Source: Macrostomum lignano (lineage: Eukaryota). Taken from it: DNA of 64,000 nucleotides. Location of the stretch: the NCBI GenBank assembly GCA_002269645.1, contig NIVC01001798.1, positions 124,001-188,000 on the forward strand. The letters are read 5' to 3'. Below the pieces are notes generated by a model. It saw nothing but the letters and a program-made list of their open reading frames with translations, was not told the DNA's origin and ran no database searches. The translations under genes were made by a program, and so were the position numbers. Below, one piece after another: positions 1 through 64,000 of the stretch. Position 1 is the first letter of the stretch. Each line of letters begins with the position of its first letter.

Positions 1-2958
1 CTAACTGCTTCTGTCCATCAATCTACATGTATGAAGGGCGCCTCTCTAACTGCGAATTCTGTCCATCAATCTACTTGTATGAAGGGCGCCTCTCTAACTG
101 CTTCTGTCTATCAATCTACTTGGATCAAGGGCGCCTCTCTAACTGCTTCTGTCTATCAATCTACTTGGATCAAGGGCGCCTCTCTAACTGCTTCTGTCCA
201 TCAATCTACATGTATGAAAGGCGCCTCTCTAACTGCTTCTGTCCATCAATCTACATGTATGAAGGGCGCCTCTCTAACTGCTTCTGTCCATCAATCTACA
301 TGTATGAAGGGCGCCTCTCTAACTGCTTCTGTCCATCAATCTACATGTATGAAGGGCGCCTCTCTAACTGCTTCTGTCTATCAATCTACTTGGATCAAGG
401 GCGCCTCTCTAACTGCTTCTGTCTATCAATCTACTTGGATCAAGGGCGCCTCTCTAACTGCTTCTGTCCATCAATCTACATGTATGAAGGGCGCCTCTCT
501 AACTGCGAATTCTGTCCATCAATCTACTTGTATGAAGGGCGCCTCTCTAACTGCTTCTGTCTATCAATCTACTTGGATCAAGGGCGCCTCTCTAACTGCT
601 TCTGTCTATCAATCTACTTGGATCAAGGGCGCCTCTCTAACTGCTTCTGTCTATCAATCTACATGTATGAAGGGCGCCTCTCTAACTGCTTCTGTCCATC
701 AATCTACATGTATGAAGGGCGCCTCTCTAACTGCTTCTGTCCATCAATCTACATGTATGAAGGGCGCCTCTCTAGCTGCTTCTGTCCATCAATCTACATG
801 TATGAAAGGCGCCTCTCTAACTGCTTCTGTCCATCAATCTACATGTATGAAGGGCGCCTCTCTAACTGCTTCTGTCCATCAATCTACATGTATGAAGGGC
901 GCCTCTCTAACTGCTTCTGTCCATCAATCTACATGTATGAAGGGCGCCTCTCTAACTGCTTCTGTCTATCAATCTACTTGGATCAAGGGCGCCTCTCTAA
1001 CTGCTTCTGTCTATCAATCTACTTGGATCAAGGGCGCCTCTCTAACTGCTTCTGTCTATCAATCTACTTGGATCAAGGGCGCCTCTCTAACTGCTTCTGT
1101 CCATCAATCTACATGTATGAAGGGCGCCTCTCTAACTGCGAATTCTGTCCATCAATCTACTTGTATGAAGGGCGCCTCTCTAACTGCTTCTGTCTATCAA
1201 TCTACATGTATGAATGGCGCCTCTCTAACTGCTTCTGTCTATCAATCTACTTGGATCAAGGGCGCTCTCTAACTGCTTCTGTCCATCAATCTACATGTAT
1301 GAAGGGCGCCTCTCTATCTGCTTCTGTCTATCAATCTACTTGGATCAAGGGCGCCTCTCTAACTGCTTCTGTCTATCAATCTACTTGGATCAAGGGCGCC
1401 TCTCTAACTGCTTCTGTCCATCAATCTACATGTATGAAGGGCGCCTCTCTAACTGCTTCTGTCTATCAATCTACATGTATGAAGGGCGCCTCTCTAACTG
1501 CGAATTCTGTCCATCAATCTACATGTATGAAGGGCGCCTCTCTAACTGCTTCTGTCTATCAATCTACATGTATGAAGGGCGCCTCTCTAACTGCTTCTGT
1601 CCATCAATCTACATGTATGAAGGGCGCCTCTCTAACTGCTTCTGTCTATCAATCTACTTGGATCAAGGGCGCCTCTCTAACTGCTTCCGTCCATCAATCT
1701 ACATGTATGAAGGGCGCCTCTCTAACTGCTTCCGTCCATCAATCTACATGTATGAAGGGCGCCTCTCTAACTGCTTCTGTCCATCAATCTACTTGTATGA
1801 AGGGCGCCTCTCTAACTGCTTCTGTCCTGCATCAATCTACATGTATGAAGGGCGCCTCTCTAACTGCTTCTGTCCATCAATCTACATGTATGAAGGGCGC
1901 CTCTCTAACTGCGAATTCTGTCCATCAATCTACATGTATGAATGGCGCCTCTCTAACTGCGAATTCTGTCCATCAATCTACTTGTATGAAGGGCGCCTCT
2001 CTAACTGCTTCTGTCTATCAATCTACATGTATGAATGGCGCCTCTCTAACTGCTTCTGTCTATCAATCTACATGTATGAAGGGCGCCTCTCTAACTGCTT
2101 CTGTCTATCAATCTACATGTATGAAGGGCGCCTCTCTAACTGCTTCTGTCCATCAATCTACATGTATGAAGGGCGCCTCTCTAACTGCTTCTGTCCATCA
2201 ATCTACATGTATGAATGGCGCCTCTCTAACTGCGAATTCTGTCCATCAATCTACTTGTATGAAGGGCGCCTCTCTAACTGCGAATTCTTTCCATCAATCT
2301 ACATGTATGAAGGGCGCCTCTCTAACTGCTTCTGTCTATCAATCTACTTGTATGAAGGGCGCCTCTCTAACTGTTTCTGTCTATCAATCTACATGTATGA
2401 AGGGCGCCTCTCTAACTGCTTCTGTCTATCAATCTACATGTATGAAGGGCGCCTCTCTAACTGCTTCTGTCCATCAATCTACATGTATGAATGGCGCCTC
2501 TCTAACTGCGAATTCTGTCCATCAATCTACATGTATGAAGGGCGCCTCTCTAACTGCTTCTGTCTATCAATCTACATGTATGAAGGGCGCCTCTCTAACT
2601 GCTTCTGTCTATCAATCTACATGTATGAAGGGCGCCTCTCTAACTGCTTCTGTCTATCAATCTACATGTATGAAGGGCGCCTCTCTAACTGCTTCTGTCT
2701 ATCAATCTACATGTATGAATGGCGCCTCTCTAACTGCTTCTGTCTATCAATCTACTTGGATCAAGGGCGCTCTCTAACTGCTTCTGTCCATCAATCTACA
2801 TGTATGAAGGGCGCCTCTCTAACTGTTTCTGTCCATCAATCTACATGTATGAAGGGCGCCTCTCTAACTGCTTCTGTCCATCAATCTACATGTATGAAGG
2901 GCGCCTCTCTAACTGCTTCTGTCCATCAATCTACATGTATTAAGGGCGCCTCTCTGCA
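1..2958. repeat. 45-bp tandem satellite (48-bp and GGATCAAG variants), runs off the window start
   Basis: Unit CTAACTGCTTCTGTCCATCAATCTACATGTATGAAGGGCGCCTCT repeated about 65 times; explains ORFs 27..2777, 31..1272 and 1295..3064. Confidence 0.97.
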
Positions 2959-3937
2959 TTTGTCTATTAATATATCTGGGAGTAGGCGACTCTTCACCGC
3001 CTTGTATAGTTCTCCGTCCTACCATCATATAATTTGTCAGATCTTTGAAATTTCCCCGTTCTGATAGGGCCTAGGCCTATAGCCTAGCATATATCTGTTT
3101 CTTTTCTAATAAGGGTTTTACTAAATGTATATTATTGTAGTCATATTATTAAATTTTATATTGTGCCTTTGGCTTTGCTCGTATTACTTACAGTTACAAT
3201 ACTCGTAATTGTACTTATTTACAATTAAATTAAATTAGACGTTTACTAGGCCTTTTACTCTTCAATTATACAGTAAAGCGGCAACCATTAGGCCTAGTAG
3301 GCCGCGCCTATCTTGGCCTGTCTTGTTGATTCGATCTTCTTTTCTATGTTGCAGAATTCTTAAAAGAAAATGTATATGGAATTATATGTCGCTTTTAGCT
3401 ACTGTTAGTAGAAATAAAAGCATTTAATAGGAATATTTTGTCAAAATGGAAAAATCCTCCTATGTATTTTGCATTAAAATTGGTACATTTTTAAGCAAAA
3501 AATATTTGCAATTACGTGGCTTAAATGAGTTGTTCTTTTAAAAAAAAGATCTTATTCAATGTAAGGTAGAAGAATCAAGCGAGAAATAAGTTTTTTTGGA
3601 CAATTTTTGTTCGTTCGGTTTTGAAGATTCTTCTGTTCGGTTGATGAGGGTCTCCCTAAAACACGCCCCGCACCGCCCCAGCAGCGCTACACATTATAAC
3701 TTTTTTGTCAATGCAGTGTTTGATTGCTGAGAAAACTGATTGATGTTAGTGTAAAATAATAACTATTTTAATAATTTTATATATATATATACATTTTTTA
3801 ATCAGAGCGAACATTGATACTTACCATCATTTAAATTTATCGTATGGGGGCTGCACGTGCATGCCAGCAACTTGCGTGTCAAGCAGCTTAATTTTTATTT
3901 TATTGCAAGAAATGAATTATTCTTAATAAAGTTTTAA

Positions 3938-6900
3938 ATGCTATCGACAGCTATTGCTTTAAAGCTATTAAAAGAGCACTCCTCCCAAGCCTGTGTTATC
4001 GACTCACCTGTATATAGACCCACAGAGTCCCTTTATCTGTATAAACCTAAATCGACGTCCGAGTCAGATGACTGGAAGGCGGATGGCTATTTATGGAAAG
4101 ACGGAGGACGAGACCGACTGCCGAGGTAAAAATTCTGATCATCCAGACACAATAGGTCTAAAAGCACTATTTCAAATGGTACTGAAACAGTTTCTATTAG
4201 GTTATACAGCATTTGTTTGCTGTATCTTATATATTAAATATAAAATGTAATGTAAAATTAAATGTAGAATTTTAGTAAATAGGTAAATTCTGTATACCTG
4301 TGACAAGGTTCTGCTTCCAATGATCTAGATAGATCATAGAAACATTATTTCTTGCTGCTTAATGTCAATAAAACTGGATATTTTCAGATTTTTTATTAGT
4401 AAATGTCTTATTACTAGCATTGCATTATATTTTCTTTTTTGAATAAATATTTTAAATATTGACACAATCTTTCTTTTTAATATTAATATTGGTTAACCCA
4501 TAAATACTTCATTAAAAGTCTTAAAATTGATTGTGTTAATATAGGCTTTGATAAGTTATAAAACTAATTTTAGCTCCTACAAAATAGTCTCTTGTAAATG
4601 ATAATAAGATTAATTGTTAAGGCCTGTGCATGATGTTGGTATACAATAGCTGGAGACAAAAGGTCTTTTTATTTCAATAGATAAAATGGCAGTGAAGAGT
4701 TTGTGCTTCTCTGTATGTATATTTGTAAAATTACTAAAAGCACAAGATTGAGGGGCCTAGGGAGGTGCAAAAAGGTGGTGTGGCATGATAGGCTTTGCCA
4801 ACCCCCTCCTGCCCCGACTTAGCAAGCCGACTAGCTTGGTATGCACCACCCCACCCCAGCTAGATAAGGTTGGGTGGTTTCCAGTGTGGCTGCATTGGTG
4901 TTGCCAGTTGTGTACATTCTTGCTGCCACAATTAAAGCTATTGATTTTGACTGTTCTGAATGTTTTTATGCAAATAAGCTTGTATTAGAGTGGGGCTAGA
5001 TTATTAGCAAAGTCAAAATTATTTTAGATAATATAGGTTATAGGCTTTAGTGTAGTACATGAACTAATTTAAATAAAATAAGAATATAATTTATAAACAA
5101 ATTCCTCATATAAATTCATACAAAACGTTTTTTCCATCCAAAAGTATAAAAGTTTTGTTAAAATAATTGGCATTTTGTCTCCAAAAATAATATATAAAAA
5201 TTATTTTTAGAATCAACTTATTGAAATATGCATAAATCCATTAACACATTGACATAGCCATAAGATATGCTTATAACACCAAACAAGTTGTTTCTGGTAT
5301 GTTCTTTAAGAACAATATTATGTTTTTTTTTATAAAATGCTACAGCTACATATATACAATATAAAACCTTGCGCTTTCGAATTTAATCTAGCAAATTATA
5401 ATTTTTGACAAAATTAATAATAACTTTTTAGAATACGTCCAACTCTATATAAGTACCGCTATTTGTCCAGAGACACCTCTGGACAAATGTCCCGCTTGTT
5501 CATCAGACAAGCGTATCAATTAATTAATTCTAATGGCTCTAAAGATTCAAGGTAAATATAAATTATAAAATGTTGAATAAAATCGGGTGTAGCATCCTGT
5601 TTTTGACAGTTTAATATACTAACTGCTTCTAATGTTCTTATTTCAGCAAGACACTGATCCACTATATCGGAAATCCATCAGTGCAACCACCTGCTAACAT
5701 GGTGTATCACGGAAACCGCAAGCACTGTGGAACTTTTATGCGGACTAGCCCATCGGTGCTCGGCAATCTTCGAGCCGAACTTTCGACCCTTGCTCCTTCG
5801 CAAGCATATCGACTTTATCTAGGTCAGAGCAGCAACCCAGTGCGTAATCCTCGGAATCTAAAGCAAGTCGAGAACCTTAAGAGCTCTATGCCAAATATGC
5901 TTTCAAAAGACGAAATTATGAACATTCACATTCTTGCCAATGAACTACCAGGATTCATTCGTACAATCCAGACGTTTCCTGACTTAGCTATTCCAGCTGG
6001 CTGTCCTGAGCTTCTGGACTTGCTAAATCGCATTTTATTGTTGGACGATAGGAATCAGCTATTGTCGTATGATACTGGATTTGAGATGACAAGAGCACTA
6101 GTCTCACCTCTTGTAATTCGATTACCAATTTTCATTAACAATCCGGTTTGCCCAGCCTTTTTTCTCATTCACCATCGAAAGCTCGAGGCTCGCCACAAAC
6201 TTTTGTGGCAAGAAGTGAAATCCTCGCTTCCTGCATTGGCAACTACTAATGTGGCATGCGTTATGGATGGAGAAATTGGGCTGAGAAATTCGATGGCTTC
6301 TGTCTTCCCCAATATCCGATTTTTGGGATGCTGGAACCATCTGAAGCGGGACGTCCGGTTCTGGATTCGCAAGAACGGTGGAACATCGGCTGATGAAGAC
6401 ATGATTTCAGCAGATCTACTCTCCCTGCTAGAAACAGACAGCATCGAGCAGTACAATGCCCAGTATGCAAGCTGCAAAAAAAACTGGAATCCAAGTTTTG
6501 CCGCTTATTTTGACAATCAAATTCACCCATTAATCCCTAAATTTTTTGCAAAGTGGATTCTACAATCGCACTACTGCCCAGTTACCGGTGTAACTCAGAA
6601 CCAATCAGAATCAATAAACGCAATGCTCAAGCGTGTGCTTAACTTCAAGGATGCAACGATCGATGACTGCATTGTCGGACTTTACCAAACTTCTCGATAC
6701 TACAGGAACGAAATTCTTCGTGGTTTGTGTGGCCAAGGAAACTACACACTAAAGCCGGAGTTCCAACATCTACAACAGTCGCCCGAAACTGTAACACTCT
6801 CTCCATCGTTGTCGTTAGAACAAATAGCTGCGAACATTCAACGCCGGCACTCTCAGACTTCAGCGACTCGAGAAATTCGAGAAATTGGTGCGATTAAAGT

Positions 6901-8867
6901 GACTGTCATACGTCCCAACATGAGTTTCTATGATAGCAACAGCAATGAGTCAGGTGGCACGGGGCCTTCATTGTCCAATGATGCTACTGGTACTCCTGTT
7001 CACCAGCCCGTTGGAGAATCTAGCCACAAATCTGTGCGAGTTAATGTCGATCTAGACGACAACGAACAGTCGACACGGATCAGCTTGCTTAGTGAGCAAC
7101 ATAAAGTTTCATTCAACCCTACTCTTGGTAACTTCATAGTGACTAACGTTGCCGGACGAAATAATGTTGTGACATTTAGCAACGGCGTTGCTTCGTGTTC
7201 TTGTGTCTCTGCTCAATCGTGTTCGCATATCGCAGCGGTTAGACGAAAAATTGGATTGCCCCGAGTTGCCGAGAAGCCTGTAGGAATCGGCAAAATCTTA
7301 AAAGCTTCTCGATCGAATAAGGGACGTCGACGCAAAGGATTTTCTCGAGAGGAACGCATCGAACAAAATAAGCTTTGGCGTCATGAACGTGCACATGAAT
7401 CTATAACTTGTGAGTCTGCTAACCGTAGCAATGGTGAGTTTCCACGAATACCAACAGTCAGGGGCGGATTTAGGGGGGGGGGAGCGGGGGAGCGACTGCC
7501 CCCCCCGAAACAGCTGGATGAAACATATTGCCCCCCCCCCAAAAAACCTAAGTTTGTGCCCTTTAAACTTGATTTTTCGCCCCCTACACGCATTTTTTGC
7601 GCCCCTAGCTTAAAAATTGGCGCCCCTCATACTCATGTTGCGCCACAAACTTGGACCGCCCACCTTAAATAAAATCCTAGATCCGCCACTGCCAACAGTG
7701 ATAAACGAGCCAGCCGCTCATGCTTTTGTTGATTGTTCTGATCATGTCGCCAGTTTTGTTACTGTCGAAGCTTCGGCGCTATCGACATCAGGCTATCGTC
7801 CATTCGGCCTACCCAATCGTAATGGAAAACTCTGTTGGTTCAACGCCAGTCTTCACGCAGTTGGTGCGGCATTGTCAGGGAGAAATTTTTCTGAAACAGC
7901 CGTGAATTCGTCCTTTCTTATACGACTCTTGGCCAACATTTCGAGCGGATCTGGATTCAGCGAATATTTGTACAACACTGCATTGGAAGAATGCTGTACG
8001 GCTGGTCAAATAAATACCAACGAATATAACGACTGCTTTGAATTTTTCGTGCTCATTTCTCAAAAGCTGCAGACTATTCGTCGCCAGTTTAGAATTCAGG
8101 TAATACTTCTCGTTTCTAAATTTCAAAAAGCACTTACGAGTACAGAAACTTGCTTTACTTTTTGAACGGAAACCATTTGAAACGACAATATCATAGGGAA
8201 CTAATGTAGTAAAAAGAGGCAAATACATGTAAACAAATATGAATCCAGGATCGGACACGTACAGCATAGATGGCAGTAAGAGAGTACAGGCACTTTAAAT
8301 CGATGTTTTCAATTCCGTCTCAGCTGTTTGGCTTTATTATTTTAGCTCGGCGGGTCCACCCTATGTCTCCGGTGCAATAATGCCGCGACTACTGAAAGTT
8401 TGCATGAAACATTCGTGGTGGTTCAACCAGTTGAAGGACAGCAGCTGATTCAGCTTGTGAATGCGGCACTACGACCGGACGAGTCTGATGACATCACATG
8501 CACAGCCTGTCAGACAAGTAGCTGCGTTCATAGCAGAACTCCTCAAAATGCGCCACCTCTCCTGTGCTTCGTCGTGAACAGGCTCTTGAGAAGCCAGGCA
8601 ACTATTGTCAAGAACCGAGTGGGCTTCGATTTAACGCCAGAAATTGACTATAACAATCAGCGCTATTGCCTCCAAAGTGTGATTGTGCACCTGGGAGAAC
8701 GAGTCGACGAAGGTCATTACGTCGCTTATGTATTTCCATCAAAAGGTGACATATGCTACTTGCTGGACGATCTAATGACCACAGAGCTAAGCACTTCTAC
8801 GTCTTTGCTGAAAAATATTTCGTCAGATGCTCGACTAGTTATATACAAACGTCAGCCGAAAGGTTAA
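3938..8867 (+). CDS. Spliced transposase-deubiquitinase fusion (CG-1-like DBD + MULE DDE + SWIM + USP/C19), 1013 aa once the MITE is removed; currently interrupted
   Basis: Exons 3938-4125, 5432-5551, 5647-7458 joined to 7700-8099, and 8346-8867. All introns are GT-AG with matching phases (2, 2, 0). Total 3042 nt = 1014 codons with no internal stop. Confidence 0.85.
5647..7458 (+). CDS. MULE transposase catalytic region plus SWIM zinc finger
   Basis: SYDTGF (D1), VMDGEIGLRNSMASVFPN (D2), CWNH (CxxH), TQNQSESINAMLKR (E), CSCVSAQSCSHIAAV (SWIM CxC..CxH). Confidence 0.9.
7459..7691. mobile_element. hAT-type MITE, 233 bp, inserted in the transposase exon
   Basis: TIRs CAGGGGCGGATTTAGG / CCTAGATCCGCCACTG; perfect 8-bp TSD CCAACAGT at 7451-7458 and 7692-7699. 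Confidence 0.93.
7700..8867 (+). CDS. Ubiquitin-specific protease (peptidase C19) domain, two exons
   Basis: Cys box GLPNRNGKLCWFNASLHAV; NDCFEFF (QDAxEFL-like); CLRC and CTAC zinc-finger pairs; PPLLCFVVNRL; His box YCLQSVIVHLGERVDEGHYVAYV; YLLDD. Phase-0 intron 8100-8345. Confidence 0.85.
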
Positions 8868-11800
8868 TTTTCTATCAACTCTGAAGCTACGAAACTGTTG
8901 TATTTTCGTCCTGTGGTAATAATAATTTAGCTAATTTCTAGCATAGCTCGTTTATTATATATAGCAGAGTACTGATGATTATTTTCAAATGGGCATTTAC
9001 ATTTCATAAAAAGCCCTGCAAGAAGTGGACTTTGAATAAAGAGTTGTGTGAATCTGTGAAATAGATTAAAAGAAAAATAGCTTGTAGTATATAGTATAGC
9101 AATGAGCTTGTGTTTGTATGCCTGTTTCTTGGTAAGTTTGTTTCACTAAGGTGAAAAAAGCATGTGGCAGTGCCTATTTATTGACTGATGAAACAGATTT
9201 TGGTACATTGAGTACATGATAATGTTCATGAGTATGGAGAATAGATAGGCTAGATAGGGGTGCTGAGTCAGGTATTGGGACCTGAGTGCTTTTGAACTGT
9301 CTGTTTGCATGAAAATGTTAAGGACAGTGAATTCCAAGAGTGCACAATGCACAACCATGTCATAATGGTAATGGCAATGAGATCATAGTTTAGAGGTTTT
9401 CATTTATAGCTAATCATCATATTATTATTAAATTGTTTGCTGATAAGAAAATGGCTATGTATTTACTTAAACTTTTTATGTTTAAACCTTTTCTGTTTGT
9501 ATGCTTAAAGTTATTTATATTATTAAGTGTTCAACTTACTTCATTGCTATAATGCCAACATTTATTTTACTTTCAATATAGCAAGAAAAATTTCATATAA
9601 AATGGCACTTTATGCATCAGATGTTACTATTTGTTACTTTTTTCTATTTTGTCTATTGAGAATCCATTTTGCCTATTTTGCCTACTTGTCTATTTGAGAA
9701 TAAAAAAACAATATTTTTTGCAACTTTGAACATTTTTGCCTTTTTTTCCAAATTTAAAAGAGTAAGATCTAATTAAGTGTAAATAGTCTTTTAGTTTAAT
9801 AATGTTTTTTCTTGTTTTTAAGTAAATGGCACTGTTACAACTTTTTCTGTTATAACATTTTTGAAAAGCACTTTTTTGTTCTCTTGAAATGTTAAATTCT
9901 AATATATCCCTGTTACTTTTTAATTTTTGTGTTCCCTGTTATTAGAACTTGTCCTTTTTTCAATCTGGAATATGTGCTATTTTGCTTACTGTGTATTTTT
10001 TCTAAGCCATCTAATTATATTGGTTAATATAGACTTTGAAAAAATATGCTGTTTTAATTTGTTACTATCATAAAAATGTACTTTATTACTGGCATATTGT
10101 TGAATTAATTATTTATGTTTAGTGTCTGAAAAATGAAATGAGCCAACTATAATCAATACTATATACAATCGAATAATGCATTAGACATTAAATATAAATC
10201 AAATGCAGGAGAAATAATAAAAAATAACATCAGAGATTCAGAGTAAAAAAGTGCAAGTGTAGGTGAAAAAAATTCCAGAAAATTTGGGGGCGTTAAAGAT
10301 GCAAAATCTGCCGCTAAATTAAAAAAAGGCTTGTAACAACATTCGAGTGAAATTTTGGCTATAACCTAGACCTAGGGCTAGGCTAACCAAGTTATGCTAT
10401 TAAATAGCAGATGAAATGTAGTTACAACCACTTCGTTTACTCAGCAGGCAGACGGTATTTCTTGTTGAAAGAGAACCAAAGATACATTAAGTTATTGACA
10501 CTGTTGTGGGGGCCTACGGCTTTACTTTCGCTTTGCTACGCTAGATGACTAAAGTAGCTTACCTGGACTTGTTGGTTTTCTAGTTCTTTGGTTAGATACT
10601 TGAAGCGTGTATATTGCTTGTTGGTTAGTTTAGAATTGTCTTAATGTAATTACTTTACCGTTGGCGTTAGCTTAGATATTCAGAGAGCTTCATCATGAGT
10701 GGAGCTCCTAACAAAATGACCGTGTATAAGTGTATTAGATTCAACGTATTATATAAGCACGTGTTATTTTCTATTCACGATTCAACAAACTAATGTAACA
10801 CGGTAAAGTTGAATACCTGTTGACAAGTCTAGTGCGCTTTCTGCTAAAAATTCTTTAAACTTAGGATTTTCTACTTCTAATAAAATAAATGCATTTAATT
10901 AAAATTTTTATCTTAGCATAAAACTTATTTTGCAAAGTCTTACAAACCAAATTGTTATAACGTGTAGCGCTGCTGGGGCGGTGCGGGGCGTGTTTTAGGG
11001 AGACCCGTTGATGATTCTGAAATCTGAAAACCGAACCGAACATGTAATTTGGTATCATCAACCGAACACTAGAATTTTTTGCTTAACTATACATCAGATT
11101 GGTATGTGTGTTATATTACTTTGTAGAAAATTTAACACTGAATTCAAAAAGTATTTTGTTTTGAATGTAAGTTAAAAATTGTGGTCTGTAGACCAATTCT
11201 TCTGCAGACATCCCAAATCAAGAAAAAACTCTGAAACGCGTATTTCTTTAATAATTTCTATCAATAATGCTCATTTTCTCGAGTATCTATTGAGTAGATT
11301 GTCTAAACTTTATCTCATTTTGTAGATGAGAATGTTTTCTTTCAAATGATATGGCACTTTTATAGACTCTTTAAATATATTTCCAATGAGACAGTAAAAA
11401 CGAAAGTCACTTGCATGTTCGGTTTTGAAGATCCCTTGTTCGGTTGATGAGATCTTACCCTAGGCCTAAGTAGATTTTTTGGTAGAAAAGTAATGTCATA
11501 TAGCTAGTGTAAATAACAGGTAGAAGGTAGAAAAAATTTATAAAATCAATCATATAAAACAAACATTTCACTTTAGCCAAAAGTTTTGGTATATATTAGA
11601 TGATATATAATGCCTAATATTTTAATAACATTCACCAATTAGAATCCATACCATATTGGCTTAACAACATACATACATGCGCAATCCCCTGATTTACACT
11701 AGTGTTATTTATGACAGACTAGGGCACAGTCCTATTACATGTAAATATAGTAGGCTGAGCTTGCTGAAGTTGCCAAGGCCTGAGGCCATTATATAGGCCT

Positions 11801-12761
11801 AGGGATCAGGTATTGGCTTTTAGTGTCATCAGGCCCGCGCTATTCGTAACTCGTGGTCGTGATCAATCATTTAAAACTGCAATAGCAGGAAAGTTCACAA
11901 CCCTGATACGTGTTAATAAAAGCATAAATTTTATGAAATAGGCTATTTTTATTTTGGATTGATTCATAAATGCATTTAAAAATAGACTGTTGTTTATTTA
12001 TGTGAATCCAATCATTTCCCGTGAAACAACAATTTTAATTGTGCCTAGGTTATGTGATTTTTATTATTAGTTTGTTTCGTGAACTTTTTTACGGGCGAGT
12101 CAGGACTACTAAAGTTCCTTTAAAGCGAGCCTCGAGACTCGAGTATTTCTCGGAGAAACAGTATGATTCGAGAAGTGCAGGGCGATTACTGGACTTATAT
12201 AATAAGTTTTTGATTCATTTTATTTTTAAGATTGGTTTCAAATCTAGATCACAGGTCATTTCATCGTGAATAGTGATTACTGTCACTGATTTTAGTCTAT
12301 TATTATTTTTTTGCTCTTTAAAGCAATTAGAATACTGTGTGCTTTAAGGATCAAGATGCTTAAATACTTTAACTTATCTGACTTCTCTGGATTTATGATT
12401 ATGTTTTAGATAGGTTACATGGTTTGATGATCATACATAAAAAACTTTTTGTTTTGAGGCATGTTAAAAAGTAAGGCAAAAAGACAAATAAATATATTCT
12501 AAAATAAATTTATTTAAAATTTCTGTGCTAAAGATCATGTTCTACCGAAAGGGCTTAAAAATTACTTACAAATTCCTGCATAAATTAAAATTAGCTTGTT
12601 TTTATGTCATAATATAGCAACAATCAGCACAACAATACATAGAAATAATATTAATAAGTAGCTATTCTATCGACTTTTTTCATGCACTGTTATCTTAGTA
12701 AATTACATGTACCAAGTTCATTTAAAAAATCTATCAAAACAATTTTCATGACTAGTCGCGC

Positions 12762-14733
12762 ATGGACGACCAATCGTCCGAGACTGTGCAGCCGCAGGCA
12801 GAGTCCGGTGCATTTTTTCTAACCAATGCCGAAAGCAACGAAAATGCGCCGACGGTACAGACGGAAGGCGAAAATAGCGACGCTGAAGAGCTTGAGGAAT
12901 CTAAGGAAGAGTTGTTGGCGTCCAACGATGATCAACAGGAGGAAGAATCCATTACAAACGACACCGCGGGTGCAGCAGAGAATCCGGAAGCAGCAGACAA
13001 CCAGGAACAACCAGAAGCTACCGAGAACCAAAATCAACCAGAAACAAACGAAGTCGCCCACGAGGACGTTGACCCGGAGGCAGACGCGAACGATATTTCA
13101 TCAACAACTGCCGACGCAAAAGATCAGCAATTGCCCGAGCGAGCTGACAGCCCTGCAAAAGAAACGGAAAAGTCTCAACCAAAAACCCAGCGAAAAAAGA
13201 AGAAGACAAAAATCGGCAAAGCCTCAAAGCCGAAAGCTGCGCTAGTTCGGCAGATTCGCTCCAAGTCTGCCGAGCCAATCGTAAAAAGCAAAACCGACAA
13301 AAAAACAAGTGTTTCCACCAAAGCCAACAAAAACGACGATAAAGCAACGATTAAAAAGAAACCGGAGCAAGAAAAGCCTCAGGCGGGCAAAGATTCAAAA
13401 ACCGAAGCGCGCCACGTGTCGTTCGAGACGCCCCGGCAAAGATCAAAGTCGGTAGTCATTCCGCCTGTCAGCAATCAGGTATATATAATAGTGTATGATT
13501 GCGTACTCTCTACTGATATAAGTAGCTTGTTTGTTTATCAACATACGCCGAACAATTTTATTATTATTTATACAGATTAAGATGGTGCAAAAATTGGCCG
13601 AACTACAGTCGCTTATTTCTAGAGACTACCAGCTGGAGGCCAGGTGAGAAGGGATCGAAAGTTACTGCTGTTTTTATTGCTTACTATGTTAGTGGCAAGA
13701 TTCAAGATTCAGATAGATAAGGCCTAATTTAGCGCTATTAAACAAGTTACGTTTGGCGCCATTAGACAGGCTTAGTAGTTTGGCGCCATTAGACAGGCTT
13801 AGTTTGGCGCCATTAGACAGGCTTAGTAGTTTGGCGCCATCAGACAGGCTTAGTTTGGCGCCATTAGACAGGCTTAGTAGTTTGGCGCCATTAGACAGGC
13901 TTAGTTTGGCGCCATTAGACAGGCTTAGTAGTTTGGCGCCATTAGACAGGCTTAGTTTGGCGCCATTAGACAGGCTTAGTAGTTTGGCGCCATTAGACAG
14001 GCTTAGTTTGGCGCCATTAGACAGGCTTAGTAGTTTGGCGCCATTAGACAGGCTTAGTAGTTTGGCGCCATTAGACAGGCTTAGTTTGGCGCCATTAGAC
14101 AGGCTTAGTTTGGCGCCATTAGACAGGCTTAGTAGTTTCGCGCCATTAGACAGGCTTAGTTTGGCGCCATTAGACAGGCTTAGTTTGGCGCCATTAGACA
14201 GGCTTAGTTTGGCGCCATCAGACAGGCTTAGTTTGGCGCCATCAGACAGGCTTAGTTTGGCGCCATTAGACAGGCTTAGTTTGGCGCCATTAGACAGGCT
14301 TAGTTTGGCGCCATTAGACAGGCTTAGTTTGGCGCCATTAGACAGGCTTAGTTTGGCGCCATCGTGCAGATAAATTCAGTTTGGCGCGATTCGGTAGGCT
14401 TATGCTTGGCGCTTAGCTATTCATTTAAGCCTCAGTCGTCCCTATTTCTCCATCAGACTTTGTTACAAACGGGGTCTCGCTGAGTCCGGCTGCTCAGCCC
14501 TTCTGCGTCGGTGGGCCCTTGAAGCCGAAGAGCAGAGGCAACGGCAGCAACAGCAGCAACAGCCTGCCGCAAGTCCCGAAGCTTCAAGACGCCAGATTGT
14601 CCGGCCGGAGACTGGCAGTAATCGACTATCAAAATTTGCTTCAACTGCAGCTTCTCCTAGAAGAGAATCCAGCAGCCGATCTGGCAGACAATCTCGGGAA
14701 CAGAATCGAAGACTGCCGCCAGTGAATGGCTGA
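12762..14733 (+). CDS. Uncharacterised 3-exon gene (~353 aa), acidic then Lys-rich disordered N-terminus, short helical core, poly-Q
   Basis: Exons 12762-13478, 13576-13643, 14457-14733; GT-AG, phases 0 and 2 consistent; no recognised domain. Confidence 0.65.
13752..14362. repeat. 24/27-bp intronic minisatellite TTTGGCGCCATTAGACAGGCTTAG(TAG)
   Basis: About 24 tandem copies; source of ORF 13753..14373. Confidence 0.96.
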
Positions 14734-14796
14734 TGCAATTTGCGGCTTGATCGGGAGCTGCGGGACTGACGGATCTTCGCCTCTGGCTAGTCACAC

Positions 14797-14937
14797 CTGT
14801 CTGTCTGCCTGCCTGTCTGTCTGTCTGTCTGTCTGTCTGTCTGCCTGCCTGTCTGTCTGCCTGCCTGTCTGTCTGTCTGTCTGTCTGTCTTAATGTCTGT
14901 CTGTTTTAATGTCTGTCTGTCTGTCTGTCTGTCTGCC

Positions 14938-14974
<37 letters not shown>

Positions 14975-15121
14975 TAATGTCTGTCTGTTTTAATGTCTGT
15001 CTGTCTGTCTGCCTGTCTGTCTGTCTGTCTGTCTGTCTTAATGTCTGTCTGTTTTAATGTCTGTCTGTCTGTCTGCCTGTCTGTCTGTCTGTCTGTCTGC
15101 CTGCCTGTCTGTCTGCCTGCC

Positions 15122-15182
<61 letters not shown>

Positions 15183-15421
15183 TAATGTCTGTCTGTTTTA
15201 ATGTCTGTCTGTCTGTCTGCCTGTCTGTCTGTCTGTCTGTCTTAATGTCTGTCTTAATGTCTGTCTGTTTTAATGTCTGTCTGTCTGTCTGCCTGTCTGT
15301 CTGTCTGTCTGTCTGTCTGTCTTAATGTCTGTCTGTTTTAATGTCTGTCTGTCTGTCTGCCTGTCTGTCTGTCTGTCTTAATGTCTGTCTGTTTTAATGT
15401 CTGTCTGTCTGTCTGTCTGCC

Positions 15422-15456
<35 letters not shown>

Positions 15457-15541
15457 ATGTATGTCCGTCTGTCTGTCCGTCTGTCTGCCTGTCTGTCTGT
15501 CTGCCTGCCTGCCTGTCCGTCTGTCTGTCTGTCTGCCTGCC

Positions 15542-15602
<61 letters not shown>

Positions 15603-15645
15603 GCCTGCCTGTCTGCCTGTCTGTCTGTCTGTCTGTCTGCCTGCC

Positions 15646-15718
<73 letters not shown>

Positions 15719-15726
15719 GCCTGTCT
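14797..15726. repeat. (TGTC)n microsatellite with CTTAATG/TTTTAATG interruptions
   Basis: Direct reading. Confidence 0.97.
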
Positions 15727-16490
15727 GCCATTGCACCTGCCTGAGTCCTTGTGCGTTATTTTTTGTTAATCGCTAAACTTATATTTTGTTGTTAAATGAG
15801 ACTCTCTACCTAATTAATTTAAATTCCAATGAAGTGCCTGCAAATTATATATGATTGAGAATCACAGATATATTTTTATTTTTACAATTGTCTGCAACAT
15901 GCAAGGAAGATTCAGTTCAGTGCACCATGCATTTCTTATCTTTGCTGCTAAACAGTGTGCCTAAAATATCAACATTAAATTATGTGTGGCTATATTTTCA
16001 CACAGCTCTAATTCACGGTCTGCCAATTAATTTCGTCTATATATTTTCTTTACGATTAGCTAAAAGTTGGTAGAATATACTGCTTAAAACTATTTATAGT
16101 AGTGCACAAAGCATGTTAAGATTTTTTCACTTCTCCAGAAAATGAAGTTTTAATTTGATTTAATTTGATTACACTACTGAATTTAATTACAAATGTATAT
16201 TTTTTCTGTGGCTGATATTGTATGTTTAATTTTAAAATTTTGGTAATACGAGTAACAAGTAAAGTCTTTGTGCTTTATTTAGAAGCATTAAATATAAAAT
16301 ATAATTCAACTATATTACGAGATGATGATTAATTCTTTATATTTTTCAGTTATAATGTATCGATTAAATCAAAACAGTCTAAATGATTTAAACTGGCCTA
16401 CGAAAATAAATAAAGCAGGCAAAGGAAAACACAGAAAAGGTCAAATATTGTGTGCAGAATATTTAGATTTCTTATCAAATGTACTTTAGT

Positions 16491-18058
16491 TTATCTCCGT
16501 TTGTAGCAGCCAATCTCACATTTGCACAGTGGGCAGGTGTGAACCACATCCTTGAAGTTGTCCAGCAGCAGGGGAAGCCAGAAGAATGCTGCCGGCAAAA
16601 TGAAAAGGCCCCTAAAATAACAAGATATATTGATGCTCTTTAGTTGCTAAAAGTACAAGTTGTTATTATTACGATTAAAGGAGGGCTGCGGGCACCCTAG
16701 CTGACATCGGTCTCAGAATCGTGCAGCAGTGAGGCGATGCTGCTCATTCCGCCGACTCCCCTGAGCAGGCAGACAAGCGTGCGGATACGTACGCAGTCAT
16801 TCGCACAGGTACAAACTCACACATTTATCGTTATCGGCATGTACACTTCAAGGGGCGTTAATTGCACGAGCAGAACCAAGCCGAGATTCCAAAATAGTCC
16901 CAAAATAATGGGACTGCACTTTGGAATCGAACCTGGGCCGCTAGTCTCCTTGATACATGTACATACCGGTAGTTACTGACCTTTGATTATTCTCAAACTA
17001 TTTGACAATACACTTAATTAGCAGAATTAGAGGGTTGTAGACGTAACGTGCGCACCGCCTAGGAAGGAAACTTAATTAGCGTTTCGGCACAACGGCAATA
17101 AAGATCTTAGCAGTTACATTATCTTGAAGTTAATGAAGTTAAGGCAGCTGAGCAATGCCCCATGAGTCTAGACAGCTGAGCAATGCCCCATGAGTCTATA
17201 GGCACCTGAGCAATTCCCCATGAGTCTATAGGCACCTGAGCAATGCCCCATGAGTCTATAGGCACCTGAGCAATGCCCCATGAGTCTATAGGCACCTGAG
17301 CAATGGCCCATGAGTCTATAGGCACCTGAGGAATGGCCCATGAGTCTATTAGGCACCTGAGCAATGCCCCATGAGTCTATAGGCACCTGAGCAATGCCCC
17401 ATGAGTCTATAGGCACCTGAGCAATACCCCATGAGTCTAGGCACCTGAGCAATGCCCCATGAGTCTATAGGCACCTGAGCAATGCCCCATGAGTCTATAG
17501 GCACCTGAGCAATGCCCCATGAGTCTATAGGCACCTGAGCAATGGCCCATGAGTCTATAGGCACCTGAGCAATGGCCCATGAGTCTATAGGCACCTGAGC
17601 AATACCCCATGAGTCTAGGCACCTGAGCAATTCCCCATGAGTCCAGGCACCTGAGCAATACCCCATGAGCTCTGTAGTGAAAGCTGCTCAAGTGAAATCA
17701 AGAATGGCAAGACCGCTCACCCGGGACATACAAGCAGCGCAGCTGTGGTGCAGCTCCTCGAGCCGATTCTGTACGTCAGCCTTGAGGTCACCTGCTGATG
17801 ACAGGCTGGGCACCGACCGACAAACTGCTTGGCGCTCAGTCGCTGCTGATGACATCGAATGCCCGACATTGTGGCGTGGCGACCGCCAATCAAAACTCGA
17901 GCGTCGTTCTCGGCTTCCACTGACGGCGAATCGTCCATCTGGGACACCCGGTGGTATTCCACCTCCGGTGGATTCGCCGAGGAGGCACCAGCCGGATCAA
18001 TCGGTAAGTCCGACTGTTTAGTAATGCCAGACTGATTCGTTATGGTATCGGTAGGCAT
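16491..18058 (-). CDS. LITAF-domain (zf-LITAF-like) protein, ~152 aa
   Basis: Exons 18058-17721 and 16611-16491 (phase 2). CPACHQQVTSRLTYRIG, a hydrophobic stretch, then DNFKDVVHTCPLCKCEIGCYKRR, giving the CxxC...HxCxxC signature. The true start could lie in an upstream exon. Confidence 0.88.
16680..16935 (-). mobile_element. tRNA-derived SINE, family B (diverged copy)
   Basis: Minus strand CCAGGTTCGATTCCAAAGTGCAGTC (B box); body aligns to 58932-59302 (CTGCTCGTGCAATTAACG, CTCAGGGGAGTCGGCGGAATG). Confidence 0.8.
17143..17668. repeat. 30-bp minisatellite GGCACCTGAGCAATGCCCCATGAGTCTATA in the LITAF intron
   Basis: About 17 tandem copies. Confidence 0.95.
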
Positions 18059-18974
18059 TTTTATATTGGCAAATATTTTTAGTCATGAAACCGTTATTAA
18101 AACAGTTTAATTCTCGTCTACTGCCTTGCTCTCCTTTTCGCCAGGGCTCTTTAAGTACTGAATGTAACAGATCCGGTCCTTTCTGCGCCTGTACTGCACT
18201 CGCAGCGAGAGGCACTGTTAGTTAATTTCCCTGCCGCTTAGAATTGCCGACATATGCTCATTGGCCATCTGCTTGTGCCTGAATCTCTCCCCTGCTCTAC
18301 CCCACCCCCCAGCCTTAATACACCCCCTCTCCCCTCCAACTCTGTCGATTGCACCCTTGCGACTTCCAATTAACTATGGTTGAAACACGAATGTAAATGC
18401 CTGTACGAGCTCAATTACCTTTTTTGATATTCACGGGTTAGTAAATTGGACTATATATACGAACTAGTACTTTAGGATAGCTTTATGAGCTGTCTGTCTG
18501 GTGAGGGGCTTGGGGAGTTAAGAGCATGGAAACCAGATGAAGAAGAATGTATAGGAGGACCGTCAGTGAGGGAGAGACGAAGGCAGAGATGGGGAGAGAA
18601 TATGGTATGGAAGGAAGAGAGGAGAAGAGAGTACGTGTGGGACTAAAAGGGTGGACGGACTGGGAGAGATGCAATTCTAGATAATCTACTGACAGAAGCT
18701 GGAGCAAAGCAGCCCTGCTCAAGTAGTATAATAGTTAGTTACACACCAAACCAGGCCTGCGTGCTGGAGCCGAAAGATAGCGGGGGCGGTTAGAGACAGT
18801 GGTCTCTGCGGTTAACGCATATGACTGTCGCGTCAAATCAACCATGTGCGGCTCTCTGCATGGTAAGGATCAAATATGAAAACTGGCCTGAAGGGCATGT
18901 CGTGCCATTCTACTCACATGAGGGCCAACCCCCATAGCACAGAATAGCATGTACACTGCTAACCATAGCTATAG

Positions 18975-19474
<500 letters not shown>

Positions 19475-19988
19475 ATAAATAAATGACTAAATAAATATTT
19501 TACTATTAATTTTTTATCATGTATAACATGGTAGTTACACAGCTATTATGCTAGTAGGCCTATTATACACACAAAATATAGGCAATCACTCCTAAGAAAA
19601 TCTTAGAAAAGTAACCGCAATATTTTCTATCACGTGAGCTGAATACAACACCGGTCAGTCCCTCGCTGCTTCACAGTTCATTAGTCTCTTATGTAAAGAT
19701 GTTGAGCCAAATCGATATCCACTGGCCTGAGAAGCTGAGCACTCATACGTGTTTCCCATAATTTCCCTTCCGTCTCTGATCTGGTAATACTGGGAAAGAA
19801 GATCTGCGACACATGTAGAGTTAATTACTGGGGATCCTGGGAGTCTCCTTTCATATCAAAATTTCCCTTTTTCCCCACCCTCTTGGCCTTGAATTAAGGA
19901 TTTAGAATTAGAATTTAGACTGAGGATGGGAGTTTTTGAGGTCTATGGCTGAGACCCCATCTGCTAAAGGGGTCTTAACCCAAGCGTA

Positions 19989-21299
19989 CGAGGGTCACTC
20001 AGAAAGTCTTTAGCCTGAGTAGGATCCACGAGACGTAGAAGCATGAAATTTGTCTATGGTAAAGACCAACTTTTAAAAGTATTGCAACAAAACTTTCAAA
20101 CAGAAGCAGCCACTTTTGAGTCCACTGCAGCGAGTTAAAGTCAGTTCACCCCCCTGAGTTCTTCAATTCAACAATGAAGCTGGAAAATCGCGACTTCAGA
20201 GCAATGATGTACTTGCACTTCAAGCAAGGCAAGTCGCCGGCCGAATCGTATCAAAGTTTACAGAACGTTTTTACCCATGTATGTCCTTCATACGCAACCG
20301 TCAAAAACTGGTTCGCTGAGTTTCGCCGAGGTCGAGAAAGCCTCGAAGATGAACATCGATCCGGGAGACCCTGTGACGCAGTGACTCCAGAAAATATCTG
20401 CGCTGTGTCCAGCATGATTGCCGCTGACCGGCGAGTGACCTACCAGCAGATCCAGCAGGAGATCGGTATTGGATCGGGGAGTGTGCACGCCATTCTGCAC
20501 GAACACCTTGGAGTGCGGAAGCTGGCTTCCCGGTGGATCCCCCATCAGCTGTCGGACGTGCAGAAGGACACCAGGGTGGCTTGGTGCCGATTCATGCTGC
20601 AGAAATTCGAATCTGGGACCAGCCGGCGTATCAGGGACATCCTCACGGGCGATGAGACCTGGATTTATCAATACGACCCCGAAAGCAAGCGCCAGTCAGC
20701 CATGTGGACCTTTGGAGACGAGGACAGCCCCACCAAGTTTCGACGCAGCCGGAGTGTCGGCAAGCAGATGGTGGCCTGTTTCTTCATGCGCACTGGGCAT
20801 GTGGCTTCCGTTTCACTTGAAGATCGCCAGACAGTCACCGCTGACTGGTACACAACGGTTTGCCTGCCCAAAGTCTTTTCTGCTGTGAGCCAGAGGCGCC
20901 CAAGGTGCGGAATGCGCGGGGTGCTGCTGCACCACGACAACGCCAGCGCGCACACGGCGGCTCAAACTCTGGAGTTTCTGGCTGACTGTGAGGTCCAGCT
21001 GATGACTCACCCTGCTTACAGTCCAGACCTGGCACCGTGCGACTTTTTTCTGTTTCCGAAGTGCAAGGAGATTCTGAAGGGCCAGGTCTTTTCTTCACCG
21101 GAAGAAGCTGTGAATGAGTTCAAAAACATCATCGAGGAGCTCCGGGATGAGGATTGGCGGCAGTGCTTTGACAGCTGGTTTCACAGGATGCAAGCCTGTA
21201 TCAATGCCGGTGGAGAGTATTTTGAGCACTTGTAGTCGTTTTTTAGTTCATTTGTTGCTGTTTTCGTGTTCAGGCTAAGAACTTTCTGAGTGACCCTCG
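19989..21299 (+). mobile_element. Full-length mariner transposon, 1311 bp
   Basis: 30-bp TIRs CGAGGGTCACTCAGAAAGT(CT/TC)TTAGCCTGA (28/30 match); TA TSD at 19987-19988 and 21300-21301. Confidence 0.97.
20174..21235 (+). CDS. mariner transposase (DD34D), 353 aa, intact
   Basis: N-terminal HTH, WIPHQL (WVPHEL motif), TGDETW, HHDNASAH, YSPDLAPCD with 34 residues between D2 and D3. Confidence 0.97.
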   Translation: MKLENRDFRAMMYLHFKQGKSPAESYQSLQNVFTHVCPSYATVKNWFAEFRRGRESLEDEHRSGRPCDAVTPENICAVSSMIAADRRVTYQQIQQEIGIGSGSVHAILHEHLGVRKLASRWIPHQLSDVQKDTRVAWCRFMLQKFESGTSRRIRDILTGDETWIYQYDPESKRQSAMWTFGDEDSPTKFRRSRSVGKQMVACFFMRTGHVASVSLEDRQTVTADWYTTVCLPKVFSAVSQRRPRCGMRGVLLHHDNASAHTAAQTLEFLADCEVQLMTHPAYSPDLAPCDFFLFPKCKEILKGQVFSSPEEAVNEFKNIIEELRDEDWRQCFDSWFHRMQACINAGGEYFEHL

Positions 21300-21347
21300 T
21301 ATCTCAAATGAATGATCAACGAATTTTGTTAATAAGGCAAGCTCATC

Positions 21348-23524
21348 ATGCTGTGCTCTGTTCTGACTCTGCTGGTCCTCCTGACTGCTCAGGGAGGCTA
21401 TGAAGTTGAAGGTGAGAAATTCACAGGCTGTGCATTTGAGTATTGGTTGGTTTTGACTTTTGTGTGTCTGCATTTGAGCATTGGTTGGTTTTGTGTGTCT
21501 GCATTTGAGCATTGGTTGGTTTTGACTTTTGTGTCTGCATTTGAGTATTGGTTGGTTTTGACTTTTGTGTCTGCATTTGAGCATTGGTTGGTTTTGACTT
21601 TTGTGTCTGCATTTGAGTATTGGTTGGTTTTGACTTTTGTGTCTGCATTTGAGCATTGGTTGGTTTTGACTTTTGTGTGTCTGCATTTGAGTATTGGTTG
21701 GTTTTGACTTTTGTGTGTCTGCATTTGAGTATTGGTTGGTTTTGACTTTTGTGTGTCTGCATTTGAGTATTGGTTGGTTTTGACTTTTGTGTCTGCATTT
21801 GAGCATTGGTTGGTTTTGACTTTTGTGTCTGCATTTGACCATTGGTTGGTTTTGACTTTTGTGTCTGCATTTGAGTATTGGTTGGTTTTGACTTTTGTGT
21901 CTGCATTTGAGCATTGGTTGGTTTTGACTTTTGTGTCTGCATTTGAGTATTGGTTGGTTTTGACTTTTGTGTCTGCATTTGAGCATTGGTTGGTTTTGAC
22001 TTTTGTGTCTGCATTTGAGTATTGGTTGGTTTTGACTTTTGTGTCTGCATTTGAGCATTGGTTGGTTTTGACTTTTGTGTCTGCATTTGAGCATTGGTTG
22101 GTTTTGTGCGTCTGCATTTGAGCATTGGTTGGTTTTGTGTCTGCATTTGAGCATTGGTTGGTTTTGTGTCTGCATTTGAGCATTGGTTGGTTTTGTGTGT
22201 CTGCATTTGAGCATTGGTTGGTTTTGTGTGTCTGCATTTGAGCATTGGTTGGTTTTGTGTGTCTGCATTTGAGCATTAGTTGGTTTTGTGTCTGCATTTG
22301 AGCATTGGTTGGTTTTGTGTGTCTGCATTTGAGCATTGGTTGGTTTTGTGTGTCTGCATTTGAGCATTGGTTGGTTTTGTGTGTCTGCATTTGAGCATTG
22401 GTTAATTTTACGATCGCGCGTAAGCAAGCAAGCTGCCACACAGGATTTATTTTCTCATACGCATCATTACAGGTGCCTCCAAGTATAAAATTGTACCTCA
22501 GATTCCAGGTAAGTCTGATCATTCTGTTTTCTGTATTTGAATATAGAAATTAGCATCCAATTTGGGCGGAGGCAGAGTCAATGCTCAGAGCATTTGTTTT
22601 TGCTGACCTCGATCACTACGACTTATACATGTATACCGGTAGTGATAGCATCTGTGGGACTGGTTCACCATCAACTCGCACTACTGTATGCTATAAGCCT
22701 GTCTTCCAGTTTCATTAAAGTTGCTTTGCTTGGTAAATGTTGATTTGATTTATAAATGCATTTAAGAGGGGAATAATTAATTGCAAAATATTCAAAATGT
22801 GAGAGTTAATATACTTGTGATTTGATTTAATTGACTTATTGACTTATACGTACTCAACAATACAACAACAACACAATTGATTACACCTGCCCTAATGAGC
22901 AGATGTCGAACTGACAGCTCAGCCGCAGCTATTTTGTGGCGCATCTGAAGGCTGCGTACGGCTGTTCAGTCCAAGGACTGGGGGGTCGCCACGCACACCC
23001 TCAATTACCCCAGCTAATGCTGGCACCCATTTTACAGCTGTGGGTGAACTGAAGCAATGCAGAGTTCAGTGTCTTGCTCACAAGGACATAAATTGTTCCG
23101 AGTGGGTCGAGAATCGAACCCTCGACCTTTTACTCGTCAACTCATAGCAACTCATGAAAGTCAATTCATAGCCAAATTTGCACCAATTAATTTCGCTTCT
23201 TCAGCTCCCTTCAAGCAATGCTATCTCTGGTACAAATCATCGCCAGTGCTTGAAGACGAGTTGCCGAGTCTGTCTGACAAAATGAGCCAAGAGATCTGCG
23301 CCACGCAGTGCATCCAGAAAAGTACGCCGCACTACAACTACAAGTTCTTCGGTCTAGCAGATGCTTTCCGATGCTTCTGCGGTAGGTTCATCATGCAAGC
23401 CTACCGCGGACGCTACCCCCCATTTTGCAATGCTCCGTGCTTCAACGGCGTTGGCAACGAAACATGCGGCGGCGAGTACGCGATGGCGGTGTACGAGCTG
23501 GTTCCAGTTAAGAAGAAAATCTGA
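21348..23524 (+). CDS. Small secreted WSC-domain protein, ~139 aa
   Basis: Exons 21348-21411, 22473-22508, 23205-23524 (phase 1, 1). Signal peptide MLCSVLTLLVLLTAQG; WSC Cys pattern CY..MSQEIC..C..FFGL..CFCG..C..PC..CGG..VY. Confidence 0.85.
21430..22402. repeat. 36-bp intronic minisatellite TGCATTTGAGCATTGGTTGGTTTTGACTTTTGTGTC (29-38 bp variants)
   Basis: Fills most of WSC intron 1; source of ORFs 21270..22522. Confidence 0.96.
22875..23140 (-). mobile_element. tRNA-derived SINE with CORE-like domain, family A
   Basis: Minus strand GGGTTCGATTC B box, then TGTCCTTGTGAGCAAGACACTGAAC...CAGCTGTAAAATGGGT resembling the MIR CORE; second copy at 48138-48345. Confidence 0.75.
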
Positions 23525-23871
23525 ACGACTGCTCAAATTCTAGTATGCTTGGGCTTGGCTAACAATTCTCTTAAAATCATATAGTTTAAATGTTGAGTTC
23601 GTTTTGAGCTACAGCAAAATATATATTTGTACATGGGGCTCAGAGGAAATGAATGCACTTTTAATCTGCTTTCCTGCTTATTCAAACTGAATTGTTTAAT
23701 TTCTTAAGTGTGTTTACAACAATGCATGAGACGCAAAGAACAAGCATCACACCTGTGTGTGTTGTGGGAAGAAATTTTTCTAAACGCTGCGATCGAGTGT
23801 TCGACGATGCATTAAAGATTACAGGATGACGGTTCAGTTGCTTTCAGCACTGGAGGCTTTTGCACTTTAGC

Positions 23872-24058
23872 TGTCCTTCCTCAGCTGTCCTGTCCTCAGC
23901 TGTCCTGTCCTCAGCTGACCTGTCCTCAATTGACCTGTCCTCAGCTGTGCTGTCCTCAGCTGTCATGTCCTCAGCTGACCTGTCCTCAACTGACCTGTCC
24001 TCAACTGACCTGTCCTCAGGTGACCTGTCCTCAGCTGTCCTGTCCTCAGCTGAACTGT
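23872..24058. repeat. 15-bp minisatellite (TGTCCTCAGCTGACC-like)
   Basis: About 12 copies. Confidence 0.9.
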
Positions 24059-24428
24059 CACCCCAGGCTCCTAATTCTTTAACTTCCTCTCTCCGTTTCC
24101 CATCTCAATGTCATCTCAAATCCTTTAAATATGAATTGCAACCTCTGCATTATATTATAGGTAGATTTTCAATTGTCAACGCCTATCACATTCAAAACTA
24201 ATCAAGATAAATGAAACGCCGTTAACTTTTCTTAATGAAAAAAAATCAGACGAAAAAAGCAGTTAAAATTGCTTGCCAACAGTTCAAATTGGAAACAAAT
24301 TTTCGTTTTTATTTTAATTGTTTTAATTGCGGCACGGAATGGCAACTGAATTTTACATCGATTTTTTATCGCTTCCAATTTCCGTCCGTCTTCGCAAGTT
24401 CGTCGTCAATCCCCGATTAACGCTGAAG

Positions 24429-27400
24429 TTAACGAGAGTTGGCAGCCATTGTCTCCTGGATCCATTCGAACATATTTGGAACGCTGGCGTAAACGCCTGG
24501 CTTCTTCGCACCTGCAAGTAGGATTTATTTTTAATTAGCCTGAATCACGTGCTCTGATTGACGTGCTCTGAATGCGAGGCTATTGATGTAATTGTCAATA
24601 GCCTCGCATTTGTATATACTGCGGCTGTACTTAGCTAGATGTGCATTTAAGTGTAGCTTATTGTCTATGGCCGAGTGCAGCTCTGTGGCAGTGGCTTTGA
24701 TTGGCTTTATTGTCTATGGCCAAGTGCAGCTCTGTGGCAGTGTGGCTTTGATTGGCTTTATTGTCTATGGCCAAGTGCAGCTCTGTGGCAGTGTGGCTTT
24801 GATTGGCTTTATTGTCTATGGCCAAGTGCAGCTCTGTGGCAGTGGCTTTGATTGGCTTTATTGTCTATGGCCGAGTGCAGCTCTGTGGCAGTGGCTTTGA
24901 TTGGATTTATTGTCTATGGCCAAGTGCAGCTCTGTGGCAGTGGCTTTGATTGGCTTTATTGTCTATGGCCGAGTGCAGCTCTGTGGCAGTGGCTTTGATT
25001 GGCTTTATTGTCTATGGCCGAGTGCAGTTCTGTGGCAGTGGCTTTGATTGGCTTTATTGTCTATGGCCGAGTGCAGCTCTGTGGCAGTGGCTTTGATTGG
25101 CTTTATTGTCTATGGCCGAGTGCAGTTCTGTGGCAGTGGCTTTGATTGGCTTTATTGTCTATGGCCGAGTGCAGTTCTGTGGCAGTGGCTGCTGCTGCTG
25201 CTGTTGTTGTAGCGAATGGGCATTTTCTAATTGATCGGCTACATTAAGGATGAGTTTTCTTGGTAGTGTACCTCTATCTAGGTGTAATATCATGAAAGTG
25301 CACATTGTGTAGGCATAGACAGATGTGCCTTGGACACCTGTTCATGTAGCCAGCTCCACTTACCAGCGCAGCCGATGCCCCAGGAGGTGGCGCCGAACAG
25401 GTACCACTTCTCGTCAGCACCGTCACCCTCTGAGCACACGAGCGGACCGCCGCTGTCACCCTGTGAGAAATACGTGATGAGGGCAAGTGGGTCAAAGGGC
25501 AGGAGGATTTGTGGGTCAAAAGGAATGAGGATTCGTGATCAAGGGGGTTGAGAATTTGTGGGTCAAAGGAGACGAGGGTTAATGGGGCAAAGGGGATGAG
25601 GATATGTGGAGGGGTTAAGGATTTGTGGGTCAAAAGGGATGGTAGTTTGTGGGTCAAAGGGGTTAAGGGTTGGTGGGTCAAAGGGGTTGAGGGTTCGTTA
25701 GTGGGTCAAAAGGGGAGTAGGATAGGTTGAAACTTTGTTGGTCCTGCAAACCTGACAGGCGTCGTGGCCGCCGGCGTCGTAACCGGCGCAGATCATGCGG
25801 TCGGTGATGTCGCCGTTGTAGAAGTCGCGCTGGTTGCACTTGGCGTTGTCGACGATGGGAACGTAGGCCTGCTTCAGAATGCCGGAATGGCCGGTACCTG
25901 GAGAGGGGTAGGAGCGAGAATTAACGATACACTTTGCAATAGAGAAAAATGCAAAAAATTATAATCAGCCTACTAATAATAAGCACCCAAGTATATCGGA
26001 CATTAATGTTCTTAATTTTCTCGTCAATAATAAAAGTCTTGGATAATAGTTTGTATGCACGAGTCTCTCTACACCTGCACTCGTTTAACTGAGATAAGGG
26101 TTGAGGCGAAAAACTTCTTATCAAAAGATATTATTAAGTCGGTCATTAAGCAGTACTTTAAAGTACTTTACAAGCATTATCGGCTAGAATCCAATATCAA
26201 TACAAGTTTACTGCTTTGAGTGGAGGGTGAGGCATGCTGCGTACTAACCGCCGCCAACTCTGCTTAACTTGCGGCGCTTGTAGAGTCAATTCACTAAAAC
26301 CCCTCGCCTAGCGACCCCTAAAATATCCACGCGTAATAAAATCTCCAGCTCTCACCTCCAACAGATCCCCAGCCGGTGGTGTAGCACAGAGTCTCGCCGG
26401 GGAAGTCAAAGTCAGCCAGGCAGGCAGGGCTGATGTTCTCGTTGTAGTCGATCTTCTCGGCTAGGCGCATCAGGGCGATGTCGTAGTCGATGGTCCGGGA
26501 GTTGTAGCTGTTTGTTTGTTTGCGTGGCTTTATTAATTCAGTGTTATTAAACTGGACTATTACATAGTTCTCATCGACCCTACCCCATAGAAGAGCACTA
26601 TGTGATATTCCGTCAAACGTCCTTAAAGCCTTATATTACTGTACTTGTACCAAAGACATTTACACCGAAGTCACACAACCAGTGCGGCTAGATTAGGGGT
26701 TTCGACCATAGACTATTTTATTCGTGAATCATAAATGAAACTAAGCTATGTATAAGATATTCCCCACCACTTGTTTAGTCTATTTTGGTCGCAAATGGTT
26801 GGATGACTACAGTTTATTGGCCGAGAGGCGAAGAGGCTTCATGGCAGCATCAAGGACCCCTAATAGTACAACTAGTCTAGTAGTCCTTGGGCAGCATGTG
26901 TTCTGTAATAAAGCTTTCTTAATGGGAGCTGAATTTAGATCAAGCCATAGACAGTTGCGTTTTGGAACCTGAGTGAGGTTTCTATGGCCTTTTTGGTCTT
27001 TTCTTACAGGTATATTCTCCGTCTTGGTTGTCGCCTTCTTTCTACCTCTGTTATTGAAACCTAGAAATTAAACAGGGCATAACAAGCCAACGACTCACCG
27101 AGGATGCGAGATGATCTTGTCCACTCGGACATTCTTCTGCGTTGGGTCAGTGCTGGTCTTCCGGTAGCTGCCCAGGCCGAGAGTGTACCTGGACGGCGAG
27201 TCGTTCTCAACGCAATGGGCTGCGGTCACAACCCACTCGTGATTGACCAGGGTACCACCGCAATAATGCGAGTTGAAGACGAACATCTGCACCTGCCAGG
27301 GCCAGGAGCCGGGGCGAGCGTCCCGGCCGCCAACGATGAAACCGTTGCCATGGTGATGATCGATGGCCTTCTTGCCACAATCAGTGTTGCCTAACAGTGG

Positions 27401-30400
27401 GAAGGTTAAGCACGCATGATTAGACGTTTATTTCAGGAAAAAGATCTGTATAGGGGGAAATCCTTTCAAAAATCTATTTATAGATTGTCAGGAAATCACT
27501 GGCCTCAAACGCTACTCACAGTACTCCTCATCGGAGTTGTCGCCGCAGTCGTCCTTGCCGTCGCAGCGCAGAGAACGGTCGATGCACTTGTCGTTCTTGC
27601 ACTTGAACTCGTTTGGCGCGCAGATCACTGGAGTAAACAATGTGTTTGGGGTGTCACCTGTTAGACACGGGGTGTCACCTGTTAGACACGGGGTGTCACC
27701 TGTTAGACACGGGGTGTCACCTATTAGATACTGGGTGTCACCTATTAGATACTGGGTGTCACCTATTAGATACGGGGTGTCACCTTTTAGACACGGGGTG
27801 TCACCTGTTAGACATGGGGTGTCACCTGTTAGACACGGGGTGTCACCTGTCAGACACTCGGTTCCACCTGTCAGACACTCGGTTCCACCTGTCAGACACT
27901 CGGTTCCACCTGTCAGACACTCGGTTCCACCTGTCAGACACTCGGTTCCACCTGTCAGACACTCGGTTCCACCTGTCAGACACTCGGTTCCACCTGTCAG
28001 ACACTCGGTTCCACCTGTCAGACACTCGGTTCCACCTGTCAGACACTCGGTTCCACCTGTCAGACACTCGGTTCCACCTGTCAGACACTCGGTTCCACCT
28101 GTCAGACACTCGGTTCCACCTGTCAGACACTCGGTTCCACCTGTCAGACACTCGGTTCCACCTGTCAGACACTCGGTTCCACCTGTCAGACACTCGGTTC
28201 CACCTGTCAGACACTCGGTTCCACCTGTCAGACACTCAGTTCCACCTGTCAGACACTCGGTTCCACCTGTCAGACACTCGGTTCCACCTGTCAGACACTC
28301 GGTTCCACCTGTCAGACACTCGGTTCCACCTGTCAGACACTCGGTTCCACCTGTCAGACACTCGGTTCCACCTGTCAGACACTCGGTTCCACCTGTCAGA
28401 CACTCGGTTCCACCTGTCAGACACTCGGTTCCACCTGTCAGACACTCGGTTCCACCTGTCAGACACTCGGTTCCACCTGTCAGACACTCGGTTCCACCTG
28501 TCAGACACTCGGTTCCACCTGTCAGACACTCGGTTCCACCTGTCAGACACTCGGTTCCACCTGTCAGACACTCGGTTCCACCTGTCAGACATTCGGTTCC
28601 ACCTGTCAGACACTCGGTTCCACCTGTCAGACACTCGGTTCCACCTGTCAGACACTCGGTTCCACCTGTCAGACACTCGGTTCCACCTGTCAGACACTCG
28701 GTTCCACCTGTCAGACTCACCAGGCGGTTCGACAGTCTTCCAGCTGATCTTGAAGCCGCGGCCGGTGATGGAGTGGTCGGTTTTGAAGCGGAAGTACAAC
28801 TTGTTGGTGGTGCTCTTTAGGGCCTGGGGCAGCGAGCTGCCGCAGTAGCGACCGAGGCGCTGTTGACATGATGAGATTGACGATATCAATGAACTTTCAG
28901 TAATTTGCTTTCCCTGTTCACCACCAACTCTACTCTAACACTGAAAGATCCATTCTCTCTCTTCTCGATCTGTTTACACCCGCGTGATCAACTCTCTCAC
29001 CCATGATCTACTCTCTCACCCATGATCTACTCTCTCACCCATGATCTACTCTCCCACCCATGATCTACTCTCTCACCCATGATCTTCTCTCTCACCCATG
29101 ATCTACTCTCTCACCAATGATCTACTCTCCCACCCATGATCTACTCTCCCACCCATGATCTACTCTCTCACCCATGATCTACTCTCTCACCCATGATCTA
29201 CTCTCTCACCAATGATCTACTCTCCCACCCATGATCTACTCTCTCACCCATGATCTACTCTCTCACCCATGATCTACTCTCTCACCAATGATCTACTCTC
29301 TCACCCATGATCTACTCTCCCACCCATGATCTACTCTCTCACCCATGATCTACTCTCTCACCCATGATCTACTCTCTCACCCATGATCTACTCTCTCACC
29401 CATCATCTACTCTCTCACTCATGATCTACTCTCTCACCCATCATCTACTCTCTCACTCATGATCCACTCTATCCCTTATGATCTACTCTCTCTCTCTCTT
29501 ACGCCAAACCCACTCTCACGCTGCTCCTGATGCCCTGCTGTCTCACAATAGAAACTTCCTCAGCTCCAATAGTGCTCACCTTGCTGGAGCTGTCAGGTCC
29601 GTCATACACGTCAAGATAGTCGTACCGACAGCTGCTGTCGGCCTCGAGATCGAATGCCTCGAAATTAATCTCCAAAGCCTTATCGTCGACGGTGGTGATT
29701 GTCCAAGTGCATTCGAAATTGTTAGGATATTCGGAGTTGCCGTAGTCAGTGTGGGACACGAACTCGCCAGTTGGGCCCGTCAGCTGCGACTGGCCGCATC
29801 GGGCGTCTGGTGAAATTTGTGTTGTGATTAGTACTTTATAATCACGCGATATTCGCGATGCACTACTTCAGTGAGTATAAATTATACAATCAAATCACTA
29901 TCGCCATCGACAATAAAGCCAATTAAAGACACTGCCACAGAACTGCACTCGGCCATAGACAATAAAGCCAATCAAAGCCACACTGCCACAGAACTGCACT
30001 CGGCCATAGACAATAAAGCCAATCAAAGCCACACTGCCACAGAACTGCACTCGGCCATAGAAAATAAAGCCAATCAAAGCCACACTGCCACAGAACTGCA
30101 CTCGGTCATAGACAATAAAGCCAATCAAAGCCACACTGCCACAGAACTGCACTCGGCCATAGACAATAAAGCCAATCAAAGCCACTACCACAGAACTGCA
30201 CTCGGCCATAGACAATAAAGCCAATCAAAGCCACACTGCCACAGAACTGCACTCGGCCATAGACAATAAAGCCAATCAAGGCCACACTGCCACAGAACTG
30301 CACTCGGCCATCGACAATAAAGCCAATTAAAGACAGTGCCACAGAACTGCACTCGGCCATAGACAATAAAGCCAATCAAAGCCACACTGCCACAGAGCTG

Positions 30401-30905
30401 CACTCGGCCATGGACAATAAAGCCAATCAAAGCCACACTGCCACAGAGCTGCACTCGGCCATAGACAATAAAGCCAATCAAAGCCACTGCCACAGAACTG
30501 CACTCGGCCATAGACAATAAAGCCAATCAAAGCCACTGCCACAGAACTGCACTCGGCCATAGACAATATCAGATAAAGGCAATCAAGCAGACAGCTCGCA
30601 ATTCAAAACTACACTCTCCTACAGACTGCAAGCAAGGCCAAGTCGTTTAATTCTAAATTCTCTCTAATTAGAAGACAGTCAAGTAGAGAAACTCAAAGAA
30701 AGTATTCAAGGACCATTGAAATGTTATTAGTCTAGTAGTCCTTGCAGGTATTCTGTGCGCTGAAGTTTATCAGTAAACTAGACTAACAAAAGCAATACTA
30801 GATGCTAATTGTGTTACCAAAAATGCTGCATGGTTGTATAGTATACTCACCCTGAGCAGTGGCTGCGCTAGCCAACAAAGCCGCCGACAAGATGACGAGC
30901 AGCAT
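24429..30905 (-). CDS. Secreted CUB-LDLa-trypsin (S1A) serine protease, 432 aa, 9 exons
   Basis: Exons 30905-30851, 29806-29580, 28859-28721, 27627-27520, 27390-27099, 26507-26356, 25897-25752, 25460-25364, 24511-24429. All GT-AG and phase-consistent, 1299 nt. Motifs IVGG, TAAHC, DYDIAL, DACQGDSGGP, SWG, PGVY. Confidence 0.95.
24656..25190. repeat. 49/51-bp dispersed minisatellite family, locus 1 (protease intron 8)
   Basis: GGCTTTGATTGGCTTTATTGTCTATGGCCGAGTGCAGCTCTGTGGCAGT units. Confidence 0.95.
27645..28715. repeat. 21-bp minisatellite (CACCTGTCAGACACTCGGTTC and CACCTGTTAGACACGGGGTGT) filling protease intron 3
   Basis: About 51 copies; source of 400-aa spurious ORFs. Confidence 0.97.
28990..29470. 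repeat. 19-bp minisatellite ATGATCTACTCTCTCACCC in protease intron 2
   Basis: About 25 copies. Confidence 0.95.
29903..30567. repeat. 49/51-bp dispersed minisatellite family, locus 2 (protease intron 1), inverted relative to locus 1
   Basis: CCACAGAACTGCACTCGGCCATAGACAATAAAGCCAATCAAAG is the reverse complement of the locus 1 unit. Confidence 0.95.
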
Positions 30906-31589
30906 TATGCAGTAAGTATTAGTTGAAAAAAATTCGTTGTCAAATTCAACTTGGAATTTTTCCAACCGGAGGAGCGACTTCACACTGTATTTATGTAGAA
31001 AAATTTGCTCTCAAAATTCTACTGGTGTCTTTACTCCCACGGATAAGAAATAGCGTGAGATCTGGACACGTTTTGCACCACACTTAACTATTTAATAATG
31101 ACTTATGCAAAATGTAACGAGTTCGACTGCCTATAGGCAATAAATATATTGATTTTATCAGTGGCTCAAAGCTTCAGCTGATATTGTAGTCGGCGATTTC
31201 TGCTATCTCAACCTTTGAAATCTGGTTCAGTGCAGTTAAACCGGAATTAGTAGATGATACTGTCCATTATTTAGGAAGCATATCATAGCACTCAGCAGGG
31301 TCGTGACTAATTATGGACTTTGGTTATTTGATTGAATTGATTATTTTTTTTATGAAATAATTCTTTAACTTGTGGCGAGGACGCAAGTTCAATCAAGGTC
31401 GGATTTGTTCTCTAGCTAGATTTCTAGCCTGGTTTTGGGACTTGATGTTACAGGAAACCGAATTTATTAATTTGATGTTTGTTCATGAACTTTGGCTCAT
31501 TCATTAAGCAATAAGCTTATATGATTCACTTTAGCGTTTTAATTCAGTTCAGTTCGGTTTAACTGTTTAGTGGACTAAAGCAGAGTGGA

Positions 31590-32495
31590 TAGAGTAGAGC
31601 AGAGCAAAGTAGAGTGGAGAAAGAGTAGGGTAGAGTAGAGTAGGGTAGAGTAGAGTAGGATAGAGTAGAGTAGGGTAGAGTAGGGTAGAGTAGAGTAGGA
31701 TAGAGTAAAGTAGAGTAGAGTAGAGTGAGCAGGGTAGAATCGAGTAAGGTAGAGTAGAGTAGAGTAGAGTAGAGTAGAGTAGGCTAGAATCGAGTAAGGT
31801 AGAGTGGAGTAGAGTAGAGTAGAGTAGAGTAGGCTAGAATCGAGTAAGGTAGAGTGGAGTAGGATAGAGTAGGGTAGGATAGAGTAGGGTAGGGTAGAGT
31901 AGATTAGGGTAGAGTAGAGTAGGGTAGAGTAGAGTAGGGTAGAGTAAAGTAGGGTAGAGTAGAGTAGGGTAGAGTAGAGTAGGGGAGAGTAGAGTAGAGT
32001 AGAGTAGGGTAGAATCGAGTAAGGTAGAGTGGAGTAGGATAGAGTAGAGTAGGATAGAGTAGGGTAGGGTAGAGTAAAGTAGGATAGAGTAGAGTAGAGT
32101 ATAGTGAGCAGGGTAGAATCGAGTAAGGTAGAGTGGAGTAGGATAGAGTAGAGTAGGATAGAGTAGGGTAGGGTAGAGTAAAGTAGGATAGAGTAGAGTA
32201 GAGTATAGTGAGCAGGGTAGAATCGAGTAAGGTAGAGTAGAGTAGGGTAGAGTAGAGTAGGGTAGAGTAGAATTGTGTAGAGGAAAGCAGGGTAGAGCAC
32301 AATAAGGTCGAGTAGAGGTGGGTTGAGTAGAGCAAGGTTAGAATCGAGTAAGGTAGAGTAGAGTAGGATAGAGTAGAGTAGAGTAGAGTAGAGTAGAGTA
32401 GAGTTGGGTAGAGTCGAGTAGGGTAGAGTAGAGTTGAGTAGAGGAAAGCAGGGTAGAGCAGAATAGGGTAGAGTAGAGTAGGGTAGAGTAGAGTA
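31590..32495. repeat. Degenerate (TAGAG)n pentanucleotide satellite
   Basis: Direct reading. Confidence 0.95.
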
Positions 32496-33069
32496 GGCAT
32501 AATATTGATAGAGAAACCACTTCATCGACATTTCATCGGCACGTCGACATCATCGACACCACTTCATCGACACAAACGACACATCGTGAGCTAACTTACT
32601 TGTGAATCTTTGTTGCGCCTATCTATAGCAGATGGATTGAAACGCATCCATAAATGTATCTTTTTCCCTGAAAACTGAGCCTACGAGTATCGTCCACTGT
32701 TGTTTAAAGTACATCTTCTATCAGACGCTTTGTGACCTGCTGGCGCATCCTGCTCAGCTCCAGAGCGGCGGCCACCACCTCAAGCTGCTCCAATTTTTTA
32801 CAGCGCTCCCAGCTCAGAGCCCGGCCTCATAAATCATTATTAATTAAGTAGCTTACAAGCTAGCAGGTAACTACCCAGCTGCTGAGCATGGCTGGGCGTG
32901 TGCAGGCGCATCCTATTAAAGTGCTCAATTCTGCAGTTGGTAGCTCGTATTTGTCTATATACAGCTTTAATGGAATAAAACTAATCAAACACTCCCAGAG
33001 GTTGCATGGTTTTGAGTGACTCAGTGTTAATGCCACTTGTCACTGTTAGTAGTGTCCGTATGCATGAGG

Positions 33070-35564
<2,495 letters not shown>

Positions 35565-35640
35565 TTCATAAGGCAGTTTGAAACTGCAAACCACGCACTC
35601 GGAAGATATTGAAGGTTACCAGTTGTCGAATGTTCGAAAA

Positions 35641-35681
35641 AAACCGATATTTCGGCCCAGACTGGGCCTTCGTCAGGGTTT
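35641..35681 (-). ncRNA. Minimal type I hammerhead ribozyme, copy 1
   Basis: AAACC-CUGACGA-A-GGCCCAG U CUGGGCC-GAAA-U-A-UC-GGUUU: conserved core, stem I AAACC/GGUUU, perfect stem II, palindromic AUAU in place of stem III, predicted cleavage after AUC at 35646. Confidence 0.85.
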
Positions 35682-37006
35682 ATTTATTCGGGTTTAAAAA
35701 CAAATATATTGGCAGTGAAGTTATTGTAACATAATTTCAATATATATATATGCTACTTTTGGGGGTGCACTGAGCAGTGTTGAGTAAAGATGTGTACGTA
35801 TAATTAGTTAAAAACGTGAGTTGAAGCACGCTGATTGGTTAAAGATTGGCAGCTTAAAGCCTTGCACAAAAAATATTAAAGATGTTAGGTGCTATAGAAA
35901 AACAGATTTAGAGCGTAGAAGTGTATGAATAAGCATCTTGAAAAGTTCAACAAATAAGTTATTTACGCCCGTAGAATTGAGAACAAATATTAAATTAAAA
36001 CAGAGCACTGAGAACTTTTCAAAAAGAAGTGCAAGTAAATAGATGTTATTACATAAACAGTAAATAAATAGAGTCGCCAGGCAGGCCACTAGTTGCAGTT
36101 GGCGGCGTCTGGTCACAGATCGCCGCCTGCACAGCCCCTGGTCACAGGCGACTGGGCACTGCAGATCAGTTGAGGCTAGATTATCAGTAGTAGTAGCACT
36201 AGTAGTTGCAGTAGTAGCTCGTAGTAGTAGTAATGGAAGTAGTAGTAGTACAAGTATTAGTAGAGTAGTAGTAGAGCAGTCGTAGGCGTAGTCGTAGTAG
36301 AGACGTACTGGTAAGCAGTTATTTGAAGTAGCCAGGCAGGCCACTAGTCGCAGTTGGCGGCGTCTGGTCACAGATCGCCGCCTGCACAGCCCCTGGTCAC
36401 AGGCGACTGGGCACTGCAGATCAGTTGAGGCTAGATTATCAGTAGTAGTAGCACTAGTAGTTGCAGTAGTAGCTCGTAGTAGTAGTAATGGAAGTAGTAG
36501 TAGTACAAGTATTAGTAGAGTAGTAGTAGAGCAGTCGTAGGCGTAGTCGTAGTAGAGACGTACTGGTAAGCAGTTATTTGAAGTAGCCAGGCAGGCCACT
36601 AGTCGCAGTTGGCGGCGTCTGGTCACAGATCGCCGCCTGCACAGCCCCTGGTCACAGGCGACTGGGCACTGCGGATCAGTTGAAGCTAGATTTTCAGTAG
36701 TAGTAGCACTAGTAGTTGCAGTAGTAGTAGTAGTGGTAGTAGAGTAGTAGTAGTACAGTCGTAGTCGTAGCCGTAGTCGTAGTAGTGTCGTGCGTCTTAA
36801 ATATTCAGCTGCAGAAATAGTACTCTTGCTTATCCCAAGTAGATTTTTGGCGGAGAATAGCTCGTATACGAAGATATTTTGTTGACAAACATGGCGAGCC
36901 TCAATAATAGTCCGGTCCTGGGTACAGATATTCATAAGGCAGTTTGAAACTGCAAACCACGCACTCGGAAGATATTGAAGGTTACCAGTTGTCGAATGTT
37001 CGAAAA

Positions 37007-37047
37007 AAACCGATATTTCGGCCCAGACTGGGCCTTCGTCAGGGTTT
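37007..37047 (-). ncRNA. Minimal type I hammerhead ribozyme, copy 2
   Basis: Identical to copy 1. Confidence 0.85.
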
Positions 37048-38372
37048 ATTTATTCGGGTTTAAAAACAAATATATTGGCAGTGAAGTTATTGTAACATAA
37101 TTTCAATATATATATATGCTACTTTTGGGGGTGCACTGAGCAGTGTTGAGTAAAGATGTGTACGTATAATTAGTTAAAAACGTGAGTTGAAGCACGCTGA
37201 TTGGTTAAAGATTGGCAGCTTAAAGCCTTGCACAAAAAATATTAAAGATGTTAGGTGCTATAGAAAAACAGATTTAGAGCGTAGAAGTGTATGAATAAGC
37301 ATCTTGAAAAGTTCAACAAATAAGTTATTTACGCCCGTAGAATTGAGAACAAATATTAAATTAAAACAGAGCACTGAGAACTTTTCAAAAAGAAGTGCAA
37401 GTAAATAGATGTTATTACATAAACAGTAAATAAATAGAGTCGCCAGGCAGGCCACTAGTTGCAGTTGGCGGCGTCTGGTCACAGATCGCCGCCTGCACAG
37501 CCCCTGGTCACAGGCGACTGGGCACTGCAGATCAGTTGAGGCTAGATTATCAGTAGTAGTAGCACTAGTAGTTGCAGTAGTAGCTCGTAGTAGTAGTAAT
37601 GGAAGTAGTAGTAGTACAAGTATTAGTAGAGTAGTAGTAGAGCAGTCGTAGGCGTAGTCGTAGTAGAGACGTACTGGTAAGCAGTTATTTGAAGTAGCCA
37701 GGCAGGCCACTAGTCGCAGTTGGCGGCGTCTGGTCACAGATCGCCGCCTGCACAGCCCCTGGTCACAGGCGACTGGGCACTGCAGATCAGTTGAGGCTAG
37801 ATTATCAGTAGTAGTAGCACTAGTAGTTGCAGTAGTAGCTCGTAGTAGTAGTAATGGAAGTAGTAGTAGTACAAGTATTAGTAGAGTAGTAGTAGAGCAG
37901 TCGTAGGCGTAGTCGTAGTAGAGACGTACTGGTAAGCAGTTATTTGAAGTAGCCAGGCAGGCCACTAGTCGCAGTTGGCGGCGTCTGGTCACAGATCGCC
38001 GCCTGCACAGCCCCTGGTCACAGGCGACTGGGCACTGCGGATCAGTTGAAGCTAGATTTTCAGTAGTAGTAGCACTAGTAGTTGCAGTAGTAGTAGTAGT
38101 GGTAGTAGAGTAGTAGTAGTACAGTCGTAGTCGTAGCCGTAGTCGTAGTAGTGTCGTGCGTCTTAAATATTCAGCTGCAGAAATAGTACTCTTGCTTATC
38201 CCAAGTAGATTTTTGGCGGAGAATAGCTCGTATACGAAGATATTTTGTTGACAAACATGGCGAGCCTCAATAATAGTCCGGTCCTGGGTACAGATATTCA
38301 TAAGGCAGTTTGAAACTGCAAACCACGCACTCGGAAGATATTGAAGGTTACCAGTTGTCGAATGTTCGAAAA

Positions 38373-38413
38373 AAACCGATATTTCGGCCCAGACTGGGCC
38401 TTCGTCAGGGTTT
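38373..38413 (-). ncRNA. Minimal type I hammerhead ribozyme, copy 3
   Basis: Identical to copy 1. Confidence 0.85.
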
Positions 38414-39482
38414 ATTTATTCGGGTTTAAAAACAAATATATTGGCAGTGAAGTTATTGTAACATAATTTCAATATATATATATGCTACTTTTGGGGGTGC
38501 ACTGAGCAGTGTTGAGTAAAGATGTGTACGTATAATTAGTTAAAAACGTGAGTTGAAGCACGCTGATTGGTTAAAGATTGGCAGCTTAAAGCCTTGCACA
38601 AAAAATATTAAAGATGTTAGGTGCTATAGAAAAACAGATTTAGAGCGTAGAAGTGTATGAATAAGCATCTTGAAAAGTTCAACAAATAAGTTATTTACGC
38701 CCGTAGAATTGAGAACAAATATTAAATTAAAACAGAGCACTGAGAACTTTTCAAAAAGAAGTGCAAGTAAATAGATGTTATTACATAAACAGTAAATAAA
38801 TAGAGTCGCCAGGCAGGCCACTAGTTGCAGTTGGCGGCGTCTGGTCACAGATCGCCGCCTGCACAGCCCCTGGTCACAGGCGACTGGGCACTGCAGATCA
38901 GTTGAGGCTAGATTATCAGTAGTAGTAGCACTAGTAGTTGCAGTAGTAGCTCGTAGTAGTAGTAATGGAAGTAGTAGTAGTACAAGTATTAGTAGAGTAG
39001 TAGTAGAGCAGTCGTAGGCGTAGTCGTAGTAGAGACGTACTGGTAAGCAGTTATTTGAAGTAGCCAGGCAGGCCACTAGTCGCAGTTGGCGGCGTCTGGT
39101 CACAGATCGCCGCCTGCACAGCCCCTGGTCACAGGCGACTGGGCACTGCAGATCAGTTGAGGCTAGATTATCAGTAGTAGTAGCACTAGTAGTTGCAGTA
39201 GTAGCTCGTAGTAGTAGTAATGGAAGTAGTAGTAGTACAAGTATTAGTAGAGTAGTAGTAGAGCAGTCGTAGGCGTAGTCGTAGTAGAGACGTACTGGTA
39301 AGCAGTTATTTGAAGTAGCCAGGCAGGCCACTAGTCGCAGTTGGCGGCGTCTGGTCACAGATCGCCGCCTGCACAGCCCCTGGTCACAGGCGACTGGGCA
39401 CTGCGGATCAGTTGAAGCTAGATTTTCAGTAGTAGTAGCACTAGTAGTTGCAGTAGTAGTAGTAGTGGTAGTAGAGTAGTAG

Positions 39483-44768
<5,286 letters not shown>

Positions 44769-45552
44769 TTCTAGTTCAATGTACTGCACAACTTTTTCGT
44801 TACTTCCTCGTGAGCTAGCCTATTCTCAGCGGGATCCACACCCTCCAGTCGGCGCTTCACATGCTCCGCCATCCATCCTCCTACTCAGACTCTCAAGTCC
44901 GCATATAGCATCTTTACTGATACATCCCATTTTCGGCTAACACAGTCATCTGCATATATATGAAGCAGGGTTCGAGCCACCCCAGCCTTCTCAGCAGCAG
45001 CAGCAGCAGTTTTGGTCGCTTCATGGAGTTTTAGACCAATATACGTGCATGTAACCTCGTTTCATTTCTGAGCCTGTCCTTGTCTCTGTAACCCCCTGTA
45101 ACTCTTCTTCTCCCCGCACCGCAGTCCAACCAATAGACGTTCATATTTATTTTGCTGGTCTGCTCGCTCCCAAACCGTTAAGGCCCAGCGTCCGCAGAAG
45201 TCCAGGCCATCTACATGTATCTGCAATTTTAAGTCACTATAGCTATTAGTTCTACAGTTGCACGGAGTCCAACAGCCCGCTTTGAAAACTCAATCTGTAC
45301 ATTTGTTATAATCAAGTTTAGAAATTAAATAGCGGCAATGTCCCGCAGTGCCAACGATTTGATAGATCGGCACAATATTACCCAGTGCGATGCTGACTTT
45401 CAAATACCGCCCAGCATTAGGCAGCTCAGAGGTGAGTAGTGAGTACCATACGTACTGTGCTCTGATACTAATTACTAAGCATGTGAAAGCGAGTTATCTC
45501 TGTGTAGACAGGCTGCTGTAGCATTTCATGAGCAGTTAGCAGTAAGAACTGA

Positions 45553-46050
45553 TGGAGCTGAGAGACAGATTCTCAAGGACTGATGAAGCTGAGAGGCAGA
45601 TTCTCAAGGACTGATGAAGCTGAGAGACAGATTCTCAAGGACTGATGAAGCTGAGAGACAGATTCTCAAGGACTGATGAAGCTGAGAGACAGATTCTCAA
45701 GGACTGATGAAGCTGAGAGGCAGATTCTCAAGGACTGATGGAGCTGAGAGGCAGATTCTCAAAAACTGATGAAGCTGAGAGGCAGATTCTCAAGGACTGA
45801 TGAAGCTGAGAGACAGATTCTCAAGGACTGATGAAGCTGAGAGACAGATTCTCAAGGACTGATGAAGCTGAGAGGCAGATTCTCAAGGACTGATGGAGCT
45901 GAGAGGCAGATTCTCAAAAACTGATGAAGCTGAGAGGCAGATTCTCAAGGACTGATGAAGCTGAGAGACAGATTCTCAAGGACTGATGAAGCTGAGAGAC
46001 AGATTCTCAAGGACTGATGGAGCTGAGAGGAAGATCCTCAAGGACTGATG
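45553..46050. repeat. 31-bp minisatellite CTGATGAAGCTGAGAGACAGATTCTCAAGGA
   Basis: About 16 copies. Confidence 0.95.
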
Positions 46051-46414
46051 GAGCGCTGAGGCATATTCTCAAGGATTGGTGAAGTGGAGAGGTGTGTGCT
46101 AATATGGGATGGATGGGAGTCATGCGAGCGCTCGAATGTCAACTTAAGGCTCCAGAATGGAAGCCTTGGCTCTACAGTAAAGGGCTGCACTGGTTAAAAA
46201 TATTCAGTTTACAGCATTTAAAACAATGATTCAGAGTTATTGTGACCTACAATCACTGGATGGTAGTCAGCGTCTGTCAAAGAGCTCTTGGACCAAGGAA
46301 AGAAACTTGCTTGCTCGAGTATTTCCGCGGTGATTTTGAAAAACTGGGTTCAAAACGAGTTTCTGTTTAGACACCATGTGTCGCTTATGGCGACGCGAGG
46401 AGCTGCCACTTTTG

Positions 46415-46745
46415 ACATGCAGCTTCTGACACAGCTTATGACACAGCTTATGACACAGCTTATGATACAGCTTATGGCACAGTTTATGACACAGCTTATG
46501 ACACAGCTTATGACACAGTTTATGACACAGCTTATTACATAGCTTATGACAGTTTGACATGCAGCTTATGACACAGCTTATGACAGAGCTTATGACACAG
46601 CTTATGACAGTTTGAAATGCAGCTTTTGACACAGCTTATGACAAGTTGACAAGCTGTGTCATAAGCTATCATAAGTTATGACAGTTTATGACATGCAGCT
46701 TATGAAACAGCATATGATACAGCTTATGACACAGCTTATGACACA
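46415..46745. repeat. 12-bp minisatellite CAGCTTATGACA
   Basis: Degenerate tandem copies. Confidence 0.92.
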
Positions 46746-47583
46746 AGCAGATGAACCTGAGCTCAACGCGCAATTCCGATAAAAATTATAAAATTATATT
46801 TTCCATTCGCTACTACTTTTTAGTGTGAACAGTAGTATAAATTAGTATAACAAACATTTTTGTTTAGAAAATAATTTTGATTCGGCGTCGATCTCGTCAA
46901 ATAATTGATCGGCTTTAAAATTTGAACTCTTTGTCATTTGAACTCTGTTCTGCTCTAATTAGGTCAGTCTACTTTTCTCAGAAACGGAAACAGTACAACT
47001 GACATCCCCATTAGCAGGGTCAACTTGCTGAATGGAGAGACAAGGAAAGGGGATTATTGAGAAGCGGATGGCGAGAAAGAGAAGGGGGAGAAAATACCGG
47101 AGAGACACTGGCATGGACGGAAGATGCAGGGGAGGGCGTGAAGTCTGAGGTGGCATGTAGGAGTGGTGACCTCCCCCATGCCTCCCAAAACCGTCCCCAT
47201 CAGTGCGTGGCGATGCATTGATGAGTTTTGAGCAGGCATTGCCAGGCTCAAAGAGACGGAGTGAGAGAGGGGGGAGAGATAGGGGAGTCGGAGCCGGGGC
47301 ATGATTGGGAATGGACTGCATGTAGGAGCCCGGATTGGTGCTGGCTATGGACGTGGATAGCGCCAGTCTACTCGTTCCTTCCTCCATGGATATTTAAAAA
47401 AAATGAAGTTTCGCCACTCTCTACTGAGCAGTGCCGATAGACTCAGTACAGCTGTAGTTGGCCAGTGTTAGCATTATAGCAACGTAATAACGGCTCGGCG
47501 GCCTCTGGAGGCGAAAACTTGGCCTCCTAGTATATAGGCTAAAAAGAAGGCACATAGTGCGTGTTCCCTCCTCAGCTTCCCTC

Positions 47584-47596
47584 TCCATCTTTTCTT

Positions 47597-47652
<56 letters not shown>
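47584..47652. repeat. (CT)n microsatellite upstream of the 47709 gene
   Basis: Direct reading. Confidence 0.95.
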
Positions 47653-47657
<5 letters not shown>

Positions 47658-47708
47658 TCGTCACTCACTCTCACTCGTTCCCGGGCTCGCCCGAAGACAG
47701 ACCAGAGA

Positions 47709-49263
47709 ATGTCTGTCAGCGCTGCAGGGGGCGCTGACGGAGTGCCTGAAATTGTCAAACCCGCAGGAGCCAGAGGGGAAACATTGCTGTTCACGCAGCA
47801 GCAGCAGCAGCAGCAGCAGCAGCCGATCGATAGGCACTCAAGAATCGACAGGAGTCCGCGGAGGACCGATTTAAACGGAGGCAGCAGCAGTGGCGGAGGG
47901 GACGCCATCAGGCAGCCGCTGTTGTTAACTGAAGCCTCCGAGCAGCCGACAGCGGCCGCGAGTCTTGCCAACAAAATGACAGCCAGCGCCAGCAGCAGCA
48001 ACGGAGGCGGCGGAGGGGACAAGTCAAAGCGAAAGCAGATTATGACCAGAGCTAGGAAGCATCCGACTGTTGATCGAATTATCACTGTGCTGCAGGTGAT
48101 TAAAGTTGTTAGAAATTGCATGACTCTGCACATTGTAATTATTTAATTAAATTAACTGATTACACCTGCCCTAATGGCCAGATGTGCAACCGACAGCTCA
48201 GCCGCAGCTATTGCGCGGCGCATCTGAAGGCTGCGTACGGCTGTTCAGTCCAAGGACTGGGGGATCACTACACAGACCCTCAATTATCCCAGCTAATGCT
48301 GATACCCATTTTACAGCTGGGTGAACTGAAGCAATGCAGAGTCAATTCATATTCTATAGTCATGGTCTATAACAATAGCAATTTAGTGCCCCCCTTCTGG
48401 GCAGCCAATCAGCAGGGATAAAAATTATTTATTTTGCCTTGACATCTCAGCAATCCCCCCCAAGCCTTGAAATTTCAGTAATTCTCCCAAGCCTTGACAT
48501 TTCAGTAATTCTCCCCAAGCCTTGACATCTCAGCAATTCCCCCCCCAAGCCTTGAAATTTCAGTAATTCCCCAAGCCATGACATCTCAGCAATTCCCCCC
48601 AAGCCTTGACATCTCAGCAATTCCCCCAAGCCTTGAAATTTCAGTAATTCCCCCAAGCCTTGACATCTCAGCAATTCCCCTAAGCCTTGACATCTCAGCA
48701 ATTCCCCCAAGCCTTGAAATTTCAGTAATTCCCCCAAGCCATGACATCTCAGCAATTCCCCCAAGCCATGACATCTCAGCAATTCCCCCAAGCCATGACA
48801 TCTCAGCAATTCCCCCCAAGCCTTGAAATTTCAGTAATTCCCCCAAGCCATGACATCTCAGCAATTCCCCCAAGCCATGACATCTCAGCAATTCCCCCAA
48901 GCCATGACATCTCAGTAATTCCCCCAAGCCTTGACATTTCAGCAATTCCCCCAAGCCTTGACATCTCAGCAATTCCCCCCAAGCCTTGACATCTCAGCAA
49001 TTCCCCCAAGCCTTGACATTTCAGCAATTCCCCCAAGCCTTGACATTTCAGCAATTCCCCCAAGCCATGACATCTCAGCAAAGTCAATGATTATATCTAA
49101 TATCTAACTGACTTGCAGGACAAACGCTTCGAGGATGACCAAGCCGACCAAATCCAGGATCTACAATTGCCGATGCTGCGAAAAGTGCTGAACGTTATCT
49201 TCATCGCTCTGGGAGTGGTCTTCCTGCTTGGAGTCATTGTCGTCATCATATACACCAGTTTGG
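47709..49263 (+). CDS. Uncharacterised single-pass membrane protein (poly-Q/Gly-Ser N-terminus, C-terminal TM helix); last exon not resolved
   Basis: Exons 47709-48095 (phase 0) and 49119-49263 (phase 1); TM VLNVIFIALGVVFLLGVIVVIIYTSL. A phase-compatible terminal exon may be 56219-56247 (GKDEYNRNH-stop), which is speculative. Confidence 0.7.
48138..48345 (-). mobile_element. CORE-like SINE family A, 5'-truncated copy
   Basis: About 200 bp closely matching 22875-23065 (GATTACACCTGCCCTAATG...GAACTGAAGCAATGCAGAGT). Confidence 0.8.
48425..49080. repeat. 27-29-bp intronic minisatellite CCAAGCCTTGACATCTCAGCAATTCCC
   Basis: About 24 copies. Confidence 0.95.
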
Positions 49264-49689
49264 GTAAGACCTCTGTGCCTATAAATACGGTTTTCTGTGC
49301 TGTCATCACTCCCATTGAACCGCTTGCGGATGTAGATTAAGTATTTAGCATTTTATAATAGGCAGGAGGGTTATTTTTCGTCCATATTGAAACATAAATT
49401 GAGTTATGCAGCTTAAAAGCCCCAATACCAGTGTATATACGTCCATAGAGCATTTTCACGGAGTACACAGCTATACAGCTAAATGGCAAGGCTCCGTCTA
49501 GAGTTGCTTTCGACAGCCACTTCTAAATAATTTATGACTGTCCGCTTCGAATAGACTGCACGGCTTTTTGCAGATTTAAAGCCTCTGGGGATTAAGGAGT
49601 CAGTGGAGAGGGCTCACCGATTTTAGTATTTAATCGAATTATTTCTCGTGATTATGCAGTAAAATTTATTCTTTTCCTTCATTTCTCTC

Positions 49690-50365
49690 CTCTCTTCCTT
49701 GCATATCTATTTATTTCTCGCCATTTCTCACCATTTCTCTCATCTCTCCCATCTCCTCCATCTCCTCCATCTCCCCTTCTCTCCCATCTCTTCCATCTCC
49801 CCATTTCTCCCATCTTTCCCATCCCCCAATTTCTTCCATCTCCCCTGTCTAAAAACTTCTCCCATCTCTCCCATTTCTCCCATTTCTCCCAACTCCCATA
49901 CCTCCCATCTCTCTCATCTCTCCCATCTTCCCATCTCTCATCTCAACCATTTCTCCCATTTCACCCACCTCTCAATTTCTCCCATCTCTCTAATCTCACC
50001 CACCTCTCCATTTCTCCCATCTCTCTAATCTCACCCACCTCTCCATTTCTCCCATCTCTCTAATCTCACCCACCTCTCAATTTCTCCCATCTCTCTAATC
50101 TCACCCACCTCTCCATTTCTCCAATCTCTCCCATCTCACCCACCTCTCCATTTCTCCCATCTCACCCACCTCTCCATTTCTCCCATCTCTCCCATCTCCT
50201 CCATCTCTCCATTTCTCCCATCTCTCCCATCTCCCCATTTCTCCCATTTCTTCCAAGTCCCCAGCTCTCTCATCTCGCTGTTTCTCCCCATCTCTCCCAT
50301 ATGTCCCATCTCCCCATATCCTTATCTCTCCCATCTCTCCAATTATAAATCTCTTCCATCTCTCC
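49690..50365. repeat. Polypyrimidine (CTCCCAT)-type low-complexity repeat
   Basis: Direct reading. Confidence 0.9.
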
Positions 50366-50948
50366 CATCTGCCTGTGCTATTACATACTGAATTCTAAAA
50401 CCAAGACAAAAGTTGGAATCTGAAGTCCGAGCGATCAAGAAGCTAAACTGATTTCTTAGAAACAGTTTGAAAGAGTTGCAGACATTAAAAAAGTACGTTG
50501 AAAAAGTTTTTTTAATTCGACGACTGCACTTTTATTAAGTATAAAATTAGAGCTTTGATTAATTATTCGGCTGGCAAAATCGCGTACCCCAGTTTCAGCA
50601 AGCGCACGAGCTAGGGAGGAGTGAGTCAAGTCGAGTGGTCCATAATAAGAGCCACTTGAGCAGCAGTAATTCTGGTTTATAATCTTTACCTTCTTCGGTG
50701 CAGAGGAATGAGAGTGAACTGTTAAAACAGTTAAATTAGTTTAAATCTCTTGGCAGTGCACTTTTTAATTTTTTTCTCTGTATGCAATCTACCTTTTAAA
50801 CTCTTTGTATGAAATAATAGACATTTGAATGCATGCCTTTTAATCATTACTATTCACTACATTTTTCAGTTCTGACTATGTACTTTTCTCTGCCATAAAT
50901 AAATATCTGACATAACATAGGACCATAGGAACATGCCTAGCCTAGACT

Positions 50949-50987
50949 GATAGATAGATAGATAGATAGATAGATAAATAGATAGAC

Positions 50988-51022
<35 letters not shown>

Positions 51023-51023
51023 C

Positions 51024-51097
<74 letters not shown>
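50949..51097. repeat. (GATA)n, left of the 273-bp array
   Basis: Direct reading. Confidence 0.97.
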
Positions 51098-53120
<2,023 letters not shown>

Positions 53121-53490
53121 GTAGAAGAAGAAAAATCTAGGCTAAGCTAAACCGAGCGCCCTCAAAAAGGGCAATCGTCTGCAGTATGGAACTTTCGAAA
53201 GGCCAAAAGATTTCATGTGGAAAAAGTATAGATCAACTGCATGGGAACGTTCTGACTGTGGAGGTCAACAAAGATGGCACAGTGGCAGCGTAGGCGACAT
53301 CCTTGTTCCTCGGTGTTTCAACCAACACAGGACTATTCCAGACTATAGGCTATGCTAGCTTTGTCTATGGTAGACTTGTCTGACTTTGCGTTTCTGTATT
53401 TATCAAAATCAATTAAAGAATAGTTTTTAATTCAAAGCTACCCTATATACAAAGATTTTTCCACTCTGAAAGCCGGATTTGAAAAGAACT

Positions 53491-53943
53491 GGCTTTGATT
53501 GACTTGTCTATGGCCGAGTGCAGCTCTGTGGCAGTGTGGCTTTGATTTGCTTTATTGTCTAGCAAATTTCTTTATGTTTTATAGTGCCAAGGCACCTTAA
53601 AATAGAAAGTTTTATGGCCGAGTGCAGTTCTGTGGCAGTGGCTTTGATTGGCTTTATTGTCTATGGCCGAGTGCAGTTCTGTGGTAGTGGCTTTGATTGG
53701 CTTTATTGTCTATGACCGAGTGCAGTTTTGTGGCAGTGTGGCTTTGATTGGCTTTATTGTCTATGGCCGAGTGCAGCTCTGTGGCAGTGGCTTTGATTGG
53801 CTTTATTGTCTATGACCGAGTGCAGTTTTGTGGCAGTGTGGCTTTGATTGGCTTTATTGTCTATGGCCGAGTGCAGTTCTGTGGCAGTGTGGCTTTGATT
53901 GGCTTTATTGTCTATGGCCGAGTGCAGCTCTGTGGCAGTGGCT
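53491..53943. repeat. 49/51-bp dispersed minisatellite family, locus 3
   Basis: Same unit and orientation as 24656-25190; both end in GTGGCAGTGGCTGCT. Confidence 0.93.
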
Positions 53944-54907
53944 GCTCCTGCAAGGAATGTGGACAAAGGCAATAGACACGATCTCATATGTTGAGAATCT
54001 GACACGATACAGTCATGAAACTCTTTGAATAATGAATTTTACAGATGAATTTTTTAACAAAACAATGTTTTTTGCATAATTAATTGGGGTTTAAAACAAA
54101 GAAACATTGATACGAACTATAGCCGTAATAACTTTTTTTGTAAAAACAAAATGCATAGATACTTAGGGTTAAAATCAATAAAATGATTTCAAGCTCACAT
54201 ACTACGACCTTAGGTACCTTAGGTAGTTTATGCAACTATAGTCACTACTCACTATCTGATAAGTTAATTATTGAATAGTTAAATGGAAATGAGACTGTCT
54301 GTTTCTGTGTATATGCATATCCCTCTATCTGTTTTGGATGTGGCTCTGTTCTACTGCGAGCTGCATACATACATGTAGTTGCTACATAAAGAGAGGATGC
54401 GATAGAGAAAGTTGATAATTGCATTTGACCAGAGCTTAATGCTGTTTGTTGATGCAATGCAGTACATATACAGCTATATGTTACTGTATGTAAGCCAAGA
54501 CTATGCGATGCATGATCTGCACACTGGGCCATATGAGGGAATATACGTAATGCAAAGACTCTCGCTATGCACACCCCATCTCACCCCAGATAAATAGCTC
54601 GTATATGCGTGCCCTATCTCACTGATGCATGCAATGTTTCTCCTAGCATTTGGTTGGGGGTGGGAATCAAAAGCTCGCGAATTGATGCGGTGCGTGTATG
54701 GCAAATGGTTGAGTAGGCAGATGGCAGACTTACGGGCAGCAAGCCAATGCTCTGCACTGCAGCTCCATTCTAAGGGGAAGTGCAGAGGATGGAGAATGCA
54801 GCAATTATGGGATAGGGGAGCATTGATGGAATCTGCAGTCATGCTGGGCCTTGTCGGGCAGCGTAAGTGCAAGTTGTGAGAGGGGAAATATATTGGGGAT
54901 AGTTGCA

Positions 54908-55935
54908 GGCAACAGAGGAGTGATGGTGAGGCAACAGGGGAGTGATGGTGAGGCAACAGGGGAGGGAGGGTGAGGCAACAGGGGAGTGATGGTGAGGCAA
55001 CAGGGGAGTGATGGTGAGGCAACAGGGGAGGGAGGGTGAGGCAACAGGGGAGTGATGGTGAGGCAACAGGGGAGTGATGGTGAGGCAACAGGGGAGTGAT
55101 GGTGAGGCAACAGGGGAGGGAGGGTGAGGCAACAGGGGAGTGATGGTGAGGCAACAGGGGAGTGATGGTGAGGCAACAGGGGAGTGATGGTGAGGCAACA
55201 GGGGAGTGATGGTGAGGCAACAGGGGAGGGAGGGTGAGGCAACAGGGGAGTGATGGTGAGGCAACAGGGGAGTGATGGTGAGGCAACAGGGGAGTGATGG
55301 TGAGGCAACAGGGGAGGGAGGGTGAGGCAACAGGGGAGTGATGGTGAGGCAACAGGGGAGGGAGGGTGAGGCAACAGGGGAGTGATGGTGAGGCAACAGG
55401 GGAGTGATGGTGAGGCAACAGGGGAGTGATGGTGAGGCAACAGGGGAGTGATGGTGAGGCAACAGGGGAGTGATGGTGAGGCAACAGGGGAGGGAGGGTG
55501 AGGCAACAGGGGAGGGAAGGTGATGCAACAGGGGAGTGATGGTGAGGCAACAGGGGAGTGATGGTGAGGCAACAGGGGAGGGAGGGTGAGGCAACAGGGG
55601 AGTGATGGTGAGGCAACAGGGGAGTGATGGTGAGGCAACATGGGAGTGATGGTGAGGCAACAGGGGAGTGATGGTGAGGCAACAGGGGAGGGAGGGTGAG
55701 GCAACAGGGGAGGGAAGGTGATGCAACAGGGGAGTGATGGTGAGGCAACAGGGGAGTGATGGTGAGGCAACAGGGGAGGGAGGGTGAGGCAACAGGGGAG
55801 GGAAGGTGATGCAACAGGGGAGTGATGGTGAGGCAACAGGGGAGGGAGGGTGATGCAACAGGGGAGGGAGGGTGAGGCAACAGGGGAGGAGGGTGAGGCA
55901 ACAGGGGAGGAGGGTGAGGCAACAGGGAGGGAGGG
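54908..55935. repeat. 22-bp G-rich minisatellite GGTGAGGCAACAGGGGAG(TGAT/GGAG)
   Basis: About 46 copies. Confidence 0.96.
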
Positions 55936-57246
55936 AGAATGCCTCTAGTATGTGACTAAATTAGTGACCGTTAAGTTTACATCAGCCATGCCAAAGTACA
56001 GGTAGCTGTGTGATGTGGTTTTACACTCAGTGCTTGACAGTGTGAATATTAGTGCTAAAGCCTGCTTGAAGATGATTGCTCCGACTCAGCGTTACCTTAA
56101 TATTGCGTGTAAAATAGATCAATTAATCCTGACCTTGTCTTTTTCTACTATTAGTAGCAACAATTGAATATTGTGCCAAATATTTATGTAATGAATTATT
56201 CCCAATTTTTATTTTCAGGTAAGGACGAGTACAACAGAAATCACTGATTCATTTGGTTAATCTTCTACTGTCTGTCTTACAATTGATTGCCTGTGATTTG
56301 TTTATTGATTGCTGGATTAATTGATTGTTTAATTGGCAATTTCAACCATTTAAAATGACATTTTTATAGCTACGCCGTAATTGTATTAAATTTGCATGCA
56401 TACAATCAGCTATATATTATAATGTAAGAAAATTTCATACAAAATATTATTATAGATTTTACAATTTGCCATGAAAACAAAACATTCTGCTGTGCATTCT
56501 GTAATAAATTTTCTGCATAAAATACGCTACGGAATACTACTCGCACTTCAGCATATTTAATCGTTAAGTTCGTATTTATTGGTCTTGCATTTATTTGCTG
56601 TAAGCTAATTTCCTGCTCAGCTTTTTGTATTCAAGATCGTATTTTTATTAATCAGCGCAATGACAGCTAATTTGAAATCTGCAAGTAAGTTTAATGCAAC
56701 GGTAGCATGTAACACACCTACATGTAGTAGGCAAGGACTACTCAAAGTAGATAGATAGACTTTGTAACCGTAGAATACAATCGCCATGCTGTGCTTAAAA
56801 TCGTAAAAATGGCACAGACAGCTCGACTCATGCTTATTAGCTTTATATATTGAATCTATTTTATCATTTTTAGCTTAATGACTGTATAAAAAACGTATAA
56901 CAGAATGAATGATAAAAATAGAATTCATAAAACCATTTTATCATTTTAGGCATACTGTAAGGGCATATTGTAAGAACATACAGTATTCGTTCTATGATAA
57001 GCTTGCATATAAAATTAACATAGAATCCCAACTGTCTAATGTAAAAGTTTTGTTAATATCAATATAGAGCTATCGATAAGAAAGGCAAGACATAAAAGAT
57101 TAACTTTTGGGTCTCTTGATCTATCAAAAGCAATTCAATATAAAAGCAATTTTTGTGCTGAAAAATGAAACATTTCTATTATCTACGTAATGTATATATT
57201 TTTCAGTAAAAGTTGCCTTCGAAAAAATTCCAATTGACGGTACATG

Positions 57247-57538
57247 CAGGGCGTCGCCTTGGATTTTATGGTGGGGGGGACAAAGCCAAGAATACAACAT
57301 GTACATGTACATGACTAAATTCCTACATTTTCATTATTTTGAGAATCGGTGTTGTCACCACTAATTTTGGCGCCGCAGGCACTCGTTTTACCGCCGAAGG
57401 CGCTATATTTTGCGCCCTTAAAAATTATTGATTACCACAACGGGTCAGATCTAGAAGAGTACAGGGTGGGGGGGGACACCCATAGCTTTACTGGGGAGAC
57501 ATGTCCCCCAGCTGTCCCCCCTAGTGGTGACGCGCCTG
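57247..57538. mobile_element. hAT-type MITE, 292 bp
   Basis: Imperfect TIRs CAGGGCGTCGCC / GGTGACGCGCCTG; 8-bp TSD GGTACATG / CGTACATG (7/8). Confidence 0.7.
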
Positions 57539-57592
57539 CGTACATGTCAGTACTTTCCCGTCCTACTTTAGTAGTAGTCCCTTTGGTAGTAT

Positions 57593-58498
57593 GAGACTAT
57601 ACCTACGGCTAATGACGGCTTCCTGCTGCGCAGACGCATCGGTCGTCGCCACGGCGAAAAGCGCCTAAGCGTGCTTGTTGGCTACGCCGACGACCTCGCC
57701 CTCCTGTCCTCGTCCGTTGAAGGCGCCCAGCGCCAGATCGACAGTCTTGGTCGAGGTGGCATTGAGCGTCGGTCTGATCGTCAACACGCTGAAGACCGAG
57801 GTGCTGACTGTGCCGGCCGACATCCCAGCGGACGTGACGTGCCGCGGCGCAGACGGGCAGACGACCAAGCTCGCACGCTGACAGCGGTTCACCTACCTCG
57901 GCGGTCTGGTGCCCTACGTAGAAGAGGACCTCCGGCGGCGCAGAGGACTTGCCTGGGCGGCCTTTCGTTCGATCCGAGCCGTCCTCCAGTCTGAAGCGCT
58001 GCCCGACCGCCAGAGGGCTCGGCTGTGGCTGTGGCAGGCGGTGGTCGAAACCGTCCTGCTATACAACGCCGAGACGTGGACGCTGACGGCTACGCTGGAG
58101 CGGCAGCTGGACTCGGCGCACTCAGGGCTGCTCCGTGCGGCCTTTCGAGCTGACGAGAGCGTCGGGACCGAGGCCCTGTACGATCGGGCCAAGCTGCAGC
58201 GCGCGTCCATCATCCTGCGCCGGCGGCGACTTCAACTGGCGGGCCACGTGATCCGGGCCGAGGGCTACTGCCCCCAACCTGTTCAGGACGTCCTGCTGCT
58301 TACCTTGCTGGGCCCGTTCAGGCGGGGTCAGGCCCGAACCCGTCGATACGTGGACTGCCTGCCGTGCGACGCTGGGGCGCCCGACACAGCCAACGGAGCG
58401 GACTTCGTTCGCTCCCAGGCTCTGCGGCGCGCCATCTGACGCGCCCTGTTTTAACTGTGACCTTTGCTTGCGGGCCGCGTATTTTGTTGTTGTTGTTG
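57593..58498 (+). mobile_element. 5'-truncated, decayed RTE-like non-LTR retrotransposon (RT C-terminal half)
   Basis: GYADDLALL, GLIVNTLKT, FTYLG, LLYNAETWTL, GHVIR; one frameshift and one in-frame stop; (TTG)n tail; 11-bp TSD TTTGGTAGTAT at 57582-57592 and 58499-58509. Confidence 0.9.
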
Positions 58499-58931
58499 TT
58501 TGGTAGTATAGGATGGCCACAATCCACGCAATGTGTGACCAATGACAAACTGAAGTAGATGCAAGGAAGGACCACAGAAGTAGCAGTAGATACTGCTACA
58601 TGAGTAGATGGTGGAGGCTACTCTAGTTTTTCTTACATGTAGAAATGATCGCTGGATTAGATATATGTATTTGTTGTATCATATACATAATGCCTGCATT
58701 TATTTAGTCACATATGTGCTTTCGGGACAGTTTTTGACAGAATTTGTCGATGAAGAAATCCCATCAGCGGTATGCGTTCCTTAGAGCATATACTAAACGC
58801 ACTTCCTACTAGCGCTTGTAAAGTGTGCACGCTTGTAATCGACACAGTCATATGGTTTGACCTGCAAAGACTGCTAAATATATAAGTGTATAGTCGCTGA
58901 TGCAATGCAATTGGGGTTAGGGTGTGCATGA

Positions 58932-59302
58932 GGGGGCCGTAGCCCAGCGGTCTAGCGCAGGCTCTGGTGTGCCAGCGACCCAGGCTCGATTCCAAGTGCA
59001 GTCACATTAATTTGGGGCTGAATTGGAATCTCGGTTTGGCTCTGCTCGTGCAATTAACGGCCTTGAGAGCCAACCCCCCCCCAAGGCGCAGTGAAGTGTA
59101 CATGCCTAACCATAATATAAAGTCAGGGCCGCTGTACACTCCTGTGTGAGTGTGTGCCTGCGTATGTATCCGCGCGCTTGTGCCTGCTCAGGGGAGTCGG
59201 CGGAATGGGCAGTAATGCCTCTCGCCGGTTGTGTGCCTATGTCGCTTAAGTGCGCCAGGGTGCACACAACCCCCCTGCCTCTAATAAAAAAAATAAAAAA
59301 TT
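58932..59302 (+). mobile_element. Full-length tRNA-derived SINE, family B
   Basis: A box TAGCCCAGCGG, B box GGCTCGATTCC, A-rich tail, 12-bp TSD GGGTGTGCATGA at 58920-58931 and 59303-59314. Confidence 0.88.
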
Positions 59303-59989
59303 GGGTGTGCATGACAACGATTTTTACTTAATTTGAAGTACACTTTGACCGGCCATTCAAATTGGGTAATTTTACAATAGGGACCTACTCAATTATAAAA
59401 ATATGATGAGGACGCACTTTTTCCCAAATCCCGCGCTAGCACATGGGCTCTAAACTTACTTGCCTACTAACAGTGGGCAGTGGGCATTTTTATCCTTTTT
59501 CTGCGAATTTTCATAGAATCTATACTAGATATAATGTCTGGCCATACTAGTAGTCATAATAACATAGGCGCAGCTTTTTGGGTCATAAATCATCGCTTTC
59601 GAAGCTGATCTGACAGCCACCTGCGCCTCACTCAGTGTTGAAGCGGGCGCCAGATGGTCTGAGAGGATGCGGGCGGTAGCTTTTTTCTCATCATTTTGAC
59701 AGGCCATCAAGATTTATGAGGTCAGAGCCTATTGTTCGGATTCACTCAAGCGTGTGACAGCTTTGACAGCTATGCGTTTTACCCCTAAAAGTACCTTGGG
59801 ATTAGCGATTAGCGATTTCTCTTCATTATCTTCACTTTCTATTTAATAAGAGCTTTCTAATGTATATTTTTTCATTAATTTCTGTCAATCCTACGCGAAA
59901 AGTCATAAATCATTTTGTTGCGATTTTGAGTGATTTATGGCCGCACCTGTCATCTTTTTACGACCCTGTGGGAACTGATAGGATCTCTC

Positions 59990-60125
59990 GGTCACGTGAT
60001 TCTGGGTAGCAACGAGCTTAGCCAATCAGAAAATTCGGCGCTCATTTTAACAGAACGGCTCAGCCAATCAGAATCGACGTGTTCCGTTATAACAAACTGC
60101 GGTCCAGTTGGCGGCTATTTAAACC
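59990..60125 (+). promoter_or_regulatory. Pol II promoter-like cluster, possibly U3 of an LTR-like repeat
   Basis: CACGTG 59993, AGCCAATCAGA at 60020 and 60062, TATTTAAA 60116; no downstream coding exon or LTR ends identified. Confidence 0.35.
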
Positions 60126-61475
60126 GGAGTTTTTGGCCCGCTCGGACGCAACTTCTTCTTACTTTGGCTCGGGCCTAGCGCGCAACTTCTGGTTCCCGGA
60201 GCACGACCGTCGTTTCTTGATCCCCGGATTGCAACTTCCCCCATCATCATCAAGGACGAGTCCCCCGGTCGACAGCAGCGAACATCCAGTTAAGAGCATC
60301 ACCTGCTAGCTAACAGCGAAGATTGTGACAGCATCATCCCGAGTCTACAGCTGCAGAGCATCGAGCCGATTCGGTCACTGTGGAATACCTGGTCTCCGGC
60401 TGTTGAGTTTCTGATTGGTTGGGTGAGAGGCTACCTAGACTTGCTTGATTGGGTGATCCCTTTTCTGTCCCCTGTTGCAGTAGCTGAATTAGGCGCACAC
60501 TTTTGCTCATTTTGTTCAGTAGTGCTGTTGCTGAGGCAGGAATCATTCAATAATACTGCTAGTAGTCTAAGACTCCAATTCAATCTAAAGTGTGAAGTGA
60601 ACTAAGGAGAAGGTTAAATCTAACAGTTATCTTTGTCGGCTTTATTTCTTTGTTCGCCGATGGCTCAGATGAGTAGCTAAGCTAGTAGGCGCCGGTCACA
60701 GTGGACCAATGGCAAGGCAGTTCTCAGTCGACCAATCTAACAAATCAGTGAGCAAAACTGCCAAAAGTGCAGAATCGGCGCCAGAGATGTACTTTGTGCA
60801 CTCTAGGGTAGCCAAGCGGCTCGGGTAAATGAATCATGCGGTCTCTGAAGTTCGAGTTAGCCTATCATCAGCGCTATGAGAGGCTAGTTGGCGCGTTGAA
60901 GGCTAAAAGTACATATCTTCGTATTTAGCAATGTAATAGTACATGTAGCTACCCCATAGACTCGCCACTGCAAGAATCCCCTGCACAAGTCCCCTCTGTA
61001 CCTGCATGGCCAACGCGATCTAGTCCCAGCAGTGTCCCTTATCATCGGCTATGACTTCGAGATTGACAGCAAAAAGACACTAGTTGGCAGGTAAGTGCAA
61101 AGCCCCTTCTAGTCGGAAGCCCGATTTCGAGAGTCCCGGTGTGGTGAGCCAGGGCGCACGGGCTGGTGGCAGCAAGTTAGTTGATCTGCGGATTAGCTAA
61201 TTTCTACTTTCAAAATTCTCCCTGCTCGTCTCTCGCTGTCCCTCTCTTAGCTATAGGACCTAGACTGCTCGCCACACGATCAAGCTACCATGGGGCTGAC
61301 CATCTGACAGGAGTGGGGGGCCAGGTCTCTAATTGATTTATTTCTGAGCCTGAGGCCCGAAGGCTTCCCTAACAAGGAGCCCGAAGGTCGAAACCCATCA
61401 TATAGCTGATTGTACGTTTATGTTTTTTCGTCTACGGTTCACTTTTAAACAGTTATTTAATTCTACTAATCATCA

Positions 61476-62452
61476 GATATTAACAGTAGAACTACCAAGA
61501 AGGGGGAATTCCCCCCCCCCTGACAATTTTTTTTGCTGCGCCGGAACGGAGCAACGCAGGCACACGAAATTAAAAAACACGGCTAACTTTTTGTTGCGCA
61601 CCTTCTCAAACAAGAATCAAGTCGTCAGCCCTCCAGACCGTCAAGATATCCGACGATTCTGCAAGAAGTTCGGATTTTTCCCTTAAGCGTTAGTAGTGTG
61701 TTCAGTACACCGTACCCCTGTGCGCCAATCAGCACTGCGCCTCAATGCAGCTTTGTCAAGTCTCCAAATTTCATCAGAACGTCGATCACATGTGTCTGCA
61801 TCAGCTCTGACTTCGTTGGTCACTGGCCTTCACCGAGACGGAGATTCTAGTTCTAGACCTTCAACAGGTGGCACCAGGTGACTATGAACACCCTGAACGA
61901 ATTTCTCTAGTTTCGCTGATCAAACCTTGACAGTGGGCAAACCTTAACTGCTAGGTATCCTCAGTTGGTCTCTTGAGCATTTAGTCATCACCCGGACGCT
62001 GTCGGCACCTTCAACAGATGACACCATGCAGGCGACTATATGAGCATCCTGATGCGAATTTCTCGAGTTTCGCTAATCAAGCCTCGACAGTGGGCAAGCC
62101 TCAACTTCTGGACACCCTCAGCTAGTCTCTCGAGCATTCCGTCATCACACAAAGCTGCACCGAGGCGCAGTGCTGATTGGCGCACAGGGGTGTACTTAAA
62201 TACATTAGCGCTTAAGGGAAAATCCGACCTTCTGGCAGAATCGTCAAATATCTCGACGGTCTGGAGGGCTGGCGACTTGATTCTTGTTTGAGAAAGTGCG
62301 CAACAAAAAGTTAGCCCGTTTTCTTGAATTTTGTGTGCCTGCGTTGTTCCGTTCCGGCAGAGCAAACGATATTGTCAGAAGGGGGGAAATTTCCCCCTCT
62401 TGGTATAGTTCGACGGGCGGAAAATGGCTTGGTATTCCTACTGTTAAATATC
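61476..62452. mobile_element. Non-autonomous foldback/MITE-like element with ~260-280-bp inverted arms
   Basis: 61495-61755 is the diverged reverse complement of 62151-62405; the outer match GATATTAACAGTAG / CTACTGTTAAATATC extends it; a ~150-bp direct duplication lies in the spacer; no TSD identified. Confidence 0.8.
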
Positions 62453-64000
62453 GCACGGCATGGAGAAACACTGAAGGAAGCGGAAGTCTTTAATTTCTTT
62501 CTTTGTTGTATTTCGATGGAAGAAGATTCCGGAGGCTTGTAATCTACCAAACACTGGCCTAGAAGTTGTTTATACTAGCGCGCGCGAATTTAAATACGAG
62601 TAAAAGCTTGATTTTTATAATTTTAATTCGCTGAACTGTCTTTGGATGTAGCCTTGGCTTTAGTACAGTACTGCACACATCAGCCACCCAGATTTAATTG
62701 TAGAAAGTTTGGTTTTAACAGAGGGGTAATTCTATTTCATTTTCGGCTTGTAATCTCAAGATCAAATGAACAAATAAACAGTAACTAACTAGCTTAGCAG
62801 CTCTGTGGCTGTGCATTACTATAGACTATACTACTATATAGTCTAGGCAGGCCTGAGTGCTTTGCTAAAGCTAGCACAATGGTACGGTAGTATTGTAACA
62901 ATAATAAGAGTGCAGTGCCAACTTCAAATTCAACTTTTCTTCTTTTTATTTTCTTATTGCCTAGTAGCTAGGCCTAGGCTAACAAGATTCTTATTTTGCT
63001 AATTTCAAACTGGGCCTTTTACTATACTAATTTTGAATTTAATATAATATTTGCATCTATACGAAGCTAAAAGAATGCCAGGTATGTGGGTAAAGTAAAC
63101 AAGTGTATTAATTTTTAAAAAATGTTTATATTGTATTTTTGCATTATAATCTATACTAACTAGGCTTATAAATTAATAAGATGATTGAGGTTTTGGTATT
63201 GGATTGCCCAAGCCAAAGCTTGCTAAATGTGATGAAGAAAAGTATCAATCCCTAAGATATCTAAACACTCCAAGGTTACAAGGTAGAAATAGATTAGGTA
63301 GGAGCTTATTGATACATATCTAGCCTCTTAGTCTTAACAAAGGCCAAGGGGTACAAATAATAAGGCTATTGTAATGTATCTCCATATCTATTTTAAAAGG
63401 AAACATATTTTGTACTTATTTCTCACTTATTATTTGTATTTCATATTTGTATTCTGTTTCTGCATTTACTGTACTTTTTAGTGTATGTATATAATTTTGC
63501 ATAATTGTTTTATAATGTAGTTTGTTTTATTGCTCAATTCTCATATAACTAATATATAATAAATATCGCTCGTAAGAGTTCGCCGCGCTCTGATTTGGCA
63601 TTTTTGACTGATCGTGATAATTCAAGTGACAGTCCTCGGCATTCATTTCGTTATACTATAAGCAGTTAGCCACTTGAATTAGCAGTAACAAAGAAGTTAA
63701 TATAGTCAAGAGACATAAATCTTTTGCAGACTGAAGTAAAAACTTAATTGGAAAGGATAATTTATAAAAAGATTTGACAAATAAGCAATGTGTAAATTAT
63801 TTATCTTATGAGGAAGGGTCACTCAATGCACTCATAAACTTTATAAGCTTTTATATTGCTTCTAGCCTATATTTCATTTTATAATAAGTGTTCACTTGTT
63901 ATATCTTGTACTATTATTAGGTCTATAAGTCTTCATTTTAATTTTATAACCCAAGTATACAAAGGGCTAGAAGGGAAGAGAAATAGTAGAAAGGCAAGAG

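What the first reader, a model, noticed from the sequence alone, without database searches (positions are those of the whole stretch)
3648..11006. Mutator transposon whose transposase is fused to a catalytically intact ubiquitin-specific protease (USP/C19)
Seen: removing the MITE plus one TSD (7459-7699, 241 nt) joins GEFPRIPTV to INEPAAHAF in frame. With three phase-matched introns this gives one 1013-aa ORF between perfect TIRs/TSD. Its C-terminal third has the USP Cys box (GLPNRNGKLCWFNASL), two CxxC finger pairs, the His box (VIVHLGERVDEGHYVAYV) and LLDD, so Cys/His/Asp are all present. Established: the accessory protease best known in MULEs is the Ulp1/C48 SUMO protease (e.g. KAONASHI-type plant elements), a different fold from C19. 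Inference: the element carries its own deubiquitinase in cis, which could protect the transposase from proteasomal turnover or strip repressive ubiquitin (e.g. H2Aub) from donor or target chromatin. I cannot confirm how often such fusions have been reported.
Basis: partly seen in the sequence, partly recalled or inferred. Interest (0 to 1): 0.87.

Follow-up and report, generated by a model that had tools for sequence, protein, structure and literature searches.

The report
Mutator transposon carrying a deubiquitinase domain
A recently inserted 7.4-kb Mutator-type jumping gene encodes, once a small secondary insertion is subtracted, one 1013-residue protein that joins its transposase to a seemingly intact ubiquitin-specific protease, at the position where related elements with enough flanking DNA carry a SUMO-type (Ulp1) protease; this is a new variant of a known theme, seen here in one interrupted copy.

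Summary
Window 3648-11006 is a complete element with 45-nt perfect terminal inverted repeats and an intact 8-bp target-site duplication. Removing a hAT-like MITE plus one copy of its duplication (7459-7699) and three GT-AG introns gives one 1013-aa ORF. Domain order is CG-1-like DNA-binding domain, MULE DDE core, SWIM finger, basic patch, then a USP/C19 domain.

The USP domain passes Pfam's threshold. It keeps the Cys box, both CxxC pairs, the His box and the DD motif. Its predicted structure (pLDDT 87) matches only solved USPs at the top of a fold search.

Twenty-three homologous transposases were found and none carries a USP. Five of ten relatives' loci clearly carry Ulp1 (C48), mostly with a PHD finger, after the transposase. 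The USP therefore appears to have replaced an Ulp1-PHD module.

Protease domains of the ubiquitin/SUMO system are already known in transposons. Examples are Ulp1 in MULEs and Ginger, OTU, VTD and UCH in Helitrons, and a C19-transposase fusion in Trichomonas. I found no report of MULE plus USP.

Limits: this is a single copy, it is interrupted by the MITE, and there is no transcript or activity evidence. Function is inferred. Verdict: real, a new variant of a known kind, of moderate interest.

The parts
3640..3647 (.). Left copy of the 8-bp target-site duplication, GTTGATGA
   Evidence: Identical to 11007-11014
3648..3708 (+). Left terminal inverted repeat (perfect over 3648-3692)
   Evidence: 45/45 complementary, 61 nt at 93%, found only at the two ends
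3938..4125 (+). Exon 1: start codon and first half of the CG-1-like DNA-binding domain
   Evidence: Pfam CG-1 scores 18.8 bits (E=0.0014) on aa 8-56. Aligns with the N-termini of P0001 and P0005
4126..5431 (+). Intron 1 (GT-AG, 1306 nt, AT-rich)
   Evidence: Intronless relatives are colinear across the junction LPR|IRP. GC is 0.22-0.25 over most of it, against 0.42-0.47 in exons
5432..5551 (+). Exon 2
5552..5646 (+). Intron 2 (GT-AG, 95 nt)
   Evidence: The junction DS|SKTLIHYIG restores the family motif TLIHYIG
5647..7458 (+). Exon 3, 5' part. It holds the MULE DDE core (D245 at 6071-6073, D310 at 6266-6268, CWNH at 6329-6340, E424 at 6608-6610), the SWIM finger (7196-7228) and a basic NLS-like patch (7301-7393)
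   Evidence: Invariant columns in alignment A1; coordinates. Pfam Transposase_mut and MULE hits are below threshold here but above threshold in homologue P0005
7459..7699 (.). Secondary insertion: a 233-bp hAT-like MITE (7459-7691) plus the duplicated 8-bp target CCAACAGT (7692-7699). It interrupts the linker at codon 707
   Evidence: With it in place the ORF ends at a TAA inside the MITE, after 777 aa
7700..8099 (+). Exon 3, 3' part: linker and the N-terminal half of the USP domain (oxyanion Asn746 at 7815-7817, catalytic Cys752 at 7833-7835). It contains no Met codon
8100..8345 (+). Intron 3 (GT-AG, 246 nt) inside the USP domain
   Evidence: The spliced product aligns without a gap to 13 USPs across RIQ|LGG, and the Pfam UCH match 811-1002 spans the junction
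8346..8867 (+). Exon 4: C-terminal half of the USP domain (zinc-ribbon Cys847/850/892/895, His box with His964 at 8715-8717, Asp981-982 at 8766-8771) and the stop codon
8868..10945 (+). 3' non-coding part of the element (AT-rich, no ORF with homologues, no Ulp1/PHD remnant)
10946..11006 (-). Right terminal inverted repeat
11007..11014 (.). Right copy of the target-site duplication, GTTGATGA

Best explanation
This is an autonomous Mutator-like element from an animal-type MULE lineage. In that lineage the transposase has a CG-1/WRKY-like DNA-binding domain, a DDE core and a SWIM finger, and is often followed by a C-terminal protease for ubiquitin-like modifiers. In the relatives where a module could be seen, it is Ulp1 (C48), mostly with a PHD finger. 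In this element it is a complete USP/C19 domain, probably captured as genomic DNA because it keeps an intron. The intended product is a single 1013-aa polypeptide. The DDE part cuts and pastes the element. The USP part, tethered to it, removes ubiquitin or a ubiquitin-like modifier from the transposase itself or from chromatin and repair proteins at the donor or target site. That would stabilise the transposase or counter modifier-dependent silencing or repair control (inferred). The element inserted recently, since its TIR tips and TSD are perfect. This copy was then hit by a hAT-like MITE in the linker between the SWIM finger and the USP. As it stands it can only encode a 777-aa transposase with a MITE-derived tail and no protease. 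Shown: anatomy, reading frame, motif integrity and homology. Inferred: splicing, translation as a fusion, enzymatic activity, substrate and benefit to the element.
For: The element's ends and TSD are intact. The ORF is 1013 aa after subtracting the MITE. D245, D310, E424, CWNH and the SWIM C/C/C/H are invariant across six family members. Homologue P0005 passes Pfam's MULE (31.7 bits, cut-off 27.6) and Transposase_mut (25.3 bits, cut-off 21) thresholds. Pfam UCH scores 39.2 bits against a cut-off of 23.9. All 13 long proteins scanned from the 165 USP-domain hits are UCH proteins. The Cys box, NDCFEF box, two CxxC pairs, the GHY His box and the DD motif align with 13 USPs, with no gap at the intron junction. 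The AlphaFold2 model has pLDDT 87 and pTM 0.85, and the top 50 PDB fold matches are all USPs (USP30, USP18, USP35, USP21, USP12, USP2, USP7; E down to 4e-21, TM 0.74). The USP exon has no ATG, so it cannot be translated on its own. The nearest-type relative, P0002, has an uninterrupted ORF that aligns across the MITE insertion point: PRIPTV|INEPAAHAFV against PGVPTVVPEPSAAKIV, E=4e-4. Exon GC is uniform at 0.42-0.47 through the transposase and USP parts. Five relatives' loci carry Ulp1, and four of them PHD, after the transposase. Published precedents exist for transposon-borne proteases of the ubiquitin/SUMO system, some with measured deubiquitinase activity (PMC2836005, PMC9741609, PMC11417382).
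Against: There is only one copy, and it is interrupted, so the fusion is a reconstruction. No other copy, transcript or protein with MULE plus USP was found in any searchable collection. The window protein's own Pfam MULE and Transposase_mut scores are below threshold. The USP domain is only 25-33% identical to its nearest relatives, so substrate specificity cannot be read from homology. The structure prediction used an alignment of USPs, which favours a USP fold. A freshly captured host fragment would also look intact.
Confidence: 0.65

Rival explanations
1. Passenger capture. The USP is a recently transduplicated host gene fragment, as in Pack-MULEs. It happens to lie in frame but does nothing for the element.
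For: MULEs are known for capturing host DNA (PMC6431247, PMC8277862). The USP keeps an intron, as expected for DNA-level capture. No other family member has a USP. It is seen in a single copy.
Against: The whole catalytic domain is present with every motif intact over 306 codons. It lacks its own start codon and continues the transposase frame exactly. It occupies the slot that Ulp1 fills in relatives. Its GC content matches the transposase exons. Pack-MULE captures are usually fragments and sit in non-autonomous elements.
Confidence: 0.15
2. The architecture is the same, but the domain is not a deubiquitinase. It is a USP-fold protease for SUMO or another ubiquitin-like modifier, as USPL1 is for SUMO and USP18 is for ISG15. 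It would then be a like-for-like functional replacement of Ulp1.
For: It replaces a SUMO-type protease in the same position. USP18, an ISG15-specific enzyme, is among the best fold matches. The conserved QQD-x-EF box reads NEYNDCFEF here. The domain is very divergent, at most 33% identical to any representative.
Against: There was no Pfam hit to Peptidase_C98 (USPL1-like) at E<=1. The best fold matches are mostly ubiquitin-specific USPs. Most USPs act on ubiquitin (established knowledge).
Confidence: 0.15
3. Two products rather than a fusion. The USP exons are expressed separately from an internal promoter or by alternative splicing, like a second gene of the element (compare mudrB).
For: Several MULEs carry a second ORF (PMC6446971). 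In relatives L003, L005 and L006 the Ulp1-PHD part lies in separate ORFs downstream of the transposase ORF. No transcript data exist for this element.
Against: There is no Met codon anywhere in 7700-8099, and the only in-frame upstream sequence is the transposase. P0005 and the Ptychodera locus L007 have the protease in the same continuous ORF as the transposase C-terminus. P0002 reads through the equivalent linker.
Confidence: 0.07
4. Chance or artefact: the gene model is an over-reading of unrelated ORF pieces, or a mis-assembly.
For: The window is extremely repeat-rich, and the model needs one deletion and three introns.
Against: Independent homology supports every junction. The TIRs and TSD enclose the whole unit. 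Domain scores are far beyond chance.
Confidence: 0.02

Closest known systems
Ulp1 (C48)-carrying Mutator elements: hydra and lancelet MuDR families with Ulp1+PHD, and Arabidopsis, melon, rice and maize MULEs such as KAONASHI and VANDAL20 (PMC2836005 and references therein)
   Same: The transposase family is the same (28-39% identity to relatives that carry Ulp1). So is the order: DNA-binding domain, DDE, SWIM, basic patch, then a cysteine protease for a ubiquitin-like modifier. Both have TIRs and an 8-bp TSD.
   Different: The protease is USP/C19, a different papain-like family, instead of Ulp1/C48. There is no PHD finger and no Ulp1 or PHD remnant in the element. The DDE motifs are of a distinct subtype, SYDTGF / DGE rather than SYDTTF / VTDxE, shared only with P0002.
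Helitron-like elements with OTU, VTD or UCH domains (PMC9741609; HELIANO, PMC11417382)
   Same: Both are transposon proteins with a fused cysteine protease domain of the deubiquitinase classes. UCH (PF00443) is itself reported as enriched in HLE2 subgroups c and d. Two of the nearest USP representatives are Helitron-type proteins: P0076 and P0151. VTD domains from such elements are active deubiquitinases in vitro.
   Different: Helitrons use a rolling-circle RepHel enzyme, not a DDE transposase. The Helitron USPs are no closer to this domain than cellular USPs (E about 1e-4).
Trichomonas vaginalis protein XP_001314237.1: transposase_11 (IS4/IS5-like DDE) fused to Peptidase C19 (noted in PMC2836005)
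   Same: A cut-and-paste DDE transposase fused to a USP/C19 domain.
   Different: The transposase superfamily and the host kingdom differ. I did not fetch or compare this protein.
Ginger1 transposons (PMC2836005)
   Same: The transposase carries a C-terminal OTU domain, or Ulp1 with or without PHD. Alternative protease modules occur within one transposon family, which parallels the Ulp1-to-USP swap proposed here.
   Different: Ginger1 has an integrase-like DDE and a different TSD, and no USP has been reported.

Membership tests
Mutator/MULE superfamily | DDE catalytic triad with the C/D-x2-H motif between the second D and the E | tested here: met
   D245, D310, C331-W-N-H334 and E424 are invariant in the six-sequence family alignment
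Mutator/MULE superfamily | Pfam MULE (PF10551) or Transposase_mut (PF00872) above the curated cut-off | tested here: inconclusive
   The window protein scores 15.1 bits (cut-off 27.6) and 16.5 bits (cut-off 21), both below threshold. Homologue P0005 (E=1e-47 to the window protein) scores 31.7 and 25.3, both above. Most of the other family members have a precomputed PF10551 hit
Mutator/MULE superfamily | TIRs flanked by an 8-11 bp target-site duplication | tested here: met
   45-nt perfect TIRs and the 8-bp TSD GTTGATGA. The 8-11 bp range is from PMC6446971
Mutator/MULE superfamily | C-terminal SWIM zinc finger (CxCxnCxH), common but not universal | tested here: inconclusive
   The motif CSCVSAQSCSH is present and invariant. 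Pfam SWIM gave no hit for the window at E<=1. P0005 scores 19.0 bits against a cut-off of 19.6
USP / peptidase C19 (Pfam UCH, PF00443) | Profile match above the curated cut-off | tested here: met
   39.2 bits against a cut-off of 23.9, covering aa 811-1002. Several representative hits extend the alignment through the Cys box, for example query 28-262 and 30-300
USP / peptidase C19 (Pfam UCH, PF00443) | Cys box with the catalytic Cys and upstream oxyanion Asn; His box (GHY); Asp/Asn after the His box | tested here: met
   GLPN746RNGKLC752WFNASL, VIVHLGERVDEGH964Y and LLD981D982 align with the corresponding columns of 13 and of 43 USPs. His257, Gly256 and Tyr258 (domain numbering) are invariant and Asp275 is near-invariant
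USP / peptidase C19 (Pfam UCH, PF00443) | Fingers-palm-thumb fold with a zinc ribbon in the fingers | tested here: met
   AlphaFold2 pLDDT 87 and pTM 0.85. The best 50 PDB matches are all USPs, with TM up to 0.74-0.79. Four zinc-ribbon Cys are present. This is a prediction made with a USP alignment, not an experiment
USP / peptidase C19 (Pfam UCH, PF00443) | Isopeptidase activity on ubiquitin conjugates | not testable with these tools
   Needs a recombinant enzyme assay
Ulp1-carrying MULEs (KAONASHI-like, hydra/lancelet MuDR-Ulp1-PHD) | Peptidase_C48 domain encoded within the element | tested here: not met
   The model has no C48 hit. tblastn of four relatives' Ulp1-PHD regions against the window found nothing within 3648-11006 apart from a minus-strand match at E=4.5, which is noise. 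The relatives do have it
Pack-MULE | Non-autonomous element carrying host gene fragments and no transposase | tested here: not met
   The element encodes a full-length transposase with an intact DDE triad, and the captured domain is complete

The most novel reading that the evidence does not exclude
Within one MULE lineage, a SUMO-type protease module (Ulp1-PHD) has been exchanged for a USP-fold protease. That would imply the element needs some enzyme that removes a ubiquitin-like mark, not one particular enzyme. Together with OTU, VTD and UCH in Helitrons and OTU or Ulp1 in Ginger, it would point to a general, convergently acquired transposon counter-measure against ubiquitin- or SUMO-dependent silencing, degradation or repair control. 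This small DDE element could then serve as a tractable system for identifying the target.
Probability: 0.2. Interest if true: 0.75.

Novelty: new variant of a known kind. Interest (0 to 1): 0.5.

Why it matters
It has been an open question since at least 2006-2010 why so many unrelated DNA transposons carry proteases of the ubiquitin/SUMO system. Only the Helitron VTD domains have been shown to be active enzymes.

A MULE in which USP stands where Ulp1 stands in related elements is a natural domain swap. If both versions support transposition, the required activity is removal of a ubiquitin-like modifier near the transposase, and the two enzymes' shared substrates narrow the search. MULE transposition can be reconstituted in yeast (Muta1, PMC5499845), so the idea could be tested with a catalytic-Cys mutant.

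If instead the USP is a dead-end passenger in a single broken copy, the finding is a curiosity of gene capture.

Tried and rejected
- **USP domain, word-indexed protein search:** no hit at E<=0.01. The exhaustive representative search then found only distant USPs, at most 33% identical.
- **MULE domain in the nearest USPs:** Pfam on 13 long hits and a family HMM against all 150 representatives found none. Two were Helitron-type proteins.
- **USP in the transposase family:** none in 23 proteins (precomputed Pfam; USP HMM) and none in six-frame ORFs of 10 relatives' loci.
- **Other copies of the element:**
  - The 22-nt TIR tip found nothing in JGI metagenome contigs.
  - The family alignment found no confirmed relative in metagenome contigs or viral contigs.
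  - An exact-product lookup of the 663-aa window ORF found nothing on record.
  - The host genome is apparently not in the searchable collections, so copy number remains unknown.
- **Decayed Ulp1/PHD inside the element:** none found.
- **Single-sequence search of the USP domain against PDB sequences:** only marginal hits, E>0.1. The fold search was needed.
- **Literature:** no paper in the held library combines Mutator/MuDR/MULE with USP, UCH or C19 as an element-encoded domain. The MULE surveys PMC6446971 and PMC13359780 do not mention proteases.
- **Other long ORFs in the window as host genes:** rejected. They lie in mini- and microsatellite arrays.
Full report

Yes. The region 3648-11006 (7,359 bp) is bounded by inverted repeats that are perfectly complementary over 45 nt and 93% complementary over 61 nt. 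It is flanked by identical 8-bp direct repeats, GTTGATGA. The 32-nt terminal sequence occurs nowhere else in the window, and shuffles gave zero matches.

A 233-bp element lies at 7459-7691. It has hAT-like ends, CAGGGGCGGATTTAGG and CAGTGGCGGATCTAGG, and its own 8-bp duplication, CCAACAGT, at 7451-7458 and 7692-7699.

The reconstructed coding sequence removes 7459-7699 and joins these exons:
- 3938-4125
- 5432-5551
- 5647-7458 plus 7700-8099
- 8346-8867

This gives 3,042 nt, or 1013 codons plus a stop, with no internal stop. All three introns are GT-AG with AT-rich interiors. With the MITE in place, the frame runs into it and ends after 777 residues. This copy therefore cannot make the fusion.

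**2. Are the junctions supported by anything beyond an open frame?**

- **Introns 1 and 2.** Relatives that have no intron there (P0001, P0005) align colinearly across LPR|IRP and DS|SKTLIHYIG. The second junction restores the family motif TLIHYIG.
- **Intron 3.** The Pfam UCH match (residues 811-1002) spans it. An alignment with 13 USPs shows no gap at RIQ|LGG, just before the first CxxC.
- **The MITE joint.** The relative with the most similar motif style, P0002, has an uninterrupted ORF whose C-terminal part aligns across the joint. PRIPTV|INEPAAHAFV matches PGVPTVVPEPSAAKIV with E=4e-4 in a pairwise comparison. This is weak but independent evidence.
- **No separate start.** Exon segment 7700-8099 contains no Met codon. 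The USP domain can only be translated as a continuation of the transposase.

**3. What is the transposase?**

Pfam gives only sub-threshold hits for the window protein: Transposase_mut 16.5 bits and MULE 15.1 bits. However, the protein has clear homologues. Five were found by a single-sequence search (E 1e-47 to 5e-82) and 23 by a profile search. They come from large eukaryotic contigs and include an annotated protein of the hemichordate Ptychodera flava.

Most of these homologues carry a precomputed PF10551 hit. P0005 passes the MULE and Transposase_mut thresholds on rescanning.

The following are invariant in the family alignment:
- D245 (LLSYDT), D310 and E424 (NQSES)
- the CWNH motif
- the SWIM-type C620, C622, C628 and H630

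With an 8-bp TSD, inside the 8-11 bp range given for MULEs (PMC6446971), the element is a MULE. The window protein and P0002 share a distinct motif subtype, SYDTGF / DGE. All other members have SYDTTF / VTDxE.

The N-terminus is CG-1-like. The Ptychodera relative scores 30.9 bits against a cut-off of 23.5 over almost the whole profile. The window scores 18.8 bits.

**4. What is the C-terminal domain?**

Several lines of evidence identify it as a USP:
- Pfam UCH (PF00443) scores 39.2 bits against a cut-off of 23.9.
- An exhaustive search of 1.84 billion representatives found 165 hits at E<=1e-3. All are distant (25-33% identity), and all 13 long ones scanned are UCH proteins.
- Alignments place these motifs in the canonical columns:
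  - GLPN746-RNGKL-C752-WFNASL
  - the NDCFEF box
  - CLRC and CTAC (the zinc ribbon)
  - PPLLCFVVNR
  - YCLQSVIVHLGERVDEGH964YVAYV
  - LLD981D982
- AlphaFold2, run with a 44-sequence alignment, gives pLDDT 87 and pTM 0.85. Only the first ~27 linker residues are disordered.
- Foldseek against the PDB returns USPs for all of the top 50 matches: USP30, USP18, USP35, USP21, USP12, USP46, USP2 and USP7. E-values reach 4e-21 and TM is about 0.7.

The domain is therefore a USP with all catalytic and structural residues in place. Activity and substrate cannot be determined here.

**5. What do the relatives carry at that position?**

Ulp1, usually with a PHD finger.
- P0005 is a single ORF with MULE, SWIM, Peptidase_C48 (27.5 bits, cut-off 20.7) and a PHD-like end.
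- In the Ptychodera locus L007, a 500-aa ORF continues from the transposase C-terminus. It has C48 at 60.8 bits and a PHD-like end.
- L003, L005 and L006 have Ulp1+PHD ORFs 1-2 kb downstream on the same strand.
- L008 has a weak match.
- Nothing was detected in L009 or L010, and the contigs of L001 and L004 are too short to tell.

None of the 23 proteins or 10 loci has a USP. The window element has no Ulp1 or PHD remnant. The simplest reading is a module exchange, with USP taking the place of Ulp1-PHD. The intron inside the USP suggests it was acquired as genomic DNA.

**6. How does it most likely work?**

- **Shown:** an intact-looking DDE transposase and an intact-looking USP are encoded in one frame between fresh TIRs.
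- **Inferred:** the product is a bifunctional protein. The CG-1-like domain and SWIM finger bring it to the element ends, the DDE core performs cut-and-paste, and the tethered USP removes ubiquitin or a ubiquitin-like modifier locally.

Candidate targets are the transposase itself (escape from proteasomal turnover) or modified chromatin and repair factors at the break. Both ideas have been raised for Ulp1, OTU and VTD domains of other transposons (PMC2836005, PMC9741609).

Because USP replaces a SUMO-type enzyme, a specificity for a modifier other than ubiquitin cannot be excluded. USP18, which is ISG15-specific, is among the best fold matches. I rate the architecture as real at about 0.65-0.7. 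Any specific target is much less certain.

**7. Comparison with what is known**

Transposon-borne proteases of this system are well documented:
- Ulp1 occurs in MULEs of hydra, lancelet and plants, and Ulp1 or OTU occurs in Ginger1 (PMC2836005).
- OTU and VTD occur in Helitrons and Helentrons, with VTD activity shown in vitro (PMC9741609).
- UCH (PF00443) is enriched in two HLE2 Helitron subgroups (PMC11417382). My own search found UCH with Helitron_like_N and PIF1 with UCH among the nearest USPs.
- A C19 plus transposase_11 fusion in Trichomonas was noted in 2010 (PMC2836005).

I found no report of USP in a Mutator element. The finding is thus a new variant of a known kind, not a new kind.

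**8. Verdict**

The functional proposals remain hypotheses.

Interest is moderate (0.5). The Ulp1-to-USP swap within one transposase family is a useful natural experiment. Against that, there is a single MITE-disrupted copy, no expression or copy-number evidence, and published precedents for USP domains in other transposon superfamilies.

Noticed in passing
window 3938-5692 (aa 1-118); L007 8001-8400 (P0173 N-terminus): The N-terminal DNA-binding region of this MULE family is homologous to the CG-1 domain of CAMTA transcription factors (PF03859). The Ptychodera relative scores 30.9 bits against a cut-off of 23.5 over profile positions 9-114 of 116. The window scores 18.8 bits (E=0.0014). One relative weakly hits WRKY instead. 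This may bear on the origin of CG-1 or its link to the WRKY-type domains of other MULEs.
   Followed up: partly
window 7410-7439 and 7690-7699: Two GTGAGT donor-like sites lie just upstream of the MITE, at 7410 and 7434, and the duplicated target ends in CAG at 7696-7698. Splicing 7434..7698 would remove the MITE plus 24 nt in frame and give a 1005-aa fusion lacking GEFPRIPT. The acceptor has a poor pyrimidine tract, so this is speculative, but the broken copy might still yield some fusion protein.
   Followed up: partly
window 3605-3647 and 11015-11078: The insertion site is itself palindromic. 3624-3647 pairs with 11055-11078 (88%), and by eye a GTTCGTTCGGTTTT stretch just left of the element looks like the reverse complement of an AAAACCGAACCGAAC stretch just right of it. 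The MULE seems to have landed near the centre of a small foldback or MITE-like sequence.
   Followed up: no
window 7459-7691: A 233-bp hAT-like MITE with an 8-bp TSD and CAGGGGCGG... ends, containing long G and C runs. There is only one copy in the window, and its family was not identified.
   Followed up: no
window 1-2955, 13720-15727, 21431-22403, 27655-28716, 33070-35564, 39483-44768, 51090-53125 and others: The window is dominated by mini- and microsatellite arrays, for example 65 copies of a 45-nt unit and about 1,325 copies of TAGA. Interspersed 255-nt and 273-nt repeats also occur. The long ORFs listed there are repeat artefacts. The context looks heterochromatic or subtelomeric.
   Followed up: partly
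window 20174-21235: An ORF of 353 aa with a Mos1-type HTH_48 domain (above threshold) and partial mariner/DDE_3 transposase domains. It is a mariner-family transposase remnant or copy.
   Followed up: no
P0006, P0007, P0008, P0010, P0013, P0051, P0123 (representative-search hits): The best-scoring relatives of the USP domain are predicted proteins with 3-10 tandem UCH domains, up to 3,205 aa. These are either merged tandem gene arrays or a lineage-specific USP expansion. Their source organisms are unknown.
   Followed up: no
window 4700-4900 (inside intron 1): A GC-rich segment (GC 0.43) lies within an otherwise 22-25% GC intron of unusual length (1,306 nt). It may be another nested insertion.
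   Followed up: no
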